NCBI GenBank assembly: GCA_013204395.1
Contig: JABMNZ010000025.1
Location: 9,007-73,006, forward strand
DNA: 64,000 bases
Origin: Parcubacteria group bacterium
GTDB lineage: Bacteria; Patescibacteriota; Patescibacteriia; UBA9934; GWF2-40-263
Direction of reading: 5' to 3'
Part shown: positions 1 through 64,000 of the stretch, piece by piece
How positions within the stretch are numbered: the first letter of the stretch is position 1
How the letters are laid out: the number at the start of each line of letters is the position of its first letter
Position numbers and translations under genes: made by a program
Notes under the pieces: model-generated
Told to the model about the DNA's origin: nothing
What the model saw: only the letters and a program-made list of their open reading frames with translations
Databases searched by the model: none

Positions 1-182
1 TTTGTGACAACTTGTCGGTCGTAGGTGATTGCCTTCTGGAACTCAGAAGTGGCAAATGGTCTTGGTTCGCGATATCCTTTCACCGCGTAACGAAGTTTGT
101 TTATTGCTAGTACCACCATGCCCATCAGGTGGAAAATGATTCGATGAGGAGTTGGAGGTGCTACCATTTTATGTTCAAACAT
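1..182 (-). CDS. hypothetical protein, N-terminal fragment (gene runs off the window start)
   Basis: Minus-strand open frame starting at ATG 180-182 (MFEHKMVAPPTPHRIIFHLMGMVVLAINKLRYAVKGYREPRPF...) with no stop before position 1. It is incomplete, so it is absent from the ORF track. No obvious SD, so this is a weak call. Confidence 0.25.
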   Translation of the reverse strand, partial: MFEHKMVAPPTPHRIIFHLMGMVVLAINKLRYAVKGYREPRPFATSEFQKAITYDRQVVT

Positions 183-195
183 AAATGCAAAAAGA

Positions 196-618
196 TTATT
201 CACCTTCTTCGTCAAGACTCTTTGGGTTAGGGGAGTATAGCTTTCCGCTAATGCGCCACTGGTCTACATATTGACCAAGGCCAACTTTGTCTCGCTTGTT
301 CTTTACGGTGGTGGTTCTTTGTGACCATTTCAAGAGAGACTCAAAGTTGATCTTGTATCGACCCTGAACCACGACGTATGTCACTTCATCTGCCTGAATG
401 GCTCTACGTATGGTTCGTTGGCTTACACCGAACATTTTTGCGGCCTCAGATACGGAAAGGCGGATTACAGACTTCATATAACTATGTTGATAACTATGTT
501 TGTCAATGCCAGTGTAGTCAAAAAATACCAACCTGTCAACCCAACCCTTGATTTTTTCCTTTATTTCCGGTAGTTTCCTCCTATTGTCGTAATACTTTTC
601 TAAATAATGATGCTTCAT
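196..618 (-). CDS. helix-turn-helix DNA-binding protein (excisionase/MerR-superfamily-type HTH)
   Basis: Motif LSVSEAAKMFGVSQRTIRRAIQADEV...YKINFESLLKW is typical of Xis/AlpA-like HTH proteins. The ATG at 616-618 lies only 2 bp from the divergent sigma-factor start. An internal ATG at 475-477 (MKSVIRLSVSEAAK...) is preceded by a tandem 12-bp direct repeat and is a plausible true start. Confidence 0.6.
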   Translation of the reverse strand: MKHHYLEKYYDNRRKLPEIKEKIKGWVDRLVFFDYTGIDKHSYQHSYMKSVIRLSVSEAAKMFGVSQRTIRRAIQADEVTYVVVQGRYKINFESLLKWSQRTTTVKNKRDKVGLGQYVDQWRISGKLYSPNPKSLDEEGE

Positions 619-620
619 CT

Positions 621-1175
621 GTGAGCAACGAAAAAGAAAAATTTCTTTTGTTCCGTATCCGGGCTTTTAATGATGAGAATGCCTTTAATAAGGTAGTTGA
701 CCTCTATAAGGATAAGGTCACAAAGTTTCTCTCATTTAAACTCCCAACCAGTCATGATGCGGAAGATGCAGTTGCAGAGACGTGGATTCGTTTCTGGAGA
801 TATGCTCGAGGAACAAAAATAGAATCCATCTCAGGCATCATTTTCACCATTGCAAGAGGGGTCGTGTATGACTTCTATAAGCTGAAAGAGAAACGTAACG
901 AACAAGCTCTTCCAGCAAGTGATGAAGCGCCTGAGCTCAGTGACCCACTGCATGAGCAAATCATCAATCAGGTGGACGTAAGTATCCTTAAAGAGTTGAT
1001 CGTACAGTTAGACGAAGAGGATGCTCACATCATACTTATGCGTCATGTCCAGCAGATGAGGATTAAGGACATGGCAAAAGAGCTTGGACTATCTGAGAAT
1101 GCAGCTTCAGTGAAACTTCATAGAGCAATTAACAAATTCAGAACAAGTATCCTGGAAAAGTTTGGAGAATTATGA
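621..1175 (+). CDS. ECF-type RNA polymerase sigma-70 family factor
   Basis: GTG start. Region-2-like segment DAEDAVAETWIRFWRY and region-4 HTH MRIKDMAKELGLSENAASVKLHRAINKFR are present. 184 aa. Confidence 0.75.
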   Translation: MSNEKEKFLLFRIRAFNDENAFNKVVDLYKDKVTKFLSFKLPTSHDAEDAVAETWIRFWRYARGTKIESISGIIFTIARGVVYDFYKLKEKRNEQALPASDEAPELSDPLHEQIINQVDVSILKELIVQLDEEDAHIILMRHVQQMRIKDMAKELGLSENAASVKLHRAINKFRTSILEKFGEL

Positions 1176-2032
1176 ACGACCACGATATCCAAAATCTATT
1201 CGACAACATCTCTGAAAGTTCAGAGTTGTTTGTGTCAGTGGATGATGCACGGGTACGTGATTTAGTTTTTGAGAGAACAGGATTAGATGTATCAAAGGAA
1301 TCAGTGTCATACGGCATGCGCGACTATCTTGAGTATCACATGTGGAATTTTTCACATGCAATGCTCAGGCCAATGGCCGCAGCAGCAGCCGTATTTTTGT
1401 TTGCTATCACCGGTTGGATCACAATGGCTAACGCTTCACAGAACACACTGCCTGGCGACAACCTTTATCCAGTTAAGATTTCAGTAGAGAAGGCACAAAT
1501 GATTCTCGCATTCAGCTCTGATCAGCGGGCAGGCCTGCAGATGGAGTTCACCAGTCGAAGATTGGATGAAATGGTGGAAGTATCCGCACGCTTGCATGAA
1601 TCAGAGCCAGAAGCAGTTCGCTTGGCAGTAGATCGTTTCAAGAGCGAAGTTGCAATCATTCAAGAGGAACTAACAACAGAAGGTGCAAGCACGGAGCTTG
1701 CAAAAGCAGTCGGTCGCAGAGTAGAAGGATATTCCTCAGCTGTAACAGCTTCATCCGCGGAACTTTCTCAAGAGGTGATCGATGAGGTGGAAGAAGTTAT
1801 AGAGGAGACAAAGGAGCAGGCAGTACAAGTCATCATCACTTCGCATGAGGCTGATCAGAATGAAGATGATGCAAGAGAGCTGGCCATAACATTTGAAAAA
1901 GAACTAGCACTTGCACTGGAAGCTGGTGCTGACGAAGAAACACTTGCAACGGCACAGGCTCTGGCAGATGAAGGAGCCTACCGACGAGCCTTCCAAGTTC
2001 TAAAAGAGTTCAACCTATTAATCCAAGAATAA
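1172..2032 (+). CDS. putative anti-sigma factor (single-pass membrane protein)
   Basis: ATGA overlap with the sigma-gene stop suggests translational coupling. One TM helix (MAAAAAVFLFAITGWITMA) separates a ~65-aa cytoplasmic N-terminus from an acidic coiled-coil C-terminus. Function is inferred from context. Confidence 0.5.
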   Translation: MNDHDIQNLFDNISESSELFVSVDDARVRDLVFERTGLDVSKESVSYGMRDYLEYHMWNFSHAMLRPMAAAAAVFLFAITGWITMANASQNTLPGDNLYPVKISVEKAQMILAFSSDQRAGLQMEFTSRRLDEMVEVSARLHESEPEAVRLAVDRFKSEVAIIQEELTTEGASTELAKAVGRRVEGYSSAVTASSAELSQEVIDEVEEVIEETKEQAVQVIITSHEADQNEDDARELAITFEKELALALEAGADEETLATAQALADEGAYRRAFQVLKEFNLLIQE

Positions 2033-2266
2033 ACTGAGCCTTGAATCGGGCCAGGTGCCTCTCATTTAATGAGGGACCTCTTGCTCGCTCATCCATTTGT
2101 GATCACCTGGATGAGCATTATTCACTGATTCGCGAAGTAGCTATAAAAGGTCGAGACCCATGAGGTCGCTGCTCGTAAATTAATCAAAAGCCCTGAACCA
2201 GGGCTAAAAAGGTTCGCCTGCCCCACAAATAATACTGAGGGCGGGTAAAGTACCCAGATACAAAAT

Positions 2267-5200
2267 ATGACTAATTCTCTTCAACTGAAGAAAGCAATCA
2301 CAATGTTTATTGCTGCTGCAACAATTCTTGCTACAGCAGGTTTGACAGCATTTGTGCCTATGCAGGCTTCTGCCGCTTCTTATGGCGACCTGATCATGGG
2401 AGAGACTCTCTCAACTGTTTATTACTACGGTTCAGACGGTCAGCGATACTCATTCCCTAACGAGAAGACCTATTTCTCTTGGTACATGAGTTTTGACGAT
2501 GTTGTACAAGTTACCGATGAGGAGCTTGCTGACATCACACTGGCAGGAAACATTGTTTACCGCCCAGGTTCACGATGGATCAAAATTCAAAGCGACGAAA
2601 AGGTATACGCTGTTTCACCAAGTGGCTCAATCCATTGGATTGAGGACGAGGCTACAGCTGTTGGCCTTGCTGGAGACGCTTGGAACACAAACATCGATGA
2701 TGTTCCAGACGTATTCTTCGTCGACTTCACTGTTGGTGACTCTCTTACAGACGCAGCAGCCGGATATGAGGGCATGCTCTGGACAGACGGTACTAACAAC
2801 TACCTCGTACTCGACGGCATGGCTAGCATGGTCGACGACGGAGGTGCAAACGGTTACCAGGCAGGCTTCTGGCTTACTGGTACTGGATTTGACCCAGCTG
2901 GTCTAACAGCAGGTACAGCTGTAACTGCTGAGCTCGCTTCTCTTACAGACGCAGCACAAATGGTTACCACTGACACCGTTGTAGAAGCTGCAGATGTTTC
3001 AGTAAGCATCTCAGGTTCTCCATCAGCTTCAACCTTGATCGCTGGTCAGGGAATTGCAGATCTTCTGCACGTAACCCTTACAAACAACTCAGGTTCTTCA
3101 GTGAACTTGAACACATTGACCCTTACCCGCAACGGTGTGTCTTCTGACACAACATTGGCAAACATTTATCTATTTGATGGATACATTCGTTTGACTGACG
3201 CTGCAACCATCTCTGATGGAAAGGTAACTTTCAATGATAGCTCAGGTCTTTGGACCCTGGCTGCAGGTGCTTCTGCAACATTGGCTGTTCGTTCAGACAT
3301 TGCTGCAAGCACAAATGGTCAGACCGTTGGTCTTTCTGTTGTAGCTAACACTGACCTAACATTCTCAAGCGCTGGTGCTGCATCAGGTTCTTTCCCAATG
3401 ACTGGATCTGTTCACACAATCGCTACTTCCCCACCCACATTTGGAACTGCTGACTTCACAGGAAGCACAACCCCATCTGCTGCTTCAATTGATCCACAAG
3501 ATGACTACCGCGTATTTGAGCGCACCTTGTCTGTTGGTTCAAACGAGCTTGATCTATACGCAGCTCGCTTCCGAAACATTGGTTCCATTGACGCTGATGA
3601 TATCAGTGGATGGCAGCTTTATGTTGGAGGTGTGGTTCGTGGATCTACCGTTGCAGCTGAGGATGCAGATGGTTACATCTCATTCGACCTTTCAGCTGAT
3701 CCATTAGCACTTGCTACTGGTAATCACCAGGTTAAAGTACTTGCCGACGTTATTGGTGGGTCTGGACGAACCGTTACTGTTGGTCTACGTAATAGCGCCG
3801 ACTTCGTCGCTATGGACCAGGATTACGGACAGCCAGTGCTCTCAACTGTTGGGGCTTCTGCCTTCGCAGCAATGGACGCAGGTGCTCAGACCATTAATAG
3901 TGGCTCACTAACCTTCACCAAGTCTACTAACTCACCTTCTGGTGATGTTACTGAGACTGCTTCAGGTGTAACTCTTGGTAGCTGGTCTGCAAGAGCTTTT
4001 GGTGAGAACATGAAGGTTGAAAGCCTCCGCTTCGCTTTCACAGAAAGTGACGGACATGACGTAACCCTTCGAAATGGTGCTGTGTTCCTTAATGGTACAC
4101 AGGTTGGTTCCACAGCTGGCCTTGAGGCCAATGCTGGTGCTGGAACAGATTACACTTCATATACATTCGGATCTTCTTTCATTGTTGTGCCTGGTACTCC
4201 AGCTACTCTTGAAATAAGAGCTGATATCTATGACACAGATGGAACTGACAGTATCGAAGATGCAGATACAATCATTGCTGAGATTGTTGACATGAATACT
4301 GTTCTAAATGTTCAACAAGTTACATCTGGTGGTTACATCGACGCTCCAGACGGAGCCGCTGTAACGGCAAATACTCTTACAGTAACAGCAGCATCTCTCA
4401 GCGTTGCTAAGAATGGTGCGTATGCTGATCAAACAACTACAGAGCCAAGAAGTAACTATAAGATTGGTTCATGGTCTGTAACAGCTGGAACATCTGAAGG
4501 AGTTAACTTGACTGATATCAACGTTGATTTCGACGGAGCCTCTGATACATCAGAGCCAGCAGGTGGTGACATGTATAATCTTTACGTGATGTACGGTCCA
4601 TCAGCTAACATGACAACATCTAGCACAAAGGGAACAATCGCTGAGACTGCCAACTCATGGTCAATTAACTATGCATTGGAAGCCGGTGAAACCATTTATG
4701 TAGATGTTTATTTGGACATTGACGCAGCTATCACCACTGGTGAAATTATTCAAGCTGTTGTTGATGTGAATGGAACAAGCATGCTCTCTGGTTCATCTCC
4801 TACAACTAATGAAATCACTGGTCAGGCGATCACCACAGCTGCAGGTACATTCACTGAGTTCAATGATGACCACCCAGTTGACGCCATTGTGGCTGGCAAC
4901 CAGGAGGTTACAGCTGCAAAGTACCGATTCAGTGCAGCTAACGAGACATACACCATCACTGAAATGAAGACGTCTGTTGCAAGTGCTACAGCCGCTGGAT
5001 TAGTAAGTGCTGTTAGTTTGTATGACGGAAGCACATTGGTAGGTACAACCATCCTCGACGAGGACACCAACACTTCTGGAACGTTTACTGGTATGAGTAT
5101 CGAGGTTGCAGACAATGCATCTAAGACTCTTACATTGAAGTACACGTTGACTGAGGTTGGAGTAGGTGGAGGAACATCACAGACTGATGTTCAGAACACT

Positions 5201-5998
5201 CTTGAGTCTGTAAAATTCCGTGACAGTAATGGAACGGAGACAACAGAAGCTGATACTAACGCTGTTGACTCTAGTGGTACCGCTTCATGGACTAATGACA
5301 CAATTCTTGGAAACAACCTCTTCGTGTTCAGGTCCATCCCAACTGTTACCCACACCGACCTCACAAACTCAACACTTGTGAACGGTCAGGCAACAGATCT
5401 CTACAAGTTCACTGTCACTGCTGACGCTAACGGCGCTGTTGCTGTTAAGCAGTTCAAGCTAACAGCTTCTTGGAGCGATGGTGGTACTGCAGACACACTA
5501 GAAGTTGAGTCCTTGAAGCTTTACAAGAATGGATCTGACATCACTACTTCTGTAGTAATTCAGGACCAGGATGGAGCTTCTCTAGAGAGCACAAGTGGTT
5601 TGCTAGAGGCAGATTCTGACCTTGTTGTCACATGGGCATCTGAGGACACCGTTTCTGCTGGTGAGACAGTTACTTATACTGTTCGTGGAACTCCACAAGG
5701 CTTCCGCCTTACTGGAGACGACACCTCTGGTGACTCTATTAGCCTCTACTTGGCTCAGGACACCTCTTCAAACAGCACAAACGTCTACCTAAACGTTGGT
5801 GATACAACTGTCAGCGTTATCGAACTCTTCACATCTGCAGCTGCAGGAAATGCAACTACAAATGAGCCTGAGTTCATGTGGTCAGACAACAGTGCTTCAG
5901 CTCACTCTTCAACTGCTGGTTCAGCCTCAACAGGTGACTGGCACAACGGATACTTGGTTAAGAATCTTGACCTTGGATCTGAAACTTGGACTAAATAG
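2267..5998 (+). CDS. giant secreted Thr/Ser/Gly/Ala-rich surface protein with repeated beta/Ig-like domains (adhesin or S-layer-like)
   Basis: 1243-aa ORF with a signal peptide (IAAATILATAGLTAFVPMQASA) and beta-rich low-complexity composition. A ~105-aa N-terminal module (VYYYGSDGQRYSFPNEK...DAWNTNIDDVPD) is shared with the C-terminus of the next gene. Confidence 0.75.
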   Translation: MTNSLQLKKAITMFIAAATILATAGLTAFVPMQASAASYGDLIMGETLSTVYYYGSDGQRYSFPNEKTYFSWYMSFDDVVQVTDEELADITLAGNIVYRPGSRWIKIQSDEKVYAVSPSGSIHWIEDEATAVGLAGDAWNTNIDDVPDVFFVDFTVGDSLTDAAAGYEGMLWTDGTNNYLVLDGMASMVDDGGANGYQAGFWLTGTGFDPAGLTAGTAVTAELASLTDAAQMVTTDTVVEAADVSVSISGSPSASTLIAGQGIADLLHVTLTNNSGSSVNLNTLTLTRNGVSSDTTLANIYLFDGYIRLTDAATISDGKVTFNDSSGLWTLAAGASATLAVRSDIAASTNGQTVGLSVVANTDLTFSSAGAASGSFPMTGSVHTIATSPPTFGTADFTGSTTPSAASIDPQDDYRVFERTLSVGSNELDLYAARFRNIGSIDADDISGWQLYVGGVVRGSTVAAEDADGYISFDLSADPLALATGNHQVKVLADVIGGSGRTVTVGLRNSADFVAMDQDYGQPVLSTVGASAFAAMDAGAQTINSGSLTFTKSTNSPSGDVTETASGVTLGSWSARAFGENMKVESLRFAFTESDGHDVTLRNGAVFLNGTQVGSTAGLEANAGAGTDYTSYTFGSSFIVVPGTPATLEIRADIYDTDGTDSIEDADTIIAEIVDMNTVLNVQQVTSGGYIDAPDGAAVTANTLTVTAASLSVAKNGAYADQTTTEPRSNYKIGSWSVTAGTSEGVNLTDINVDFDGASDTSEPAGGDMYNLYVMYGPSANMTTSSTKGTIAETANSWSINYALEAGETIYVDVYLDIDAAITTGEIIQAVVDVNGTSMLSGSSPTTNEITGQAITTAAGTFTEFNDDHPVDAIVAGNQEVTAAKYRFSAANETYTITEMKTSVASATAAGLVSAVSLYDGSTLVGTTILDEDTNTSGTFTGMSIEVADNASKTLTLKYTLTEVGVGGGTSQTDVQNTLESVKFRDSNGTETTEADTNAVDSSGTASWTNDTILGNNLFVFRSIPTVTHTDLTNSTLVNGQATDLYKFTVTADANGAVAVKQFKLTASWSDGGTADTLEVESLKLYKNGSDITTSVVIQDQDGASLESTSGLLEADSDLVVTWASEDTVSAGETVTYTVRGTPQGFRLTGDDTSGDSISLYLAQDTSSNSTNVYLNVGDTTVSVIELFTSAAAGNATTNEPEFMWSDNSASAHSSTAGSASTGDWHNGYLVKNLDLGSETWTK

Positions 5999-6115
5999 TT
6001 CAACGCTCTAACAAGAGCATCTCTCCACCGATCCATACTTTTCACGAGCATCTGACTGAAAGCTTCGGCTAGACGTCTTGGCTCACCGAGAATGGGATCC
6101 TGGGGAAACAGTAAA

Positions 6116-6144
6116 GACCGTGCCTTCGGGCACGGTCTTCTGTT
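6116..6144 (+). terminator. intrinsic terminator-like hairpin downstream of the giant surface-protein gene
   Basis: GACCGTGCC-TTCG-GGCACGGTC perfect 9-bp stem followed by TTCTGTT. It lies inside the 5' extension of track ORF 6092, which argues that the true start of the next gene is ATG 6158. Confidence 0.45.
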
Positions 6145-6157
6145 ATACTTATCCCAT

Positions 6158-7639
6158 ATGAAACTTCATCACATTATTTTTGGTTCAATGTTCATGTTCG
6201 CCTTAGCTGTTCTTCCTGCACACGCGGAAGGTTCTTGGGTGCAAAAAGAATACGGAACAATCCAAGGGCTCCAAGGAATCGCTCAAATAGGGGACACTTA
6301 TTTTGCTGCTGGTAATACTGGAAACATTATTCGCTCAACGGACGATGGGGAGACATGGTCAGCTTTTGACCAGTCAGCAAGTGTCTATTGGCAAGACATG
6401 GGAGTATTTGGAAGTTATATCTGGGCCATTGGTGAAGGTGGTGCAATGCGCGAGTCTCAGGACTCGGGTAGCACATGGGCTGGTGTGACAACGGGAGTAA
6501 GTGAGGTGCTGTATGACATGGACACATCCACTCTATATGGATACCTCGTTGGATCAGGAGGAAGGATTATGGCATACCATACCGACGCCAGGCTTTGGCT
6601 TGCTGTAACTTCAGACACGACAAGTGTTTTATATCGCGTTCAAGACCGTGGGGACGCTACAGCTTGGGTCGTGGGTGGACAAGGGATTTTGCTTTATACC
6701 CTTGACGCCGGGCAGACATGGACAAACAAAGGAAACGTTGCAACAGATGATCTCTATGGGGTGTGGTTCACGTCTGCTACTGAGGGATATGTAGTTGGTC
6801 GCAATGGAACATTTCGTAAAACAATTGACGCTGGAGCGTCATGGACAACTATCGCTGTAAGTGGACTCTCAAGCCAGTCACTTTATGACATTCGTGGATC
6901 GGGAGATGATTTGGTGATCGCTGGGGATAAGATTTTAATTAGATCCGAAGATGCGGGAGTCACGTGGTCTGTTACAGATTACACAACTGAGAATTACACA
7001 TTCCGCAACGCTCTTTTTTCTGATGAGGGTCCTTGGGTGGTCGGAACAAATTACGACATGGCCTCTGTGATGCTCCGTTATGAGCAATCCGGCGGAGCCG
7101 GATCCGGCTCCGCCGGAGAAGAAGAAGTGGTCGAGGAGGAAGAGGAAACAGTTCTACTCGTTCCCGTTGAGGCTGAGCCGGGTACTTTGATTAAAAAAGT
7201 TTGTCTCGAAGGAGCAACGGCTACTGATCCTTGTCGTGCTGTTTACTATTACGCAACAGACGGAATGCGCCATGCATTTCCAAATGAAAAAGTTTTCTTT
7301 ACCTGGTTTGATGATTTTGATTCTGTAGTAGACGTAAGCGCAGACTTTCTCTCTGATATCCAACTTGGTTCAAACGTGACATATCATCCAGGGACGCGAA
7401 TGGTGAAGTTTCTATCAGTACCAACCGTTTACACAGTATCTATTGGTAGTGAGCTCAGATCGATTGCCAGCGAGGAGATCGCGGTAGGTATGTATGGCGA
7501 TGATTGGAATCAGCAGATCGATGACATCTCAGATGCCTTCTATGGCAACTATTCTTTCGGGGAGCCAATTGAGGCTATTGAGGACTACATACCAGAGCTG
7601 GCATCTGAAGCAGTATCAAGTTTGGATGACAATTTCTAA
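6158..7639 (+). CDS. secreted BNR/Asp-box repeat beta-propeller protein (Ycf48/sialidase-like fold) with C-terminal shared module
   Basis: Five SxDxGxTW motifs (STDDGETW, SQDSGSTW, TLDAGQTW, TIDAGASW, SEDAGVTW). Signal peptide MKLHHIIFGSMFMFALAVLPAHA from ATG 6158. An acidic linker (GEEEVVEEEEE) precedes a ~105-aa domain homologous to the N-terminus of 2267..5998. Confidence 0.7.
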   Translation: MKLHHIIFGSMFMFALAVLPAHAEGSWVQKEYGTIQGLQGIAQIGDTYFAAGNTGNIIRSTDDGETWSAFDQSASVYWQDMGVFGSYIWAIGEGGAMRESQDSGSTWAGVTTGVSEVLYDMDTSTLYGYLVGSGGRIMAYHTDARLWLAVTSDTTSVLYRVQDRGDATAWVVGGQGILLYTLDAGQTWTNKGNVATDDLYGVWFTSATEGYVVGRNGTFRKTIDAGASWTTIAVSGLSSQSLYDIRGSGDDLVIAGDKILIRSEDAGVTWSVTDYTTENYTFRNALFSDEGPWVVGTNYDMASVMLRYEQSGGAGSGSAGEEEVVEEEEETVLLVPVEAEPGTLIKKVCLEGATATDPCRAVYYYATDGMRHAFPNEKVFFTWFDDFDSVVDVSADFLSDIQLGSNVTYHPGTRMVKFLSVPTVYTVSIGSELRSIASEEIAVGMYGDDWNQQIDDISDAFYGNYSFGEPIEAIEDYIPELASEAVSSLDDNF

Positions 7640-7652
7640 GAAGACCGATACA

Positions 7653-9722
7653 ATGCCGCTACTGATTATGCGGCATTTATCTTTATTTACGGAAGCTAAG
7701 CTTCCGACAACAAAGGGTTTTTTTGCGGGGCTAGTGATAGCTTCGCTCGTTTTAACTACTTTTCCTGCGCAGGCTCAGTCAGGTGATCGTTTTGACGATG
7801 AGTTGTGGTACCTCGATCAAATCTCTTTAGATCAGGCTGACATAAAGACTGGGCTCTCACCGACTGTCGTTGCTGTGCTTGATGCTGGGTTTGATTTTGA
7901 TCACGAAGATCTTGATGGTCAGTACTGGGTTAATACAGACGAGACGGCCGGTGATCAGACTGATAATGATGGTAATGGGTATGAGGATGATGTGATGGGA
8001 TGGGATTTTGTTGATAACGATCCAGATCCGTCCCCAGACACAACACCACCTATAAGGGATTCGGTTGTGTCTCACGGAACCGTTATTGCTGGAATAATTG
8101 TTGCTAAGCAGGGGAATGGTTTTGGTATTCGTGGCATTGCGCCTGAGGCTAAGATCATGCCACTACGTGTATTGAATCGCGACGGAGGTGGCTCGACAAT
8201 TGATGTCAGGCGTGCTGTCCGCTACGCAGTTGAAAACGGTGCGGACGTGATTAATCTCAGCATAAACTTTACTACCTCAGATCAGAGGCTTCGTGAAACA
8301 CTTGAGTGGGCACACGACCAAGGGGTGATTATTGTTGGGGCAATTGGCAACGGCAATACTGACACAGATCTCACACCAGTCTATCCAGCCTGCTATGACG
8401 GCGAGATTGGAAAGAATATTGTTATTGGTGTTGGCGCAAGTGATCGTTTTGATAAAAAAGCTGAGTTTTCAAATTTCGGCAGCAAGTGTGTAGACCTTGT
8501 CGCCCCCGGCGTGGATATTTTTGCAACCGTGTATCACGATCCGTCACAACTCTTACTAAGTACTGCTTACTCGTCGCCGTGGGAAGGAACATCTTTAGCA
8601 GCTCCTATCGTGTCCGGAGCTGCAGCACTTTTACGCGGCATGTATCCGTCCATTACCCCTGACCAGGTTCGCAATGTTCTTAAACTCTCTGTTGATCCAA
8701 TAAAAGAAACATCTCTTGAGGCGCGAATACGTCTTGGTGCTGGTCGGTTGAATGTTGCAAAGGCACTTGAGGTAGCAAAGATTGTTGTTGCTGGCCCACG
8801 TACTTCTGTGGCAAAGCAGGATATTTCCACCACAAGCTTTGCGATTGCTCAGGCCCATGGGTCAAGTCCTCAGGTTCGTCGGTATGATGGCAGGGGGAAT
8901 GTGATCGCAGATTTTTATGCATACAACAAAGCATTCACAGGAGGGGTGCGTGTAGCTATGGGGGATGTTGATGGTGATGGTCAACTTGAAATAGTGACGG
9001 GCGCTGGACCAGGTGGGGGGCCACAGGTTCGAGTGTTTGATTTAGATGGTCGACCAGAAAGACAATTTTTTGCCTTCGAGGAAGGAGGACGTGGCGGAAT
9101 CTATGTGGCTACAGGCGACACAAATGGAGATGGTATTGATGAGATAATTGTAACCGCGGACCGTGACAGCACTGGACAGGTTAGGATCTTTAATCAGCAC
9201 GGTCACTTAAAGGGTTCGTTTTTCCCGCTTGGAAGAACAGATGCAGCGCTGGCGGTGAGTGTTGCTAATCTAGACGATGATCCTGAAGAGGAATTGCTTA
9301 TCTCTACGATGGCCGAGTCTGATGGAACGGTTTGGGTTTATGATGGTACGGGGGTTTATGTCCGTTCGTTTGTTGCTCTTAATGGTGAAGTGGACAGCTT
9401 AACTACTACGACAGCGGATTTGGATGGTGATGGTGTTTCGGAGATACTCGTTGCATCTGGCCCGGGTCACACCCCAAGGGTTTCCGTGTATAATCAACAA
9501 GGAGTGTTGTTGGATACTTTACTTGCGTTCGCATCGAATTTTATGGGAGGAGTATCTGTAACCGTTGGGGACATTGATAACAATGGCCGTAAAGAAGTTT
9601 ACACAGCTCCACTCACAGCTGGTGGGCCACAGGTTCGAATTTTTAATCAGACGTTAGATCTCATTGGAGGTTTTTTCACTTTTGACCAAGGGAATCGTTA
9701 TGGAACATTTGTTTCGATGTAG
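7653..9722 (+). CDS. subtilisin-like S8 serine peptidase with C-terminal FG-GAP repeat beta-propeller
   Basis: Catalytic triad contexts VAVLDAGFDFDHEDL (Asp), HGTVIAGII (His) and GTSLAAPIVSGAAALL (Ser). Four or more GDVDGDG..EIV / GGPQVRVFD FG-GAP-type repeats. Start is ATG 7653 or 7668 (signal peptide MRHLSLFTEAKLPTTKGFFAGLVIASLVLTTFPAQA). The track ORF begins at 7494 and overlaps the upstream gene. Confidence 0.8.
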   Translation: MPLLIMRHLSLFTEAKLPTTKGFFAGLVIASLVLTTFPAQAQSGDRFDDELWYLDQISLDQADIKTGLSPTVVAVLDAGFDFDHEDLDGQYWVNTDETAGDQTDNDGNGYEDDVMGWDFVDNDPDPSPDTTPPIRDSVVSHGTVIAGIIVAKQGNGFGIRGIAPEAKIMPLRVLNRDGGGSTIDVRRAVRYAVENGADVINLSINFTTSDQRLRETLEWAHDQGVIIVGAIGNGNTDTDLTPVYPACYDGEIGKNIVIGVGASDRFDKKAEFSNFGSKCVDLVAPGVDIFATVYHDPSQLLLSTAYSSPWEGTSLAAPIVSGAAALLRGMYPSITPDQVRNVLKLSVDPIKETSLEARIRLGAGRLNVAKALEVAKIVVAGPRTSVAKQDISTTSFAIAQAHGSSPQVRRYDGRGNVIADFYAYNKAFTGGVRVAMGDVDGDGQLEIVTGAGPGGGPQVRVFDLDGRPERQFFAFEEGGRGGIYVATGDTNGDGIDEIIVTADRDSTGQVRIFNQHGHLKGSFFPLGRTDAALAVSVANLDDDPEEELLISTMAESDGTVWVYDGTGVYVRSFVALNGEVDSLTTTTADLDGDGVSEILVASGPGHTPRVSVYNQQGVLLDTLLAFASNFMGGVSVTVGDIDNNGRKEVYTAPLTAGGPQVRIFNQTLDLIGGFFTFDQGNRYGTFVSM
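7690..7706. repeat. perfect 17-bp palindrome CGGAAGCTAAGCTTCCG (copy 1 of 3), embedded in-frame in the signal-peptide n-region of the S8 protease
   Basis: An exact 17-mer with a central AAGCTT. The identical core recurs at 19200-19216 and 57287-57303. Three exact copies of a 17-mer in 64 kb is far above chance. Confidence 0.8.
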
Positions 9723-11802
9723 TCCGTTCTTTTACAAGGCAAAACAGGGGGCCATTTTTTGTTTGCTCTTTATTATTGCTTTGCCGGTTTACGCGCTGAC
9801 ACCGAACGATGATTATTATTCCGAGCAGTGGTACATGGAGACCATGGGAGCGCAGATTGCATGGGACGAAGAGACTGGTGATGGTTCTGTTGTTGTTGCT
9901 GTTTTAGATACTGGAATTGATTTGGACCACCCCGATCTTGAGGATAATATTTGGGTGAACTTAGGTGAGATCGCGGGCGATGGTATTGATAATGACAATA
10001 ACGGTTATATAGATGACGTGAACGGTTACGACTTTGTCGATGAAGACGGAACTCCGGTTCCAGATCGCTTTGGGGGGTTTGATGTAGACGCTGTTTCTCA
10101 TGGGACTGTTATAGCCGGCATCGTTGGTGCAGTTGGGAATAACGATGAGGGGATGGCGGGTATCAACTGGAATGTAGAACTCATGTCTGTAAGAATTTTG
10201 GATAGCAATGGTGTGGGTGATTCAAATCTCGCAACTAATGGTGTTGATTATGCCGTAGATAATGGGGCAGATGTTATTAACTTAAGTTTCACTGGGTTTG
10301 ACCACGATGAGCGATTACGTCTTGCCCTACAACGGGCTTTTGAAGCTGGGGTAGTAGTTGTGGCGGCTGTTGGGAACTCTGATAACGGAGGGGTAAATAT
10401 TGATAACAGACCAATCTTTCCTGCGTGTTATGGAGAACGAGCGGATGAAGATTGGATTTTAGGTGTGGCGGCAACGGACGCAAATGATGTGAAAGCAGAT
10501 TTCTCAAACTACGGAGCAACCTGTACGGATATATCTGCTCCCGGTGAGGATATTTTTGCCACGATCTATCAAGACGACGATTGGCCAGGACTTGAGGAGG
10601 GATTTTATCAATCTGGTTGGTCAGGGACATCTATGGCGTCCCCAATGGTGGCAGGCGCTGCGGCTTTGTTAAAGTCTCACTATCACTCTCTGACACCAAG
10701 CGATATCAAAAGTGCTTTGAGATTATCTGTGGATCCTGTGAAGGCAACCGGTGATGCTGTTGGGAAAATGGGATCCGGGAGATTAAACATTTCTAAAGCA
10801 CTTATCCTTGCCGCTTCTTATGCAGATGAGGGCGATGGGGATGATGATGAAGTAACCACAATGACCGAAACAACGAGTTCAAATTCGAGCTACAGAATCG
10901 CAGTTGCGCCAGAAAGTGGTGGTCCACCAACTGTGAGAGTGTTTACAAATTCTGGAGACGAAATAGTCGCGAGCTTCAATGCCTATGACGAATCTTTTAC
11001 TGGTGGAGTTCGACTGGCTATGGGAGATGTTGATGGCGATGGGGAGGAGGAGATTGTGACCGTGCCAGGTTCAGGTGGTCCCCATGTTCGCATATTTGAT
11101 CTAGACGGAAATCTTGAAAGTGACTTTTTTGCATTTTCGACATCCATGAGATCTGGGTTGTATGTGGCAACGGGGGATATTGATGGAGATGGACTTGAAG
11201 AGATTGTTGTGAGTACTGACGAGGGAGGTGGCGCACTTGTCAAAATTTTTGATAACAACGGTGATCAAATCGGCTCTACTATTGAGCCGTTTGAAGATGT
11301 GCCAGCGCCGCGCAGTGTGCGTGTGGCCATGGGAGATGTAGATGGTGATGGCGAGGACGAGGTGATCACAACATTGGGTGATGGTCATGAGCCATTGGTG
11401 CGTGTGCACAAAGCTGACGGAACATTTCAAAGCGAGTTTCTTGCCTATGCACAGACCTATGACAAGGGGGTCTTTGTGGCTTCAGGTGATCTAGACGGCG
11501 ATGGTGATGATGAGATTGTGACAGGTACAGATAATGGTGGTGGTCCACAGGTGCAGATTTATGATGGCGAGGGAGGGTGGCTTGGAACGTTCTTTGCCTA
11601 TGATGATCAGTTCCGTGGAGGGGTTCGTTTGTCTGTAGGGAATCTTTCTAAGTGGCCAGGTGCATCAATTATTACTGCCGCAGGACCAGGGGGAGGCCCA
11701 CATATCCGAGTTTATAATGGATACGCCTCTTTAATAGGAACGTTCTTCTCAGATGACGAAGGTGATAGAGGGGGGGTTAACTCTGGAGCCTGGAGTCTCT
11801 AA
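9700..11802 (+). CDS. second subtilisin-like S8 peptidase with FG-GAP repeats (tandem paralog)
   Basis: VAVLDTGIDLDHPDL, HGTVIAGIV, GTSMASPMVAGAAALL; seven or more FG-GAP-like repeats (AMGDVDGDGEEEIV, ATGDIDGDGLEEIV...). ATG 9700 gives the signal-anchor MEHLFRCSPFFYKAKQGAIFCLLFIIALPVYA. The track start 9664 is a TTG. Confidence 0.8.
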   Translation: MEHLFRCSPFFYKAKQGAIFCLLFIIALPVYALTPNDDYYSEQWYMETMGAQIAWDEETGDGSVVVAVLDTGIDLDHPDLEDNIWVNLGEIAGDGIDNDNNGYIDDVNGYDFVDEDGTPVPDRFGGFDVDAVSHGTVIAGIVGAVGNNDEGMAGINWNVELMSVRILDSNGVGDSNLATNGVDYAVDNGADVINLSFTGFDHDERLRLALQRAFEAGVVVVAAVGNSDNGGVNIDNRPIFPACYGERADEDWILGVAATDANDVKADFSNYGATCTDISAPGEDIFATIYQDDDWPGLEEGFYQSGWSGTSMASPMVAGAAALLKSHYHSLTPSDIKSALRLSVDPVKATGDAVGKMGSGRLNISKALILAASYADEGDGDDDEVTTMTETTSSNSSYRIAVAPESGGPPTVRVFTNSGDEIVASFNAYDESFTGGVRLAMGDVDGDGEEEIVTVPGSGGPHVRIFDLDGNLESDFFAFSTSMRSGLYVATGDIDGDGLEEIVVSTDEGGGALVKIFDNNGDQIGSTIEPFEDVPAPRSVRVAMGDVDGDGEDEVITTLGDGHEPLVRVHKADGTFQSEFLAYAQTYDKGVFVASGDLDGDGDDEIVTGTDNGGGPQVQIYDGEGGWLGTFFAYDDQFRGGVRLSVGNLSKWPGASIITAAGPGGGPHIRVYNGYASLIGTFFSDDEGDRGGVNSGAWSL

Positions 11803-11822
11803 GTTTGCTATACTACTGACAT

Positions 11823-12839
11823 ATGTCTCAAGAACTAAAGTTTACAAACAAAAATATCCTTGTGACCGGCGGTGCTGGTTTCATTGGCTCGCATTTATGT
11901 GAGCAATTGCTTCGCGATGATCATAGGGTGGTTTGCATAGATAACCTTTCAACGGGCACAGCAAGTAACATTAACGCACTTTTACAGAATCAGAACTTCA
12001 GATTTATTCGTTTGGATATCAACGAGCCATTTGATTTGGAGAGTCACGCAGAGCTCGCTACTTTCAAGTTACCTTTTCAAGGAATCCAAGAAATTTATCA
12101 TTTAGCTTGTCCAACATCGATTAAAAACTTTGACCAGTTTAAAGTTCAAACACTACTTTCAAATTCCTTGGGGAATTATCACGTGCTTGAAATTGCGAAG
12201 AAGTACCGTGCGCGCGTCATGCTGGCTTCTAGTTCCGTAGTGTACGGACAAAGAGCGGAAGGAAGTGGCATGGTTGAGGAGTCTGAAATGGGTTTGGTAA
12301 ATCAACTTTCTCAGAGAGCTTGTTATGACGAGGGTAAGAGATTCTCGGAAACCATGTTTGAGACTTATCGTCAGGTGCACGGTTTGGATATTCGTATAGC
12401 AAGAATTTTTCGCACGTATGGACCGCGCATGCCACTGTTTGATGGACAGCTCATTCCCGATTTTATCTTGAATGCCCTAGATGGAAATGACCTTGTCATG
12501 TACGGAGGAAAAGATTTCAGCACATCTCTCATGTTCATTTCAGATTTGATTGACGGCCTTGCTCGTATCATGGACGCCCCGGAATACACGGGTCCCGTGA
12601 ACATTGGAAGTGATGTTGATTTGAATCTTGTGGATGTGGCGCAGCAAATTATTGAGATGACCAGCTCATCTTCTAAAATCGTTGATGGAGATAATTTTGC
12701 CTTTCTTTCAGAGTTGGCTTTGCCAAGAATTACAGCGATTAAGGACCTTGGCTGGTTCCCCCTTGTGCGTTTGCCAGACGGTCTACGTCGCACCATTGAA
12801 TACATGAAGGCAAATAAGTTGCTTCTGACAAATGTATGA
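11823..12839 (+). CDS. NAD-dependent sugar-nucleotide dehydratase/decarboxylase, UDP-glucuronate decarboxylase (UXS/ArnA-DH)-like
   Basis: ILVTGGAGFIGSHLCEQLL Rossmann motif, IYHLACPTS and YDEGKRFSETM (YxxxK) signatures resembling the UXS family. Confidence 0.65.
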   Translation: MSQELKFTNKNILVTGGAGFIGSHLCEQLLRDDHRVVCIDNLSTGTASNINALLQNQNFRFIRLDINEPFDLESHAELATFKLPFQGIQEIYHLACPTSIKNFDQFKVQTLLSNSLGNYHVLEIAKKYRARVMLASSSVVYGQRAEGSGMVEESEMGLVNQLSQRACYDEGKRFSETMFETYRQVHGLDIRIARIFRTYGPRMPLFDGQLIPDFILNALDGNDLVMYGGKDFSTSLMFISDLIDGLARIMDAPEYTGPVNIGSDVDLNLVDVAQQIIEMTSSSSKIVDGDNFAFLSELALPRITAIKDLGWFPLVRLPDGLRRTIEYMKANKLLLTNV

Positions 12840-13501
12840 AGGTGATTGCTCTTATCCCAGCGTACAACGAAGAAACAACACTTGCGGTTGTTTTGGAAAA
12901 AACAGCTTCGTTTGTCGATTTGATGTTAGTTGTAGATGATGGCTCTACAGATAGAACAAGTGAGATCGCCTTAAGTCATGGAGCGACGGTTGTCAGCCAT
13001 GTGATTAACCGCGGCCTGGGTGCAGCCATTGGTACTGGATTCGCCGCGGCAATGATGCTTAAAGCGGATGCCGTCATAACCTTGGATGCAGATGGGCAGC
13101 ATGACCCATCGGAGATCCCATTATTTGTTGAAGCCATTAATGATGGAGCTGACGTCGTCATTGGTTCAAGAATGCTTGGAGGTACGGGTATGCCATGGTA
13201 TCGACAGGTAGCGAACCGTCTTGGAAATCTAGTGACCTTTCTTTTGTTTGGCGCTCTTGTCACAGATAGTCAATCTGGTTTCCGTGCGTTCACCGCCTAT
13301 GCCATTAGGCAGATCGAAATCAAGACTAATCGAATGGAGGTTTCTTCAGAATTGATCGCGGAGTCTCGTCGGCACAAGCTTCATCTTGTAGAGGTTCCCA
13401 TAAAAGCGATTTATACGGAGTATTCTCTCTCAAAGGGACAAAGCTTCCTTGTGGGTATCAAGACACTTATCAAACTTGTCTTGCGCCGTATCAGTCAATA
13501 A
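12836..13501 (+). CDS. GT2 polyprenyl-phosphate glycosyltransferase (DPM1/GtrB/ArnC-like catalytic domain)
   Basis: IPAYNEETTL...VVDDGSTDRT...LDADGQHDPSEI (DxD) pattern. ATGA-coupled to the upstream gene. 221 aa. Confidence 0.7.
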   Translation: MKVIALIPAYNEETTLAVVLEKTASFVDLMLVVDDGSTDRTSEIALSHGATVVSHVINRGLGAAIGTGFAAAMMLKADAVITLDADGQHDPSEIPLFVEAINDGADVVIGSRMLGGTGMPWYRQVANRLGNLVTFLLFGALVTDSQSGFRAFTAYAIRQIEIKTNRMEVSSELIAESRRHKLHLVEVPIKAIYTEYSLSKGQSFLVGIKTLIKLVLRRISQ

Positions 13502-13508
13502 TTGATCT

Positions 13509-13841
13509 ATGACCGTAATCCAGATTCTGATTGTCGTATTTGCGCTTTTTGCCATCTCTCGAACAGTCTGGCAATTTAAGAGGGGGTCACTCACCATTGC
13601 TTGGCTTCTTTTTTGGATGATCTTTTGGTTGGTTGCCGCAACGGTTGCTGTGCTGCCGCAGACCACAGACACGGTTGCAAGATTTGTGGGTGTTGGCCGT
13701 GGGGCTGACGCAGTGATCTATTTTTCATTGGTAGCATTGTTTTATCTGGTGTTCCGCACATACGTGAAGATCGAAAAAACAGAAAACGAAATCACAAAGC
13801 TTGTTCGCAAGCTTTCCCTAGATGAACTAGATGACAAATAG
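13509..13841 (+). CDS. small 3-TM membrane protein (DUF2304-like; candidate flippase-type partner of the GT2)
   Basis: 110 aa with three hydrophobic helices. The position immediately after a GtrB-like GT2 mirrors GtrA/ArnEF arrangements. Function is inferred. Confidence 0.45.
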   Translation: MTVIQILIVVFALFAISRTVWQFKRGSLTIAWLLFWMIFWLVAATVAVLPQTTDTVARFVGVGRGADAVIYFSLVALFYLVFRTYVKIEKTENEITKLVRKLSLDELDDK

Positions 13842-14883
13842 TATGCACCCGAAAGTTTCCATTATCTATCTGGCTTACAACACTCATAAATACCTCGACG
13901 AGGTATTTTCGTCTTTACGGCAGTTGAACTACCCAAAGGACAGGCTTGAGATTATTGCGGTTGATAATGATTCAAAAGATGAGAGCGCCGCGTGGCTGCA
14001 CAAGCAAGATGGAATCACGTTTTTTCCAAGTGAGACGAATCTCGGGTTTGCGGGTGGAAACAATCTTGGGATCACCCATGCCCTGCTAAATGGAGCAGAC
14101 TACGTTTTTCTTCTTAATGGGGACGCAAAGTTAGATCCCGATGCCATCATGGGGGCCGTGAAGGTGGCTGAGGCAGATCCTTCGATTGGTTCGGTCCAGT
14201 CCAGGATTATGCTTTGGGAAAAGCCTGAGATTGTAAATGCGACTGGTGGCATGGTGCACTTTTTAGGATTCGGATTTGTAAAAGACAACGGGCTTCCTTG
14301 GAAAGGATCCACACAACCAAGTGAGATTGCTTATGCTTCAGGGGCTGCTGTCCTGTATCGGGCATCCGTTTTGCAAAAAGTTGGTTTACTTGATCCATTC
14401 TTTTTCATGTATCACGAAGATCTGGAACTTGGTTGGAGGATTCGTCTAGCTGGAGGGAAAAATATGTTAGCTCCACAATCTGTCGCCTATCATGATTATG
14501 AGTTCTCTCGATCCATTCAAAAGTTCTACTGGATGGAACGAGCTCGAGTTCTTGTTCATTTTTCACATTTGACATGGAGGTCACTTTTAATTCTCGCCCC
14601 AGCAATGGCGTTATCAGAACTCGGACTACTTGTTTTTGCCATCAAAGGTGGTTGGCTCAAAGAAAAATTTCTTGTCTACGCTTCTTTACTCTCACCTAAA
14701 TCGTGGAGATATATTTCACGCAAGCGAAAAGAGAGCACTGCTATTCGATCGGTGAGCGATAGAGAAATTGCTTCACTTTGGACGGGTCGCATAGAACATC
14801 AAGACACAAGTAGCCCAATTGTGGATCGCGTTATCAATCCTGTTATGTCGATCGCTTGGTCGGTTATGAAAAAATTTATCTAA
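13831..14883 (+). CDS. glycosyltransferase family 2
   Basis: VSIIYLAYNTHKYLDEVFSSL...IIAVDNDSKDES, typical of GT2 rhamnosyl/glucosyltransferases. An alternative ATG lies at 13843. Confidence 0.7.
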   Translation: MTNSMHPKVSIIYLAYNTHKYLDEVFSSLRQLNYPKDRLEIIAVDNDSKDESAAWLHKQDGITFFPSETNLGFAGGNNLGITHALLNGADYVFLLNGDAKLDPDAIMGAVKVAEADPSIGSVQSRIMLWEKPEIVNATGGMVHFLGFGFVKDNGLPWKGSTQPSEIAYASGAAVLYRASVLQKVGLLDPFFFMYHEDLELGWRIRLAGGKNMLAPQSVAYHDYEFSRSIQKFYWMERARVLVHFSHLTWRSLLILAPAMALSELGLLVFAIKGGWLKEKFLVYASLLSPKSWRYISRKRKESTAIRSVSDREIASLWTGRIEHQDTSSPIVDRVINPVMSIAWSVMKKFI

Positions 14884-16044
14884 ATGGACAAGCAAATAAA
14901 AATTGCGCACGTTGTTTCAACTTATCCTCCTTACCGAGGTGGAATGGGGAGGGTTGCTTTTGAATATGTGGAGCGACAAAGAGCAAGAGGTTATAGCGCG
15001 CATGTGTTTACCATTGCTGGTGAAAAAGTTGAGGACGACCCCCGTTATGTCCATAGGGTCCCGTCGATAATGCATATCGGTAATGCTGGCGTACTGCCGT
15101 CACTGTTTAAGCGACTTTCTGGTTTTGATCTTGTTCATCTTCATTATCCATTTTACGGTGGCGCTGAGCCCACTATTGTCCGTAAGGCTCTTCGTCAGAA
15201 CCAAGGTCTGGTTATGACCTACCACATGGATAACTATGCCCCTGGACTTAAGGGGGCAATCTTTTCTGCTCACAGGCGTCTTTTGTTTCCATGGCTCATG
15301 AATCGTGTTGATAGAATCTTGGTGAGCTCTTTAGACTATGCAAAACATTCAGCCCTTGCGGAACTTAATCTAGAAGACCGTATCGAAGAGCATCCGTTTG
15401 GTGTTGAGTTGGATCGATTCAAACCAGGTGAGGAAACACATCTACGGTCAGATTTGAATCTTGATTCTGACATTCCTGTCCTTTTATTTGTTGGGGGTCT
15501 TGATGCGGCCCATCATTTCAAGGGACTCACGGTGCTATTTGAAGCTTTGGAAAAGTTAGTGGCACAGTCTTGGCATTTGGTTGTGGTTGGAGAGGGTCCA
15601 CTTCGGGAGACATACAAAGCAAACGCGGACGCTGCTGACCTTTCACAAAGAGTGACCTTTGCTGGTAATGTTTCAGATGAGGATCTTCCTCGTTACTATC
15701 GCCTAGCTGATATGCACTTGTTTCCTTCGACGGGCAGGGGAGAGGCATTTGGACTTGTGGCTGCAGAAGCGGCGGCTAGCGGAACTCCATCCATTGCTTC
15801 GAATCTTCCTGGTGTTCGCACGGTTGTGAGAGATGGGGACACAGGGCTCCTCGTAACCCCAAACGATGTAGAGGAGCTGTCTAAGGGCATTTTAACGCTT
15901 CTGGAACAGCCTGAGGTGAGGAGAAGGTTTGGATTATCGGCTCGCATTCATGCTGAGCAACATTACGGTTGGGAACCCATTATGGATCGTCTTGAGGAAA
16001 CTTATGAATCCGTCTTAGGACAACAATCAACGCGCGCCTACTAA
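14884..16044 (+). CDS. glycosyltransferase family 4 (GT-B)
   Basis: C-terminal EAFGLVAAEAAASGTPSIASNLPGVRTVVRDGDTGLLV (EX7E-type motif). Confidence 0.75.
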   Translation: MDKQIKIAHVVSTYPPYRGGMGRVAFEYVERQRARGYSAHVFTIAGEKVEDDPRYVHRVPSIMHIGNAGVLPSLFKRLSGFDLVHLHYPFYGGAEPTIVRKALRQNQGLVMTYHMDNYAPGLKGAIFSAHRRLLFPWLMNRVDRILVSSLDYAKHSALAELNLEDRIEEHPFGVELDRFKPGEETHLRSDLNLDSDIPVLLFVGGLDAAHHFKGLTVLFEALEKLVAQSWHLVVVGEGPLRETYKANADAADLSQRVTFAGNVSDEDLPRYYRLADMHLFPSTGRGEAFGLVAAEAAASGTPSIASNLPGVRTVVRDGDTGLLVTPNDVEELSKGILTLLEQPEVRRRFGLSARIHAEQHYGWEPIMDRLEETYESVLGQQSTRAY

Positions 16045-16045
16045 T

Positions 16046-17251
16046 ATGAAAATCGGGATTGTCTCAAACTTGTATCCACCAGCCGCTCGTGGTGGGGCGG
16101 AGCTTGTGGCTCAACGCATTGCAGATGAACTGTATATTCGTGGCCATGAGGTTTTTGTATTGAGCAGCCAGCCCTATGATGGGGTACGAACTTTGTTCCC
16201 GTCTATACGTGAAAGAACATTAGAGGCGGTGTACCGGTTTTTCCCCTTGAACTTTTATTATCTCCGACATGATCACTCCATTCCTTTTCCTATTCGCGCC
16301 CTCTGGCACGTAGTCGATTTGTTCAACCCGTTTTCTCGAGGGGCAATAAGACATTTGATTAAGGACGAACAACCGGATGTTATTTTTACGCATAATTTGA
16401 AAGGCATCGGAATTTCTATTGGCAAGGAGATTCAAAAACAAGGGATCCCACATATCCATACCCTGCACGATGTTCAGCTAAGTGTCCCAAGTGGACTGTT
16501 GATTGCCGGTGGTGAAGACGCTTGGCAGAACACGTCTTTTTTACGGAGGTGGTATGAGAAAGCGGTGATGTCACAGATTGGGACTCCAGACATGGTAATT
16601 TCTCCGTCAGAATTTTTGCTGAAATTTCATCATGATCGTGGAATGATGACCAACTCTCCATCAGAAATTATTCCAAACCCACTTCCACCAGGGATGATCA
16701 ACCCTCGTGGTGAACGGATAGATGGACCAACAAGGTTTTTGTACATTGGTCAGCTTGAAAAACATAAGGGGATCATCGAACTTTTTGATGCTCTAGAGCA
16801 GCTTCCAGATGATGTGCAGCTTCACATTGCTGGCGAAGGGACCCTTGGTGAGTATGTCTCACAGCGTGCTGAGCGGGATCGTCGCATCAAGTATCATGGT
16901 TTCGTGTCGCTCAAACACTTGGTGAGCATTCTACGTTCCACCGATGCCGTCATTGTTCCGTCTACCTGTTATGAGAATTCTCCCACGGTTATTTACGAAG
17001 CGTTTCTTATAGGTGTGCCAGTCATTGCCTCGCGCATCGGGGGGATACCCGAGTTGATCGAGGACCGTGAGACAGGGTGGCTTGTGGAGCCTGGGAACGT
17101 AGACGAATTAGCCGCCGGCATGCTTCGTTGTTATGAGCGCCAAGATGAATGGTGGGCCATGACAAAAAAGATCCGCGCTAATGTGGAGAAGTATTCTGTA
17201 AAAAATTATATTGATCGGCTAGAGACACTGATGCAAACCGTTATTAAATAA
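16046..17251 (+). CDS. glycosyltransferase family 4 (GT-B)
   Basis: ENSPTVIYEAFLIGVPVIASRIGGIPELIEDRETGWLVEPGN motif. Confidence 0.75.
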   Translation: MKIGIVSNLYPPAARGGAELVAQRIADELYIRGHEVFVLSSQPYDGVRTLFPSIRERTLEAVYRFFPLNFYYLRHDHSIPFPIRALWHVVDLFNPFSRGAIRHLIKDEQPDVIFTHNLKGIGISIGKEIQKQGIPHIHTLHDVQLSVPSGLLIAGGEDAWQNTSFLRRWYEKAVMSQIGTPDMVISPSEFLLKFHHDRGMMTNSPSEIIPNPLPPGMINPRGERIDGPTRFLYIGQLEKHKGIIELFDALEQLPDDVQLHIAGEGTLGEYVSQRAERDRRIKYHGFVSLKHLVSILRSTDAVIVPSTCYENSPTVIYEAFLIGVPVIASRIGGIPELIEDRETGWLVEPGNVDELAAGMLRCYERQDEWWAMTKKIRANVEKYSVKNYIDRLETLMQTVIK

Positions 17252-17255
17252 GAAA

Positions 17256-17279
17256 AACCGAGCGAACGCTCGGTTTTTG
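17256..17279 (+). terminator. rho-independent terminator of the glycosyltransferase operon
   Basis: ACCGAGCG-AA-CGCTCGGT hairpin followed by TTTTT. Confidence 0.6.
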
Positions 17280-17281
17280 GA

Positions 17282-17340
17282 TTGACAAAATCTATTAAAT
17301 AGGGTACTTTTTGTCGTTCGCTCAACCAGAAAGGAGGTCC
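17282..17340 (+). promoter_or_regulatory. candidate sigma-70 promoter plus strong SD for the ABC exporter
   Basis: TTGACA (17282-17287), 17-nt spacer, TACTTT; AAAGGAGG sits 5 nt before the TTG start at 17343. Confidence 0.4.
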
Positions 17341-17342
17341 AT

Positions 17343-19145
17343 TTGAACTTCTGGAAGCGATATTGGGCTCTCACGAGTCCGTTCAAGCGTGACATTGGTT
17401 GGTCCATCGGTTGGATCGCTGTGGCAACGTTGATGAGCCTTGCGGCTCCCTACGTCAACAAGTTGGTCTTTGACTTGGTCAACATCTGGTGCATGCCTCA
17501 GACGGGATCCCATGTCGGGGTCATCGAAACTCTGAGCGGGTGGATGCCCAGCGCGAACACCATGTGGTGGCTCGCCGGCACAATCATCCTGATCAAGGTT
17601 GTTGTCGAAGGTCTTTCAAGCACGGTGGGAATGCTCAACCAGCGCAGCTGGCTCAAGCTCATCCTGCTCATGAACGAGCGCATGCCCGTTTTGACCATGA
17701 GTCACTTGCTCAAGCTTTCCATGGGTCACCACATCCGTGAGAGTACGAGCAAGCAGATCACCAAGCTAGAGCGCGGTATCAACGCCGCGAGCCAGCTCAC
17801 GGATCGTCTCTTCGGAAGACTCCTGCCCGAACTCCTCGTCATTCCAGTCTTTTCAGTGGTCCTCTTGGTCCTTGATTGGCGTGTTGGGGTGCTAAGCCTA
17901 GTGCTGGGGGTGGTGAGTGGAATTTGGTCGGTGTACGATTTCCGGTCACTAACCCCACATCGCAAGAGGATGGAGACGCTCTACCAACAATCGAGCACCA
18001 TCGGCTACGAAGCCATCAGCAACATCGCGACCGTTCAAGCATTCGGTTGCGAGCAGCACGAACGTGGAAGGATCAAGGGCATCCTCGCGAATATTCGTGC
18101 GGTCGAATGGGCTCAACTGGCACGTGCCATGTTCGGTGGGTACCTACGAGACGGGATGTCCAACATCTCCGGTGCTGCCGTCATCTTGATTGGTCTCTGG
18201 GGACTTCAGTCCAATGCCATGTCATTGGGAACGATGGTGATGCTACTTCAACTCAACGGTCGGTTTATCCGTTCGTGTCGCACTGTGACGCGGGAATGGA
18301 TGGAGATGGGGCGGAATCAGGAGTCGCTCTCACACCTCATGGACCTGCTGGACAAGCAGCCTGACGTTGTATCGCTTCCAACAGCGGTTGACGTAGGTTC
18401 GTCGGTTGGAGATATCGAGTTTGAACAGGTGGTCTTCTCCTACGACGGCAAAGGTCCTGCAGTACAAGACGTCAGTTTCCTGGCCAAGGCTGGGGAGATG
18501 GTGGCGATTGTCGGTCCGTCAGGATCTGGTAAGTCCACTCTGATCTCGCTTCTGCTGCGCGCCTACGACGTGGAATCGGGTGCAATCAGGATCGGGCGAC
18601 AGGATCTCCGTGTACTGAGCCTGGACAGCTGGCGCTCCAAGGTGGGCATTGTTCCACAGAGCGTGGAGCTGTTCTCCATCTCTATTGCTGCCAACATTGC
18701 CTACGGGCGACAAGGCGCAACGGATGAGGAGATCATGGCGGCAGCCAAGCTTGCTGGAGCTCATGAGTTCATCTTGGCCAAGCCAGACGGCTACGACACC
18801 ATCGTTGGTGAAAGGGGCCTGGATCTTTCCGGTGGCGAGCGCCAACGGATCGGGATCGCACGCGCGATCCTCCGGGATCCACAGGTTCTGATCTTCGACG
18901 AGGCAACTAGCAGCTTGGACGTCATTTCCGAGGCTCACATCCAGGAAGCACTGGAAACGCTCCGCAAGGACCGAACGACCATCGTGGTCGCTCACCGGTT
19001 CTCAACGATCAAGAAGGCTGACCGCATCGTGGTCATGGACGGCGGCCGAATCGTTGCCCAAGGAACGCGCGAGGAACTGCTCGAAGGCAGCCCGCTCTTC
19101 ACCGAGTTGGCACGCCTGCAAAGCGAACTCGCAATCCGCGACTGA
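17343..19145 (+). CDS. ABC transporter, fused permease/ATP-binding exporter (MsbA/ABCB-type)
   Basis: 600 aa with six TM helices, then Walker A GPSGSGKST, signature LSGGERQR and Walker B LIFDEATS. TTG start with a perfect SD. GC content is visibly higher than the flanking DNA. Confidence 0.8.
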   Translation: MNFWKRYWALTSPFKRDIGWSIGWIAVATLMSLAAPYVNKLVFDLVNIWCMPQTGSHVGVIETLSGWMPSANTMWWLAGTIILIKVVVEGLSSTVGMLNQRSWLKLILLMNERMPVLTMSHLLKLSMGHHIRESTSKQITKLERGINAASQLTDRLFGRLLPELLVIPVFSVVLLVLDWRVGVLSLVLGVVSGIWSVYDFRSLTPHRKRMETLYQQSSTIGYEAISNIATVQAFGCEQHERGRIKGILANIRAVEWAQLARAMFGGYLRDGMSNISGAAVILIGLWGLQSNAMSLGTMVMLLQLNGRFIRSCRTVTREWMEMGRNQESLSHLMDLLDKQPDVVSLPTAVDVGSSVGDIEFEQVVFSYDGKGPAVQDVSFLAKAGEMVAIVGPSGSGKSTLISLLLRAYDVESGAIRIGRQDLRVLSLDSWRSKVGIVPQSVELFSISIAANIAYGRQGATDEEIMAAAKLAGAHEFILAKPDGYDTIVGERGLDLSGGERQRIGIARAILRDPQVLIFDEATSSLDVISEAHIQEALETLRKDRTTIVVAHRFSTIKKADRIVVMDGGRIVAQGTREELLEGSPLFTELARLQSELAIRD

Positions 19146-19191
19146 CCGAGCCTGTGCTCGGTCGAGGGACTCCACGAGTCCCTCTTTTTTG
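19146..19191 (+). terminator. twin hairpin terminator after the ABC exporter
   Basis: CCGAGC-CTGT-GCTCGG followed by GAGGGACTC-CAC-GAGTCCCTC, then TTTTTT. Confidence 0.6.
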
Positions 19192-19197
19192 TTGCCC

Positions 19198-19219
19198 GTC
19201 GGAAGCTAAGCTTCCGGCC
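19198..19219. repeat. palindrome element GTCGGAAGCTAAGCTTCCGGCC (copy 2 of 3)
   Basis: This 22-mer is identical to 57285-57306. It sits immediately 3' of a terminator at the right border of a GC-rich insert. Confidence 0.8.
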
Positions 19220-19332
19220 TGTATAGAAAAAAACGACCCTATGGTCAAAAACCATGCATTGAATGCAACAATCGATACTAAGTTTAGTTATGAATCATGC
19301 ATTCAATGTGCGATATATTGTTTGTCTGACAA

Positions 19333-19358
19333 ATAAAAAAACGACCCGTATGGTCGTG
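19333..19358 (-). terminator. minus-strand terminator for the 19386..19778 gene
   Basis: The reverse complement reads CGACC-CATACG-GGTCG followed by TTTTTTT. A near-duplicate motif AAAACGACCCTATGGTC occurs at about 19228. Confidence 0.5.
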
Positions 19359-19385
19359 GTGGTTGGGGGGCGAGTTGGTGGAGAG

Positions 19386-19778
19386 CTAGGAGAAGAAGCC
19401 TCGAGTGAGCGAGATCACTCGGTCGCGACGTTCGGAGTTCAGTGCCATTGCAGCGACGATGGCGGTCTGGCCATCGAGCTCATGCAGGCCTTCGGGCACA
19501 GTCGGCGTCACAGGCTCGGCGCTCTCGATGACGATGCGGGTGTACGAGCAGATGCCGCCATCGATCATCTTGAAAGGCAGGATGTGAGCGCAGCGCGTGC
19601 GCAGGGAGATTTCTCCGATCACGGGAACGCTGTCGGTCATGCCGGTGCCCAAGGCAGCCAGCACGATCATGGCTTCGGCGAGCGCCTCGGGGGAGTCGAA
19701 GGTGACTTGGTGGTTCTCAATCACCTGACTGAGCTCACCTCTTTGAAAGACCAGGATCTTGAAAGCGAGTGTGAACAT
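19386..19778 (-). CDS. Roadblock/LC7 (MglB-like) domain small protein
   Basis: 130 aa; the pattern ...EALAEAMIVLAALGTGMTDSVPVIGEISL... resembles robl/LC7 proteins. GGAGA SD. GC-rich. The overlapping plus-strand ORF 19263..19844 looks like antisense noise. Confidence 0.45.
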   Translation of the reverse strand: MFTLAFKILVFQRGELSQVIENHQVTFDSPEALAEAMIVLAALGTGMTDSVPVIGEISLRTRCAHILPFKMIDGGICSYTRIVIESAEPVTPTVPEGLHELDGQTAIVAAMALNSERRDRVISLTRGFFS

Positions 19779-20120
19779 GGTGGGTCTCCACGGTTGGTGT
19801 TCGGCAAGAGTAGATCACAATTGCCGCGGTGGGTCAATATTTAAGTGGAAATATGGCCGACGAGTTTATCCACATTCTTAGTCTACTGGGAGTCTGTATA
19901 ACTAACACAGCGCATAGCCGTAGGGCGTTAAGTGAAATAATAATACATTCCTTCCGTCACTATCGTGGTGGTTGGAAATCAAGATGATTTCCCTTTGCTA
20001 TTTCTAAACTAAAAACCCCTTCTTCTGAACATCACCTTTTTGATGTGCAAAAGAAGGGGTGGGGCGCAGCTTGTGGCTGCGCCCCGACGATTCGTTATCC
20101 CGCCGAAGCAGGATGTATCA

Positions 20121-20330
20121 TCACCCCCCTGCGTCTTTCTTGTGTCTCACGTTGTGGTAGACGCTGTAACCGACGCCGTAGACGAGGAGCAAGGACAGCA
20201 TGATCATGGGGATCAGCTCCAGCGGCTCCTCCTTCCACAAGCCGGCGTGGACGTTCCATCCCAGAATGAAGACAGCCGGGCCAAAAATCCCGACACCAAT
20301 GGCAATCTTGGCGATGAACCTGCTGGACAT
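20121..20330 (-). CDS. small two-TM membrane protein
   Basis: The internal ATG (MSSRFIAKIAIGVGIFGPAVFILGW...) has a perfect GGGAGGA SD 5 nt upstream. 69 aa, GC-rich. Confidence 0.5.
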   Translation of the reverse strand: MSSRFIAKIAIGVGIFGPAVFILGWNVHAGLWKEEPLELIPMIMLSLLLVYGVGYSVYHNVRHKKDAGG

Positions 20331-20532
20331 AAGGTCCTCCCTTTTGGGTGATGATGTTGTCAGTAAATACCTGTTCTTGGTTCGCCGACAACAGGGTTGC
20401 GAGCAGTACCATGAGATACAGGATAGGCAATTCAAACATTTCAAGGCGTTTAAGTCAATAGTCGCGCCCCATAAAATTGCTCAAATAAGCAAGATCTTAA
20501 TACCCAGGCAAACAAAAGACCTCTCAACAAAA

Positions 20533-22674
20533 CTAATATTCAAATATGTATTCAAACATATAGACTTGGCCGTCTTCGCCTACGGCGCGCCAGTCGTCTG
20601 CGGTGTTCTTGGCTGTTTCTATAATGCGTGGCGCTTGCCACCAATAGTTGTTTACAAGGAAATAGAGTCGCTTAACATCACCGTGTTGTGGTACTAGATC
20701 AAGGGCTTGTTGCGCAGTTTCTCGCGTGGGGGATTCGTTCATGGCGAGGAACACCTCGTAGAGAGGGCCGCCAGTTGGGATTGGGTAGAAGAACAAGTCT
20801 CCGAAGTAGTTGAAGCCGATTTCAGAAATCGCCGCCGCGCTAACAGACTGGTTGGCAAGCGTTAGGTATGGTTTACCCCCTGAGAGGGTATCTACCATGT
20901 GTACTGCATCGATGTCTGATTGGGAGACGTTAAAGCCACGGTTATTTTCATACGCGTCGCGCCTTGGGTAGGCCATGTAGAAGCTTGAGCTTGCAACGGC
21001 AACAAGGAGTACGAGAGCGCCAGCGCGTAGAACAACCGGCTGAGTTTTGATGTTTACGAAAAGATGTCCCAAGGCCAGGATCACATACGGCACAAGAAAG
21101 AATCCTATGAGTGGGAGCAGGCGAGTTGCGTAGTTTGATCGCTCGTAGTCGATGAGGAAGGTGAACTCGATGGCCCCTGACAAGATGAAGTAGTTAATCG
21201 AAAGGGCCATGACCATTAGGGAGATGGCACGGAATCGGCGAGAAAGTTCTTTGCGATATTCAAACCAGGCAAAGATCGCCAGGATGCCAAGGACCACCAT
21301 GGTGTTGAGGCCATAGAGGTACACGAGGTCCAGGAGAGGATCAAAACGATTTTCAAAAAAGACGGTGAGGTTTAGCTGGGAAAACCATTGCAGTGGATTG
21401 AGGGCGGCTAGGTCTATACCAAGCGACTGTCCACTGATGAGCGCGTTGATAACAAAACTCAGTGGTAGGACAATGCTGGCAAAAGCAATAAGTAGGATTC
21501 GTACCAGACGATTGGTTGTAGGGGTGCGAGGGTTTGTGCGCGACGGGTCTGTAGATAAGAACATGAAGTACAGAAGCGCCGGAATTCCTGCGATCGGATG
21601 GATGAGTGCTGTGGCCATCGCCCCTATGGCTAGTACGCGCAGGCGTGGGTGCTCATGCTCAAGCAGGTACGGAACAGACGCGAGGATGAGCAAGAGAGTC
21701 CAGAGGTTTGCGAGGCCCTGGGGGGTGGTTACGATGAAGTTTGAAAGTGGAACAAGGAATAGTCCTGTGAGGGTCAACATTGCCACGGACTTCTTTCTAA
21801 CAATATGTGCTGCAGCAAAGTACCAGGCCATTGGAAGTAGAAGGGCCGTAAGGATCGGCACAAGGAAGGTGTCCGCCAGATCAACAGGAATGGAAAATCC
21901 GTGGTGGGCAAACAAGACAAGCGCGTACTGCCCGATGTAGTAGAACGGTTTAGGAGTGATCGTTCCAAACTCTGCCAGGTGCATTTCTGTTGCCTTGTGA
22001 ATGAACGAGTCAAAACCGAACCCGATTGGAAAGGCAATGGCCGCTACACTTACGGCGGCAAAAAGAAGGGTAGAAAGTAGTACTAGCGATAGGGATCGCT
22101 CCTTTCCTCTCCAGAGCATGGCAAAGATTAAGGCCGTGGCCAAGAAGAACAATAAGAACAGTCCGCCTGGCAATCTTTCCCACACAGAACGTACGGCGTC
22201 AGTTACAAGAGACTCAGAGAGGGTAGAAAAAAACAGTGTAAGAAGAAGGAGTGTAGCTGCAGCCACGATCCACACGGCTCCTGGGACATGATGCTTTTTT
22301 TCTTTCCAAAGATTGTGGGCGTTAGAAAAAAGAGAGTGGTGTTTGGTTTTGCGTGCGGCCACCAATAGTACTGGTGGAGTGAGAAGAATGGTTACGTGAA
22401 TGATCGTCGGGGTGATGGCCCAGATGTAGTAGCTTGCGGTGATGATGATCAGCACAAAGCTCAGGAGAATCCAGATTCCAAGCCACCACCGGAGCACGGC
22501 TTTTTCATTTTGAGTTACAACCCCACCAAGCTCCCATCCAAATACCCCTAAATACATGATAAGAAGCAAGACACCAAAAAACACGCTTCCCACGAGGAAC
22601 GTGTTGATGACAAAAAGTGCTAGAAACAGCACTGCAATGATGGTAGCATGGAGTCTGTGGAACATAATCTCCAC
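20533..22674 (-). CDS. polytopic membrane protein, putative GT-C-type glycosyltransferase (ArnT/PMT/DUF2298-like)
   Basis: 713 aa with at least 12 predicted TM helices and a ~150-aa C-terminal soluble domain. It sits in a glycosylation locus. The family assignment is inferred. Confidence 0.5.
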   Translation of the reverse strand: MEIMFHRLHATIIAVLFLALFVINTFLVGSVFFGVLLLIMYLGVFGWELGGVVTQNEKAVLRWWLGIWILLSFVLIIITASYYIWAITPTIIHVTILLTPPVLLVAARKTKHHSLFSNAHNLWKEKKHHVPGAVWIVAAATLLLLTLFFSTLSESLVTDAVRSVWERLPGGLFLLFFLATALIFAMLWRGKERSLSLVLLSTLLFAAVSVAAIAFPIGFGFDSFIHKATEMHLAEFGTITPKPFYYIGQYALVLFAHHGFSIPVDLADTFLVPILTALLLPMAWYFAAAHIVRKKSVAMLTLTGLFLVPLSNFIVTTPQGLANLWTLLLILASVPYLLEHEHPRLRVLAIGAMATALIHPIAGIPALLYFMFLSTDPSRTNPRTPTTNRLVRILLIAFASIVLPLSFVINALISGQSLGIDLAALNPLQWFSQLNLTVFFENRFDPLLDLVYLYGLNTMVVLGILAIFAWFEYRKELSRRFRAISLMVMALSINYFILSGAIEFTFLIDYERSNYATRLLPLIGFFLVPYVILALGHLFVNIKTQPVVLRAGALVLLVAVASSSFYMAYPRRDAYENNRGFNVSQSDIDAVHMVDTLSGGKPYLTLANQSVSAAAISEIGFNYFGDLFFYPIPTGGPLYEVFLAMNESPTRETAQQALDLVPQHGDVKRLYFLVNNYWWQAPRIIETAKNTADDWRAVGEDGQVYMFEYIFEY

Positions 22675-22684
22675 TAAGTTTACT

Positions 22685-23263
22685 ATGTCAGAGCGCGATC
22701 CGGCAAAGTTGTTTCCGCACGATCATGTCATGCGTTACACATTCGTCGCTTTAGTGCCACCATTTGTCACGCCAAACATGATCACCATGTTCCGGATTGT
22801 GATGACTCCGGTGGTACTCTGGTTTTTGTATATTGGGAATTTCGAGGTGGGCGTACCACTCTTTTTGTTTGTAGCATTTACTGACGCCATTGATGGATCA
22901 GTAGCAAGAATCCGCAAACAAATTACCCAATGGGGATCCTTTTATGACCCTCTTGCCGATAAGGTCCTGATTGGTTCTGTCGTGCTTCTTGTTGTAGTGC
23001 AACATGTAAATCTGTTTTTTGCCCTTCTGATCGTGCTGATTGAGGCCATGTTAATGACTGGGGGAATTGTTAGAAGGAGACGTGGGATAGAGGTGAGCGC
23101 TAATGTGTACGGCAAGACGAAGATGGTTCTTCAAGTACTTGGAGTCACCATGCTTTTGATTGCTTTGTGGGCAGGATTTGATTTGTTTATACCGATCAGT
23201 GTAGGAACACTTTCATTGGCAATCGTTTTTGCCGTGATAAGTTTATTCACCTATGGGATCTAA
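22685..23263 (+). CDS. CDP-alcohol phosphatidyltransferase family protein
   Basis: Canonical motif FTDAIDGSVARIRKQITQWGSFYDPLADKV (DG..AR...G...D...D). ATG 22685 lies 10 bp from the divergent upstream gene. Confidence 0.75.
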   Translation: MSERDPAKLFPHDHVMRYTFVALVPPFVTPNMITMFRIVMTPVVLWFLYIGNFEVGVPLFLFVAFTDAIDGSVARIRKQITQWGSFYDPLADKVLIGSVVLLVVVQHVNLFFALLIVLIEAMLMTGGIVRRRRGIEVSANVYGKTKMVLQVLGVTMLLIALWAGFDLFIPISVGTLSLAIVFAVISLFTYGI

Positions 23264-24860
23264 GAAAAAGAAACAATCTAAGAAAAAAAACTGGAATGTG
23301 CTGGTGATGTCAGTTGTGGCAGCTTTATTTTTTGTAGGTTCACTTGTTTTAGTGAACCCATCGAATCTTTACGTGTCACCAGATGAAACAGCAAATGCGT
23401 TCTTTGCACAGGAGTTTGCAGATCATGCAGATTTTCTTGGGGGGTATTTTCCAGCCTTGGTAGGATTGGAGGATCGTATTCATCCTAGGTCAACGGCGAT
23501 TGGGGAGTTTTACAGTTTGGCTCCGGGGAGTTTTCTTGGGCTTCCGTTTCTTTATGGAGTTTTGGCGATGGTCTTAGGGGGTTGGATCTTATGGGTCCTG
23601 ACGCCTCTTGTAACCATCGGAGCGGCACTGGCATGGCGAAAGTTGGTTGAGAAGTTTACAACGCCAGCCATAGGCCTCTTAAGTTTTGGTTTGTTTCTTT
23701 TGCATCCCGCCGTTTGGTATTACAGCGCGCGCGGGCTGATGCATAATGTTTTGTTTTTAGATCTTTTGATTTTGGGAGCATGGCTATGGGTGTGCAAGCC
23801 AAAGCGGCTTGGACCCTGGGCTGATCTGCTTGCTGGCTTGGCCTTAGGGCTCGCCTTGATGGTCCGCACTTCAGAAGCTGTTTGGATTTTTGGCGTATTG
23901 ATCGTGGCAGCATGGATTTGGCGACGGGCTTTAACATGGCGGCGGTTACGAGCGGGGCTGCTTGGCTTAGCTCTTGGGCTCGCATTATTGTTTGGAATGA
24001 ATTACGCGACCTATGGCCATCCACTAGCCACGGGATACACGACTCAGGCAGTGTCGCAGGCGATCGATTCAAGTGTAGGAGATTCACTTGATGCGTTTGA
24101 GCTGCTTCCATTTGGTTTTCATCCAATGAACGCCTGGAACCATTTTAGTGCCTATGGTGTTGGTATGTTTTGGTGGCTAAGTGTGTTGGCTGCAATAGGA
24201 TTGTTCATTTTATTTTCACAAAAGAAACACCAGAGAGATTTGCGATGGATGATAGCCCTGGCGGTAGCTGTAAGTGCTTGGCTGGTTTTAATGTACGGCT
24301 CATGGGAGATTCATGACAATCCAGATCCGTTGCAGATCACCATGGCTAACTCGTATGTACGGTATTGGCTGCCTCTGTACTTGTTTGCTACACCAATGAT
24401 CTCGGCATGTATTGTATGGCTCTCAGGCTTTGGTCGAACAAAACTTGCAAAAGGTCTGTTGGTGGCAGCTTTGTGTACGGCAGTAGTCGGCTTGAATATC
24501 AGTGCGGTTTTTGTGCAGGGCCAAGACGGTCTTCTGAAAATGAGTTCTGAGCTTCAGCGATCAGGCGAGATTCAAGAATCTGTCCTTGGTCATGTTGAGA
24601 AAAACGCAGTCGTGATTGTGGATCGCTCTGATAAACTATTTTTCCCACACCGTCGGGTCATGTATCCACTCAGGGATGATGCAACGTATGCGGCCATGCC
24701 TATAGTTCTCGAGTCTCTACCGTTGTATTATTACGGCATCACATTTCCTCAAAAAGATATAGATTTTCTAAACGATTCTAAGTTGGCGGATATGGGCCTG
24801 GCGATCGAGCTGGTCCAAACCTATGATGCAGAGTCGCTCTATCATATTTATCGACCATGA
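23253..24860 (+). CDS. GT-C family membrane glycosyltransferase (ArnT/PMT, GT39/GT83-like)
   Basis: 535 aa, polytopic, with an early periplasmic-loop acidic motif SPDETANAFFAQEF similar to the DE/DxD loop of ArnT/PMT enzymes. Confidence 0.55.
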   Translation: MGSKKKKQSKKKNWNVLVMSVVAALFFVGSLVLVNPSNLYVSPDETANAFFAQEFADHADFLGGYFPALVGLEDRIHPRSTAIGEFYSLAPGSFLGLPFLYGVLAMVLGGWILWVLTPLVTIGAALAWRKLVEKFTTPAIGLLSFGLFLLHPAVWYYSARGLMHNVLFLDLLILGAWLWVCKPKRLGPWADLLAGLALGLALMVRTSEAVWIFGVLIVAAWIWRRALTWRRLRAGLLGLALGLALLFGMNYATYGHPLATGYTTQAVSQAIDSSVGDSLDAFELLPFGFHPMNAWNHFSAYGVGMFWWLSVLAAIGLFILFSQKKHQRDLRWMIALAVAVSAWLVLMYGSWEIHDNPDPLQITMANSYVRYWLPLYLFATPMISACIVWLSGFGRTKLAKGLLVAALCTAVVGLNISAVFVQGQDGLLKMSSELQRSGEIQESVLGHVEKNAVVIVDRSDKLFFPHRRVMYPLRDDATYAAMPIVLESLPLYYYGITFPQKDIDFLNDSKLADMGLAIELVQTYDAESLYHIYRP

Positions 24861-26266
24861 CATTCATTACACGAATCGCACAATTGATTATCATATTGGC
24901 TCCAGTGGTGATCCTTGGCTGGCTTGCAACACAATGGTTTGTGCCATCTGGAGTATTTTTTGTTGAGCATATTGTAGGGGATGAGTCGCCATTTATCGAC
25001 GAGCTTGGTCCATCTCAGCGTGTTAGCGATGCTGTGGACGGGGAGCAGTCAATCATTGCAGACCCTGCGTTTTTCTTTGTGCACCCACATCGTGACTTTG
25101 AAGCAGTTCAACTTGAGGTGTGGTTTCAAAATGAAGATCTCCCAATTGTAGAACTCGGGGCACTCTCTGGACTTGATCCGGAAGCTTACAAACTCTTACC
25201 TCTCCACAACTTGTTGATCGATGAGAGTAATTGGTCTCGCATGGAACAAGATGGGCTCTTGTTGTTACAGCGAGAGAAGACATACGGTTCCATTGCCGAT
25301 TTTTTTGCTAGCCCTCCATCAAGAGATCAAGTTGCTACCTACAGGACCGGTTATGACGTCCCTTATCGTATAGACGGATATAGTCCTACGGACAGGTGGC
25401 AGGGTATAGATGTATCCCTTAGGGGTCATCATGAGTTTAAGACTTACATCAAAAATGAGACTCTGCGTTTCAATTTTGAGTACATGGACATGAATCGGGA
25501 CGAGGGCGAGGACGTTGTGCGCATCACAGTGTTCAATGAACAAGGTCAGCCAGTTGCAGAAGCGCGTGCGTCTGATGACGGAGACAGCTCAGATGATGCT
25601 CGGCCGAGCGGCCTGGAGTCTTTGGAGCTAACCGCTGGTGGGCTAGCTGAAGGCGTGTACAAGGTGGTCATGTCTACCACAAGGGATGTCTTTTTTAGAA
25701 CAATGAAAACCCCGCAGCAAAAAATCGTATTCTTGAACACGGTATTTATTGGTGATGAGGTTGGTTTCAGTGAACCACCTCGCGGCGCCAAGCTCTGGAC
25801 TACGACAAAGTGGCTACGAGCACAGACACGACATGCAGAAGGTGTACAAACCCTTACGGGGGATTCAGCCTCGGTTGAGATTGATCAACCATATGAGTGG
25901 TACCCACTCGAGCTTACTGGATCGGGGGTTGAATCTGTGGAGATTCCGTTTGGAGACATAGAGATTGTGACCGAGGGGAAGATCGCTTTTTCTTCATCAC
26001 AATATTTTGATCCAGACCCAGCTCCTTTGAGCGCGTATGCCACACTAGATCAAATGGAAGTTGATTATGTTCTGGCGCATTACACGTCGCCTCGCCAGGA
26101 GGGGGAGTGGTTAGTTGCTGACATAGGTTTCCTCGTGGATGATATCGTCAATGATGAAGGAACATGGAAGTTCAGTTTCTCTACGCCAGGAATATTAGAT
26201 CTTGAGGCAGAGATGATCGTCCACAAAACAAACCTTTGGTTTTATAAAGATCCAATGGGATTATGA
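24857..26266 (+). CDS. membrane-anchored hypothetical protein
   Basis: ATGA-coupled to the GT-C gene. N-terminal TM (IAQLIIILAPVVILGWLATQWF), then a ~440-aa extracytoplasmic domain. Confidence 0.6.
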   Translation: MTFITRIAQLIIILAPVVILGWLATQWFVPSGVFFVEHIVGDESPFIDELGPSQRVSDAVDGEQSIIADPAFFFVHPHRDFEAVQLEVWFQNEDLPIVELGALSGLDPEAYKLLPLHNLLIDESNWSRMEQDGLLLLQREKTYGSIADFFASPPSRDQVATYRTGYDVPYRIDGYSPTDRWQGIDVSLRGHHEFKTYIKNETLRFNFEYMDMNRDEGEDVVRITVFNEQGQPVAEARASDDGDSSDDARPSGLESLELTAGGLAEGVYKVVMSTTRDVFFRTMKTPQQKIVFLNTVFIGDEVGFSEPPRGAKLWTTTKWLRAQTRHAEGVQTLTGDSASVEIDQPYEWYPLELTGSGVESVEIPFGDIEIVTEGKIAFSSSQYFDPDPAPLSAYATLDQMEVDYVLAHYTSPRQEGEWLVADIGFLVDDIVNDEGTWKFSFSTPGILDLEAEMIVHKTNLWFYKDPMGL

Positions 26267-26625
26267 TCTGGAAAACAAAAACATTTTCTGCAGCTGAGGC
26301 GATATCGAGGACTGGGTTTATTGTGTCTACCACATCGTATGTATTGTTTTGGTTGATTGATCTTGCTCAGCCAGGTTTTGTATCGAGATATTTTTCTGTT
26401 CACGCCTTTTTACTCTCAGCGATAGTATTCGGAGTTTGGTGGTCGGCAGTTGTTAGAGATTACACACAAAGGCCATGGCTTGAGTCGGCAGTTGCTTTGG
26501 CTTTAGGTCTCATTCTCGCTGTGATAACCTGGGGCGCATCAGATGGCATTGAGGGATACAGACTCTTTTTGACCCTTATGGCCGTCTTTACGCCAACCAT
26601 TATTTACGTGTTAATCAAGGATTGA
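26263..26625 (+). CDS. small 4-TM membrane protein
   Basis: ATGA-coupled; 120 aa with four hydrophobic helices. Confidence 0.55.
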   Translation: MIWKTKTFSAAEAISRTGFIVSTTSYVLFWLIDLAQPGFVSRYFSVHAFLLSAIVFGVWWSAVVRDYTQRPWLESAVALALGLILAVITWGASDGIEGYRLFLTLMAVFTPTIIYVLIKD

Positions 26626-26626
26626 T

Positions 26627-27118
26627 ATGTCTGACTGCCTATTTTGCAAAATTATCGCCGGGGAGATTCCTTCGGTAAACGTATATGAGGACGAGTATGT
26701 CCTGGCGTTTCTTGATATCAATCCAGTAAAAGCTGGCCACACACTTGTGGTTCCCAAGAACCATGCTGATGATGTGTCACAGTCGTCTAACGAGGATCTT
26801 GCACAGGTCATGGGGGTAGTGCTAAAGATTGCACCAAAGATTCAGGAAACTGTTGGAGGTGATGGTTTTAATCTCATGAGTAATGTTGGAGAGGCTGCAG
26901 GGCAATCAGTTTTTCACACGCACTTTCATATCATTCCTCGATTCAATGGCGATGGATTACCAATGTGGGAGCATGAGGGTGCAACAGACGAGGGTCGTGA
27001 GGCTCTTGGTGAAAAGATTCGTAATGCCTTAATTCATCAGTCTGATACTTTACCCCCTGAGCCTGTCGAAGGGGCATCATATGAAAAAATGGAAGAGAAT
27101 AAGTACAGAAGTAATTAA
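26627..27118 (+). CDS. HIT-family (histidine triad) nucleotide hydrolase/transferase
   Basis: CLFCKIIAGEIPS ... VFHTHFHIIPRF (HxHxHxx). Confidence 0.85.
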   Translation: MSDCLFCKIIAGEIPSVNVYEDEYVLAFLDINPVKAGHTLVVPKNHADDVSQSSNEDLAQVMGVVLKIAPKIQETVGGDGFNLMSNVGEAAGQSVFHTHFHIIPRFNGDGLPMWEHEGATDEGREALGEKIRNALIHQSDTLPPEPVEGASYEKMEENKYRSN

Positions 27119-27635
27119 TAAAAATCCGTGGACCGAGTTCCTTCACGATCGTTTTGAGACACCTGATGGAAGGCAAGGAGATTATTATTACATGAAGACT
27201 CCGGTTGGATCTGTTCTTATCGTTCCACTTCTAGATGATGGTCGACTTGTTCTGCACCGAGAGTATCGATACTTGTTCGATCGGATAAGTCTTGAGTTTC
27301 CTGCCGGGGGAATCAAAATTGAACAATCTCCTGAACAAGCGGCAAGAGCAGAGTTACAAGAAGAGACGGGGTACACCGTTAATCATCTTGAGGAGATTCA
27401 AAAAATAGCTCCCGGTAATGGATTATTCTTAGAGTATACTCATGTATTTCTTGCCAAGGAACTTACCGCTGGTGAAACGAGCCCGGATGAATTTGAGGAA
27501 TTTGAACCAGTCTTAATGACGGTGGGAGAGGTTGATGCCGCGATTCAAACTGGTGAGATTTGGGATGGGTTTAGCTTGTCGGCTTGGTGTCTTGTCAGAC
27601 AAAGGGTTTTAGATATTCTTGAAAAGAATTTATGA
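27081..27635 (+). CDS. NUDIX hydrolase (ADP-ribose pyrophosphatase-like)
   Basis: Nudix box GGIKIEQSPEQAARAELQEETGY; GAAGGGG SD before ATG 27081. Confidence 0.8.
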   Translation: MKKWKRISTEVINKNPWTEFLHDRFETPDGRQGDYYYMKTPVGSVLIVPLLDDGRLVLHREYRYLFDRISLEFPAGGIKIEQSPEQAARAELQEETGYTVNHLEEIQKIAPGNGLFLEYTHVFLAKELTAGETSPDEFEEFEPVLMTVGEVDAAIQTGEIWDGFSLSAWCLVRQRVLDILEKNL

Positions 27636-28633
27636 AGATACTTTTGACAGGTGGCGCGGGGTTTATGGGATCAAACATGATCCATTATTTATTGCGCGAA
27701 TATAAAGATGTGGAGATCGTAAACTTTGATGATCTTACTTACGCAGGGAACCTGACAAACCTTTCAGATATACAGGATGACCCTCGTTACAGATTTGTTA
27801 AAGGCAACGTTGCTGATTCTAAAGCTGTCGACGCAGTGGTTAAGGGGGTGGATCTAGTGATCAACTATGCGGCCGAGACTCACGTTGATCGAAGCATCTT
27901 GGAGCCAAAGGCATTCATCGATACAAATATTTACGGTGCTTACAATTTGCTTGAGGCCGTGCGTAAGCACAAGATTCCTAAAATGGTGCAGATTTCAACT
28001 GACGAGGTTTATGGCGCTGTGATGGAAGGAGAGAGCGACGAGGAGAGCAAGTTTGAACCACGCTCGCCGTATAGCGCATCAAAGGCTGCGGCTGATCACT
28101 TGTGCAGCTCTTATGCGGTCACATACGATATGCCGGTGATTATTACGCACTCGTGCAATTTCTATGGTCCGTATCAGTTTCCAGAAAAGTTAATTCCTTT
28201 GTTCACCATGAATCTACTCGAGGGCAAGACCGTGCCTGTCTATGGCGATGGTCAGCAAATAAGAGAGTGGATTTTTACAGAGGACCATTGCCGTGCCATT
28301 GATGCGATTGCCCAAAAGGGTCGCTTGGGAGAGACCTACAATATCGGAACTGGTTTCCGAGTGCCAAACATGGATGTCACTAGAAAGTTGATGGAACTGA
28401 CTGGTCGAGGAGAAGATGCGATTGAGTATGTAAAAGACAGGCCTGGCCATGACCGTCGCTATGCAATCAACTCAAACAAACTCCGCACAGAAGTAGGCTG
28501 GGAGCCAAAGATTAGTTTCGAAGACGGACTTGCACAGACGGTCGAGTGGTATAGGTCCAACCACCAGTGGGTCGACGCCTGCCGCACCGGTTCTTATAAA
28601 GATTATTACAAACAGCAATATGTCGACCGTTGA
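27632..28633 (+). CDS. rmlB: dTDP-glucose 4,6-dehydratase
   Basis: MKILLTGGAGFMGSN..., YSASKAAADHL (YxxxK), 333 aa; typical RfbB/RmlB. Confidence 0.85.
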   Translation: MKILLTGGAGFMGSNMIHYLLREYKDVEIVNFDDLTYAGNLTNLSDIQDDPRYRFVKGNVADSKAVDAVVKGVDLVINYAAETHVDRSILEPKAFIDTNIYGAYNLLEAVRKHKIPKMVQISTDEVYGAVMEGESDEESKFEPRSPYSASKAAADHLCSSYAVTYDMPVIITHSCNFYGPYQFPEKLIPLFTMNLLEGKTVPVYGDGQQIREWIFTEDHCRAIDAIAQKGRLGETYNIGTGFRVPNMDVTRKLMELTGRGEDAIEYVKDRPGHDRRYAINSNKLRTEVGWEPKISFEDGLAQTVEWYRSNHQWVDACRTGSYKDYYKQQYVDR

Positions 28634-29102
28634 AGATGTGGCAAATAAGAAGGAGATTCAATACCAGGTGAATACTACTGCTGGATTGATAATCGGGTTC
28701 GTTGCTGTCTTGGCTGTTTTCCTTATGATTTTTGGCATGGCTTTTGTAAGTGGAGATTTCAGCAGAGAAAACATTGTTCTGTATCTCGTATTGGGTTTGT
28801 TTGGGTTAGTGGTTTTATCCAGCATCCGGAATATTCTTCATGGGCTTCGAATGGTGAAAATTATCGGCAATGAGGTTGTTCTTGAGTATAAAGAAAAGAC
28901 AGAGCATGTTCCTGTGTCAGAGATTTCTAGTGTGAATACAATGCGGTTTAAGGATAAGAATAAAAACAATTTCAAAGGGGTTGTGTACTTTAAGGTGTAT
29001 CAAGAGACGAAGAAAGGATTAACGTTTAATACGCATAAACCTGGAGGATTAGAAGCATTCGAATGGTTTGAGCGTCTTCAGAAATCACAAAAAGAATTAT
29101 GA
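28620..29102 (+). CDS. hypothetical membrane protein
   Basis: ATG 28620 (MSTVEDVANKK...) overlaps the rmlB stop. Two TM helices. Confidence 0.5.
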   Translation: MSTVEDVANKKEIQYQVNTTAGLIIGFVAVLAVFLMIFGMAFVSGDFSRENIVLYLVLGLFGLVVLSSIRNILHGLRMVKIIGNEVVLEYKEKTEHVPVSEISSVNTMRFKDKNKNNFKGVVYFKVYQETKKGLTFNTHKPGGLEAFEWFERLQKSQKEL

Positions 29103-29950
29103 AAATACTTATTATCGGAGCGGGGTACATGGGGCAGCGTTGTAAGGAAGAGTGGGGGGATGAGGCTGAACTTTCTGAAAAGATTATTGAGACCAAACGG
29201 GACGCACTCGACGAGATTGAACGGGTGAAACCTGATGTTGTGTTTAATGCCGCAGGCGTTAAGGGGGTACCGAATGTTGATTGGTGTGAAGATAATCAAC
29301 TGAAGACCATCCTTGGTAACACATTGGAACCGATTGTTTTGGCGCAGGCGTGTCAGGAAAAAGGTTTGTACCTGCTTCACATGGGGTCTGGTTGTATCTT
29401 CTATGGCGACGCTCCTCATGAGGACAAGGCTTGGCGTGAAGATGACTTTGGAAACCCACGACCTGTTTACTCACGAACCAAGTGGGCAGCAGACCTGGTC
29501 TTGTCGACATTGCCAAACGTAGGGATCGCTCGTATCCGAATGCCGATCGACTGGAAGCCATCACCCGGCAATTTGATAAACAAGTTGGCTGGATACACAA
29601 AGGTGATCGATGTAGAAAACTCTGTGACGATTGTTGAGGACATGATTGACGTGTTCCATCAGCTTTTGGAAAAGAAAGCTGAAGGGATTTTTCACGTGAC
29701 AAACCCTGGGACCATGCGCCATCGTGAGTTCATCGGGCTCTATGAGGAGCTCGTCGATCCAACTCATACAAACGAATGGATCACCAATGACGAGCTTGTC
29801 GGACAAGGGCTCGCCACCAAGGGGCGATCAAATAATTTCTTAGCCAACGAGAATCTTGGCAAAGTAGGAATCACAATGCGGCCGATATCCGAGGCACTAC
29901 GTGAAACGTTCGTGAAGTACGCAAAGGCAAAAAAAGTAGATGATGAATAG
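29099..29950 (+). CDS. rmlD: dTDP-4-dehydrorhamnose reductase-like NAD(P)-dependent sugar reductase
   Basis: MKILIIGAGYMG, VKPDVVFNAAGVKGV, YSRTKWAADLVL; collinear with the RmlD topology. ATGA-coupled. Confidence 0.6.
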   Translation: MKILIIGAGYMGQRCKEEWGDEAELSEKIIETKRDALDEIERVKPDVVFNAAGVKGVPNVDWCEDNQLKTILGNTLEPIVLAQACQEKGLYLLHMGSGCIFYGDAPHEDKAWREDDFGNPRPVYSRTKWAADLVLSTLPNVGIARIRMPIDWKPSPGNLINKLAGYTKVIDVENSVTIVEDMIDVFHQLLEKKAEGIFHVTNPGTMRHREFIGLYEELVDPTHTNEWITNDELVGQGLATKGRSNNFLANENLGKVGITMRPISEALRETFVKYAKAKKVDDE

Positions 29951-30046
29951 GATTAATTCCTGTTACGAAAAGGATTTTGAGAGCGTTATCTAGATTCATT
30001 CATTGACAAACCATAAAAAATCTGGTTTCATAAACATACAAGTTTA

Positions 30047-30079
30047 AACCCCCTGTCTATAACGACTGGGGGTTTTGTG
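30047..30079 (+). terminator. terminator after rmlD-like gene
   Basis: AACCCCC-(14 nt)-GGGGGTT followed by TTGTGTTT. Confidence 0.5.
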
Positions 30080-30101
30080 TTTCAAATATCTCAAACGAAA
30101 C

Positions 30102-30119
30102 ATACGACGGCCGTCGCAT
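30102..30119. repeat. 16-bp-class perfect palindrome ACGACGGCCGTCG(T/C) element, copy 1 of 3
   Basis: ATACGACGGCCGTCGCAT followed by AAAGCGTTTTTTT. Copies 2 (30673-30690) and 3 (54025-54044) share a ~30-bp consensus ACGACGGCCGTCGYATRAAnnGTTTkTT. Confidence 0.8.
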
Positions 30120-30140
30120 AAAGCGTTTTTTTAGAAACAT

Positions 30141-30692
30141 ATGTCAAAGAAAAGAATTCCAAAAACAAGAGCGTATTTGCAAAAACTTACAAGGCGAATA
30201 GAACGACTCGAATCAGATATACCTATTAGTTTTGGGGCACGTGGTACAGGGGTGAGAGCAGGATCGTTTGAGATCGGTGCAAGAATCGAGAATCGAATTC
30301 AAGCAAATAAACTTAGAGTCGAAAGAGATTTGGTCAGAAATGGACTCCTAGAGATTCAGCAGAGAGGGGCTGAGACTACTTTTAGCTTGACTGTAGCGGG
30401 ATTATTACAGGTATTGAAAGACAGGATTGTTCTGGAGAGGAGAGAGATGCTTGAAGATGAGCGTTGTTTTGTTATCTTTGATGTTCCAGAAGATATTCGA
30501 AAAACCAGAAATACATTACGTCACTTTTTAAAACAAGCCGGATTTAAGCAAGTTCAGCAAAGTGTTTGGGTGACAGATAAGGATGTTGCTGATGACATGA
30601 GACAACTTGTTGAAGAACTTAAGATCTCAGATTGGGTTCGAGTGATAGTGGGGCGTTTGATCGAGACGGAATATACGACGGCCGTCGTATGA
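30141..30692 (+). CDS. winged-HTH + Cas2-fold-like domain protein (PaaX-like architecture); putative regulator or nuclease
   Basis: C-terminal CFVIFDVPEDIRKTRNTLRHFLKQAGFKQVQQSVWV...DDMRQLVEELKISDWVRVIV matches the Cas2 pattern (beta1-D, basic helix, G..Q.SVF). N-terminal LVRNGLLEIQQRGAETTFSLT looks like a recognition helix plus wing. The ORF ends inside palindrome copy 2. Confidence 0.5.
   Translation: MSKKRIPKTRAYLQKLTRRIERLESDIPISFGARGTGVRAGSFEIGARIENRIQANKLRVERDLVRNGLLEIQQRGAETTFSLTVAGLLQVLKDRIVLERREMLEDERCFVIFDVPEDIRKTRNTLRHFLKQAGFKQVQQSVWVTDKDVADDMRQLVEELKISDWVRVIVGRLIETEYTTAVV
30673..30690. repeat. palindrome TACGACGGCCGTCGTA, copy 2
   Basis: Perfect 16-bp palindrome overlapping the last codons and stop of 30141..30692. 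Confidence 0.8.
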
Positions 30693-30763
30693 ATCGTTTG
30701 TTGGAAATTTGTGATTTTATTTGGACATGTTGGCAATTAGAGATTTCTGTAGTTGAGTTAATG

Positions 30764-30842
30764 ATTGACAAAGAGGTGTCGCGCTGCTAAGTTCTTTCTC
30801 TCTGTCATCCGGCAGGGGTTTGCTAAGGAGTCTCATAATAAG
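30764..30842 (+). promoter_or_regulatory. conserved cassette promoter/leader A
   Basis: GATTGACAA...GCTGCTAAGTT...CTCTGTCATCCGGCAGGGGTTTGC, then AAGGAG and ATG 30843. Near-identical to leader B, with an 18-nt exact block. Confidence 0.55.
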
Positions 30843-31577
30843 ATGAGTAGAGACAAACGTGACGGTGGGATGGTGCTGCTCGAGGAGCCGCATTTTGATC
30901 AAATGAATCCATGGGGACAGCCGGTCGTTGGCTGGCTCCCAACTTCTCAAGGAGTGGGAGGGATTCAGAACCATCGCGGCTGGGCCATGCTCAGGACCGT
31001 GCTGTGGAAGCTGGACGAGGGTGGCAACCCCATTCCTCTGTACGACCAGCCCGTGATCGTGGAGAAGCCGGGTGCCATCGTGATCGCCACGGTGGGAGAT
31101 CGGATCGGTTTGATCCAGAGCTACCGCATGGTGGCCGAGCGACTCATGCCGGAATCGGGGAACGACTACATCCGTCGTCTTCAGAGCGAAGAACGATGGG
31201 GTGAACTGGTCGAGAGTACCGGAAAGTGGATGTGGGAGGCCCCTCGCGGTCTCATCGATGGCGACCCAAAGGAGATGGACGCAGAAGCGTTCGTGATCAA
31301 GTCGGCGAAGCTGGAGGCGGCTGAAGAGGCTGGTTTCCGTCTGAAGGGAGCTCGGCTTGTCGGTCGAGTGAACGTGAACCCCACCTTCTACCTGCACTCG
31401 CAGTGGGTGGTTCACGCCGAGATCGAATCCGTTGGTGATGCCAAGCCGGAGAACCTCGAGATCATCGGGGACAAGCGCCTGTTCACCATGGATGAACTTC
31501 GTGCGGCGAGCATCGACGGCACATTCGACGATGGACTTACTCTGGCGGGCATGGCCCTGTGCGGAATGAGTCTCTGA
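30843..31577 (+). CDS. hypothetical protein (cassette gene A; weak Nudix-like signature)
   Basis: GC-rich 244-aa ORF. ...GDPKEMDAEAFVIKSAKLEAAEEAGF loosely resembles a Nudix box. The overlapping minus ORF 30717..31415 looks like antisense noise. Confidence 0.55.
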   Translation: MSRDKRDGGMVLLEEPHFDQMNPWGQPVVGWLPTSQGVGGIQNHRGWAMLRTVLWKLDEGGNPIPLYDQPVIVEKPGAIVIATVGDRIGLIQSYRMVAERLMPESGNDYIRRLQSEERWGELVESTGKWMWEAPRGLIDGDPKEMDAEAFVIKSAKLEAAEEAGFRLKGARLVGRVNVNPTFYLHSQWVVHAEIESVGDAKPENLEIIGDKRLFTMDELRAASIDGTFDDGLTLAGMALCGMSL

Positions 31578-31588
31578 AGCGAGTCTGT

Positions 31589-31672
31589 GTTCCAGAATGA
31601 GTCCATACGAGGACTAATTCTGGAGTAAAGATTTTCTACGCGCGGTCTGAAATACGGCTGCTTTTTTGTTTG
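31589..31672 (+). repeat. cassette 3' module A: 14-bp-stem hairpin plus conserved 43-nt element
   Basis: TTCCAGAATGAGTCC...GGACTAATTCTGGAG hairpin, then GATTTTCTACGCGCGGTCTGAAATACGGCTGCTTTTTTGTTTG (31630-31672). The same 43-mer, with 1 mismatch, occurs at 32753-32795. Confidence 0.7.
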
Positions 31673-31701
31673 AGTCGAATTGTCGATCTTATACCTTTAC
31701 G

Positions 31702-31806
31702 ATTGACAATAAGTGAAATGGCTGCTAATTTGAGTCCTCTCTGTCATCCGGCAGGGTTTTGCAGATGCAGCTCTGGCCCACCAAGGTCAGTCTGTGCGAG
31801 GTTCAC
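31702..31806 (+). promoter_or_regulatory. conserved cassette promoter/leader B
   Basis: GATTGACAA...GCTGCTAATTT...CTCTGTCATCCGGCAGGGTTTTGC; GAGG SD before ATG 31807. Confidence 0.55.
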
Positions 31807-32703
31807 ATGGGAGACGAAATCACAGAGGTTCCACCCGAGATTCAGAGAGTCGCTTGTTTGGCGATGACTCCTGAGGGGCAGGTGGTGTTCGACCACACAG
31901 GTGACAGGGCGGAGCTCAGGCTTGTGCAAGGTCAGCTGTGGGCAATGGAAACGGCAGAAGAGTGTGCTCAGCGACGGCTGACCACAAGTCTCTTCGTGCG
32001 CTCAGGCTCCGAGATGAGTCTTCATAACCTGGGGCTGATCAGCCTCGGATCCGAGAGTCAGAGGACCCAGATGGTCCTGTTCGTTGCAACGGGAGTCGAT
32101 CTGAGAAAGGAAGGTATGCGGTCCATGGACGGACTGCAGGAAAACGACGAGCCTGTCCTACTGTCGCTCTACGAGATCTACAAGCAGATCAGGGAAGGGG
32201 CTATCAGCGACACGCTGGTCCAGACTGCCGTGATGCGGATGCTGGTTACCGGACTCATCAATCCACCAGGGGTATTGCCACTGGCTCGATTCACGCCGGT
32301 GCACTCGATCACTCACCACTGGTTCTCTTCATTCATGGGCCATGGGATGACCTTGACCGTCATGTCTGATGGGCGCATCAGGCTTTACGACGGGTCAGAT
32401 GACTTCTGCTCGATGCCTCCGTCGGTCTTCGGAGTTCTCGCCACGGACCTCAAGCCGATCATTCGTCGGTTGAAGCGTCAGTCGCGTCGCAAGAGTGGTG
32501 TCTGGAGCTTCCGTCTCTACTTCTACCACGGCTACACCTACGACTACGCCGCCAAGAGGGACCGTGGAGGCAATGGTCCGCACCTGACGTTGTACTACGA
32601 GGTCAAGGAGCTCGAAAATGCACGTGCGCTCGCCATCAAGTTCCAGGAGATCCTGGATGCTCAAGCGAAGCTCCCTCAACTGAACCGACTCTGGTTCTTC
32701 TGA
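31807..32703 (+). CDS. hypothetical protein (cassette gene B)
   Basis: GC-rich 298-aa ORF with no recognisable motif. The track ORF starts at TTG 31759 inside the leader. Confidence 0.55.
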   Translation: MGDEITEVPPEIQRVACLAMTPEGQVVFDHTGDRAELRLVQGQLWAMETAEECAQRRLTTSLFVRSGSEMSLHNLGLISLGSESQRTQMVLFVATGVDLRKEGMRSMDGLQENDEPVLLSLYEIYKQIREGAISDTLVQTAVMRMLVTGLINPPGVLPLARFTPVHSITHHWFSSFMGHGMTLTVMSDGRIRLYDGSDDFCSMPPSVFGVLATDLKPIIRRLKRQSRRKSGVWSFRLYFYHGYTYDYAAKRDRGGNGPHLTLYYEVKELENARALAIKFQEILDAQAKLPQLNRLWFF

Positions 32704-32711
32704 GAATCTCT

Positions 32712-32795
32712 AATCCCGAACCTGCGCTTAGATGTGCAGGTTCGGGATTGTGGATTTTCTACGCGCGGTCTGAAATACGGCCGCTTTTTTGTTTG
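32712..32795 (+). repeat. cassette 3' module B: perfect 14-bp-stem hairpin plus conserved 43-nt element
   Basis: AATCCCGAACCTGC-GCTTAGAT-GCAGGTTCGGGATT, then GATTTTCTACGCGCGGTCTGAAATACGGCCGCTTTTTTGTTTG. Confidence 0.7.
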
Positions 32796-32841
32796 GTTGG
32801 AAGTTTGACGACATTTTATACACATCGTAGAGTATCGCCGT

Positions 32842-33924
32842 ATGAAAGCACTCATTGCAGCAGGTGGGCACGCAACACGTTTGCGGCCTATTACATGGAC
32901 GAGAAATAAGCATTTGATACCAATGGCTAACAAGCCAATGCTTTGGTATGTTCTTAAAAAGGTTACGGATGCTGGAATCAAAGACATCATCGTTAATGTG
33001 AATCCTGGCGAGGTAAAGTACATGTCTGATGCCCTGGGTGATGGCAGTGAGTTTGGTGCAACCATCACGTACTTGGAGCAGCGCGGGGGTGCTAAGGGGT
33101 TGGCTCATGTTGTGGCCAATGCTGAGGAACATCTCAAGGGTGAGCGATTCCTATTTTTCTTGGGCGACAATATTATCTTGGGATCCATCAATAAGTTTGT
33201 TGATCGATTTCAAAATGAGGAGCTCGACTGCATGATTGCTTTGTCGCATGTGAAGGACCCACATCGTTTTGGTGTTGCAGAGTTTGGTGTTGATGGAGAA
33301 CTTACACGGACGGTTGAAAAACCAAAGGATCCACCATCACCATTTGCCGTCACAGGAATTTATTTATTCGACGAAAAGTATTTTGAAGCTTTCAAGAACA
33401 TTGATCCATCTCCACGAGGTGAATATGAAATTACGGATATCATTACCTGGTATATCCGTAATGGAAAAGTTGGGCACGAGGAGATTACTGGATGGTGGAA
33501 AGATACTGGAACACCAGACGCACTTATTGAGGGCAACGCTCTCATTATGGATGACATGGAGCGCGGTGAATTCTGCGTGGACTGTAAGCCTCATGTGGAC
33601 GCACAGATTCAAGGACTTGTATCCATAGGTGAGGGGTCGGTTATTTCAAGTGACTGCTTGATCCGTGGACCTGTAACCATTGGAAAGAACTGTGTGATCG
33701 AATCAAGTTTTATCGGTCCGTACACGGCCATAGGGGATGGTGTGACGGTTCGCAATACAGAGGTTGAGCACTCCATCGTATTTGAGGGAGCAACGATCGA
33801 TACCACAAGACGTATTGTAAATAGTCTTATTGGCACAAACGCAACGCTGGTAGATCACAAACGGTCGCATCCAAAAACCAGCCATAGGCTGGTGATCGGT
33901 GATAATAGTTTTGTAGAGCTGTAA
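32842..33924 (+). CDS. rmlA: glucose-1-phosphate thymidylyltransferase (long form with C-terminal left-handed beta-helix)
   Basis: MKALIAAGGHATRLRPITWTRNKHLIPMANKPM... nucleotidyltransferase motif. 360 aa. Upstream TTGACG-17-TAGAGT promoter-like sequence. Confidence 0.8.
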   Translation: MKALIAAGGHATRLRPITWTRNKHLIPMANKPMLWYVLKKVTDAGIKDIIVNVNPGEVKYMSDALGDGSEFGATITYLEQRGGAKGLAHVVANAEEHLKGERFLFFLGDNIILGSINKFVDRFQNEELDCMIALSHVKDPHRFGVAEFGVDGELTRTVEKPKDPPSPFAVTGIYLFDEKYFEAFKNIDPSPRGEYEITDIITWYIRNGKVGHEEITGWWKDTGTPDALIEGNALIMDDMERGEFCVDCKPHVDAQIQGLVSIGEGSVISSDCLIRGPVTIGKNCVIESSFIGPYTAIGDGVTVRNTEVEHSIVFEGATIDTTRRIVNSLIGTNATLVDHKRSHPKTSHRLVIGDNSFVEL

Positions 33925-33959
33925 AAACAATCAGGTGAAACAAGTCCTTATGGGCTTGT

Positions 33960-35282
33960 TTATTTTTGAAGCTCTCTTTGCCAGATGGTTCCATCTTCTC
34001 CCATAAGAAGCATGACGTCTCCTTCGTCTAAGATTAGAACTTGCCCAGGAGTATCTGTGATTAATGGAAGGTGATCTGGTTGAGGGTCTTTGATGGCTAG
34101 GGCAAACGTGGTACCCGCCGCTTGATAGAGAACCACGGACCCCTTTGGGTACCATGCAATTTGATCGATTTTTTCACTGAGTCGCGTGATGGTGTGGGTT
34201 TGGTGCTGATCTCGTTGATAAAGTCGTAAGTCGAAATCACTTGTGTAGAGAAGTTGTTGGCCGTTTTTGTTCCATGTCCACCGTACTGCCATTTCATTGA
34301 GAAGAATTGGCTGCTCTCTGTTATTGGTATCAATGAGAATCAGTCGGTTGTGTTGAGAATCAAAAAGTCCAATGAGGGGTGATGGCGTAGGAATAAATGT
34401 GTAGTTTCCCAGTGGAAGATAGGTGATGATCGAGGCAATCTCTTCATCAAGAAAAGAGAGGACTGATCGATTGTTGTGTTCTGAGAGAATGATATTTCGT
34501 TCCTCAAACGAGGTTATTACAGACAGATCTGTGATAATGAGTTCCTTTGTGTAGGCTTTGATATCTACCTTAAGGGTTTCGTTGTCTGCCTTTACGTATA
34601 GCAAGTTGTCGTCTTCAACATCCCACCAGTAGGAGTCAACGTCTGCGAGCTCCATTGAAAGAGTTGATGGAACGTTACTATTTGTTTCAACTGGGACAAG
34701 TTCATGAAGTGATCCATATTCCCTTACTAGGAGAACATAGTCACCCTGAGGAGAAAATGAAATTGTGTAATGACTTGAACGGTTAAAGGAGAGTCTCATG
34801 AGCAGTTGAGTTGAGCTTTCATCTCCCTCTGTGCTCCACATTTCGAGCCAAGAACTTTCTTGGGTGAGGTATATGAGTTTATCTCCAGAGGGGCTTACAC
34901 CTGAAGCCAATATATTAAGATGCTGGACCGGTACAGGCTCTTTGTCTAGAAAAAGAATGACATCAGCGAATGTTGTTTCTCTACTTTTGAAGAATAGATT
35001 TTGTTTCCAGGAGATATACTCATCTTTTTCCAGCTTGATTTCATGCTCCCCTGGCAACACCGTTTCAATAACTGATGGAGTACGATCATATTCTTGTTCT
35101 CCGTCTATAAGCACATTGGCATTTCGTGGAACAGAGGTCATGTTGAGCACGGCGGTGTGTACAATGCGTCCGGATGCAATATCGAGTCTATAGCCAGCTG
35201 TATACAACACCAAAAGTGGTGCAGCAATCAAAAACATGAGAACAAAGGTTAGAAAAATGATTAGTCGAAGTTTGGATGACAT
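33960..35282 (-). CDS. membrane-anchored PEGA-domain protein with beta-propeller-like C-terminal region
   Basis: N-terminal TM, then a PEGA-like segment VLIDGEQEYDRTPSVIETVLPGEHEIKLEKDEY. 440 aa. Confidence 0.5.
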   Translation of the reverse strand: MSSKLRLIIFLTFVLMFLIAAPLLVLYTAGYRLDIASGRIVHTAVLNMTSVPRNANVLIDGEQEYDRTPSVIETVLPGEHEIKLEKDEYISWKQNLFFKSRETTFADVILFLDKEPVPVQHLNILASGVSPSGDKLIYLTQESSWLEMWSTEGDESSTQLLMRLSFNRSSHYTISFSPQGDYVLLVREYGSLHELVPVETNSNVPSTLSMELADVDSYWWDVEDDNLLYVKADNETLKVDIKAYTKELIITDLSVITSFEERNIILSEHNNRSVLSFLDEEIASIITYLPLGNYTFIPTPSPLIGLFDSQHNRLILIDTNNREQPILLNEMAVRWTWNKNGQQLLYTSDFDLRLYQRDQHQTHTITRLSEKIDQIAWYPKGSVVLYQAAGTTFALAIKDPQPDHLPLITDTPGQVLILDEGDVMLLMGEDGTIWQRELQK

Positions 35283-35340
35283 ACGAAGGTAGTTTACACC
35301 ATTCTCAGATGAGGTATCCTATGAATCGTTAGATACTATT

Positions 35341-36645
35341 ATGCTTCCAAGAAAACAACAAAAAAATAAGCAACCATTTCCAAGATCATTTACAGTTTTA
35401 CTTCTCCTCCTCGTAACAACGATTGCCTTCAGCATCGGTTTTTTTGTTGGGGAGACAAGTAGAGCACGTGAGCTGGTTCCAGTTGGAGAGGGGGTTGTTA
35501 CTGAGAAAGGGGATGTGCCTCCATATTTAGCGGATGATATTTCGTTTGAACAGTTTTGGAGTGTGTGGAACTTTGTCAAAGAAGAGTTTTACAAACAGCC
35601 GGTAAGTGATAAGGATTTGTTTTATGGATCTCTAAAGGGGTTGCTTTCTGGATTAGATGATCCGTACTCTGTCTATTTTGATCCAGAAGAAAGGAATAAG
35701 TTTAATGCAGATCTTGAGGGGAGTTTTGAGGGAATCGGGGCTGAGATTGGAATTAAAGACGATCAGTTGCAGATTATCGCACCTCTTTCGGGTATGCCAG
35801 CTGATTTAGCTGGTTTGTTGCCGGGAGATTGGATTGTAAAGATTGATGGGACAGAAACAAGAAACATGAGTGTTGAGGCCGCCGTCTCTCTTATTCGTGG
35901 TGAGGGAGGAACAGAGGTGGTTCTCTCTATTTATCATGAGGGATTAGAGGCAATTAAAGATGTGACCATTGTTCGAGGCAAGATTGTGATCGATTCCGTA
36001 AAGTGGGAGACAGATGAGAATAAGATCATGGAGATCTCTATCTCTACATTTAATCACGACACAAGTGGGTTGATGAATGAGGCTATTCAGGAGGCGCTTT
36101 CTACAAACGTAGAAGGCATTGTTCTCAATCTTCGCTCAAATCCAGGTGGGTTGTTAACCACAGCGATTGATATAGCCAGTGCCTGGGTTGGATATGACAC
36201 AGTGGTAATAGAGAGAACTAGAAGTCAGGCAAATACCTTTAATGGTGTAACCGCTCCTCGACTTCAGGATATCCCAACGGTTGTCCTGGTAAATGGTGGA
36301 AGTGCCTCTGCTTCTGAGATTGTTGCTGGAGCACTCCAGGACTATGGTTATGCGACTGTTGTTGGGACTCAGACATTTGGAAAAGGATCCGTACAGGATT
36401 ATCAGGAGCTCTCTGATGGTTCTGCGGTAAAGATCACCACAGCGGAGTGGTATACACCAAATGGGAGGACAATAAATAAGACTGGGCTTTCGCCGGATAT
36501 AGAAATCTTGTTTACACTTGAAGAGTATGAAGCGGGGATCGATCCTCAGTTGATTGTCGCCAAAGAGATCATTTTGGGAACGTATGAACCAACCGAAGTC
36601 ACAATCGAAGAAACCGACCCCACCGAGAACATCGAAACCGAATAA
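35341..36645 (+). CDS. S41 C-terminal processing (tail-specific) peptidase with PDZ domain
   Basis: PDZ GIGAEIGIKDDQLQIIAPLSGMPADLAGLLPGDWIVKIDG; catalytic region LNLRSNPGGLL ... Signal anchor. Confidence 0.8.
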   Translation: MLPRKQQKNKQPFPRSFTVLLLLLVTTIAFSIGFFVGETSRARELVPVGEGVVTEKGDVPPYLADDISFEQFWSVWNFVKEEFYKQPVSDKDLFYGSLKGLLSGLDDPYSVYFDPEERNKFNADLEGSFEGIGAEIGIKDDQLQIIAPLSGMPADLAGLLPGDWIVKIDGTETRNMSVEAAVSLIRGEGGTEVVLSIYHEGLEAIKDVTIVRGKIVIDSVKWETDENKIMEISISTFNHDTSGLMNEAIQEALSTNVEGIVLNLRSNPGGLLTTAIDIASAWVGYDTVVIERTRSQANTFNGVTAPRLQDIPTVVLVNGGSASASEIVAGALQDYGYATVVGTQTFGKGSVQDYQELSDGSAVKITTAEWYTPNGRTINKTGLSPDIEILFTLEEYEAGIDPQLIVAKEIILGTYEPTEVTIEETDPTENIETE

Positions 36646-36664
36646 AAAAGGAAAGCGAGAAAAG

Positions 36665-37105
36665 GTGCAGAGAGAGCTCTCCGCGGGTGGTGTGGTGTTT
36701 AGACGCTCCGGTAATGGAGTCTCGTTTGCGATGATGAAAGATTCCTATGGCAAATGGACATTTCCCAAGGGGCATATTGAAACAGGTGAGGATATTGAAG
36801 AGACTGCCGCACGTGAAACACTTGAGGAGCTTGGTCTTGAACAGGTTAGATTACTTGAATATTTGGGTTCAATTGATATTTGGTTTCGTGATCGATTTGA
36901 AAAGAAGGGACAGTTAATCAACAAGGACATTCATTACTATTTGTTCGAGGCCCCATCAGGAAGCCAGCTGGCACCAAATCCAGATGAGCATGCTTATGAT
37001 GCTTCCTGGGTACCAATGAGTCGTGTTGAAAAAATGTCTAGTTATCAGGACATGATTCCAATTGTAAAGAAGGCACTCGCCCATGTAAAAAGGCTTGGGC
37101 GTTGA
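36665..37105 (+). CDS. NUDIX hydrolase
   Basis: Nudix box GHIETGEDIEETAARETLEELGL. Probable GTG start at 36665 after AAAGGA. Confidence 0.7.
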   Translation: MQRELSAGGVVFRRSGNGVSFAMMKDSYGKWTFPKGHIETGEDIEETAARETLEELGLEQVRLLEYLGSIDIWFRDRFEKKGQLINKDIHYYLFEAPSGSQLAPNPDEHAYDASWVPMSRVEKMSSYQDMIPIVKKALAHVKRLGR

Positions 37106-37138
37106 CCAGACTCACGTGGTCTGATCTACTAATAGTGT

Positions 37139-37528
37139 ATGCAATTATCATTCCAAGGACGTGTGGTACCAGGAGAGGGAATGGCGCGTCGACTTGGTTG
37201 TCCGACTGCGAATATTGCGGTTGAACAAGGTGTTATTATTCCAGCTCTTGGGGTTTACGTTGGTGAGACTGAGGTAAATGGGAGGCGTTATGGATCATTG
37301 ATTTGTATTAATGATGGTCGAACAGGCTATAACCTAAAGATGGAGGTTCACCTATTGGGGCAGGACATTGAGCTTAATGGGAAGCGCATTAAAGTAAGGC
37401 TTGTGGATAAGATCAGAGACCTCATTCCTTATCCTGGCGAAAAGGAAATGGCGGAGATCGTTCAGCAAGATATGGTGAAGGCAACAGCTTGGATGCAGGG
37501 TCTTGAGACTCAAAAAAGCGCGGTATGA
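37139..37528 (+). CDS. riboflavin kinase (stand-alone RFK domain)
   Basis: GEGMARRLGCPTANI motif typical of the RibF C-terminal kinase domain. 129 aa. Confidence 0.7.
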   Translation: MQLSFQGRVVPGEGMARRLGCPTANIAVEQGVIIPALGVYVGETEVNGRRYGSLICINDGRTGYNLKMEVHLLGQDIELNGKRIKVRLVDKIRDLIPYPGEKEMAEIVQQDMVKATAWMQGLETQKSAV

Positions 37529-37812
37529 AACGCGTTTTTATTGTTTATTAGGAGTGTGAATCATGGTTTTTTTTGATCTTGATGTATAAAGTGGATCTTA
37601 AATACGGTACTGAGTTGAGTCAAAAATTGGGTGCTGAGTTGGTTGTAGTTTCGGGCAAGAAGCACTTCTCTGGTCCTGTTGATAATGAAGAGAGTTGTGT
37701 GGAGCTTCCTCAGGCTCTAGATGCCGTAGTGGATATCTCAAGGGCTTGATATTCCCAAAAAATTAACATCGTGTTAACCTAATCCGCGTAAACATTAAGT
37801 TTTTCACACCTT

Positions 37813-38094
37813 ATGGCCAAACTTACCAAGAGCCAGTTCATGGTTGCGTTCGGTGAGCAGCTAGGACTCTCTAAGAAAGACGCTACAGAGAAGTGGGAGG
37901 CGTTTGTAGAACTCGCTTTGCGCGAGGTAGTTACAAACGGCGAATTCCCACTCCCAGGACTCGGCAAGCTCGTTAAGAAAGAACGTGCAGCCCGAATGGG
38001 TCGCAACCCAATGACAGGGGAGTCAATCTCGATTCCTGCAAAGACCGTTGTAAAGTTCCGTGTAGCAAAGTCCGCAAAGGACGCGTTGCTTTAA
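37813..38094 (+). CDS. hup: DNA-binding protein HU
   Basis: MAKLTKSQFMVAFGEQLGLSKKDATE...GKLVKKERAARMGRNPMTGESISIPAKTVVKFRVAK; classic HU/IHF family. Confidence 0.9.
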   Translation: MAKLTKSQFMVAFGEQLGLSKKDATEKWEAFVELALREVVTNGEFPLPGLGKLVKKERAARMGRNPMTGESISIPAKTVVKFRVAKSAKDALL

Positions 38095-38108
38095 AAGGTT
38101 CAGTACAA

Positions 38109-38137
38109 AAAGCCGTCCCTCACGGGGCGGTTTTTTG
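38109..38137 (+). terminator. rho-independent terminator of hup
   Basis: AAAGCCGTCCCTCACGGGGCGGTTTTTTG. Confidence 0.7.
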
Positions 38138-38164
38138 TTTTAAGTTTTTTAATGATTGAAGCAT

Positions 38165-38344
38165 TGGTATAAGAATGGAGGATACACCTGTCGAAGTGGA
38201 GGGTGTGAGACAGGTTGTCTCAGCCGTCATCATGGAACTCAGTTTCATCATGAGACACTTATAGTGCCCATCAAACCTGGTTTGATTCACGTAAGGTTAC
38301 TTGCTCCGATACGACATCGGAGTTTTTTGTTATGATAGCCGCGC
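38165..38344 (+). promoter_or_regulatory. structured ~165-nt leader ending in an intrinsic terminator 17 nt before the hflX ATG (candidate attenuator or riboregulator)
   Basis: Extended -10-like TGGTATAAG at about 38165. Three additional stem-loops: ACCTGTC...GACAGGT, TGTCTCA...TGAGACA and ATCAAAC-CTG-GTTTGAT. Terminator CTCCGAT-ACGAC-ATCGGAG followed by TTTTTT (38304-38328). A possible 30-codon uORF (MEDTPVEVEGVRQVVSAVIMELSFIMRHL) is also present. Confidence 0.4.
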
Positions 38345-39436
38345 ATGGAAAAAGAAAAAGCAATACTAGTGGATTTGATACATCCTCGCATGGATAGGCG
38401 CCATGCAATGGATCGAATGCAGGAATTAGAAGAATTGGTTAATACCTATGGGGGTATTGTCGTTGTGAAGCAATGGCAGAAAAGAAGTGCCCCTCATCCA
38501 AAGACGTACATTGGCACAGGAAAGGTTGAGGAGTTGGGTAATGAGGGTAAAGAGCATGGGGTGAGTATACTCATTATTAATGATCAGCTAAGGCCACGTC
38601 AGGTTTACGATGTTGGTGAGATGCTCAGTCCGTTTGGGATTCAGGTATGGGATAGGATTGATTTGATCTTGAAGATCTTTGCCAAGCACGCAAAAACAGC
38701 AGAAGCCAAGCTTGAGATAGAATTGGCTAGTGTGAGGCACATGGGTCCACGGATCTTTGGTATGGGAATGGAACTCTCTCGACAGGGAGGGGGCACAGGG
38801 ACTCGTGGAATCGGAGAGACAAACAGTGAGAGAATGAAAAGACACCTGAAAGAGAAAGAACGTCGTATTAAATCGAAGTTGGAAAAGTTTAAAAATGGGA
38901 GGAGCCTGGCACGCCAAGGACGTCGACGCAGAGGCCTCAAAACGGTCTCTATCGTTGGATACACCAATGCTGGGAAGACAACACTCCTTAATGCGCTCAC
39001 AGGGCGTAAGGAGTACGTCGCCAATGAGCTTTTTGCGACCTTAGATACCCGTGTGGGGCAGCTGTATTTGCCAGAGAGTCATTCGACCGCGCTTTTGTCT
39101 GATACTATTGGTTTTATTAAGGACCTGCCACCCGAACTTTTGAACGCTTTTTCCTCGACATTGTCTGAGGCTGTTGAAGCAGATCTTTTGCTGCAAGTGA
39201 TTGACGTTAGTGATAAGGACTATAAGCAGCACATAGAAGTTGTGGATGATATTTTGGAAAGGCTGGGCCTAACGGAGACGAAGCGACTGTTGGTTTTCAG
39301 TAAAATTGACGGGATAAGTAAAAAAACCAAACTAGAAATTCAGGAGCAATTTAAAGAAACTCAGCATGTATTTGTCTCAGCACTAAAACGCACGGGCCTG
39401 GACACATTAACCAGCGCAATAGAAAACAGCCTCTAG
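38345..39436 (+). CDS. hflX: GTPase HflX
   Basis: G1 GYTNAGKTTLLNALTG, DTIGF, and the HflX N-terminal domain. Confidence 0.85.
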   Translation: MEKEKAILVDLIHPRMDRRHAMDRMQELEELVNTYGGIVVVKQWQKRSAPHPKTYIGTGKVEELGNEGKEHGVSILIINDQLRPRQVYDVGEMLSPFGIQVWDRIDLILKIFAKHAKTAEAKLEIELASVRHMGPRIFGMGMELSRQGGGTGTRGIGETNSERMKRHLKEKERRIKSKLEKFKNGRSLARQGRRRRGLKTVSIVGYTNAGKTTLLNALTGRKEYVANELFATLDTRVGQLYLPESHSTALLSDTIGFIKDLPPELLNAFSSTLSEAVEADLLLQVIDVSDKDYKQHIEVVDDILERLGLTETKRLLVFSKIDGISKKTKLEIQEQFKETQHVFVSALKRTGLDTLTSAIENSL

Positions 39437-39448
39437 TGAGGCTGTTTT

Positions 39449-39691
39449 CTATTTCTTCGATTCTTTCTTTAGGGCCATGAGGTCATACGTCTTTCCTTCG
39501 CGATCCCACTTGCGCAATGTGCGCAGGCCACGAGTTGAGATGGTGACAGTCACGATTCTACCGGTCGCTGGATTACGCAGGCGCTTCTTCATCAGATTGG
39601 CCTTGAGTTTGCGTTTTGTCTTCACGTTTGAGTGAGAGACATTGTTTCCAGAGATCGTCTTTTTGCCCGTTACGAGACAAGATGTAGACAT
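39449..39691 (-). CDS. rpmB: 50S ribosomal protein L28
   Basis: MSTSCLVTGKKTISGNNVSHSNVKTKRKLKANL... signature. Confidence 0.85.
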   Translation of the reverse strand: MSTSCLVTGKKTISGNNVSHSNVKTKRKLKANLMKKRLRNPATGRIVTVTISTRGLRTLRKWDREGKTYDLMALKKESKK

Positions 39692-39739
39692 AATCTATAG
39701 GTTAATTGACGTCCACGAGTATAGCCGAGAGTTCATTTT

Positions 39740-40306
39740 GTGTCCACCCCTGTGATAGACTTGGGGTATATGACAAATCAAGTACCAAAGCTTTGGATCT
39801 TTTTCTTTATTATTATCGCCGGACTTATTGTTGGGTTCGCCTTGAGTAGTCCCGCCGTTCAGGAACAGGAAGAAGTTGTAGACTTTCAGGAAAATGTTGA
39901 AATGACGGGGGTTAGAGAACAAACCTTCGGTGCGATGTTGGATGGTGGGGGTAATGCTATTTACTTAGAGAACCAGTTGTCCGGTACTACGGGTGTGCAA
40001 GTTGGATTTGCCGTCCTGGCTAGGCCTGGGTTTGTGGTGATCTTTGATGATGACGATGGTGTGCCCGGGAAGGTGATAGGGGCCTCTGATTATCTGCAGA
40101 ATGGTGGGGAGCATTTAACCGTCGCATTGCAAACGTTTTTAATTGACGGAGCTGTGTACTACGCCGTTCTATATCACGACAACGGAGATCTTGTTTTTGA
40201 CGAGAATGCTGACTCACAAGCACTGGATTCGACAGATTCTGTAGTCCTTATGACCTTTCTTTCAACCTATGAAGCACAACCTGAGGTTGGTGCGATAACG
40301 CCTTGA
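39740..40306 (+). CDS. hypothetical secreted/membrane-anchored protein
   Basis: N-terminal TM LWIFFFIIIAGLIVGFAL; 188 aa. Confidence 0.5.
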   Translation: MSTPVIDLGYMTNQVPKLWIFFFIIIAGLIVGFALSSPAVQEQEEVVDFQENVEMTGVREQTFGAMLDGGGNAIYLENQLSGTTGVQVGFAVLARPGFVVIFDDDDGVPGKVIGASDYLQNGGEHLTVALQTFLIDGAVYYAVLYHDNGDLVFDENADSQALDSTDSVVLMTFLSTYEAQPEVGAITP

Positions 40307-40378
40307 CACCTTTGTTTGCGGAGCGTATCTTCATTACTCGTTGGCGCATCCCGTGCTGACAAGTGACAAGGAGAGCTC

Positions 40379-40867
40379 GTGTCTCGAAGAAGTCGAATGA
40401 AAGACAGGCCCAAGAATCCCCGTCAGCGCATGCTTGAGGAGCTGCAGGAATTGCTGGCGTTGGCTCGTGAAGCCATCTCCACGGAGACCGATCCGCTGCT
40501 GATCAACGCTGATCAGCTCGCACCGGTTCTGGAGTTGGCGGAGCGGACCGCGAAGATCGCGCGGACCTACACGATTCAGCGTGAGCTGATGATGGAGATC
40601 TACGGGCTGTTGATCAGTGGGAAGTTCAACTTCCGTCTGCTCGACGAGATCTTCCAGGGACGTCGTGGGAAGAGGCCTACGGCCGTCTTCGACCAGAGCA
40701 TCAAGATCATCTCGATCCAGGTCGCTGGTCGCATCCCCGTGAACGAGGCACATGTTCGTGACCCGCTCACCGGTGAGAGCATGCCGGCCACGGAAGTCCG
40801 TGTGGGTCTGATCGAGTTCCTCACGTCCATTGGGCGTCACGTCGAAGCCGGAGCCTTCGCGCTTTAG
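40379..40867 (+). CDS. hypothetical protein (GC-rich islet)
   Basis: AGGAGA SD then GTG start. 162 aa. The overlapping minus ORF 40334..40903 looks like antisense noise. TTGACA-17-TATCTT promoter-like sequence at about 40303. Confidence 0.5.
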   Translation: MSRRSRMKDRPKNPRQRMLEELQELLALAREAISTETDPLLINADQLAPVLELAERTAKIARTYTIQRELMMEIYGLLISGKFNFRLLDEIFQGRRGKRPTAVFDQSIKIISIQVAGRIPVNEAHVRDPLTGESMPATEVRVGLIEFLTSIGRHVEAGAFAL

Positions 40868-40890
40868 GCCACACGACCACAACACGCAAT

Positions 40891-40921
40891 CCCGGTATGG
40901 CACCTGTCATCCGGGTTTTTT
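40891..40921 (+). terminator. terminator after 40379..40867
   Basis: CCCGG-(15 nt)-CCGGG followed by TTTTTTG. It contains CTGTCATCCGG, the same 11-mer as the cassette leaders. Confidence 0.5.
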
Positions 40922-40938
40922 GATAGAATGGTTTTGAT

Positions 40939-41472
40939 ATGGATATTCCAGTTAGAAAAAGTAAACGTGCCAAGAACATGTCTATTGTGGTTCATTCCGG
41001 TGGGCGATGGGAGGTTGTGGTACCAGCTCTTAGGGGTCCGTCTGACAGAACGATCAAAAGACATGTGGATAACCATCGTGACTGGATCGAGAAACAGGTG
41101 GATCGTATGAGTCGGGAAAAAGAGCGAGATACGCTCTGTCATGGTGGTGTGGCACGAAGCGTTGTTGAAGAACAGACATTGCAGATGATCGAGGCAACAG
41201 TTTTGAAAATGAGACGGGTTCATCCTGTAACGATCGAAAAGATCCGTCTTGGAAACTGGAAGAGGCAGTGGGGGAGTTGTAGCAGTGGTATGACCCTTGG
41301 TTTTCACTATAAGCTTTCTTTGCTGCCCACACATCTCGCAGAATATATCGTCGCTCACGAACTTGCCCACACAACCCATTTTAACCACTCAAAGGCCTTT
41401 TGGGAGCTGGTTGAGAGACTTTGTCCCAATGCTAAATCTTGCCGAAAAGCTCTGCGACAGTTCACCTTGTGA
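40939..41472 (+). CDS. YgjP-like (DUF45) HExxH metal-dependent hydrolase
   Basis: HELAHTTHFNHSKAFWELVERL matches the YgjP family signature. Confidence 0.75.
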   Translation: MDIPVRKSKRAKNMSIVVHSGGRWEVVVPALRGPSDRTIKRHVDNHRDWIEKQVDRMSREKERDTLCHGGVARSVVEEQTLQMIEATVLKMRRVHPVTIEKIRLGNWKRQWGSCSSGMTLGFHYKLSLLPTHLAEYIVAHELAHTTHFNHSKAFWELVERLCPNAKSCRKALRQFTL

Positions 41473-41492
41473 TGTGATAAACTATCTCTACT

Positions 41493-42230
41493 ATGCCAAC
41501 GAAAAAATCAAAATCTAAAAAGAAAGAAGTTGTCCCATCTCACAATACTTGCCGGATACCCCTGGCAAGTAATGAGAATATTAATGAACCAGTTAGGATT
41601 TATGAAATCTCATGGAGAATCTTTAGGATCATGTCAGAATTTGTTGATGGATTTCAATTTTTGTCTGAATCCAGCAGAGAGGTGACATTTTGGGGGTCTG
41701 CTCGTTTAAAACCAGCGAACAAGTGGTACAAGGTTGCTGTTCAACTCGGTGAGATGTTGGGTGAGTGCGGATTTACAATCATAACGGGAGGTGGTGGTGG
41801 CATCATGGAAGCTGGTAATCGTGGTGCACAGAAGGTTGGGGCAGAATCAATTGGACTGAACATTCAATTGCCTTTTGAACAAACAGTAAACAAGTACGTA
41901 ACAAAGAGTCGAACATTTCATTATTTCTTTACCCGCAAGGTTCTCATGGCCGCGTCAGCGCAAGCTTATGTTTTTTTCCCAGGGGGCTTTGGGACATTGG
42001 ACGAGTTTTTTGAGATCGTAACACTCATTCAAACAAAGAAAATGCAGTCCACCCCCATTGTGTGTGTCGGGCATGATTTCTGGGATGGATTGTTTGAGTG
42101 GTCTGCAGATGTTCAGCGGGACAACTTTCACACAATCGGACCAGATGACCTTAATTTATTCACTGTCGTGGATACGGCAGAGGAGGCATATAAAATAGTT
42201 TCTAAATCTCAAGAAAGGTCATTTTTCTAG
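41493..42230 (+). CDS. LOG family (TIGR00730) Rossmann-fold nucleotide-binding protein
   Basis: ITGGGGGIMEAGNRGA ... PGGFGTLDEFFEI motifs. Confidence 0.8.
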   Translation: MPTKKSKSKKKEVVPSHNTCRIPLASNENINEPVRIYEISWRIFRIMSEFVDGFQFLSESSREVTFWGSARLKPANKWYKVAVQLGEMLGECGFTIITGGGGGIMEAGNRGAQKVGAESIGLNIQLPFEQTVNKYVTKSRTFHYFFTRKVLMAASAQAYVFFPGGFGTLDEFFEIVTLIQTKKMQSTPIVCVGHDFWDGLFEWSADVQRDNFHTIGPDDLNLFTVVDTAEEAYKIVSKSQERSFF

Positions 42231-42231
42231 T

Positions 42232-43581
42232 ATGCCGAATCATTCACATACACATTCAAAACAACAGGCTTGGATCATTGATGTAAACATGGGATATGGG
42301 CATTCTCGCGCTGCCTATGCATTAAAGGATTTATCTAAAGGACAAGTTATTTCAGCAAATGACTACGATGGAATTCCCGAAGAAGACATGAAGCTTTGGA
42401 ATGAGAGTCGAAAGATATACGAAGCTATTTCTAGAATGAAACCTATTCCCGTGATCGGAAACTATTTGTTCGAGGCGCTTGATTACTGGCAACAAATTGA
42501 AAAGTTTTACCCAAGGAGGGATTTATCAAAACCAAACATTCAAGTAAGACAGATTTTTCAAATGATAAAAAAGGGTCTTGGTAAGCACCTTATTGAACAG
42601 CTTTCTGAGAATCCACTCCCGTTCGTCACCACTTTTTTCATTCCAGCGTTCTTTGCTGAGTATTATAATTACCCTGGCGATATCTGGTGTGTAACGACTG
42701 ACGCAGACATTTCTCGTGCTTGGGCTCCAATGGACCCAAAGCGATCACGAATTAAATATTTAGCAAGCAACGGACGAGTGGTGGAGAGGTTGAAATTGTA
42801 TGGAGTCCCTGCAGAAAATATTTTTGCCACAGGTTTTCCTTTACCAAAGGAACTTATTGGTGGACCAAATTCAAAGATTTTAAAGGACCTACTCACGCAT
42901 AGGTTGTGCAATCTTGACCCAAACGGAATTTTTCATAATCGATATGCGGATATTCTTAAAGCAAAACTTGGTGCAGCTCGTTGTAAAACTGAAAGTGCTG
43001 CTCATCCTTTAACCGTGACCTATTCAGTTGGTGGGGCCGGGGCGCAGCGTGCTCTTGGAGTGAAGATTATGAAGAGCCTCAAGGCAAAGATTGCTCGACA
43101 TGAAATCCGCTTGAATCTTATGGCTGGATTTCGAAAAGATGCCATAGATTATTATCGTAGCGCCGCCATAAAATTAGGATTAGAAAATGAGCTCGGTACA
43201 TGGATTAACGTTCCAGAGCATGAGAGCCGAGCCTCTTATTTTTCTGACTATAACCAGGTTCTCAAAACCACAGATATTTTATGGACGAAACCGTCAGAGA
43301 TGTCGTTTTATTGTGGGCTGGGGATTGCGCTTATCATGGCTCCGCCAATTGGAAGCCAAGAAGAGTTTAATCGTATCTGGGTTGGGTATGTTGGTGGTGG
43401 AGTGCCTATGAATGACCCTCGTTATACAGATGAATGGCTTGAAGATTGGATCGAGTCTGGTGGAGTTGCTAGGATGGCCTACAATGGTTACATTGAAGCC
43501 CCGACGCACGGTACTTATCGTATCGAAGACCTTGTTTTAGGCAGAAAAAGTGAAATTCAACCGTTACCGTTGATTGTGTAA
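42232..43581 (+). CDS. putative GT-B glycosyltransferase (GT28, MGDG-synthase/UgtP-like)
   Basis: N-terminal WIIDVNMGYGHSRAAYAL resembles the GGGH..AA.AL motif of MGDG synthases. C-terminal GLGIALIMAPPIGSQEE.N resembles MurG-like donor-binding regions. Weak call. Confidence 0.4.
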   Translation: MPNHSHTHSKQQAWIIDVNMGYGHSRAAYALKDLSKGQVISANDYDGIPEEDMKLWNESRKIYEAISRMKPIPVIGNYLFEALDYWQQIEKFYPRRDLSKPNIQVRQIFQMIKKGLGKHLIEQLSENPLPFVTTFFIPAFFAEYYNYPGDIWCVTTDADISRAWAPMDPKRSRIKYLASNGRVVERLKLYGVPAENIFATGFPLPKELIGGPNSKILKDLLTHRLCNLDPNGIFHNRYADILKAKLGAARCKTESAAHPLTVTYSVGGAGAQRALGVKIMKSLKAKIARHEIRLNLMAGFRKDAIDYYRSAAIKLGLENELGTWINVPEHESRASYFSDYNQVLKTTDILWTKPSEMSFYCGLGIALIMAPPIGSQEEFNRIWVGYVGGGVPMNDPRYTDEWLEDWIESGGVARMAYNGYIEAPTHGTYRIEDLVLGRKSEIQPLPLIV

Positions 43582-43584
43582 AAT

Positions 43585-45171
43585 ATGGATAAGGCCCTTG
43601 AACATCTTCTTGCTACCATCGCTCAGATGAAGCGAGAAAAAGATGACACAAAAAATAATGAGGATGTTATCAAAGTCTCAGACACAGTGTCTGTGGCTGC
43701 TTCTGTTTACGAGACGGTTCGCAATACACTTGAGTACGATGAAGAGCATTTGCTCAGACGCAATGCTATTCGTCGCATTCTTAAGCGCAGCATGATTGAG
43801 GGTCCCACAGGCGAAATGGCGGGAAAGTTAGTGAGAGAACTTATCTGGGCGAAGTACATGCCCAATGCGAGTGTTCCAACCAACATGATCGATAAGGTTG
43901 CTGGGATTTTAGAGAAGTACAAGTTCATGTTTGGAATTCTTGAACCTGAAAGTCCTGAAGGGCAAAAAGTCTACACGTGGCTTCTAGATGTACTGTCTGT
44001 TGAAATCGAATATGTCTTGGGCCCGCCGTGTATTGATGAGGCTCTGGCAAGTTATGCTTATCAAGAGCTGAAGAAACGTGTTGAATGGCAAACGCAAGTG
44101 ATTTCGGAAAGTGATAGAGAGCTTCAGCTTTATATTGCCATTCACCGCTCCGTTTTGAAATCAAATCTTGCAACTTTGCGTTACAGAATTCTGACGCTCT
44201 ATTATCCAAATTGGAGAAAAGCAAAACCAGGAGACCATGTTGTCAAAGAGATTTCCATGAACCTAGTGAAGGTTATTGATTCTGTTGAGGGGCAAATTTT
44301 GCACCATGCACAGGATTCAGTTTTTCGATTTGTGCGTCGGCATGGAATCGTATTTCATTTACTTTCTGATATTGCAAAAGATAATCCAGACGCGTTTGCA
44401 CAGGCCATACAGGGTAAGGATGTGGCTAGTATAGACACAGCTATCTCAAAGGCGGCTCAAGAGCGATATAATACTTTTAGAAAGAAGCTAACACGAACGG
44501 TATTCCGTGCGGCCGTTTTTCTTCTGTTGACCAAATCTATTTTGGCGATCTTGGTTGAATATCCATATGAGCTTCTGATTCTACGCTCAACGGATTACTT
44601 ACCATTGATGATTAATATTTTGTTTCCCCCATTGCTTCTTGCAGTGGTTGGTTTAACGGTTCGTATTCCAAAAACAAAGAATACGGAAAAGGTCCTTGAA
44701 GAGTTGCATGGCCTATTGGGGTTTGGAGATGACTTTACATTGATCTTTAAACGTAAAATGCAATGGACCAAGGGGGCTATTTGGTGGATCTTTAATAGTC
44801 TGTATCTGTCCGTGTGGCTTGTGACTATTTCGCTCATTGCTTGGATGCTCCGTGTTGGACTAGATTTTAATGCTTTGTCGATAATCTTCTTTATATTTTT
44901 CTTGTCCCTTGTTGCCTACTTTGGACTTCGTATCCGCAACACACGTCGTGAGTTGATTGTGATCGATGTCTCACGTGGATTTTTTGGGAGCATCTCGGAT
45001 ATTTTATTCCTTCCGATTGTCAGAGCAGGACGTTGGGTTGCCCTAAGGGCACCTAAGGTGAATATCTTCCTGTTCTTTTTTGACTTTATTATCGAAGCAC
45101 CATTTAAAGCCGCAATAGGAATTATTGAAAGTTGGCTAGCATTCTTGCGTGAGAAAAGAGAGGAGATTTAA
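43585..45171 (+). CDS. hypothetical membrane protein (large cytoplasmic N-domain plus C-terminal TM bundle)
   Basis: 528 aa; TM helices after about residue 300. Confidence 0.5.
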   Translation: MDKALEHLLATIAQMKREKDDTKNNEDVIKVSDTVSVAASVYETVRNTLEYDEEHLLRRNAIRRILKRSMIEGPTGEMAGKLVRELIWAKYMPNASVPTNMIDKVAGILEKYKFMFGILEPESPEGQKVYTWLLDVLSVEIEYVLGPPCIDEALASYAYQELKKRVEWQTQVISESDRELQLYIAIHRSVLKSNLATLRYRILTLYYPNWRKAKPGDHVVKEISMNLVKVIDSVEGQILHHAQDSVFRFVRRHGIVFHLLSDIAKDNPDAFAQAIQGKDVASIDTAISKAAQERYNTFRKKLTRTVFRAAVFLLLTKSILAILVEYPYELLILRSTDYLPLMINILFPPLLLAVVGLTVRIPKTKNTEKVLEELHGLLGFGDDFTLIFKRKMQWTKGAIWWIFNSLYLSVWLVTISLIAWMLRVGLDFNALSIIFFIFFLSLVAYFGLRIRNTRRELIVIDVSRGFFGSISDILFLPIVRAGRWVALRAPKVNIFLFFFDFIIEAPFKAAIGIIESWLAFLREKREEI

Positions 45172-45194
45172 TAGGGTTCAAGTTCGATGGGGGT

Positions 45195-46181
45195 ATGAAA
45201 GAAAAACATCTACGAATAATGCTCGTTATAGCTCTCATTGGTGCGGTGGGAGTGTTTACCTTCGCGTCATTTTGGATGAACAACAACCCCGATATAGAGC
45301 CTAATTTTGGCGTTACATACTCGTGGCTGTACGCAGAACAGCTTGGATTAGATTATAAAGAAACCTACAAGGCGCTCGTGCATGAAATGGGAGTGAAATC
45401 TATTAGATTACCAATCTATTGGTCTGATATCGAGTCTGCTGAAGGGGAGTATGACTGGAAAAAGCCAGATTGGTTGATTGATATTGCTGAGGATAATGAT
45501 TTGAAAATAACGATGGTTGTCGGGGCAAAGGTTCCAAGGTGGCCTGAATGCTTTGTGCCTGATTGGGTGGAAAAGTTGAATACAACTTATCAGCAACAAG
45601 CTACACTTTCGTTTATTGAAGAAACAGTGAATCGGTATAAAAATTCCTCGGCTATTGTTCGTTGGCAAGTAGAGAACGAACCGTTTTTTCCATTCGGAGA
45701 ATGTCCTAAAGTGGATGTGCCTCAGATTACTGAGCGAGTTGATTTGGTGCGCCGTCTTGACGATCGACCTATCCAAATGACGGTGAGTGGTGAATTAGGA
45801 TCCTGGATAGATTCAGCAGAGGCTGCTGACATACTTGGGATCTCCATGTACAGACAGACTTGGAATGATCTCTTTGGATATTTTGTTTATCCACTAAGTC
45901 CGGAGTATTATTATTTTCGAGCAAAGCTGGTGGACGGTCATGTTCAGCAGGTAATAGTCTCAGAGCTACAGGCAGAGCCTTGGTTTAATGAGCCGATCAA
46001 TACTCGGTCAATTGCCGATTGGTATGATGCGTTCACCGTTGAAATGTTCCAAGAAAATATTAGCTTTGCCCGTGAGGCTGGTTTGTCTGAAGTCTATTTG
46101 TGGGGAGCTGAGTGGTGGTATGCCCTTAGGCAAGCCGGAGAAGATCGTTTGTGGAATGAAGCTCAATCAATTTTTGAATAA
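45195..46181 (+). CDS. glycoside hydrolase, clan GH-A TIM-barrel (GH5/GH113-like)
   Basis: Acid/base motif WQVENEP and candidate nucleophile VSELQAEPW. N-terminal signal anchor. Confidence 0.5.
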   Translation: MKEKHLRIMLVIALIGAVGVFTFASFWMNNNPDIEPNFGVTYSWLYAEQLGLDYKETYKALVHEMGVKSIRLPIYWSDIESAEGEYDWKKPDWLIDIAEDNDLKITMVVGAKVPRWPECFVPDWVEKLNTTYQQQATLSFIEETVNRYKNSSAIVRWQVENEPFFPFGECPKVDVPQITERVDLVRRLDDRPIQMTVSGELGSWIDSAEAADILGISMYRQTWNDLFGYFVYPLSPEYYYFRAKLVDGHVQQVIVSELQAEPWFNEPINTRSIADWYDAFTVEMFQENISFAREAGLSEVYLWGAEWWYALRQAGEDRLWNEAQSIFE

Positions 46182-46184
46182 CAT

Positions 46185-47600
46185 ATGCCAAAAGTACCCT
46201 CTTACGACGTGATTGTTATAGGAACAGGATCCGCTGGGTTCTCTGCTATTGAAGCCGCTAGAAGTCTCGGGGCTTCCGTGTGTGTGATAGAAAAGGATCG
46301 GTTCGGGGGAGAATGCCCGAATTATGCTTGCGTGCCTTCTAAGGCCATTTTAAAGGCAGCAGCAGCCTATAGATTCATGGGGCACGCTCGTGAATTCGGT
46401 ATGGAGATCGGGGGTAGATCTTTTGATTTTAAAAAAGTGATGAACTATCGACAAAAGGTTGTGGACACCATTACGGGTGGTGGAGAATATGGAGATCGGT
46501 ATGTAAAAATTTTAGAACAACATAAGGTTGATAGTATTATTGGTGAAGCGAGTTTTGTGGACCCACACACCATTGAAGTGAATGGAAAGAATATTTCCGG
46601 AAAAACCATTGTTGTAGCAACAGGGACGGTCGATTTTATCCCACCAATTCCAGGACTTAGTGAGATTAAGTATTGGGGGTGGAAAGAAGCTCTCGCACCA
46701 AAGCGACGGACAAAGAGCATGGCGATTATAGGTGGCGGTCCGGTCGGTTGTGAAATAGCCATGTTTTATGTGAGTTTTGGAACACGAGTGATACTGTTAC
46801 AAACAGCGCCGGTTGTTTTACAGCGAGAGGATTTAGAGATTTCAAAATTAGCGGAAGAGGCTCTTTTAAAAGCCGGTGTTGAAATTCATGTGAATGTTCA
46901 GATTCAGGAAGTCATCAGTGCTAATGGTGGTGTGACTGGGATTAAGATTCATGCCGCTGGCGGACCACAGATGCTTGCGGTTGAAACCGTTGTGGTGGCA
47001 ACTGGAAAGAGGCCAAATATTGATAGCTTAGGGCTTGAGGACGCCGGTGTGACAATGGATAAAGATGGAAGATTTACAACAAGCAAAGATCAGCGAACAA
47101 ATGTAAAACATATTTTTGCTGCGGGAGATGTTGATGGTGGACTTCAATTTACACACACAGCTCATTACGAAGGGTGGATTGCTGGCAACAACGCTGCACT
47201 TGTTGCAAAACGAAAGCGCACGGCACCAGATAAGAGAGATATGCGTGTTGTGCCAAGAGTGACGTATATCGATCCTGAAGTTGCCTCTGTTGGTATGACC
47301 GAGACTGAGGCTCGTAACCAATACAAAAAATTGTTAATCGGTAGATATGATGTTGCTGCACTTGGCAGGGCGGTCACTGATAATAGTCGCTTTGGTCTTA
47401 TAAAGATTATTGCTCATCCAACAACTAGAAAAATCCTAGGTGCACATATGATAGGTGAAAGATCTGGGGAAGTAATTCATGAAGCTGCTATGGCAATGTT
47501 TCTTGGTGCAAAGATCGATAAGCTCGCAGAGATGATCCATGCGTTCCCAACGTATTCTGAGGGGTTAAAGGCAGCTGCGGCATCTGCTAGCTTGGAATAA
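46185..47600 (+). CDS. FAD-dependent pyridine nucleotide-disulfide oxidoreductase, class I (dihydrolipoyl dehydrogenase/mercuric reductase-like)
   Basis: YDVIVIGTGSAGFSA, redox-active GGECPNYACVPSK, C-terminal dimerisation HAFPTYSEG. Confidence 0.8.
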   Translation: MPKVPSYDVIVIGTGSAGFSAIEAARSLGASVCVIEKDRFGGECPNYACVPSKAILKAAAAYRFMGHAREFGMEIGGRSFDFKKVMNYRQKVVDTITGGGEYGDRYVKILEQHKVDSIIGEASFVDPHTIEVNGKNISGKTIVVATGTVDFIPPIPGLSEIKYWGWKEALAPKRRTKSMAIIGGGPVGCEIAMFYVSFGTRVILLQTAPVVLQREDLEISKLAEEALLKAGVEIHVNVQIQEVISANGGVTGIKIHAAGGPQMLAVETVVVATGKRPNIDSLGLEDAGVTMDKDGRFTTSKDQRTNVKHIFAAGDVDGGLQFTHTAHYEGWIAGNNAALVAKRKRTAPDKRDMRVVPRVTYIDPEVASVGMTETEARNQYKKLLIGRYDVAALGRAVTDNSRFGLIKIIAHPTTRKILGAHMIGERSGEVIHEAAMAMFLGAKIDKLAEMIHAFPTYSEGLKAAAASASLE

Positions 47601-47602
47601 TT

Positions 47603-48145
47603 ATGATAACGATTTACCTCTACAGCTTATTTTTCCTGATGATTGTATTGATGGGAATCATTGGGATGGTGGCCTATTTTTTGTTTAACGGAATTGTCAG
47701 TGTTCCATGGGTTCGCACGCCAACAAGACATACGAGTGAGATGTTGACTCTTGCAAAGTTGAAGCCGGGAGAAAGAGTGATTGACTTCGGGGCAGGTGAT
47801 GGCACCATAATTATTCAAGCGGTGAAAGAGTTTGGGGCCATTGGGTATGGCATTGAAAGGTTGTCTTTACTTGTGTGGTGGTCTAGGTGGCTTGCAAAAC
47901 TTAATGGAGTTTCAGATCGAACCACATTTGTAAAAGGGGATATGTTCGCCAAGACACCTCCTCCAGCTGACGTGATTACCAGTTACCTGTTTAGTGAAAT
48001 AAATAGCAAGCTCGAGCCAGTATTAATCAAACATTATCCAAGTGGAACAAGAGTGGTTGCAAGGGTTTTTAGTTTTCCTGGTCTTAAACACATTAGGTCT
48101 CAGGTCATTGATTCAGACACGATTCACTTGTATGAGATCCCATAA
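47603..48145 (+). CDS. class I SAM-dependent methyltransferase
   Basis: Motif I VIDFGAGDGTIIIQAV. Confidence 0.6.
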   Translation: MITIYLYSLFFLMIVLMGIIGMVAYFLFNGIVSVPWVRTPTRHTSEMLTLAKLKPGERVIDFGAGDGTIIIQAVKEFGAIGYGIERLSLLVWWSRWLAKLNGVSDRTTFVKGDMFAKTPPPADVITSYLFSEINSKLEPVLIKHYPSGTRVVARVFSFPGLKHIRSQVIDSDTIHLYEIP

Positions 48146-48171
48146 TAAGATGTGCTATAATCGGTCACGTT

Positions 48172-48738
48172 ATGCCAAATAAAGAAGTTGTTTTAGACAT
48201 AGAAACACAAACCGCTGCCGGCCCTGATTTTAAGCAGATGAAGATATCTGTTATAGGGGTCTATTTTTATGAGACGGATTCATACGAATGTTATGAAGAG
48301 AAAGACTTCGCTCGCTTGTGGCCACTTCTTGAGCATGCTGATCGAGTAATCGGATACAACTCTCGATACTTCGACATGCCAATCATGAATAATTACTACC
48401 CGGGTGACCTTAATGCATTTCCTCAATTGGATATGTTAGAAGAAATACGCAACTCACTTGGGTTCAGATTGAAGTTGGATGACGTAGCAGCTGCCACGGT
48501 GGGGTATCGCAAAAGTGGGCATGGACTTCAGGCTGTCGACTGGTGGAAAGAGGGGGAGATTCAGAAGATAAAAGATTATTGCCTTCAAGACGTAAAAGTA
48601 ACCAAAGGGGTGTATGAGTATGGTCTAAAATACAATGCTTTGGCCTATGAAGATCGTGTGGGTGGGAGGAAGGCAATCCCAGTTGATTTTGCATTAAAAG
48701 AGGAAGCTCCCGCCATCAACCTAAGTATGGGGTTTTAG
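48172..48738 (+). CDS. DEDDy-type 3'-5' exonuclease (RNase D/DnaQ-like fold)
   Basis: VLDIETQT (Exo I), IGYNSRYFDMPI (Exo II), YCLQDV (Y-x3-D, Exo III). Confidence 0.6.
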   Translation: MPNKEVVLDIETQTAAGPDFKQMKISVIGVYFYETDSYECYEEKDFARLWPLLEHADRVIGYNSRYFDMPIMNNYYPGDLNAFPQLDMLEEIRNSLGFRLKLDDVAAATVGYRKSGHGLQAVDWWKEGEIQKIKDYCLQDVKVTKGVYEYGLKYNALAYEDRVGGRKAIPVDFALKEEAPAINLSMGF

Positions 48739-48784
48739 ACCCAACCTGTGTCTAGTGTCGTGAAAATGTGTGGATAACCACCTC

Positions 48785-48839
48785 TTTGACACACAACATA
48801 TAGTGGCCTATCATACTAACTGACCACAAGATGTAGTGG
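48785..48839 (+). promoter_or_regulatory. nrdJ promoter with two tandem NrdR boxes
   Basis: TTGACA (48785-90), 17 nt, TATCAT (48808-13). Box 1 ACACAACATATAGTGG (48791-48806) matches the acaCwAtATaTwGtgt consensus at 14/16. Box 2 CCACAAGATGTAGTGG (48824-48839) matches at 12/16. The boxes are 33 bp apart, about three helical turns. Confidence 0.6.
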
Positions 48840-48986
48840 TGGCAGTGGGGAAGAGGATCTTTAGATGGTGCAGACCCTTCCAGGAGAATATATGATCCCA
48901 ACGTTGGATCGTATTTTTATCTGCCAAGTATCAGCCAAACATTTCTTTCAAAAACTCGCCTAATCAACCTAAGTTCCTCGCTTGTT

Positions 48987-51900
48987 ATGCTAGACCAAAC
49001 CAACATCAAGGTTAATGACCAAACCGTTGATACAAAAGCGATATCAGAAACAGTTTGGGATTTTATGACATCTGTAAAAACCGTTCAGAAACGTAGCGGC
49101 GAAGAACAATCTTTCGACCAAAAAAAGTTGATGGATTCAATCCAGCATGCACTGCATGCTGCAGGAATGAAGGATGGACGGTTGGCACAAAAGATTACAG
49201 AGCAAGTGCTTACTCGTCTTACCCGCCAGTTTGATGGTCATACAATTCCATCTATTACAGACGTTCGCGAATTTGTTTACCTCACGTTTATTGATAATAA
49301 CTTGGTGCACGTTGCAAAATCATATAGTTCATTTAGGAGCACAAATCGTGAAGATGACCGTAATGAGAAATATGGGCATGGCATAAGTACTTCACGTTAC
49401 TTTACAAAACAAGGAGTTCATCCTTATGACGAGATCGAGTGGGAAAAGCGAGATGCGGTCATTAATGATTTCAAGGGAAACATAGTTTTTGAACAAAAGG
49501 GTGTAGAGGTTCCAAAGACATGGTCACAGACTGCAACCAACATTGTTGTTTCAAAGTATTTCTTTGGCACAGTTGGAAATGAAAACCGAGAGTATTCAGT
49601 CAGGCAGCTTGTTGGTCGAGTTGCAAAGACTATTTCAAATTGGGGGCGCAAGGATGGTTATTTTCAAACTCAAGAAGACGCACAAGTATTTGATGATGAG
49701 CTACATCACATTTTGGTAAACCAGATGGCAGCGTTCAATTCACCGGTTTGGTTTAATGTAGGTACAACACGTCCACAGCAGTGCTCTGCATGCTTTATCA
49801 ACTCTGTTGAGGATGACATGCGTTCAATTCTGAACCTATGTGTTACCGAGGGCATGCTTTTTAAAGGTGGTTCTGGTGCAGGTTCAAATCTTTCAAGACT
49901 TCGTTCTAGTCATGAGTACCTTGGTGGTTCAAATGGAAAGGCCTCTGGACCAGTGTCTTTCATGAAAGGATTAGATGCTTTTGCTGGTGTGATCAAGTCT
50001 GGTGGAAAGACACGTCGAGCGGCAAAGATGGTTATTCTAGATATTGGACATCCAGACATCGACAAGTTTATTACCTGTAAGGTGGCCGAAGAGGAAAAAG
50101 CATGGGCTCTTATGGATGCTGGGTATGACGGTTCTATTGATGGACCAGCTTATGCATCGATTTATTTCCAAAATGCCAACAACTCTGTTCGTGTAACAGA
50201 TGAATTCATGCAGGCTGTTGAAGATGATGGTGATTGGGAGACAAAAGCTGTAACGACTGGAGAAACAATGCAGACTTGGAAGGCACGTGAGCTCATGGCT
50301 ATGATGGCTGAGGCTGCATGGAAGTGTGGTGACCCAGGAATGCAGTACGACACAACCATTAACAAGTGGCATACCAGTAAAAACACGGACCGAATTTACG
50401 CATCAAACCCATGTAGCGAGTACATGTTCCTAAACGATAGTGCTTGTAATCTTGCTTCACTTAACCTTTTGAAGTTCCGTAAGGAAGTCAATGGTGAATT
50501 GATATTTGATGTAGAGGCCTTTAAGAGGGCTAACGAGATCATTATTACAGCCATGGAGATTCTTATTGGAAACTCTGTGTACCCAACACCTGCCATCGAG
50601 CAGAACTCTCACGACTACCGCCCACTTGGAATCGGCTATGCCAACCTTGGGGCCTTGCTCATGAGTCGTGGTTTAGCTTATGACTCAGATGAGGGACGAA
50701 ACTTGGCTGGTGCCATCACCTCGTTGCAGAGTGGACACTGTTACTATCAAAGTTCAAAGATCGCGGAAAAGATTGGGGCCTTTAATGGTTACGCCAAAAA
50801 TGCAGAGCCTGCCATGGAGGTCATGCGCATGCATCGTGATGCCGCTTACTCAGCGAGCAACGCCGGTGTCCCCGAAGAGCTCATGACAGAATCTCGGAAG
50901 TCTTGGGACAATGTGGTTGAGCACGGAAGCAAGTTTGGTCTTCGGAACGCGCAGATTTCAGTGCTTGCCCCAACGGGAACGATTAGTTTCTTGATGGACT
51001 GTGACACCACAGGTGTTGAACCTGATATTGCGCTAGTAAAGTACAAGTGGCTTGTAGGTGGCGGAATGATGAAGATTGTAAACGGAACCGTTCCTGAGGC
51101 GCTCACACGTCTTGGTTACACAGATGTTCAAAGAAATGAGATTCTTGCCTTCATTGAAGAAACAGACACTATTGAAGGAGCTCCTCATGTGAGACCAGAA
51201 CATTTGTCTGTATTCGATTGCGCATTTAAAGCCGCGAAGGGGACACGAACAATTCAGTATATGGGTCATCTTAAAATGATGGCCGCTGTACAACCGTATA
51301 TTTCTGGTGCCATCTCCAAGACTGTAAACATGCCTCACGAGGCAACCGAGCAGGAGATTGCCGATGTGTATATGGCTGGATGGAAGCTTGGTCTTAAGGC
51401 TATTGCTATCTATCGTGACGGATCTAAGCGTCAGCAGGCGCTTACAACATCTAAGGAATCAGATGCGAAAAAGCAGAACACGGATCGTGATCAGGAGGTT
51501 GAGGACGAGAAAGCACGTGTCATAGAGACTGTGAAGGTCATGAATGATAGGAAACTGCGACGACGACGACTACCAGATGAACGTCGATCCATCACACATA
51601 AGTTTGCCGTTGGAAATCATGAGGGCTATATCACCGTTGGACTTTATGACGACGGAACGCCAGGTGAGCTATTCATGACAATGGCCAAGGAAGGTTCAGT
51701 AATATCAGGTTTAATGGATTCGTTTGCTACGTCGATTTCGATCGGCCTTCAGTACGGGGTGCCACTGGAGGTATTGGTAAACAAGTTCGTCCACATGCGC
51801 TTTGAGCCATCTGGTTACACGAACAACCCACAGATCCGTATTGCCAAGTCCATCACGGACTACATCTTCCGCTGGCTAGCGATCAAATTCCTGCCACGTG

Positions 51901-52184
51901 AGAGTCAGTTGTCAGTAGGGATTAATGTGGTAGATGAGGATGTTGATGAAGCAGCTGTGTCGGGGGGCACAGGGGAGGTGGCAAAAGAAATGGTTGCAGA
52001 CAAAGCTGCTGATCAACCAAATCTTTTCCAGGCTGCTCCTGAACAGAGTGCAACCCGCGCTCACACACAAACCTTTGACAACCAGTCCGACGCACCAGCC
52101 TGCGACACATGCGGCTCCATCATGGTCCGCAACGCTGCCTGCTATAAGTGCTTGAACTGCGGTGCAACAAGCGGTTGTTCATAA
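48987..52184 (+). CDS. nrdJ: class II (adenosylcobalamin-dependent) ribonucleotide reductase with N-terminal ATP-cone
   Basis: 1065 aa. ATP-cone VQKRSGEEQSFDQKKLMDSI. C-terminal Cys cluster CDTCGSIMVRNAACYKCLNCG typical of NrdJ. Confidence 0.85.
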   Translation: MLDQTNIKVNDQTVDTKAISETVWDFMTSVKTVQKRSGEEQSFDQKKLMDSIQHALHAAGMKDGRLAQKITEQVLTRLTRQFDGHTIPSITDVREFVYLTFIDNNLVHVAKSYSSFRSTNREDDRNEKYGHGISTSRYFTKQGVHPYDEIEWEKRDAVINDFKGNIVFEQKGVEVPKTWSQTATNIVVSKYFFGTVGNENREYSVRQLVGRVAKTISNWGRKDGYFQTQEDAQVFDDELHHILVNQMAAFNSPVWFNVGTTRPQQCSACFINSVEDDMRSILNLCVTEGMLFKGGSGAGSNLSRLRSSHEYLGGSNGKASGPVSFMKGLDAFAGVIKSGGKTRRAAKMVILDIGHPDIDKFITCKVAEEEKAWALMDAGYDGSIDGPAYASIYFQNANNSVRVTDEFMQAVEDDGDWETKAVTTGETMQTWKARELMAMMAEAAWKCGDPGMQYDTTINKWHTSKNTDRIYASNPCSEYMFLNDSACNLASLNLLKFRKEVNGELIFDVEAFKRANEIIITAMEILIGNSVYPTPAIEQNSHDYRPLGIGYANLGALLMSRGLAYDSDEGRNLAGAITSLQSGHCYYQSSKIAEKIGAFNGYAKNAEPAMEVMRMHRDAAYSASNAGVPEELMTESRKSWDNVVEHGSKFGLRNAQISVLAPTGTISFLMDCDTTGVEPDIALVKYKWLVGGGMMKIVNGTVPEALTRLGYTDVQRNEILAFIEETDTIEGAPHVRPEHLSVFDCAFKAAKGTRTIQYMGHLKMMAAVQPYISGAISKTVNMPHEATEQEIADVYMAGWKLGLKAIAIYRDGSKRQQALTTSKESDAKKQNTDRDQEVEDEKARVIETVKVMNDRKLRRRRLPDERRSITHKFAVGNHEGYITVGLYDDGTPGELFMTMAKEGSVISGLMDSFATSISIGLQYGVPLEVLVNKFVHMRFEPSGYTNNPQIRIAKSITDYIFRWLAIKFLPRESQLSVGINVVDEDVDEAAVSGGTGEVAKEMVADKAADQPNLFQAAPEQSATRAHTQTFDNQSDAPACDTCGSIMVRNAACYKCLNCGATSGCS

Positions 52185-52194
52185 GAGATAATAA

Positions 52195-52220
52195 AACGAG
52201 GTCCTATGGCCTCGTTTTTG
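52195..52220 (+). terminator. terminator of nrdJ
   Basis: CGAGGTCC-TAT-GGCCTCG followed by TTTTTG. Confidence 0.6.
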
Positions 52221-52245
52221 GTATACTGAATAAAATAGTATTTTT

Positions 52246-53931
52246 ATGAAAAGATTTTATTTACTCCTACTTCTTACCCTTCTCATTATCCCAGGGGTGA
52301 TCTATGCCTTTAATCAAGATCTGACTGAGCGGCTACATGGGTACATCTTGCTCCAGGTCGATCAGCATGGGGAAGCATGGTATGTGCGGGACACGGATGA
52401 CAAACGCTATTACATGGCCAATGGGGATGCGGCGTACTCAATGATGCGTTTCTTTTCTTTGGGGATTACAGACGCTGACCTGGCAACGATTCCTTCTGTT
52501 TCTGATACCACAGAGATGTTGGCATCTGCGTCGGCATGTGATTATAACTCCCTCGCTAACAGTCTCAAGGGAAAAATATTGCTTCAGGTCGAGCAACATG
52601 GGGAGGCGTGGTACATCTATCCGGATCGATGTCGGATGATTTACATGGAAGACGGAGCTGCGGCTTACACCATCATGCGCTTTTTGGGACTTGGAATTGC
52701 GGATAATGATCTTGCACAAATAGAGATGGGAAAAGTGGATGGCTATACCGAGGTTCAATACGATGATTCGACATCGATAGACCCCAATGAGACGAGTGAG
52801 TCCACGGCCGTATCATGGCCATCAGATATAGGAACGTCACATTTTGGTCGGCTGACAGAATTTGGACGGATTGACTCACAGCTTGAGGGGGGATGGGTGC
52901 GCCCACACTCAGGACCGTTTGTTTGGGATTGGATTGAGGGTACTCAGGGCACCTACCAATGGGATCAGGCCGATGAGGTCGTTGCTAGTCTTCAGGGGGA
53001 TCGTCAGGCCATTCTTGCTACGATCTGGGGATTTGCAAACTGGGATCAGGAGCAATGCCATGACAGCAGCGACGATACAAACAATGGATTCATTCGCACC
53101 ATGGATTGGATGCATGCACCGTGTGATGAGAGTGCTTATCTCGCTTGGTTAAGTGATGTGGTTGAGCGCTATGATGGTGATGGGGTCGATGACATGCCGG
53201 GACTTGAATACCCCGTCAGGCATTGGGAGATTTTTAATGAGCCGTCAATGCAAGATGGCACCGTCTTCTTTCAGGATGATGCTCAGACCTATGCTGAACT
53301 TCTGGCCGTTTCGTATGAAGCGATTTTAGCCGCTGATTCAAATGCCATCGTCCTTCCGGCGGGGCAAGCTGGAATGCATGCAAGTTCAGTAGCTTATTGG
53401 GATAACGTCCTTGGCGAGATTAGTGGCGTATTTGATATCGGAAACATTCATTCAATTTCATCGAGTAATGTTTTTTGGAGCGATGACTATCGAGACTATC
53501 TGGACGATTTTGGGTATGCAGATACCGATTTCTGGGTCACCGAAGCACTTGTTGGCGATTTTTCACAGAATCTTTCAGATGATGACGCGGCACAACTGAC
53601 GTTTACAAGCTATGTCAACGCCTTTGCAAACGGAGCCTCTGTTATATTCAACGTTGGCGCTCACGATCCAACGGGTGGGCCTGGAGAAGCCTCTGAAGAG
53701 ACATTCGAGATGATGGCTGCCTTCATTGGTGCGTTTAGCCGTGTTGAACGCATGGACGATACGACCGTCCTTTTTCAGCTACCTGACGGAACAACTGTTT
53801 ACGCAATATGGGACGGAGCCTCGTTACCAAATGGAGTCACCGGGACAATGAGTGTCTTGGAGTATGACGGTGATAGCTATCAGGCAGAAGCCGATCACGT
53901 CACTAGCACCATTCCATTGTTTGTTTATTAG
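52246..53931 (+). CDS. secreted protein with two tandem ~60-aa N-terminal repeats and a GH-A-like (NEP motif) catalytic domain
   Basis: Signal peptide MKRFYLLLLLTLLIIPGVIYA. Repeats LHGYILLQVDQHGEAWYVRDTDDKRYYMANGDAAYSMMRFFSLGITDADLA and LKGKILLQVEQHGEAWYIYPDRCRMIYMEDGAAAYTIMRFLGLGIADNDLA. HWEIFNEPS motif. Confidence 0.5.
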   Translation: MKRFYLLLLLTLLIIPGVIYAFNQDLTERLHGYILLQVDQHGEAWYVRDTDDKRYYMANGDAAYSMMRFFSLGITDADLATIPSVSDTTEMLASASACDYNSLANSLKGKILLQVEQHGEAWYIYPDRCRMIYMEDGAAAYTIMRFLGLGIADNDLAQIEMGKVDGYTEVQYDDSTSIDPNETSESTAVSWPSDIGTSHFGRLTEFGRIDSQLEGGWVRPHSGPFVWDWIEGTQGTYQWDQADEVVASLQGDRQAILATIWGFANWDQEQCHDSSDDTNNGFIRTMDWMHAPCDESAYLAWLSDVVERYDGDGVDDMPGLEYPVRHWEIFNEPSMQDGTVFFQDDAQTYAELLAVSYEAILAADSNAIVLPAGQAGMHASSVAYWDNVLGEISGVFDIGNIHSISSSNVFWSDDYRDYLDDFGYADTDFWVTEALVGDFSQNLSDDDAAQLTFTSYVNAFANGASVIFNVGAHDPTGGPGEASEETFEMMAAFIGAFSRVERMDDTTVLFQLPDGTTVYAIWDGASLPNGVTGTMSVLEYDGDSYQAEADHVTSTIPLFVY

Positions 53932-53953
53932 ATTCAGTTATTAGTGAAGAAAA

Positions 53954-53981
53954 ACATTCGCCATGAGGCGGATGTTTTTTG
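53954..53981 (+). terminator. terminator after 52246..53931
   Basis: CATTCGCC-ATGA-GGCGGATG (one G-U) followed by TTTTTT. Confidence 0.55.
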
Positions 53982-54024
53982 ATGGTGACATGGTGTGATT
54001 ATGAGCAAATCAGTCCCGACGGAA

Positions 54025-54044
54025 ATACCGACGGCCGTCGTATA
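54025..54044. repeat. palindrome element ATACCGACGGCCGTCGTATA, copy 3 (1-nt insertion relative to TACGACGGCCGTCGTA)
   Basis: It shares the extended consensus with 30102 and 30673 and is preceded by a partial direct repeat CCGACGGAAATACCGACGG. Confidence 0.7.
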
Positions 54045-54093
54045 AATGGTTTTAGATCTTTCTCAATCAGACAACCATTTAAATGATCCATGT

Positions 54094-54121
54094 AAAGAAA
54101 AAAGACCCCTGCGTTGGGGTC
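54094..54121 (-). terminator. minus-strand terminator for 54132..54554
   Basis: The reverse complement reads GACCCC-AACGCA-GGGGTC followed by TTTTTTC. Confidence 0.5.
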
Positions 54122-54131
54122 GGTCGTGGGG

Positions 54132-54554
54132 TCAGGGGGTGTCGGACTTGAGCGGTGGGAGGTTCAGCGGTTCGCCGATCCAAACGATCTGGTCGCGAAC
54201 ACGTTGCCTCACGTGGTCGTTGAACGCGATTTCCTCGCTGTAGATGAGGAGGCCTCCGGTGTGTTGAATCCGGAGTCCGCGCTCTGTCAGGATGCACACG
54301 GCGGGGATCCCACCGGAGACACATGGGCGGACGTTCTCTCTCCAGGAGATGACGGCCGGAGTGACGGCCCTCTTGCAGTTTCCCGCGCCCCAGATGTCGG
54401 CGTAGGCTTCACTGCAGATCTGCTCGACGATCATGTCGATCTCAGCTTGCTCTTCCTTGTCAGGGTTGAAGATCCATGACACTCCCCCAACAAGCAGAAA
54501 AAGCATCCAGCCGATGAGTCCGGCAACCCAGAAGTATCTCAATGGATTCATTGT
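54132..54554 (-). CDS. hypothetical membrane-anchored Cys-containing protein (GC-rich islet)
   Basis: ATG 54552-54554 (MNPLRYFWVAGLIGWMLFLLVGG...) with GGGAGA 10 nt upstream. 140 aa. The track ORF extends further to 54692. Confidence 0.5.
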   Translation of the reverse strand, partial: TMNPLRYFWVAGLIGWMLFLLVGGVSWIFNPDKEEQAEIDMIVEQICSEAYADIWGAGNCKRAVTPAVISWRENVRPCVSGGIPAVCILTERGLRIQHTGGLLIYSEEIAFNDHVRQRVRDQIVWIGEPLNLPPLKSDTP

Positions 54555-54742
54555 GTTGGTCTCCCAGTGGTTACGCCACGAACCGTTCGTTGTGGGACTA
54601 CTTGAGTAGTAGCTTTCTAGGCTTACCCAGCCGTAAGGGGGTCTTGGCTTGCAAGAACGAGTTAATCTAGCCATATTTTCGTTCTTTGTCAACCCAAAGA
54701 GATCATAGGGTTGGTTATACTTTCTGATATACTACTTTCCAT

Positions 54743-55750
54743 ATGGAAAAGAAATACGTTGCTAATAAGGCGTTTATTGTGAATCAAGCTGGGAAAGTTC
54801 TTATGCTTCGCGATGCTGGGAAAGGCGATCATGTAAATGCGAAAGGGAAGCTTGGGTTTCCTGGTGGGCGCATGGATCGAGGTGAGACACCTCAAGAGGG
54901 TCTATTGCGCGAATTAAAAGAAGAGATTGGGGTTGAGGAGGGGGCACTCGATATCGGCCCACCGATTCATGTGAGTATCTGGGGTATAGGGGGAGATGTC
55001 CTTGAAAAGCCAATCATTGGAATTCACTATTTGTGTCGACCTCGTGGAGAGCTCACGATCACACTCTCTGACGAGCATGACGAGATTGTCTGGATTGATC
55101 CAAGGCAGTCTCTTCCAGAGGAACAGACAGATCACGACCTTAGAGCTCTTCTAGAGGCGTATAGGGCGCATGAGGGTATTGTTGTGGCGGCAGATGTGGC
55201 GATTAAGGGTCGACAGGGATACGGACTTATTCAATTATTCACAGGCAATGGTAAAGGTAAGACAACGGCTGGTATAGGTGAGGCGATTCGGGCTGTGGGT
55301 GCGGGTAAAAAAGTAGGAATTGTCTTTTTTGATAAGGGTGGTGACGATCATTATTTTGAAAGATTGGTGCTTGAAAAGCTTGATGGTGTTGATTTTGTGG
55401 CTACAGGTAGGGACAGAATTCATCCTTCCACAGGAGCGTTTGACTTTTCAATTCAGGACCTAGATTTGGTAGAGGCGCAGCGTGGCTTGGGGGAAGTCCA
55501 CAGGATGTTCACCGAAGGATACGATCTTGTCATCATGGACGAGATTAACTCAACAACAGACCTTGGTATGATCTCTGTGGAATCTGTTTTGGCAGCACTC
55601 GACAAGAAACCTGAGGGTACTGAGCTCATCATGACTGGCCGAAATGCTCCTCAGGAATTTCTTGATCGTGCGCATCTTGTCAGCGAGATGAAACTTAGGA
55701 AACACTATTTTTATTCAGGCGTGAAAGCACGTGAAGGCCTTGACTACTAA
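54743..55750 (+). CDS. NUDIX hydrolase - corrinoid (cob(I)alamin) adenosyltransferase CobA/CobO/BtuR-type fusion protein
   Basis: N-terminal Nudix box GGRMDRGETPQEGLLRELKEEIGV. C-terminal P-loop LIQLFTGNGKGKTTAGIG and MDEINSTTDLGMI, typical of the CobA family. Confidence 0.7.
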   Translation: MEKKYVANKAFIVNQAGKVLMLRDAGKGDHVNAKGKLGFPGGRMDRGETPQEGLLRELKEEIGVEEGALDIGPPIHVSIWGIGGDVLEKPIIGIHYLCRPRGELTITLSDEHDEIVWIDPRQSLPEEQTDHDLRALLEAYRAHEGIVVAADVAIKGRQGYGLIQLFTGNGKGKTTAGIGEAIRAVGAGKKVGIVFFDKGGDDHYFERLVLEKLDGVDFVATGRDRIHPSTGAFDFSIQDLDLVEAQRGLGEVHRMFTEGYDLVIMDEINSTTDLGMISVESVLAALDKKPEGTELIMTGRNAPQEFLDRAHLVSEMKLRKHYFYSGVKAREGLDY

Positions 55751-55762
55751 TGGTATTCAAAA

Positions 55763-55790
55763 CTCCCCCGCGTAACGGGGGAGTTTTTTG
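55763..55790. terminator. bidirectional terminator between convergent genes
   Basis: CTCCCCCG-CGTAA-CGGGGGAG flanked by A-run/T-run (AAAA...TTTTTTG). Confidence 0.65.
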
Positions 55791-56522
55791 TTACCGATAC
55801 TTTTCAACGAATCTACGCAGGATTTCCATAGGCACGGAGATCTCCTCTTTTTTACACCTTTCTTTTAAAGCCTCCGCTTCTTCAGGTGGGAAGTAGCCTT
55901 CATTTTTGTAGACATCGATTCGATCACAGACCCCTACGTTATCCAGCTCTGGGTGAAACTGAGTTGTGTAAACATTCTTTCCGATTCTGAATATGTTGTA
56001 AGGACATTGTTCAGATGATGCTAGCCACACAGCACCATTGGGTAGTTCCTGGCAGGCTTCTTTATGGCCAGTGAATGCTTGAAATGTGCTTGGCAGCCCC
56101 GTGAGAAGAGGATCGTCTTGGGCTTCAGGCTTTAACTTTATGGTGACACTCCCAGCGGCTTCCCCATACTTTTCCTTTGATACGAGACCTCCATGTTCTC
56201 GTGCAAGAAGGCCAAGTCCGTAGCACGCGCCAAAATAGGGAAAGTCCTTTGCGACAACACGTCTGAGTATTTCAGACAGCCATGCTTCTGCGGCAAGCTG
56301 GCGCTCGGACTTTTTCTCCTGAGCGTCGCTAACATTCCATGGTCCACCACCAACAATGATTCCTGAATAATCTTCAAGATTAATATCAGTAAGCTCGTCA
56401 GAGTCCATACGCATTCGAAATACATCTTCGGCGTTCATGTCGCCGTATTTCAAAATCGCGTCGAACTCGCCTTTAGAGACAAGGTCATTCTTACGTAGCT
56501 GTAAAATCAAGAATGGTTTCAT
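55791..56522 (-). CDS. class I glutamine amidotransferase-like protein
   Basis: Nucleophile context FGACYGLGLL, TTQFHPELD (His/Glu). 243 aa. Confidence 0.7.
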   Translation of the reverse strand: MKPFLILQLRKNDLVSKGEFDAILKYGDMNAEDVFRMRMDSDELTDINLEDYSGIIVGGGPWNVSDAQEKKSERQLAAEAWLSEILRRVVAKDFPYFGACYGLGLLAREHGGLVSKEKYGEAAGSVTIKLKPEAQDDPLLTGLPSTFQAFTGHKEACQELPNGAVWLASSEQCPYNIFRIGKNVYTTQFHPELDNVGVCDRIDVYKNEGYFPPEEAEALKERCKKEEISVPMEILRRFVEKYR

Positions 56523-56553
56523 ATAAGATCAATAATAATATTGAGTTCGAAGT

Positions 56554-56581
56554 TTGACAACTATTTATTCTCACGTATGAT
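56554..56581 (+). promoter_or_regulatory. strong sigma-70-like promoter at left border of GC-rich island
   Basis: TTGACA (56554-59), 16-nt spacer, TATGAT (56576-81). Two terminator-like hairpins follow (about 56627-56660 and 56672-56704) before the GNAT ATG at 56724. Confidence 0.45.
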
Positions 56582-56723
56582 GATTCTAGGTATGAATACA
56601 CAGATCCACACAACAACTTCACGCCGCCGCGGTCGCCACTAGGACGATCCGCGTTTTGTTATCATGCAACCGAGAGTCGTCCATAGGGCGACTCTTTTTG
56701 TTTTATCTAAAAAGGAGACGTCC

Positions 56724-57233
56724 ATGCCGACGATTCACACACATCCCTCATCTGTCCCGGATCACGTCTGGGACATCATCTCTGTGGCCACCACAGCAGA
56801 GCCAAAGATCGATTCCACCCGCAACACCCCTGAGAACCTCAAGGGTCTCTACCAGCGCCACCTTGCTGTGGTGCTCATGGCAGAAGGGGAGCCGGTCGGA
56901 TTCATCGCGGCCTGGCCGGTGGAAGATGGTTTCGCGGAGATCGGCTCCATCTGGATTCGCAGTGATCATCGTGGCAGGGGACTCAGTCACAAGCTATACG
57001 ATGCCGTGGCAGGTCTCAGAGGAATCAAAGAACTGGTGGCCTTCGGGGTCACAACCAACCCTATTTCCGTTCACGTCGGAAAGCGCGTAGGGCTGACGAT
57101 CGTCGATGACTGGAGCCGCCCGGTTCCCATGCATCTGACCTGCGGGCCTTGCGAGCTCATCGCACTCGCTGATCAGGCTACGTGTCCAAAACGAGGGACA
57201 TCATGTTGGCTTAGGGTCATGAAGCCTAAGTAA
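56724..57233 (+). CDS. GNAT family N-acetyltransferase
   Basis: AGGAGA SD then ATG 56724. IWIRSDHRGRGLSHKLYDAV (R/QxxGxG/A acetyl-CoA motif). GC-rich. The track ORF begins at 56664. Confidence 0.65.
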   Translation: MPTIHTHPSSVPDHVWDIISVATTAEPKIDSTRNTPENLKGLYQRHLAVVLMAEGEPVGFIAAWPVEDGFAEIGSIWIRSDHRGRGLSHKLYDAVAGLRGIKELVAFGVTTNPISVHVGKRVGLTIVDDWSRPVPMHLTCGPCELIALADQATCPKRGTSCWLRVMKPK

Positions 57234-57245
57234 CGCCCCGCACCA

Positions 57246-57280
57246 CCTGCCAGGACATACGGTCACGGCAGGTTTTTCTT
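57246..57280 (+). terminator. terminator after GNAT gene
   Basis: CCTGCC-(15 nt)-GGCAGG followed by TTTTTCTT. Confidence 0.55.
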
Positions 57281-57284
57281 ATCT

Positions 57285-57306
57285 GTCGGAAGCTAAGCTT
57301 CCGGCC
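57285..57306. repeat. palindrome element GTCGGAAGCTAAGCTTCCGGCC (copy 3 of 3)
   Basis: Identical 22-mer to 19198-19219, again directly after a terminator. Confidence 0.8.
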
Positions 57307-57395
57307 CGTGGGGGTTTTCTTAGCCTTTCTCGTTCCAGTGCAGGTTGTTTATGTAGGTATTTAAAAACCCCGATGTCGTATCGGGGGGGGGTGGA

Positions 57396-58220
57396 TCAGA
57401 GTTCCGGGTAGCGGTCCTCGATCCGGCGCACTAGTCGTTCGAACTCGGGCAGTCGGTGGTTGTCTGGTCTCCAGGCGATGGAGTCCATCAGGTTGATCTC
57501 CTCTACGATCCTTGCGCCATCTTGCGGAACGCCATCGACGAAGTCGCGACCCATGAGCCATACCGTGTCTGCGATGCGCAGAGCAGACCGGATGTCATGG
57601 GAGATCACAACGATGGTTCGGTGCTCGTCCATGTTGGTCGTTTCGACGAGAAGGTCACACACAGCCGTCTTAGCCAGGGTGTCGAGCCCGGAGAACGGTT
57701 CGTCCATCATGATCAGCTTGTCACCGTTGATGACCTGCTGAGCGATCGCCAGTCTTTGACGTTGGCCACCAGAGAGCTGAATGGGGTACTTGTCGATCTC
57801 TCGGGCGATTCCGAACCGCTCGAGGAGCTCCATGATTCGACTCTTGTAGTCGGTGGCAGAGATCTCGGGATTGTTCCGTGCCGATACCAACATGTTGCCC
57901 ATCACCGTGCGGTGAACGAGCAGCATGTAGTTCTGGTACACCACCCCCACTGATCCTGCGACCACTGGGACAAGCGGTGAGCCAGCCCTCACGATGCCCT
58001 CATTGGGCCTTTCCAGTCCGGCAAGGGCCCTGAACAACGTGGTCTTTCCACAACCCGATGGGCCGAGAATTGCCACGATCTGTCCTTGGGTCATGCCAGG
58101 TCGGATCACGTCATGAACTTGTACGGACAAACCCTTGAGGATGGTTCTGTCTCCGAAGGACTTGGTCACACCAACGGCTTCCAACAGCAGGTCGCCCCTT
58201 GAGTGTTCGTAGTCTCCCAT
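57396..58220 (-). CDS. ABC transporter ATP-binding protein (NitT/TauT nitrate/sulfonate/bicarbonate family)
   Basis: Walker A GPSGCGKTT, signature LSGGQRQR, Walker B LIMMDEPFS. GC-rich. Confidence 0.8.
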   Translation of the reverse strand: MGDYEHSRGDLLLEAVGVTKSFGDRTILKGLSVQVHDVIRPGMTQGQIVAILGPSGCGKTTLFRALAGLERPNEGIVRAGSPLVPVVAGSVGVVYQNYMLLVHRTVMGNMLVSARNNPEISATDYKSRIMELLERFGIAREIDKYPIQLSGGQRQRLAIAQQVINGDKLIMMDEPFSGLDTLAKTAVCDLLVETTNMDEHRTIVVISHDIRSALRIADTVWLMGRDFVDGVPQDGARIVEEINLMDSIAWRPDNHRLPEFERLVRRIEDRYPEL

Positions 58221-58221
58221 C

Positions 58222-58998
58222 TCAGTGTCCTCCTAGTGCGGTGTGCGGAGCGCAGACGCGCTTGGCCAGGCCCAACAGGTAGTCGATGCCGATGCCCATG
58301 ACAAGCACAAGCAGCATGATGGCCGTCTGGACGCCAGGGTCGGTGTACTTCTTGGCGTCGTACATGATGACTCCCAGGCCTCCTGAGCGTGAGATGACCT
58401 CCACACCAGCGAGCATGGCAAAGCCGATGGCGTTGTTCTGCCGCATGGCCTCCAGCGCATCTGCGAAGGTGCCAAAGACGACAATCTCTTTGACGATCTC
58501 CCACTCGCTCATCCTGAGCGTGCGGGCGTAGTCATATTTGCTCTGGGGAATCGCCATGACCACGGCAACCATGGAGGTCGTGAAGAAGACCGTGATGGCG
58601 AAGGTGAGCAGGGAGAGCTTTACACCGTCTCCGCTCACGAACATCTGCCTGGCGATGAACGAAAGTCCAGCGATCGACAGAAAGCGCATCAGGGTGACCC
58701 CCCTGACCAATGGCTGAACAAAGCCGAGGCTCCGTGCGTAGCTCAGGAGCAGGGAGATCACCGTTGCCAGGCCTAGGGCCATGGTGGTCAGCTTCAAGCT
58801 TTCCATGATGTCCAGGTAGAAGCTCTGTTTGCCCATAAGCCCCATGAGGGCGGAGAGCGTGTCAGAGACACCCGGAACGGTTGGGGAGCGCCACAGCTCC
58901 CACGTCAGGATGAAGACGGCGATCCAGATGATGGACCACAGCCAGAAACCAGCGGGAGACAAGGGTTGGTTTGGTGTAAACCATGCCTTGGGGTTCAT
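58222..58998 (-). CDS. ABC transporter permease (binding-protein-dependent inner membrane component)
   Basis: 258 aa, 6 TM. Adjacent to and 1 bp from the ATPase gene. Confidence 0.7.
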   Translation of the reverse strand: MNPKAWFTPNQPLSPAGFWLWSIIWIAVFILTWELWRSPTVPGVSDTLSALMGLMGKQSFYLDIMESLKLTTMALGLATVISLLLSYARSLGFVQPLVRGVTLMRFLSIAGLSFIARQMFVSGDGVKLSLLTFAITVFFTTSMVAVVMAIPQSKYDYARTLRMSEWEIVKEIVVFGTFADALEAMRQNNAIGFAMLAGVEVISRSGGLGVIMYDAKKYTDPGVQTAIMLLVLVMGIGIDYLLGLAKRVCAPHTALGGH

Positions 58999-59146
58999 TG
59001 CGCGCCCTCCTTAGACTGACTACATTTTGTCGTCAGCTTGAAATCATTGACTTGAGCAGCCGGGAAATACCAGCCGCTTAAGAAAATGCCCGACATCCAC
59101 ATCTGCAAGAGATGCTTAGTCGGGCAGCGTTGTCGTGCTCTACGTC

Positions 59147-59803
59147 CTAGAGCGTGATCACCCTCACTTCCACGCGACGGTTGGTCGCGCGACCCTGGGG
59201 AGTCCCGTTGGACTCCAGGGGGTTGTCCTCCCCGTGGGGGTGGACCGTGATCCGGTCCTTGGGGAAGGTCGCCGGGGCGATCTCCTGCAGGTAGACCTTG
59301 ACCGCGAAGGCGCGATCTTCGGACAGGACCAAGTTGGTCTCAGCTTCTCCCTGGCTGTCGGTGTAGCCGTGGATCTCTACCCGTGTGCTCTCGGCCATGA
59401 CCAGCAGGGTTGCCAGCTCGTCCAGGTCGCCGGCGGCGCTGGTGTTGAACTGTGCCGAACCGCTCTTGAAGCTGATCTGCCAGCTCCGCGATCCGATCAC
59501 CTGACCGGGGGCGCTGGAGGCCTTGGCGAAGTCCGGAGCGGCGATGCCACCACCCTCGACGCCTTCCAACTTGGAGGCGGCCAGGAGGTACTCACCGTTG
59601 AACACGTCGTCGAACGCGGGATAGGACGAGATGTCCTCGGGCCAGAGATCGACGGCGAGGTCGCCGTAGTACTCGTAGGAGCGCTTGAAGGGGTTGCCCG
59701 CCGATGGGTCAACTCCGTAGAACTGGAGTGCCTCGTCCATGGTGAAGGCCTGGCTTCCGCCGAGTCTCACGCGAACGGTGCGGGTCTTGTCCCACTCCTC
59801 CAT
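59147..59803 (-). CDS. OmpA/MotB-like C-terminal domain protein, in-frame continuation of upstream ORF across a single TAA
   Basis: VEIHGYTDSQGEAETNLVLSEDRAFAVKVYL ... NRRVEVRV OmpA-like signature. The ATG is 3 nt after the TAA of 59807..60964, in the same frame. Confidence 0.55.
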   Translation of the reverse strand: MEEWDKTRTVRVRLGGSQAFTMDEALQFYGVDPSAGNPFKRSYEYYGDLAVDLWPEDISSYPAFDDVFNGEYLLAASKLEGVEGGGIAAPDFAKASSAPGQVIGSRSWQISFKSGSAQFNTSAAGDLDELATLLVMAESTRVEIHGYTDSQGEAETNLVLSEDRAFAVKVYLQEIAPATFPKDRITVHPHGEDNPLESNGTPQGRATNRRVEVRVITL

Positions 59804-59806
59804 GCC

Positions 59807-60964
59807 TTAGTAGTAGGCGGCCCAGTCCTTCGCGTCCATGACGGCCGTCTGGTAGATGGCGAAGGACGCTTCGCCGCTGTGGGTGAGGGCTTCGCGGCTG
59901 GAGCGGACCTCGAGGTTGCCCTCGAAACCACCTGCCAGCCAGTTCACCACCTCGCCCTTGTGGGCCTGGTTCCACTTGCGGATGCCGAAGATCGCGTTGG
60001 GCATCTGCCCACTGTTCTCTTTGGTGGAGAAGATCTTCGCCAGGCCACCCTTGAGACGGGTGACGTTCACGTCGCCGGGGGTCCATGTGCAGGTGCCTGC
60101 GATGCAAACATTCTGCGTGCGACCGGTGAGCTTGCCACCCTTGACCTCCTTGAGGTCGTCGCACTGGTCCTCGATGTAGGCCTTGTCGCCCTCGTCGAAG
60201 CTGCCGGTGTACAGGAAGTTCAGCGCGTCGGGATCCCAGGTGTTCCCGTTGGGATTCACTGGGATGTTGTTGAGTGCTGCCCAAGTGAGGGCCACGTTGA
60301 TGTCGCCGTCACCCTGCACCCCCGCGAAGCGCTTGCCTCGGCAGAAGTCCGGGTTGTTCACGCACTCGGGTGGACCCATGAAGGTGTCCTCGCCCAGCGA
60401 CCGTCCGAAACCGCCGATGATCTCGGCGCGATACTCCGGTCCCAGCTTGGCGAGCTCACGGTTGAGTCCGTCGACGTACCAGGCCGCCGCATCGCCCATC
60501 ATGGCGGTGTGCGTGTAGCCGGCCGTGCAGTTGTCCGAGTTTGTGCGCTGCATCTGCGTGGCACAGGCGATGAGACCGTCCTTCTGGTCTCCGTACATGT
60601 CCTGGCCTTCGATGCGGAGGTTGACCCCCCACTTCTCCATGATGGAGCCCTGCAAGGTGCGGGGTCCACCGTTGGCGTGGTTCACGCCGGCCATGGAGTT
60701 CCAGGGGATGACGCCCCAGTAGATCTCGGTCGAGGTCATGGCCGCCGGGCTGTTCCCGGGGATGGTCACTCCCTCGCTGCTCGCGCTGACGCGCTGGTTC
60801 TGGAAGCTGTTGTCCAGCTCGACGTTGCCGTCGATGGTCACCGACTCGGTGCTCTCGGGTGCGGCCATGCGGTAGAGGGTGAGTCCACCAGCGAACATTG
60901 CCGCCAGAACAGCCACTACGGCGAACAGTCCACCGACCGCGCCCTTGTTTACGGATGTGCCCAT
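59807..60964 (-). CDS. secreted protein (signal peptide; possible solute-binding-like domain), N-terminal part of a split secreted/OmpA-domain gene
   Basis: Signal anchor GAVGGLFAVVAVLAAMFAGG. 385 aa, Cys-rich. Placed in an operon with ABC permease and ATPase. The TAA at 59807-59809 is followed in-frame by 59147..59803. Confidence 0.5.
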   Translation of the reverse strand: MGTSVNKGAVGGLFAVVAVLAAMFAGGLTLYRMAAPESTESVTIDGNVELDNSFQNQRVSASSEGVTIPGNSPAAMTSTEIYWGVIPWNSMAGVNHANGGPRTLQGSIMEKWGVNLRIEGQDMYGDQKDGLIACATQMQRTNSDNCTAGYTHTAMMGDAAAWYVDGLNRELAKLGPEYRAEIIGGFGRSLGEDTFMGPPECVNNPDFCRGKRFAGVQGDGDINVALTWAALNNIPVNPNGNTWDPDALNFLYTGSFDEGDKAYIEDQCDDLKEVKGGKLTGRTQNVCIAGTCTWTPGDVNVTRLKGGLAKIFSTKENSGQMPNAIFGIRKWNQAHKGEVVNWLAGGFEGNLEVRSSREALTHSGEASFAIYQTAVMDAKDWAAYY

Positions 60965-60994
60965 GTAACTATCTCCTCGAATGCCCAGAACTTG

Positions 60995-62125
60995 CTAGGA
61001 CTTGTTGGTTCTTCTTGCGGCGAGTTCCCTGCGGATTCTCGCCCGGCGATCTTCATCCGATTCCCCGGATGTGGTGGGAGCAGATTCTGGCTCTGCTACG
61101 GAAAGCGCTCTAGCTCTCCTGCCAAGTCTGCTTGTCGCAGACGATGGGTGTTCACTGGGAAGCTCCATGGCTGCCAGTTCACGTGTTGCCCCGCTCCATT
61201 GCCGAAGCACTTGCTGGCTTCCAGCAACGTTTGCGATGTTCACACGAGCCAGAACGTCATGTCCTTCTGCAAGGCGAATCTCGATATCAGCGGCACGCAT
61301 CTCTGCGGCAGCTCGGAGTTCTGCGACGGCTTGTCGGACAGAAAGTTCTTGCTCGGAACGTTCTCCCAGCTCACCAAGGTGGCTGCCTAGTGCATCCTGC
61401 CTCAGGTCCGCGCTGCGGAGCTGTGCTTCCTGCAAGGAAAGCTCTTCTTTGATCCGCATGATGTCCAGCTCCAGCTGGTTGCTCATCGTTTGGAGCGAAT
61501 CTCTGAACTGCTTGATGCCGGCGGTGAGTTGGCCGAATTTTGCGGCTGTTTGTTCTTTGAGGCCAGCCTTCTGAATGAGGACTTCAGCTCGACGTCTGTC
61601 ACCAGAGTCATCCAGATCCAGGGCTTCAGCCTTGAAGGCTTCAGCCTCACGGCTGCTCGAGTCTTCTTCTCGCTGACAGTCAGCGATGAATCGATCGATT
61701 CCAACCTGAGCCAGGAGCATGCGCTGGTGCTGCTTTTCAAGCCGGTCGATGACGTCACGTGTCTTTTCAACCGGATCTTCTTGCTCCGCTTCTTCATGTT
61801 CCCAATCATCTTCGGAGACATCCTCGTCTTCGATCAGGAACGTTCGGTAGGCCTTGGTGAACAAGGCTAGATACGAGGTGTAGGCAAGTCCTGCCAGGCC
61901 ACGCGCAGTCCTGTTCATTGCGGCCAAACCTGCCAGCAAGCCTCCACCCAAGATGGCACCCGCTACGATGAGCGGACCAGCAGGGGTGAAGGCAGCAGCG
62001 GCAAGCAAGGGCAGAAGGAGCCAGGCCAGCATTACGAGCACAGGAGCAAGAAGAACGGCACCAGTCATCTTGGCCGCCTTCAACTCCTTGGGAGTCATCC
62101 GTAGGCGGTCGATGAGGTCGTTCAT
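60995..62125 (-). CDS. membrane-anchored coiled-coil protein
   Basis: Two N-terminal TM helices, then about 250 aa of Glu/Arg/Ala-rich heptad-like sequence. Confidence 0.5.
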   Translation of the reverse strand: MNDLIDRLRMTPKELKAAKMTGAVLLAPVLVMLAWLLLPLLAAAAFTPAGPLIVAGAILGGGLLAGLAAMNRTARGLAGLAYTSYLALFTKAYRTFLIEDEDVSEDDWEHEEAEQEDPVEKTRDVIDRLEKQHQRMLLAQVGIDRFIADCQREEDSSSREAEAFKAEALDLDDSGDRRRAEVLIQKAGLKEQTAAKFGQLTAGIKQFRDSLQTMSNQLELDIMRIKEELSLQEAQLRSADLRQDALGSHLGELGERSEQELSVRQAVAELRAAAEMRAADIEIRLAEGHDVLARVNIANVAGSQQVLRQWSGATRELAAMELPSEHPSSATSRLGRRARALSVAEPESAPTTSGESDEDRRARIRRELAARRTNKS

Positions 62126-62140
62126 TGGTACTTACTCCTC

Positions 62141-62854
62141 TTAGGGGTTGTTGCCCGGGGGCTCCTCGGGGGTGGCATCGGGGTGCTGACCACGGACGAA
62201 GGCATCGGCCGCCATGAGTCCAGCATCGCGCTGTGCGATGTGGGCCATGGAGGCTTCCACCGCTTGTCCGATGGCGGCGCGCCGCGACTGAGCCTCGGCT
62301 TCTTCGATTTGGGCTTCACGGCGCAGCTGAGCGATCTCCATCTCCATCACCTGGGCACGCGCCCGCTTGTCGAGAACACTCGCTTCCAGCTCACCGACCT
62401 GCTCCTCGATGGCGCCGTCACGTCCCGCTTCGACTTCTTGACGGATGTCGGCGCAGGCTTGCCTGGCTTCGGCGATGTCCCAGAGCACATGTCCGGGCGT
62501 GAATCCTTGAGTGGTCTGCATGGCACCGGCCACGATCATGGCACGTTGGCCAGAGTCGGGCAGGCCCGGAGCAAACTGAGCATCGAGTTGACGCCACAGC
62601 GAGAATGCCGGAGCTGCTGCTGCAGCGATCTCGTCGTCGACGAGCCTGATGATCTCTTCGGGATCCATCTGCACGATCTCCGCACCCAAGGGGGCAGGGG
62701 TCGTGACTGGCGGCATGGTCGGCGGGGCCAACTCGGCTTCGAGCTGATTCATGGCCGCGGCCAAGTCTTCTGCTGAGAGCTCGGGGGTGTCGCCACCTCC
62801 TTTGGTCTCAACCAACAGTCCGGTTTTCAAACCGAGGGTCTTGAAAAAGCTCAT
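62141..62854 (-). CDS. coiled-coil protein (PspA-like composition, unassigned)
   Basis: 237 aa, N-terminal amphipathic MSFFKTLGLKTGLL, long acidic/Ala-rich helices. Confidence 0.5.
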   Translation of the reverse strand: MSFFKTLGLKTGLLVETKGGGDTPELSAEDLAAAMNQLEAELAPPTMPPVTTPAPLGAEIVQMDPEEIIRLVDDEIAAAAAPAFSLWRQLDAQFAPGLPDSGQRAMIVAGAMQTTQGFTPGHVLWDIAEARQACADIRQEVEAGRDGAIEEQVGELEASVLDKRARAQVMEMEIAQLRREAQIEEAEAQSRRAAIGQAVEASMAHIAQRDAGLMAADAFVRGQHPDATPEEPPGNNP

Positions 62855-63031
62855 ATCTCCTCCATGGTCCGGTTAGGACCAGTTCAGTGTTGTGATTCAT
62901 GGTTTTGTGAAGGTGTTCAGTTGTGAAGAACGACGGGGATTTTTACGTTAAAATGCTGAAAATGTCAACGGGTATAAAGGTGTGGATGAATCATTCGCTG
63001 TAAGGCCGTAGATTTAGTACCCTTTTATCGT

Positions 63032-63556
63032 ATGTTTACGAAAATATTGCTTTTTTTCGGTCTTATCCTTCTGGCATCAGTTGCTTATGCTGGTCATAAA
63101 GGGGCTCCTTGGGTTCCTACTTGGAAAAAGGACATGAAGAGGATTCGTGATTTGTTAAATCTGCAGGCAGGGGAGAGATGTGTAGAGCTTGGCTGTGGCA
63201 ATGGACGGATTTCTCGTGATCTTGCCAAGACAACAGATGCAAAAGAAATTGTCGGTTTTGAACTTAGCTTGCTACAATGGATGGTAGCGAAGTTGCAGAG
63301 TCGTCTGGACGGCTCATTTACAAAGACATCATTTGTTTTGGGTAACGCATTTAAGCATGACCTGTCTGGCTATGATGCGGTGTACATGTTTCTGATGCCA
63401 GAGACCTATAATAAAATCCAGCACAAACTTGAGAGTGAACTGAAGCCTGGCGCACGCGTTGTGACTTATGTCTGGCCTATAGCAGGTTGGATGCCAACAA
63501 AAATAGACAGGCAAGAAGGTTCCGTAGATATTTATCTTTATAAGCGTCCTTTATGA
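63032..63556 (+). CDS. signal-anchored class I SAM-dependent methyltransferase
   Basis: N-terminal hydrophobic MFTKILLFFGLILLASVAYA; motif I CVELGCGNGRIS. Confidence 0.55.
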   Translation: MFTKILLFFGLILLASVAYAGHKGAPWVPTWKKDMKRIRDLLNLQAGERCVELGCGNGRISRDLAKTTDAKEIVGFELSLLQWMVAKLQSRLDGSFTKTSFVLGNAFKHDLSGYDAVYMFLMPETYNKIQHKLESELKPGARVVTYVWPIAGWMPTKIDRQEGSVDIYLYKRPL

Positions 63557-64000
63557 GTGTTCAAGATCAAAATGCCTGGGAGCGTGAGCAGGTTGTGGTG
63601 CAAGCGGCTAGAGAAGCAACGCCAGAAAAGTTTGTCGGGTCTGAAAAAGAACCAAACGCTTTGTTTAAATCCATTGGGATCATGAACACGCCAGAGCGTC
63701 TGCCCGTTGGATACTTCAAGTATCGCCCTGAAGATTTTATTGTTGAGGAAGAGCGTCCAGATGACACGGTCATTACCGTCGATGGTAAACCAGCTGCACC
63801 AGAGTTTGAGGGCGGAGAGGGAACAGTTTACTTTGACATGACCAAGGTTGGGATTTCAACCATCGATGCAGAGAACAGAATCTCCGAGATCACGGGCTAT
63901 CCAAATAAAGATATCGGCTACGCTGGGATCAAAGATGCGGTCGCCCTTACGTCCCAAAGAATGTCAGTGAGAGGCGGAATATTAAATGAAATTTTAATGT
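63553..64000 (+). CDS. truD: tRNA pseudouridine(13) synthase TruD, N-terminal fragment (continues past window end)
   Basis: ATGA overlap with upstream stop. ...YFKYRPEDFIVEEE... and GYAGIKDAVALTSQ resemble the TruD N-terminus and catalytic Asp context (GxKD). Incomplete, so absent from the ORF track. Confidence 0.55.
   Translation, partial: MSVQDQNAWEREQVVVQAAREATPEKFVGSEKEPNALFKSIGIMNTPERLPVGYFKYRPEDFIVEEERPDDTVITVDGKPAAPEFEGGEGTVYFDMTKVGISTIDAENRISEITGYPNKDIGYAGIKDAVALTSQRMSVRGGILNEILM

Follow-up and report, generated by a model that had tools for sequence, protein, structure and literature searches.

The segment at 38140-38344, directly upstream of hflX, is probably the truncated tail of a gene followed by the terminator of that gene, and not a regulatory leader, while hflX itself probably has its own promoter. 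The gene in question, for which we use the name orfX, is an ORF found between hup and hflX in some Candidatus Uhrbacteria. The original prediction had read the segment as a structured leader that controls hflX by readthrough or as an independent sRNA. Throughout, the window is the whole stretch of DNA that was analyzed (64,000 nt), and positions are those of the window unless another locus is named. A search of a species-level genome collection returned Uhrbacteria MAGs as the best matches of the HflX protein. The interval in question is the 250-nt gap between the end of hup at 38094 and the hflX start codon at 38345, and it is laid out as follows.

Upstream of hup, + strand: a NUDIX gene and a riboflavin-kinase gene
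37813-38094, + strand: hup coding sequence, the upstream neighbor (HU-type DNA-binding protein; Pfam Bac_DNA_binding, E = 7.8e-23; protein identical in L162)
38105-38138, + strand: hup intrinsic terminator with A-tract, GC-rich hairpin, and T-tract (terminator scan, 15 pairs; kept in L162 and L001)
38145-38177, + strand: what survives of the orfX promoter region, as far as the deletion junction (BLAST break against L162; pairwise alignment to L162 TTGACA...TCTAATGG upstream of the orfX SD)
38165-38173, + strand: -10-like TGGTATAAG inside the promoter leftover, with the hexamer TATAAG lacking the final T
38175-38264, + strand: 29-codon ORF, the orfX 3' remnant (last 28 codons plus stop; tblastn, HMM, and alignment)
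38186/38209, + strand: stem 1, ACCTGTC/GACAGGT
38206-38222, + strand: fourth pairing, the perfect palindrome TGAGACA-GGT-TGTCTCA (arms at 38206/38216), inside the remnant
38216/38251, + strand: stem 2, TGTCTCA/TGAGACA
38251-38257, + strand: third arm of the palindrome, TGAGACA
38270/38280, + strand: stem 3, ATCAAAC/GTTTGAT, forming the window-specific hairpin ATCAAAC-CTG-GTTTGAT at 38270-38286 in the former orfX 3' UTR
38303-38323 with T-run ending at 38328, + strand: orfX intrinsic terminator, GCTCCGAT-ACGAC-ATCGGAGT, with an 8-bp stem, a 5-nt loop, and six T's (terminator scan)
38328-38336, + strand: putative extended -10 box TGTTATGAT, hexamer TATGAT at 38331-38336, overlapping the end of the T-run and lying 8 nt before the hflX ATG
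38337-38344, + strand: variable 8-nt stretch from the box to the ATG, with no SD site
38345-39436, + strand: hflX coding sequence (Pfam GTP-bdg_N, GTP-bdg_M, MMR_HSR1)
3' of hflX, convergent: L28 gene

The terminator, the -10-like TGGTATAAG, the ORF, and the three stems were thus all correctly located by the original prediction, as was the closeness of a canonical terminator to the hflX ATG, except that the distance from the end of the T-run to the ATG is 16 nt and not 17. These features are real but ordinary, being a gene remnant, the terminator of that gene, and a leaderless-type promoter. Further upstream, between the riboflavin-kinase terminator and hup, we also observed a 58-codon ORF at 37573-37749 on the + strand that has no Pfam match; it is called as a 55-aa gene in an identical Logan contig, and there is no call for it in L162.

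A truncated orfX between hup and hflX

The hup-hflX synteny is kept in approximately 26 Uhrbacteria loci, and in most relatives the gap between the two genes is usually 45-150 nt long and has the hup terminator alone inside. In L001, L011, L026, and L029, the gap measures 520-590 nt and contains an ORF of 118-133 codons, which is orfX. The gene is located at 2902-3273 in L162, 2568-2939 in L001, 2522-2920 in L011, 2564-2920 in L026, and 6-407 in L029; in the four loci with upstream sequence, it lies between hup and hflX, while L029 is a short contig where it can be placed upstream of hflX only. Exact-protein look-ups with HU and L28 identified a sister genome, represented by L162/L164 (GCA_041294365.1) and L165, whose HU protein is identical to that of the window and whose hup and hflX genes share 95.3% nucleotide identity with it. 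Each of these loci possesses an intact orfX of 123 codons, with AAGGAG (SD) upstream and the same terminator as in the window downstream.

The orfX family comprises eight clusters of hypothetical proteins, all of them from Uhrbacteria, among 5.8 billion sequences, and it evolves quickly (dN/dS of ~0.3 for L162 vs L001). No Pfam family matched orfX. Its AlphaFold model is confident (pLDDT 91) and shows a generic five-helix bundle, and comparison of the model with the PDB gave no fold match at E < 0.2. The orfX proteins are 116-133 aa long, and orfX is a small lineage-specific gene whose product is predicted to be a helical-bundle protein.

When L162 was compared with the window by BLAST, positions 2833-3186 of L162 (354 nt) corresponded to 38145-38177 of the window (33 nt), a net loss of 321 nt. 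The deleted sequence includes the orfX SD site, the start codon, and the N-terminal ~95 codons. A separate Logan assembly (L161/L163) matches the window at 100% identity over 5.3 kb, and an identical contig is present in SRR28106091, which shows that the deletion is a genuine allele and not an assembly artifact. Far more distantly related Uhrbacteria (L001, L011, L026, and L029) also have orfX at this position, so its presence is ancestral, and the state of the window is a derived deletion. We found no relative with the short form beyond assemblies identical to the window, and the contig of L081, whose HflX is 84% identical, begins 36 nt upstream of hflX.

What is left of the coding sequence is recognizable by several independent comparisons. 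When the whole window was searched with the L001 orfX protein by tblastn, a single match was returned, at 38178-38258 (E = 4e-4). An HMM built from four full-length orfX proteins, with the window sequence left out, matched the window ORF at E = 4.9e-4, and the next best match among 1,616 upstream segments had an E-value of 0.25. The window ORF (MEDTPVEVEGVRQVVSAVIMELSFIMRHL) aligns to the conserved C-terminal motif of orfX with its stop codon in register and shows 72% amino acid identity to the end of L162 orfX (...TENTPVEVEGVRQVASAIIMDLGFIIRHS). The ATG of the window ORF lies opposite the codon for Thr94 of orfX, and because that codon is now ATG, the last 28 codons of orfX read as a 29-codon ORF. 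By tblastn, HMM, alignment, and the comparison with L162, then, the ORF that had been described as a uORF of a leader is a truncated remnant of orfX.

Conservation along the segment follows the same division. Compared to L164, the remnant is identical at 70/87 positions, and the sequence from the stop codon to the terminator (38265-38302) is identical at 23/38 positions (27/38 for L165), which makes the remnant and the 3' spacer, at 80% and 61% identity, the least conserved parts of the locus; the flanking genes stand at 95% identity to L164. The block formed by the terminator, the T-run, and the -10 box TGTTATGAT is identical to L164 at 33/34 positions, and the 8 nt that follow, before the ATG, are identical at 3/8, this stretch being 7 nt long in L164. 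Within the segment, only the terminator and the adjacent TGTTATGAT are conserved, and the 61-80% identity of the remainder, vs 95% in the flanks, is not the pattern of a leader kept in related genomes.

The remnant resembles a pseudogene in being homologous and syntenic to a gene that a close relative has intact, in the loss of its start codon, SD, and N-terminal ~95 codons, and in having diverged faster than its flanks with its terminator preserved. It differs from one in that it retains an ATG-initiated open frame and unusually many perfect short inverted repeats. We infer that the remnant is without function. As the -10-like box survives upstream, the remnant may still be transcribed.

The sequence at 38303-38328 is an intrinsic (Rho-independent) terminator, and it is conserved. 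L162, L164, and L165 have it unchanged, 3' of the intact orfX stop codon, and L001, where it also follows the orfX stop codon, has one pair replaced in a compensatory way (T-A to C-G) besides one G-U change. On its own, the hairpin at 38303-38323 has a folding energy of -10.3 kcal/mol, and its pairs have probabilities of 0.57-0.73 in the ensemble. A second terminator, CCCCGAT-ACGAC-ATCGGGG followed by TTTTT, is located at 57363-57384 on the - strand, downstream of the minus-strand gene 57396-58220. It has in common with the orfX terminator (38306-38320) the exact 15-mer CCGATACGACATCGG, which covers the same loop and inner stem, and its outer pair is C-G instead of T-A, a compensatory difference. 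This common core suggests either a common origin or a preferred terminator module.

A probable promoter and the start codon of hflX

The hflX reading frame is bounded by an in-frame TAG at 38336-38338, and a KAILVDL strand just after the ATG at 38345 is conserved in approximately 160 homologues. Because of the in-frame TAG and of the KAILVDL strand just downstream, we assign 38345 as the hflX start codon. Automatic gene calls begin hflX at 38390, the second ATG (3078 in L161 and 3398 in L162), which gives proteins of 348-349 aa. This start is 45 nt too far downstream, since it cuts off the conserved N-terminal KAILVDL strand. In the same annotations, a gene is placed on the 29-codon remnant, and both errors are probably artifacts of SD-based start models applied to a leaderless gene.

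It had been argued that the terminator leaves no room for a separate promoter before hflX. However, the extended -10 box TGTTATGAT fits 8 nt before the ATG, is invariant in five loci, and belongs to a motif that is enriched across Uhrbacteria. The box is the same in the window, in L162/L164/L165, and in L001, L081, and L022, whose HflX proteins are 77%, 84%, and 68% identical to that of the window, respectively, even though the hairpin upstream of the box differs. We counted upstream motifs in 51 non-redundant Uhrbacteria hflX loci and found TGnTAnnnT 5-8 nt before the hflX ATG in 19/51 loci, compared to a mean of 0.45 and a maximum of 4 in 1,000 shuffles. The shorter TANNNT was present at the same distance in 23/51 loci (shuffle mean 5.3, maximum 12), and the position of the box peaks sharply at a spacing of 6-8 nt before the ATG.

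SD-like motifs are scarce by comparison, occurring before hflX in 8/51 loci and not before hflX of the window, and within 17 nt of the start codon in 6/51 long ORFs of the window. Many other first genes of the window also have TGnTAnnnT 6-10 nt before their ATG, such as TGCTATACT, which is followed by 8 nt and the ATG at 11823. Candidate leaderless-type starts are those at 11823, 6158, 39770, 43627, 40939, 41493, 48172, and 54743, among others. These observations suggest that leaderless or very short-leader mRNAs may be the norm in this Uhrbacteria genome. In the region at ~57000-63000, the G+C content is 0.52-0.60, vs ~0.45 elsewhere in the window, and the minus-strand genes have clear SD sites (AGGAGG, AAGGAGG, and GGAGGAG), unlike the rest of the window. 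This block may have been acquired horizontally.

A TANNNT motif approximately 10-12 nt upstream of the start codon is the established signature of leaderless genes in bacteria (Zheng et al. 2011, PMC3160421; GeneMarkS-2, PMC6028130). In the window, TATGAT begins 14 nt before the ATG, 8 nt separate the two, no SD is present, and the arrangement recurs in orthologues and in other first genes. It departs from the known bacterial cases in that the TGn extension is nearly universal here, in that the box overlaps the T-run of the preceding terminator, and in that the lineage is Patescibacteria/CPR, with the transcription start site a prediction. Our literature searches gave no specific description of leaderless initiation in CPR/Patescibacteria.

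Altogether, hflX is most likely expressed as a leaderless or near-leaderless mRNA from its own promoter, with promoter activity and the transcription start site predicted from the position of the box. We propose that a deletion of ~321 nt took the SD, the start codon, and the first ~95 codons of orfX, while part of its promoter region (38145-38177), its last 28 codons, the 3' UTR, and an intact terminator (38303-38328) were spared. On this proposal, hflX would be transcribed from the extended -10 promoter TGTTATGAT at 38328-38336, and, given that the box lies 8 nt before the ATG, its mRNA would start at, or within a few nucleotides of, the ATG and would be leaderless, with no SD. The orfX terminator would insulate hflX from upstream transcription.

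Inverted repeats and other possible roles for the segment

Within its 205 nt, the segment holds five perfect stems, each at least 7 bp long, which is the densest such cluster in the 64 kb (top 0.2% of windows of this kind), and none of 1,000 dinucleotide shuffles reached this count; the corrected significance is marginal, as one heptamer recurs in three of these stems and the region was picked for its stems. On the other hand, folding of the whole region is ordinary, with an MFE z-score of -0.86 (40/200 shuffles fold at least as well) and values of -0.86 and -1.62 for the two strands. Neither stem 1 nor stem 3 exists in L164, L165, or L001. The palindrome at 38206-38222 reads TGAGGCA-GGT-TGCCTCA in L164 and L165, an A-T to G-C swap that the third arm follows in parallel, and it is not kept in L001. 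We also considered the palindrome as an operator and rejected it, no second copy being present in the window.

Searches for structured RNA agree with the ordinary folding energy in giving no family. No match to Rfam 15 was found at the gathering score in the whole 64 kb, and at E <= 10 on 37900-38600, there was nothing meaningful in 38140-38344, the weak leader matches being look-alikes of the hup terminator. Two weak matches that reach into the segment (38108-38187 on the minus strand and 38123-38190, with E-values of 2.9 and 5.5) are far below gathering and overlap the end of the hup terminator. A tRNA/tmRNA scan found none. In an RNAalifold consensus, which with four sequences has low power, only the terminator was kept (covariation term -0.75 kcal/mol), and the one helix outside the terminator is none of the three stems described at the outset and has negligible covariation.

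An independent sRNA is the alternative that survives best, and we consider it unlikely. Here, the remnant would be transcribed from the retained TGGTATAAG region, starting at ~38180 and ending at the terminator, as a stable RNA of ~150 nt that has perhaps acquired a function. The -10-like box at 38165-38173 does have a TG extension and, in the pairwise alignment, corresponds to TCTAAT in the upstream region of L162 orfX; a strong terminator lies downstream, the stem density is unusually high, and the palindrome is kept in L164 and L165 by a compensatory change. However, the hexamer TATAAG is without the near-universal final T and was not called by the promoter scan, and the z-score of -0.86 and the empty Rfam result both argue against a structured product. 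In addition, no part of the locus evolves faster than this segment, whose bases belong to a coding sequence in the nearest relatives. Template switching that "corrects" a quasi-palindrome can mimic covariation, and the single compensatory change in the palindrome could have arisen in this way. The earlier suggestion of an independent unit therefore holds insofar as the segment is a unit that ends at a terminator, but its origin is the 3' end of a protein-coding gene and not an sRNA gene.

The stem density and the compensatory change in the palindrome could hint at a retained function at the RNA or DNA level. More specifically, the remnant could now be a newborn sRNA (~150 nt, roughly 38180-38328) with hairpins under selection, or a roadblock or occlusion element that modulates the abutting hflX promoter, but we regard either of these as decidedly unlikely.

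A leader that acts as an attenuator or riboswitch would require a transcript from ~38180 that stops at 38328 or reads into hflX, with ribosome stalling on the ORF, a ligand, or temperature as the switch. There is a precedent in the rli80-hflXr locus of Listeria monocytogenes, a ribosome-dependent transcription attenuator that controls an hflX homologue (Duval et al. 2018, PMC6310831). In that system, a translated 14-aa ORF with an RLR stalling motif is coupled to antiterminator and anti-antiterminator helices, and hflXr is without its own promoter (PMC6310831). In the window, too, an hflX-family gene is directly preceded by a short ORF and an intrinsic terminator, and the pairings at 38186/38209, 38206/38216, and 38216/38251 are mutually exclusive. 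Moreover, the 5' arm of the terminator is paired with GGAGG near 38197 in an alternative fold whose energy is equal (-47.2 kcal/mol).

Several points weigh against this reading. Unlike the Listeria leader ORF, the ORF of the window is the tail of orfX, which the sister genome of ~95% identity still has in full (123 codons) and where the same terminator simply ends the gene, and the ORF has neither an SD site nor a stalling motif of the RLR type. A single nucleotide separates the only -10-like box from the ATG of the ORF, so a transcript would start inside the ORF. In constrained folding and a duplex test, the complementarity of the terminator arm was no better than in shuffled sequence (54% of shuffles were as good), and these two tests gave no specific partner for the arm. 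The would-be leader is poorly conserved, with stems 1 and 3 lost in relatives, and it has no Rfam match, while hflX has a conserved -10 box of its own after the terminator, and most relatives are without the segment altogether. With the ORF being a remnant, these points make control of hflX by an attenuator, a riboswitch, or a thermometer very unlikely.

Continued translation of the 29-aa ORF as a micro-protein with some of the activity of the orfX C-terminal helix is likewise highly improbable: the frame is open from an ATG to the ancestral stop codon, the conserved motif PxE[VI][DE]xxRQ...L.L is kept, dN/dS vs L162 is ~0.23 and not the neutral value (a weak estimate, from 28 codons and one shared functional branch), and most genes in the genome are without an SD anyway, but the product would be the last helix only of the five-helix bundle in the AlphaFold model, the ATG is without leaderless-type spacing as the -10-like box ends 1 nt before it, the dN vs L162 is ~25 times that of hflX (0.149 vs 0.006), and no short form exists among the family members retrieved.

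Other hup-hflX arrangements and gene starts in Uhrbacteria

A truncated orfX tail followed by a separate hflX promoter, the reading that we favor for the window, is one of several arrangements seen between hup and hflX. In 8/51 non-redundant loci (L002, L004, L005, L010, L016, L025, L090, and L096), only 4-8 nt lie between the stem of the hup terminator and the hflX ATG, and they hold no -10 box; this terminator-abutting class and the -10-box class to which the window belongs are mutually exclusive. In several of these eight loci, the hairpin is closely preceded by a motif resembling TACAAT or TAAGAT. In all eight, hflX may depend on readthrough of the terminator or on a promoter upstream of the hairpin.

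Several other Uhrbacteria have a conserved long hairpin between the hup stop and the hflX ATG, which is absent from the window. It is found in L003 (~2880-2950), L023 (~2620-2690), L017/L094, L012 (~2915-2995), L092 (1218 and 1305), L006 (partial), L018, and L093. Its core reads CATG(C/T)CTCCGGGCCA-NN-GGACT...TTGTTCC, and its inner stem covaries (CAAAGG/CCTTTG, CAACGG/CCGTTG, and CAAGGG/CCCTTG), while the outer stem of 15-17 bp differs in sequence between loci with pairing kept. The ~38-nt core is inverted in L018 and L093 relative to L012 and L092, and L092 possesses two tandem copies of the hairpin, with the hflX 5' end repeated after each of them. The long hairpin has no Rfam family match; possible identities are an unnamed structured RNA, an elaborate terminator, and a small element prone to inversion or recombination.

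The main value of our result is a correction, and it also touches the annotation of the locus, both in the start of hflX and in the gene call on the remnant. In a Patescibacteria genome, attenuation does not follow from the contact of a terminator with a start codon, as such genomes appear to fit an extended -10 box into the ~16 nt after the terminator, with the mRNA starting at the ATG. If the leaderless, SD-poor layout is general in Uhrbacteria, it would bear on gene-start prediction for CPR genomes.

Follow-up and report, generated by a model that had tools for sequence, protein, structure and literature searches.

The window, the whole 64-kb stretch of DNA that was analysed, carries a single gene in which a Nudix hydrolase domain is joined to an adenosyltransferase domain of the CobA type, downstream of nrdJ. 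The features of the locus are (strand after the coordinates; a dot where no strand applies):

48987..52184, +, nrdJ, class II AdoCbl-dependent ribonucleotide reductase (RNR) carrying an ATP-cone and a TSCPD domain; the CobA half presumably serves this enzyme
54743..55750, +, complete Nudix-CobA fusion gene, 335 aa plus stop, corresponding to GenBank NQV89585.1
54743..55177, +, predicted Nudix hydrolase domain, aa 1-145; alpha/beta/alpha fold of the compact MutT/NudI/Ap4A-hydrolase-like kind
54866..54934, +, Nudix box G42-x5-E48-x7-R56-E57-L-x-E60-E61-x-G63-V64, found by reading the sequence itself
55133..55222, +, segment joining the two domains (aa 131-160), made up of the C-terminal Nudix helix LEAYRxHEG followed by IVVAADxxIKGRxGYG as lead-in to CobA
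55223..55747, +, predicted CobA/CobO/BtuR-type ATP:co(I)rrinoid adenosyltransferase domain, aa 161-335
55244..55267, +, P-loop GNGKGKTT (aa 168-175), the counterpart of G36-T43 in Salmonella enterica CobA
55439..55447, +, invariant F233-D234-F235, aligned with F91-T92-W93 of S. enterica CobA
55538..55543, +, invariant, Walker-B-like D266-E267, equivalent to D127-E128 of S. enterica CobA
55764..55790,., GC-rich hairpin flanked by a T-run on either side, a putative bidirectional intrinsic terminator common to the fusion gene and the convergent amidotransferase gene
55791..56522, -, convergent class-I glutamine amidotransferase (NF005743), a syntenic neighbour

The fusion gene is one unbroken frame whose ATG lies five codons past an upstream in-frame stop, and its product is identical not only to the MAG-derived protein NQV89585.1 but also to JGI/IMG and Logan sequences. 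We found the same architecture in more than 100 distinct 90%-identity clusters from Ca. Uhrbacteria/Parcubacteria (48%–95% identity), drawn from NCBI, JGI, ENA and Logan assemblies. Although relatives do carry genuinely split Nudix/CobA pairs, the continuous frame, the clusters from independent projects, the conserved linker and the identical database proteins leave an assembly, frameshift or gene-calling artefact with practically no chance, which disposes of the sequencing error that an earlier note on this DNA had named as a threat to its proposal. The fusion is thus a real protein, predicted to be bifunctional, and in an alignment of 46 family members the catalytic residues of both halves are invariant or near-invariant. 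In the output of an exhaustive search, matches of 335–386 aa with two aligned stretches were scanned for further Nudix-CobA fusions outside the clade, but proved to be tandem CobA-CobA proteins and two tandem Nudix proteins; as all of them were tandem duplicates, the Nudix-CobA fusion forms one tight clade. A literature search found no paper pairing Nudix with CobA, an adenosyltransferase or nrdJ in this sense, in agreement with the earlier view of the fusion as uncharacterised.

The two motifs that the earlier note quoted as signs of a Nudix box and a CobA-type domain in one frame were both found, and Pfam matches both domains. The NUDIX match spans aa 10-130 (E=5e-17, 62.5 bits vs a cut-off of 21.1). 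It includes GGRMDRGETPQEGLLRELKEEIGV (aa 41-64 of the fusion, nt 54863-54934), in which residues G42 to V64 are a perfect match to the superfamily signature GX5EX7REUXEEXGU (PF00293). Within the 46-member alignment, G42, E48, R56, E60 and E61 are invariant, and E57 and G63 are at least 90% conserved. The half has the alpha/beta/alpha sandwich of the Nudix superfamily, and its best matches are the MutT-related protein of Methanosarcina mazei (3GRN), NudI (3OGA/6DT3), NudG (2RRK), BdRppH (3EES), Ap4A hydrolases (5CFI/1KT9) and Escherichia coli MutT, placing the fold in the compact (d)NTP/ApnA/RNA-5'-PPP pyrophosphohydrolase type. It resembles the compact MutT-type NTP/ApnA pyrophosphohydrolases in its size (a Nudix fold of ~130–145 aa), its canonical box and its best structural and sequence matches, but differs from them in its low identity of only 20%–26%, in its own invariant positions (V6, K9, S109, E111, H112 and W117) and in being fused or coupled to CobA. 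We predict that it is a catalytically competent compact pyrophosphohydrolase of the MutT/NudI/Ap4A-hydrolase-like type. All equivalog scores stay below their cut-offs (TIGR00586 MutT, 42.3 vs 97.9; NF007834, NudI, 36.1 vs 156; NF008044, 33.7 vs 148). Neither an NCBIfam equivalog nor any of the specificity motifs considered (the proline at +16 of ADP-ribose pyrophosphatases, SQPWPFPxS of NADH pyrophosphatases, and the NuCoA motif of CoA pyrophosphatases) fits. Since no characterised subfamily accommodates this half, its substrate assignment is a guess.

The C-terminal half is matched by Pfam CobA_CobO_BtuR (PF02572, EC 2.5.1.17) over aa 161-335 and almost the entire profile (positions 3-172 of 172, E=1.6e-47, 162.4 bits vs 25.7). 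Its closest known relative is S. enterica CobA (BtuR/CobO family; PDB 1G5R, 1G64 and 4HUT), with which it shares the RecA-like P-loop fold. The earlier concern that the CobA residues might be missing on alignment is dispelled: the P-loop, which opens GNGKGKTTAGIG (aa 168-179, nt 55244-55279), the arginine R183 (R51 in S. enterica CobA), the D-E pair and the aromatic pair are all present, and G168-T175 and R183 are invariant or 87%–100% conserved in the 46 members. The aromatic pair F91/W93 of the S. enterica enzyme reportedly displaces the lower ligand and so yields four-coordinate cob(II)alamin; the title of PDB entry 4HUT names four- and five-coordinate species. The fusion differs from this enzyme by a six-residue insertion (RDRI[DH]P) ahead of the aromatic pair, by a phenylalanine in place of W93, and by its genomic linkage, which is to nrdJ instead of to cob/pdu/eut genes. 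This half too scores below the NCBIfam equivalog cut-offs (TIGR00708 cobA, 137.2 vs 167.75; NF004637, 149.9 vs 185), so that it appears to be a divergent CPR branch whose exact functional equivalence with cobA is not certified by an equivalog score. Mean identity is 66% in the CobA half vs 49% in the Nudix half, which by this comparison of sequences evolves faster.

Between the halves, the linker LEAYRxHEGIVVAADxxIKGR is conserved in the fusion-family alignment. Free CPR CobA proteins begin at the xxIKGRxGYG motif, and where S. enterica CobA has an N-terminal stretch of ~22 residues, the fusion instead has the conserved linker and the whole Nudix domain. An AF2 model of the fusion reached a pLDDT of 87 and a pTM of 0.66, with lower pLDDT (64–85) in the inter-domain segment and no confident inter-domain packing.

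The nrdJ gene matches NF005122 with 1449 bits (cut-off 859), and the gap between it and the fusion gene is 2,558 bp, matching the 2.5 kb given earlier. A Pfam sweep of most window ORFs of at least 150 aa revealed no further gene for corrinoid-dependent, biosynthetic or transport functions in the whole stretch and thus left nrdJ as the sole obvious AdoCbl consumer, as the earlier note had supposed. The class II RNR is also the only deoxyribonucleotide route seen near the fusion locus. Neither a cobalamin riboswitch nor any other Rfam family was detected in the window at gathering thresholds, and a sigma-70 scan upstream of the fusion gene gave no convincing promoter on the + strand. Because a gene for a 561-aa protein and an opposite-strand gene lie between nrdJ and the fusion gene, which has its own terminator, the two are not expected to be co-transcribed here. 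On the other side, the amidotransferase gene is syntenic at the Nudix end in two other fusion loci (L003 and L011) and adjoins a free Nudix gene in L008. As it is convergent and lacks a B12 link (PF00117, not of the CobB/CobQ type), we treat it as synteny only, and it probably lies outside the function of the fusion.

The linkage to nrdJ is clearer across Patescibacteria. In a non-exhaustive and phylogenetically non-independent sample, to which a scan of genome contigs contributed at least three fused loci, a CobA gene, fused or free, adjoins class II nrdJ in 15 of 21 Patescibacteria loci, compared to none of 72 CobA loci outside the CPR. This adjacency (L004, L005, L007, L009, L010, L012, L013, L014, L017, L018, L027, L090, L091 and L094) spans fused and unfused CobA and two NrdJ subtypes. 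A search for Nudix-only homologues, which returned at least nine proteins, was decisive for the gene context. The Nudix gene or domain follows nrdJ in the window and in L004, L005, L007, L010, L012, L090, L091 and L094, and in unfused relatives the genes run nrdJ, Nudix, CobA, either 4 bp apart or overlapping by 11 nt. The fusion thus represents one variant of a conserved nrdJ-Nudix-CobA module. Its composition varies, with no nrdJ within 10 kb of four fusion loci (L001, L003, L006 and L011), CobA beside nrdJ without Nudix in six CPR loci, a free Nudix without CobA in L008, and Nudix duplicated in tandem in L090 and L094. The earlier proposal that the adenosyltransferase serves the RNR thus has a stronger basis than was supposed, and adenosylation of a salvaged corrinoid for NrdJ by the CobA half is well supported by homology and gene context.

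In the reading that we prefer, and to which we give about as much belief as doubt, the CobA half supplies NrdJ with AdoCbl and the Nudix half most likely acts on (d)NTPs or adenosine polyphosphates as an RNR accessory; the CobA step is drawn from homology, conserved residues and context, and the Nudix step more weakly so. The CobA domain would bind MgATP through its P-loop and a salvaged cob(II)alamin or cobamide, which the invariant F233/F235 pair would push to the four-coordinate state. One-electron reduction and transfer of a 5'-deoxyadenosyl group from ATP to Co(I) would then yield AdoCbl and triphosphate, and the AdoCbl would go to class II NrdJ in these reduced genomes, at first loading as well as when an abortive turnover calls for re-adenosylation. 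The Nudix domain would most likely release NMP and PPi from a (deoxy)nucleoside triphosphate or from an adenosine polyphosphate of a related kind. As a nucleotide-side accessory, it may trim or sanitise dNTPs, such as the dATP that bears on an NrdJ regulated through an ATP-cone, in the manner proposed for YmaB. YmaB is a Nudix hydrolase encoded in the nrdI-nrdE-nrdF-ymaB operon of Bacillus subtilis; preliminary work reports that it acts as a dNTP pyrophosphohydrolase, and it has been proposed to take part in dATP/dAMP-based RNR control (PMC5960316). The two are likened by gene setting, a Nudix gene inside an RNR gene cluster; YmaB differs in being a free-standing protein without an associated adenosyltransferase, in the cluster of a class Ib, B12-independent RNR. 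By this analogy, a YmaB-type dNTPase may be a closer precedent for the Nudix half than the removal of PPPi or PPi, or the control of cofactor supply, suggested earlier. The fusion itself may have been born from tightly coupled neighbouring genes, would ensure 1:1 co-expression, and may have been re-split or lost in some lineages.

The strict order of Nudix before CobA, the translational coupling and the repeated fusion are no less compatible with a direct partnership than with a role in the nucleotide pool. The Nudix half may be coupled to the adenosyltransferase reaction itself, hydrolysing the by-product triphosphate or an adenosine polyphosphate, relieving product inhibition and triggering the release of AdoCbl and its hand-over to NrdJ, so that the pair would be a device for cofactor loading and repair; we consider this possible but distinctly less probable. 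In its favour, the Nudix gene is always immediately 5' of CobA, coupled or fused, the fusion is kept where nrdJ is not nearby, and the pairing was not seen outside the CPR. S. enterica CobA reportedly lets PPPi go without cleaving it, and PPPi reportedly inhibits the enzyme strongly. In the human PduO-type adenosyltransferase (ATR), PPPi is retained in the product complex, where it makes AdoCbl binding 5-fold tighter and the Co-C bond weaker (PMC8633584), and the removal of PPPi could thus gate AdoCbl release. Other CobA fusions also join client-side chaperones, as in a MeaB-CobA fusion among our search matches (P0172). However, canonical MutT-like Nudix enzymes require a nucleoside moiety, the AF2 model gives no confident packing between the domains, CobA stands beside nrdJ without Nudix in the six CPR loci, the free Nudix of L008 persists without CobA, and the tandem Nudix copies rather resemble substrate diversification.

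Taken further, the pair would be a dedicated cofactor-loading and repair machine for the class II RNR, in which CobA re-adenosylates cob(II)alamin and hydrolysis of the retained triphosphate, or of an adenosine polyphosphate, by the Nudix half drives turnover and sets the moment at which AdoCbl passes to NrdJ. We give this fuller version somewhat less credence again. If true, NrdJ would have the first accessory system described for it, a Nudix-based analogue of the ATR/MeaB pair that attends methylmalonyl-CoA mutase. In the PduO-type ATR/MMAB with MeaB/MMAA, an adenosyltransferase is likewise tied, by its genetics or physically, to a specific AdoCbl client and a nucleotide-hydrolysing partner, but that partner is a G protein instead of a Nudix hydrolase, and the client here would be NrdJ.

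Less probable than either, and in our view unlikely, is that the Nudix half is an NAD-related pyrophosphatase (acting on ADP-ribose, NADH or NAD) that partners a NadM-type NMN adenylyltransferase and was fused to CobA by accident of gene order. The NadM-Nudix proteins of Synechocystis (slr0787) and Francisella (PDB 2QJO and 2QJT) set a precedent, in that their Nudix domain is joined to an enzyme that uses ATP for adenylyl or adenosyl transfer. Some relatives have a NadM-like gene ahead of the fusion (45 bp upstream in L003, NF002243, 124 bits vs a cut-off of 127; the second gene upstream in L001), one is also nearby in L011, and the Nudix half weakly matches NadM-Nudix models and 2qjo/2qjt. 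Yet the partner domain and the domain order differ, Pfam finds no CTP_transf_like domain in the fusion, and NF003791 scores 27 bits vs 409. ADP-ribose pyrophosphatases have a proline 16 residues past the Nudix box; residue 80 of the fusion is a tryptophan. It is more improbable still that one half is a non-catalytic relic, either a Nudix fold kept for nucleotide binding, regulation or dimerisation or a CobA-like P-loop domain with a different role: the sub-threshold equivalog scores of both halves and the faster evolution of the Nudix half would fit, but the metal-binding and catalytic residues of the Nudix box are conserved, including the REx2EE glutamates normally lost from degenerate Nudix domains, as are the P-loop, D-E and F-D-F of CobA.

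Proteins of this family, including NQV89585.1, are currently named for the CobA half only ('cob(I)yrinic acid a,c-diamide adenosyltransferase'), an annotation that conceals the predicted second active site and implies that B12 is made de novo, although no other B12-pathway gene was found in the window. To our knowledge, the acquisition and maintenance of AdoCbl by NrdJ are essentially unstudied, and we know of no dedicated adenosyltransferase, chaperone or reactivase for this enzyme. The finding raises the questions of whether a CobA-type enzyme can be dedicated to NrdJ, what a Nudix hydrolase contributes to RNR function, which applies equally to YmaB of Bacillus, and whether triphosphate removal may be part of B12 cofactor delivery. 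The fusion or coupling of Nudix and CobA beside nrdJ suggests an uncharacterised three-part DNA-precursor module, the fused form of which, being handy for expression, would offer a test system in ultra-small, cofactor-scavenging bacteria.

The earlier note had described a Nudix box and a corrinoid adenosyltransferase joined in one gene about 2.5 kb downstream of nrdJ, the gene for a class II AdoCbl-dependent ribonucleotide reductase (RNR). A single ORF does carry both motifs and both Pfam domains, and the distance measured is 2,558 bp.

Genes and domains of the fusion region
54743..55750 (+), Nudix-CobA fusion ORF, 335 aa, uninterrupted
aa 10-130 of the fusion protein, NUDIX domain (Pfam, E=5e-17)
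aa 161-335 of the fusion protein, CobA_CobO_BtuR domain (Pfam, whole profile covered, E=1.6e-47)
48987..52184 (+), nrdJ, 2,558 bp upstream of the fusion gene, same strand
55764-55790, strong bidirectional terminator common to the fusion gene end and the convergent class-I glutamine amidotransferase (GATase) gene

The first start codon is an ATG five codons past an upstream in-frame stop, and the protein contains the Nudix motif GGRMDRGETPQEGLLRELKEEIGV (aa 41-64) and the P-loop motif GNGKGKTTAGIG (aa 168-179). The C-terminal half belongs to the CobA family at the Pfam, motif, and fold levels and the N-terminal half to the Nudix family at the superfamily level only, with neither reaching NCBIfam equivalog thresholds. 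An AlphaFold2 model built on an alignment of 46 diverse family members (mean pLDDT 87.3, pTM 0.66) indicates two confident domains whose relative orientation is not fixed.

Of the 943 relatives that a search of 5.8 billion proteins yielded, the top 120 are, with few exceptions, of equal length, cover the full query, and contain both Pfam domains; they share 48-95% identity, and most bear the label Candidatus Uhrbacteria or Patescibacteria. Their source assemblies are from NCBI, JGI, ENA, and Logan. Across the 46 aligned members, conservation is complete or at least 90% at the Nudix box positions G41, G42, E48, R56, E57, E60, E61, and G63, the inter-domain linker LEAYRxHEGIVVAADxxIKGRxGYG, and, in the CobA half, the P-loop G168-T175, R183, F233-D234-F235, D266-E267, T298-G299-R300, and the C-terminal KHYFYSGVKAREGLDY motif. 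Mapped onto the S. enterica CobA (SeCobA) structures 1G5R/4HUT, the P-loop corresponds to G36-T43, R183 to R51, F233/F235 to F91/W93, and D266-E267 to D127-E128. Since the CobA residues are present and the architecture recurs in independent assemblies, neither missing residues nor a frameshift, the two weaknesses considered in the earlier note, undermines the fusion. An artefact is unlikely given this recurrence, as is a relic domain in either half, the residues being invariant across the family. Mean identity to the window protein is 49% for the Nudix half vs. 66% for the CobA half, and the former evolves faster while keeping its catalytic residues.

Both halves are well-known superfamilies, and fusion sequences are already public under names that disregard the Nudix half. 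One of them, GenBank NQV89585.1, is identical to the window protein; its source is a MAG labelled "Parcubacteria group bacterium", and its sole annotation is cob(I)yrinic acid a,c-diamide adenosyltransferase. Our literature search found no paper describing the Nudix-CobA combination or its three-gene module with nrdJ, in agreement with the earlier note's impression that the fusion had not been characterised. An exhaustive HMMER search over 1.84 billion representatives clustered at 50% identity recovered only two that are full-length fusions (P0011 and P0102); the remaining 335-386 aa two-stretch matches scanned are tandem CobA-CobA proteins, besides two tandem-Nudix proteins, so the fusion forms one tight clade. 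The scan also recovered MeaB-CobA, CbiX-CobA, and pyruvate-kinase-barrel-CobA fusions. The last type (P0128/P0279, 558 aa) occurs on three contigs (ENA contigs up to 21 kb) and joins a PF00224 barrel, without the pyruvate kinase C-terminal domain, to a CobA domain 56% identical to the window CobA half and close to Uhrbacteria CobA; the barrel is another nucleotide-handling N-terminal partner of CobA like that of the Patescibacteria (CPR).

In the window, nrdJ by its sequence unambiguously encodes a class II RNR (ATP-cone and TSCPD domains; NF005122, 1449 bits vs. cut-off 859). This nrdJ and the fusion gene do not share a transcript; between them lie genes for a 561-aa signal-peptide protein and, on the opposite strand, a 186-aa membrane protein. 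A Pfam sweep of most window ORFs of at least 150 aa turned up neither a second corrinoid-dependent enzyme nor any further gene for corrinoid transport or B12 biosynthesis, leaving NrdJ the only visible AdoCbl client, as the earlier note had it, and no Rfam family, cobalamin riboswitches included, matched at gathering thresholds throughout the 64 kb.

The 561-aa protein (52246-53931, +) is predicted to be secreted, has internal repeats (HGEAWY...Y.M..G.AAY..MRF..LGI.D.DL), and lacks Pfam or NCBIfam matches; a 35%-identical homologue directly abuts the fusion gene in locus L006 (8877-9998). A block ending with nrdJ is kept in the window (45195-52184), L004 (535-8516), and L007 (708-9953), in the order GH-like protein, Pyr_redox_2 flavoprotein, small methyltransferase, RNase_H_2/PolB-exo-like exonuclease, nrdJ. 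Its flavoprotein, a lipoamide-DH/MerA-like disulfide reductase under equivalog cut-offs, might supply reducing power for RNR or for the reduction of cob(II)alamin. Elsewhere, the window holds a free Nudix gene distantly related to the fused one (36554-37105, +; 183 aa, PF00293 E=1e-21), two paralogous subtilase + FG-GAP proteins in tandem (7494-9722, 9664-11802), large ORFs without family match (e.g. 2267-5998, 1243 aa; 20533-22674, 713 aa), and an island at 57400-62850 (about 0.60 GC vs. about 0.46 in the remaining window), which may have been horizontally acquired and whose opposite strand carries long overlapping ORFs.

ORFs of the GC island
57396-58220 (-), ABC-transporter ATPase
58222-58998 (-), 258-aa permease-like ORF
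59807-60964, 60995-62125, and 62141-62854 (-), three Pfam-less ORFs

We surveyed 94 loci with the window proteins.

Position of nrdJ relative to fused genes (upstream, same strand) and free CobA genes
Window, fused, gap 2.5 kb
L004, fused, gap 1.5 kb
L005, fused, gap 6.2 kb
L007, fused, gap 47 bp
L010, fused, gap 150 bp
L012, fused, gap 1.8 kb
L090, fused, gap about 1 kb
L009, free CobA, 63 bp from nrdJ
L014, free CobA, 3 bp from nrdJ
L027, free CobA, adjoining nrdJ in divergent orientation

No nrdJ lies within 10 kb of the fused gene in L001, L003, L006, and L011. Free-standing CPR CobA genes adjoin nrdJ in L009, L013, L014, L017, L018, and L027. In L009, the ORF upstream of CobA ends in CGSIMVRNAACYKCLNCGATSGCS before its stop, a tail identical to that of the window NrdJ, and the four neighbours tested (L014, L017, L018, L027) exceed the NrdJ_Z equivalog cut-off. 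These four represent two NrdJ subtypes (PRK06556-like and PRK08665-like), which argues for functional linkage of CobA and nrdJ and not merely inherited synteny. CobA stands beside nrdJ in 15/21 CPR loci vs. 0/72 non-CPR loci from the same search, whose flanks contain no RNR (Fisher p=7e-13, indicative only, as the loci are phylogenetically non-independent and the sample non-exhaustive); the proposed tie to the AdoCbl-dependent RNR is thereby strengthened. The L012 contig (CAZMTL010000001.1), labelled "uncultured Gammaproteobacteria", carries a complete fusion and is probably a mis-binned or mislabelled patescibacterial MAG contig.

Unfused pairs also occur. In L091 (Patescibacteria), nrdJ is followed by two small genes, a Nudix gene (151 aa), and, after 4 bp, CobA (200 aa). 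L092 and L093, which come from two independent assemblies, share an 11-nt overlap between a Nudix gene (143 aa) and a CobA gene (192 aa), the junction ATGTCCGCTGA being identical in both, and an ITPase/XTPase-type NTPase gene lies upstream; the cluster to which this free Nudix belongs counts six members, spread over several contigs. Tandem Nudix paralogs follow nrdJ in L090 (3730-5158) and L094 (3250-3847), the first free (144-145 aa) and the second, in L090, fused to CobA. L008 has a free Nudix (58% identical) adjoining the window-type convergent GATase, without CobA. No non-CPR locus showed a Nudix next to CobA when searched with a Nudix profile. In a simple NJ tree without support values, the free Nudix proteins of L008 and L092 nest within the fused clade, a placement suggestive of secondary fission or loss of a domain, and those of L091 and L090 (the first copy) form a sister clade. 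Together with the nrdJ linkage, these pairs define nrdJ–Nudix–CobA as a conserved, evolutionarily plastic module of Patescibacteria, of which the window holds the fused form.

The CobA half keeps every SeCobA hallmark tested and its gene tracks nrdJ, from which we infer, with good support, that it most likely makes AdoCbl for NrdJ. It would convert salvaged cob(II)alamin or cobamide and ATP to AdoCbl and triphosphate, and this AdoCbl would load and re-activate NrdJ. The Nudix half, apparently catalytically intact, is best regarded by analogy as a putative (d)NTP or adenosine-polyphosphate pyrophosphohydrolase that serves the RNR module on its nucleotide side. The window NrdJ bears an ATP-cone, the usual dATP-sensing domain. 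We favour this role because structural neighbours cleave nucleoside polyphosphates, nucleotide-pool enzymes lie nearby (NTPase_I-T in L092, an HD_4 hydrolase in L005), the Nudix is tandemly duplicated in some lineages, and YmaB sets a precedent: this Nudix protein of the B. subtilis nrdI-nrdE-nrdF-ymaB operon has preliminary dNTP pyrophosphohydrolase activity, and a role in regulating RNR through control of dATP/dAMP has been proposed for it (PMC5960316).

Removal of PPPi by the Nudix half, which would relieve product inhibition and release AdoCbl, is a rival reading that makes the earlier note's idea explicit. Such coupling is attractive because the Nudix always directly precedes or is fused to CobA, even with nrdJ distant, and because PPPi in the PduO-type human ATR makes AdoCbl bind more tightly and its Co-C bond weaker (PMC8633584). 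It is nevertheless unlikely, as six CPR loci have CobA beside nrdJ without a Nudix and a free Nudix survives without CobA. In addition, MutT-like Nudix enzymes normally require a nucleoside. A Nudix-assisted device for AdoCbl loading and repair of NrdJ is unlikely. An NAD-related role is improbable: the Nudix half lacks ADPRase markers, and the NadM-like, archaeal-type NMN adenylyltransferase gene just upstream of the fusion (164 aa; NF002243 124 bits vs. cut-off 127), an arrangement recalling known NadM-Nudix fusions, is confined to one subgroup, whose three loci have no nearby nrdJ.

NadM-like genes
L003, 9462-9956
L011, 8062-8556
L001, 8215-8709

The fusion is a tractable single-polypeptide system for studying how the cofactor of class II RNRs is acquired and kept up, and it also lets one ask what RNR-associated Nudix enzymes do.

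Follow-up and report, generated by a model that had tools for sequence, protein, structure and literature searches.

In the window (the whole stretch of 64,000 nucleotides of Parcubacteria DNA analysed here), the minus-strand frame at positions 59147-60964 is very probably a nascent nonsense pseudogene, in which the gene for the substrate-binding protein of an ABC transporter has been split by a recent TAA. NCBI annotates the pieces as two genes: a 385-aa product from a 'Parcubacteria group bacterium' metagenome-assembled genome (MAG), listed as the 'hypothetical protein' NQV89591.1, and a 218-aa 'OmpA family protein', NQV89590.1, with its start at ATG 59801-59803. The main value of the analysis is a correction of this annotation, with NQV89591.1 and NQV89590.1 as two pieces of one disrupted binding-protein gene. 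According to the sequence and the ORF list, the first ORF (59807..60964, minus strand) ends with the TAA at 59807-59809, and the second (59147..59803, minus strand) ends with a TAG at 59147-59149. Only the TAA and one GGC codon (59804-59806) lie between them, and the frame is common to both. The initial annotation had proposed a single reading frame cut by one TAA, and the conceptual translation of 59147-60964 agrees, giving a 605-codon frame with codon 386 as its only internal stop. The parts of the interrupted gene are as follows.

59807..60964, minus strand: 5' part of the interrupted gene (codons 1-385 and the TAA), with the TM anchor, a spacer and most of the putative TauA/NrtA-like substrate-binding fold
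59807..59809, minus strand: premature stop TAA, codon 386 (GAG, Glu, in the ortholog; Glu, Lys or Thr in other relatives)
59147..59806, minus strand: 3' part of the interrupted gene (codons 387-605 and the TAG), with the end of the binding fold, a linker and the OmpA-like peptidoglycan-binding domain

The 30 nt preceding the second ATG lack a correctly spaced Shine-Dalgarno sequence, as had been noted initially; the sole candidate is AAGG, ending 1 nt upstream of the ATG. GGAG, GAGG or AGGAGG precedes every one of the five other starts of the operon, at a distance of 6-9 nt. A frame is shared by chance in one third of adjacent co-directional genes, and a TAA junction is a normal gene boundary at three other places in the window (14881, 43579 and 46179). 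By itself, same-frame adjacency is little evidence, and it is the homolog comparisons that raise the case above chance. A 751-aa antisense open frame (59135-61390, plus strand) spans the whole binding-protein/OmpA gene; it is an artefact of the kind usual with very high GC3 on the coding strand, and not a gene.

In a search of 5.8 billion proteins, the nearest homolog of the 385-aa product was exactly 605 aa long (84% identity), and 42 of the 44 other matches were of 519-620 aa (41 of them at 593-620 aa), with a C-terminal OmpA domain. Searched exhaustively with phmmer, 1.84 billion representatives yielded 329 family clusters. Among the best 149 of these 329, 120 representatives have at least 570 aa, and the remaining 29 are shorter, with ends that appear truncated or tails that appear frameshifted; no class of short relatives ending near residue 385 was found among these 29. 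Three OmpA-less database entries among the phmmer representatives stop near residue 470. Two entries considered as natural short forms, P0027 (431 aa) and P0036 (432 aa), were rejected as fragmentary and error-laden; the source of the short entries, 'src', is presumably a protein-level assembly catalogue.

The nearest homolog lies in a syntenic locus (L001) of Candidatus Uhrbacteria isolate BH28, with the gene order methyltransferase, 237 aa, 376 aa, 605 aa, permease, ATPase, acetyltransferase and GATase. The window and BH28 genes align without gaps over 1818 nt (85% identity), and codon 386 is TAA in the window and GAG (Glu) in BH28; this is an in-frame stop where intact syntenic orthologs have a sense codon. 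The Gly and Met codons that follow position 386 are identical in the two genes, so that the second ORF 'starts' at a Met codon that already existed inside the gene. The sequence EGM at residues 386-388 is also present in two further 605-aa cluster members, and the position of this Met is Arg in more distant relatives. None of the relatives compared has a stop at codon 386 or a split gene. When contigs were scanned with exact patterns for other alleles of the stop region, none turned up among the metagenome contigs and only the known BH28 contig among the genome contigs; no intact allele from the window's own lineage was found in these scans.

The two ORFs might instead be ancestrally separate genes that share a frame by coincidence, as their annotation by NCBI as two CDSs and the frequency of chance frame sharing would allow. 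However, intact relatives have one gene of about 600 aa in every case, the shorter database entries resemble fragments or carry frameshifted tails, and the break is located within a protein fold. The probability of this explanation is close to nil, and on these alignments the ortholog comparison already refutes it. The reconstituted 605-aa protein predicted by the initial annotation thus has a collinear ortholog of exactly that length with Glu at the stop position, and the ortholog comparison that it recommended revealed continuous fusions of about 600 aa, with no relative split into two genes.

A sequencing or assembly artefact, with a sense codon and an intact 605-codon gene in the true genome, had also been suggested, and the source is indeed a MAG in which the remainder of the gene and operon looks healthy. 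However, assemblies from NCBI, JGI/IMG and Logan all contain the identical 385-aa sequence. A JGI contig of 2385 bp (L005, sample 3300033275), which is a second assembly and not necessarily a second sample, has the same TAA and differs from the window by one base; given this SNP, L005 does not merely duplicate the consensus of the window. In addition, the TAA differs from the ortholog GAG at two positions, and the site is outside homopolymers and repeats. We therefore consider an artefact highly unlikely and, judging from the assemblies, the lesion is real in the sampled population. The base that differs in L005 is at 59592, where codon 71 of the downstream ORF changes from GAG (Glu) to GCG (Ala). 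This nonsynonymous change downstream of the stop is compatible with relaxed constraint but, as a single data point, does not demonstrate it.

The architecture of the intact protein was taken from an AlphaFold2 model of the BH28 ortholog, which is confident (pLDDT 89.9, pTM 0.87), and comprises the following predicted parts.

Residues 7-34 (60863-60946), minus strand: membrane-anchor helix (AlphaFold2 model of the ortholog)
Residues 35-75, minus strand: spacer, low confidence (AlphaFold2 model of the ortholog)
Residues ~78-470 (60733 downward to ~59555), minus strand: TauA/NrtA-like substrate-binding fold (alpha/beta domain at residues ~78-465 in the AlphaFold2 model of the ortholog)
Residues 481-490, minus strand: linker, confidence dip (AlphaFold2 model of the ortholog)
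Residues 489-605 (59150-59500), minus strand: OmpA-like peptidoglycan-binding domain (Pfam OmpA and model)

The OmpA domain is recognisable from sequence: Pfam OmpA (PF00691) matches residues 112-209 of the 218-aa ORF with 65.4 bits (gathering cut-off 27.2) and is matched by 42 of the 44 family members, and both the OmpA-like fold and the peptidoglycan-contact motif (T-D ... N..LS..R-A) are present. In contrast, the binding domain had no Pfam or NCBIfam match in the 385-aa part at E values up to 0.1. NMT1 was matched by just one of the 44 relatives (E 0.003), so the protein does not belong by sequence to the curated binding-protein families (NMT1, NMT1_2 and the SsuA/TauA/NrtA models), and a PDB profile search returned OmpA-domain chains only. 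Since sequence profiles are blind to this domain, its fold was identified by structure, as a type II periplasmic-binding-protein fold closest to TauA, SsuA and NrtA. In the window, and likewise in loci L001-L004 and L007-L009, the gene is followed immediately by those of a permease and an ATPase. The binding fold and the adjacent TauC/NtrB/SaoP-like permease and ABC ATPase identify the gene as that of the transporter's substrate-binding protein and, on the structural model, the intact gene encodes the binding protein of an ABC importer of the NitT/TauT type. At its full length of about 605 aa, this protein would consist of an uncleaved N-terminal anchor, a flexible spacer, a two-lobed TauA/SsuA/NrtA-like domain, a linker and the OmpA-like domain, and the last of these, together with the membrane anchor, would tie the binding protein to the cell wall as well as to the membrane. 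The initial annotation, which described a secreted Cys-rich domain fused to an OmpA-like domain, was right about the OmpA fusion, but the first part is predicted to be a membrane-anchored NitT/TauT-type binding protein; its seven cysteines do not make a generic Cys-rich domain. The same annotation took the operon to lack a substrate-binding protein, whereas the interrupted gene itself appears to be the missing one. The invariant residues of the family are rich in Asp and Glu, which hints at a cationic ligand. Literature searches on binding-protein/OmpA fusions returned nothing relevant; a name presumably in use at NCBI is 'phosphate ABC transporter substrate-binding/OmpA family protein'.

In the model, the stop lies inside the binding fold and not at the junction between the binding and OmpA domains. 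Residues 387-470, which follow it, have pLDDT >90 and include the nearly invariant LGGS (401-404), Y430 and P442. The fold comparisons gave the following figures, listed here in their original order and unlabelled.

Versus TauA: 288, 237, 23.8, 18.4
Versus 3un6: 280, 233, 20.9, 17.0
Versus SsuA 3e4r: 281, 235, 19.9, 15.9
Versus NrtA: 318, 246, 17.8, 16.7
Versus SsuA 3uif: 294, 233, 16.5, 13.2

The truncated model lost 42-72 fold-aligned residues against all the reference binding proteins and, from the comparisons of full and truncated models, the part of the frame beyond the TAA encodes about one sixth of the canonical binding fold. With the change of codon 386, Glu in the sister lineage, to TAA in this Parcubacteria lineage, translation would end after 385 residues, leaving a product with no last sixth of the fold, no linker and no wall anchor. 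The truncation removes an essential part of the protein (fold residues, conserved motifs and the OmpA domain), from which we infer its functional effect: the 385-aa product is most likely unstable or inactive, although a membrane-anchored fragment with about five sixths of the fold might retain some activity.

The 3' part shows no decay. In comparisons with BH28, dN/dS was practically the same on the two sides of the stop (binding domain upstream, 0.20; downstream, 0.19), and polarised amino-acid changes downstream of the stop numbered nine on the window branch and seven on the BH28 branch. All 25 of the 25 nearly invariant family positions in the 3' part are retained, and the 59147-60964 frame contains no further stop or frameshift; neither relaxed selection nor further lesions of a pseudogene were detected downstream. 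By a rough Poisson bound, neutral evolution of the 3' part accounts for a dS of at most about 0.02 out of the pairwise 0.49. This undiminished constraint and the intact operon suggest that the lesion is recent. The recent nonsense mutation offered as one option by the initial annotation is supported by this lack of decay and by the Glu codon of the 605-aa ortholog. Purifying selection downstream fits a very recent lesion and a still-translated 3' part equally well, but the latter appears less likely.

In the binding domain, polarised amino-acid changes numbered 18 on the window branch and 9 on the sister branch, a difference that is not significant (p = 0.12). The window protein departs from family positions conserved in at least 90% of members at D239N, A259G and I326F, all upstream of the stop. 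These substitutions and the branch excess may be a faint sign of earlier, weaker constraint on the whole gene.

The split might be tolerated or functional, with a role maintained by low-level TAA readthrough or by translation of the 3' part through termination-reinitiation. The ATG 3 nt past the stop, the matching dN/dS on the two sides and the retention of all the conserved downstream residues are consistent with this, but a selection signal would be expected anyhow after a recent mutation. UAA is recognised by both release factors. The stop is missing in every relative, which argues against a conserved recoding site, and the RNA around it is unremarkable (local fold z -1.11), giving no support for a recoding structure. 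Thus, the conserved stop, leaky context and stimulatory RNA of programmed readthrough or recoding were not found here, where the codon is UAA-G. Salmonella pseudogenes show low-level translation across in-frame stops, but this readthrough is chiefly of UAG (68.6% of cases) and not of UAA (PMC9122581).

For termination-reinitiation, proximity (the 3-nt spacer) was the only feature of translational coupling found; the second ATG has no Shine-Dalgarno sequence. The 218-aa ORF has no hydrophobic N-terminus (maximum 19-residue hydropathy of 0.09 in the first 60 residues). Since an export signal is lacking, a product reinitiated at the pre-existing Met would be cytoplasmic, its wall-binding domain stranded away from the peptidoglycan and from the other half of the fold. 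A designed stop-and-restart, as raised in the initial annotation, is unsupported, given a pre-existing internal Met as start, the lack of a Shine-Dalgarno sequence and of a signal peptide, and the absence of any split relative. We consider a tolerated or functional split unlikely. A specific form of it is less likely still: a leaky TAA would yield mostly the truncated anchored fragment with a little full-length, wall-tethered binding protein, and the 3' part would be under selection because it is translated. If true, this would be an unusual expression state for the binding protein of an ABC transporter in a reduced-genome bacterium.

Unusual nucleotide conservation at the stop was considered and rejected, as other regions of the gene contain longer identical runs. 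An alternative genetic code was also rejected: TAA ends 20 of 41 long ORFs and is the commonest stop, and TGA and TAG are also used. No suppressor tRNA was found, the window being devoid of tRNA genes.

The disrupted gene is one of a cassette of five (two coiled-coil proteins, the binding-protein/OmpA fusion, a permease and an ATPase) that looks like one operon. Its other features are as follows.

62939..62968, minus strand: promoter-like site TTGACA-18-AAAAAT (consensus match only; 1 found versus 1.5 expected in shuffles)
62141..62854, minus strand: first cassette gene, 237-aa coiled-coil protein with no family match (ORF list)
60995..62125, minus strand: second cassette gene, 376 aa, N-terminus hydrophobic, long charged helical region (ORF list)
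58999..59146, minus strand: 148-nt spacer from the binding-protein gene to the permease gene, with hairpins GCCCGAC...GUCGGGC, then AUUUUCUU
58222..58998, minus strand: ABC permease, 258 aa, NitT/TauT-like, intact (weak SaoP/TauC/NtrB matches; Shine-Dalgarno sequence AAGGAGG)
57396..58220, minus strand: ABC ATPase, 274 aa, intact (Pfam ABC_tran, 93.8 bits)
57368..57386, minus strand: terminator-like hairpin and T-run directly after the ATPase gene (consensus match only)

The matches of the permease to SaoP, TauC and NtrB were all below the curated cut-offs; it has 75% identity to its BH28 ortholog, with equal length. The ATPase has 66% identity to its ortholog (L001, 6925-7803) and is 18 residues shorter. 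An acidic 18-residue insertion after the Walker A region of the BH28 ATPase is absent from the window copy; with lengths of 273-290 aa in the ATPases of other relatives, this segment is variable. The 148-nt spacer has an MFE of -52 kcal/mol (z -2.05), and its hairpins could act as a partial terminator or attenuator setting the ratio of the binding protein to the membrane components. Neither the 237-aa nor the 376-aa protein matched a family of Pfam, NCBIfam or PADLOC. When ten orthologs of the two genes were compared with Pfam at E values up to 1, the matches were coiled-coil noise only, and PADLOC returned only generic MotB and ABC matches. Genes of similar size nevertheless precede the binding-protein gene in every locus examined, from Patescibacteria to Polyangiaceae. 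The cassette occurs in the Uhrbacteria loci L001-L004, in L007 and in the Polyangiaceae loci L008 and L009; in L007, an 872-aa gene with major-vault-protein domains (Vault_3, MVP_shoulder; 1-1003) lies a few genes upstream of it.

The cassette (57368-62968) has a G+C content of 0.60, versus 0.44-0.48 in its flanks, and GC3 is 0.86 in the binding-protein/OmpA gene versus 0.43 in the neighbouring GATase gene. The excess over the flanks recurs in orthologous loci of genomes differing in base composition, being 10-12 points in L001 (2300-7803) and L002 (2387-7806) and 4-5 points in L003 (772-6386). It could stem from horizontal acquisition long ago, from codon selection linked to high expression or from another cause. 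Further segments of the window (17001-22000, 31001-33000 and 40001-41000) also have raised G+C (0.50-0.57 versus about 0.45).

Gene loss is typical of such reduced genomes, and a nascent pseudogene is in keeping with it. In the disrupted binding-protein gene, the loss of a gene from a reduced Parcubacteria genome would be caught at the first stage that can be seen, with one lesion and decay not yet begun. Pseudogenes have been reported to make up 5-10% of Parcubacteria MAGs, so that one more is unsurprising (PMC11188291). The case is thus an ordinary nascent pseudogene, publicly annotated as two genes, whose underlying protein family is uncharacterised. A by-product of the analysis is this family itself, of about 330 representative clusters, in which a Pfam-invisible TauA/NrtA-like binding protein is fused to a peptidoglycan anchor; intact, it is part of an uncharacterised system widely distributed from Patescibacteria to Polyangiaceae.

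Among known systems, the Salmonella 'pseudo-pseudogenes' resemble the window gene in that a gene with intact counterparts in close relatives carries an in-frame stop (PMC9122581). As in those genes, the mRNA is presumably still made, here within the operon, and low-level translation across the stop may occur; however, the window stop is UAA, the one least often read through in that study. The family differs from the NitT/TauT binding proteins (TauA 6ssy, SsuA 3e4r/3uif, NrtA 2g29, CmpA 2i48 and ThiY 3ix1) in lacking sequence-level membership, in its N-terminal TM helix anchor and C-terminal OmpA-like domain, and in the insertions of its binding domain (about 390 aa, against about 300 aa). MotB/PomB, TagL/TssL, YiaD and YfiB are likewise membrane-anchored proteins with a C-terminal OmpA-like peptidoglycan-binding domain, but the family of the window protein has a complete substrate-binding fold between the anchor and the OmpA domain, and its gene belongs to an ABC transporter operon and not to a motor or secretion system. 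NrtC/CmpC (9uai, 8wm7) also contain a TauA/NrtA-type fold as a module of a larger multidomain protein. However, in these proteins the fold is joined to the ATPase as a regulatory domain in the cytoplasm, whereas that of the window protein would be extracytoplasmic and fused to a wall anchor.
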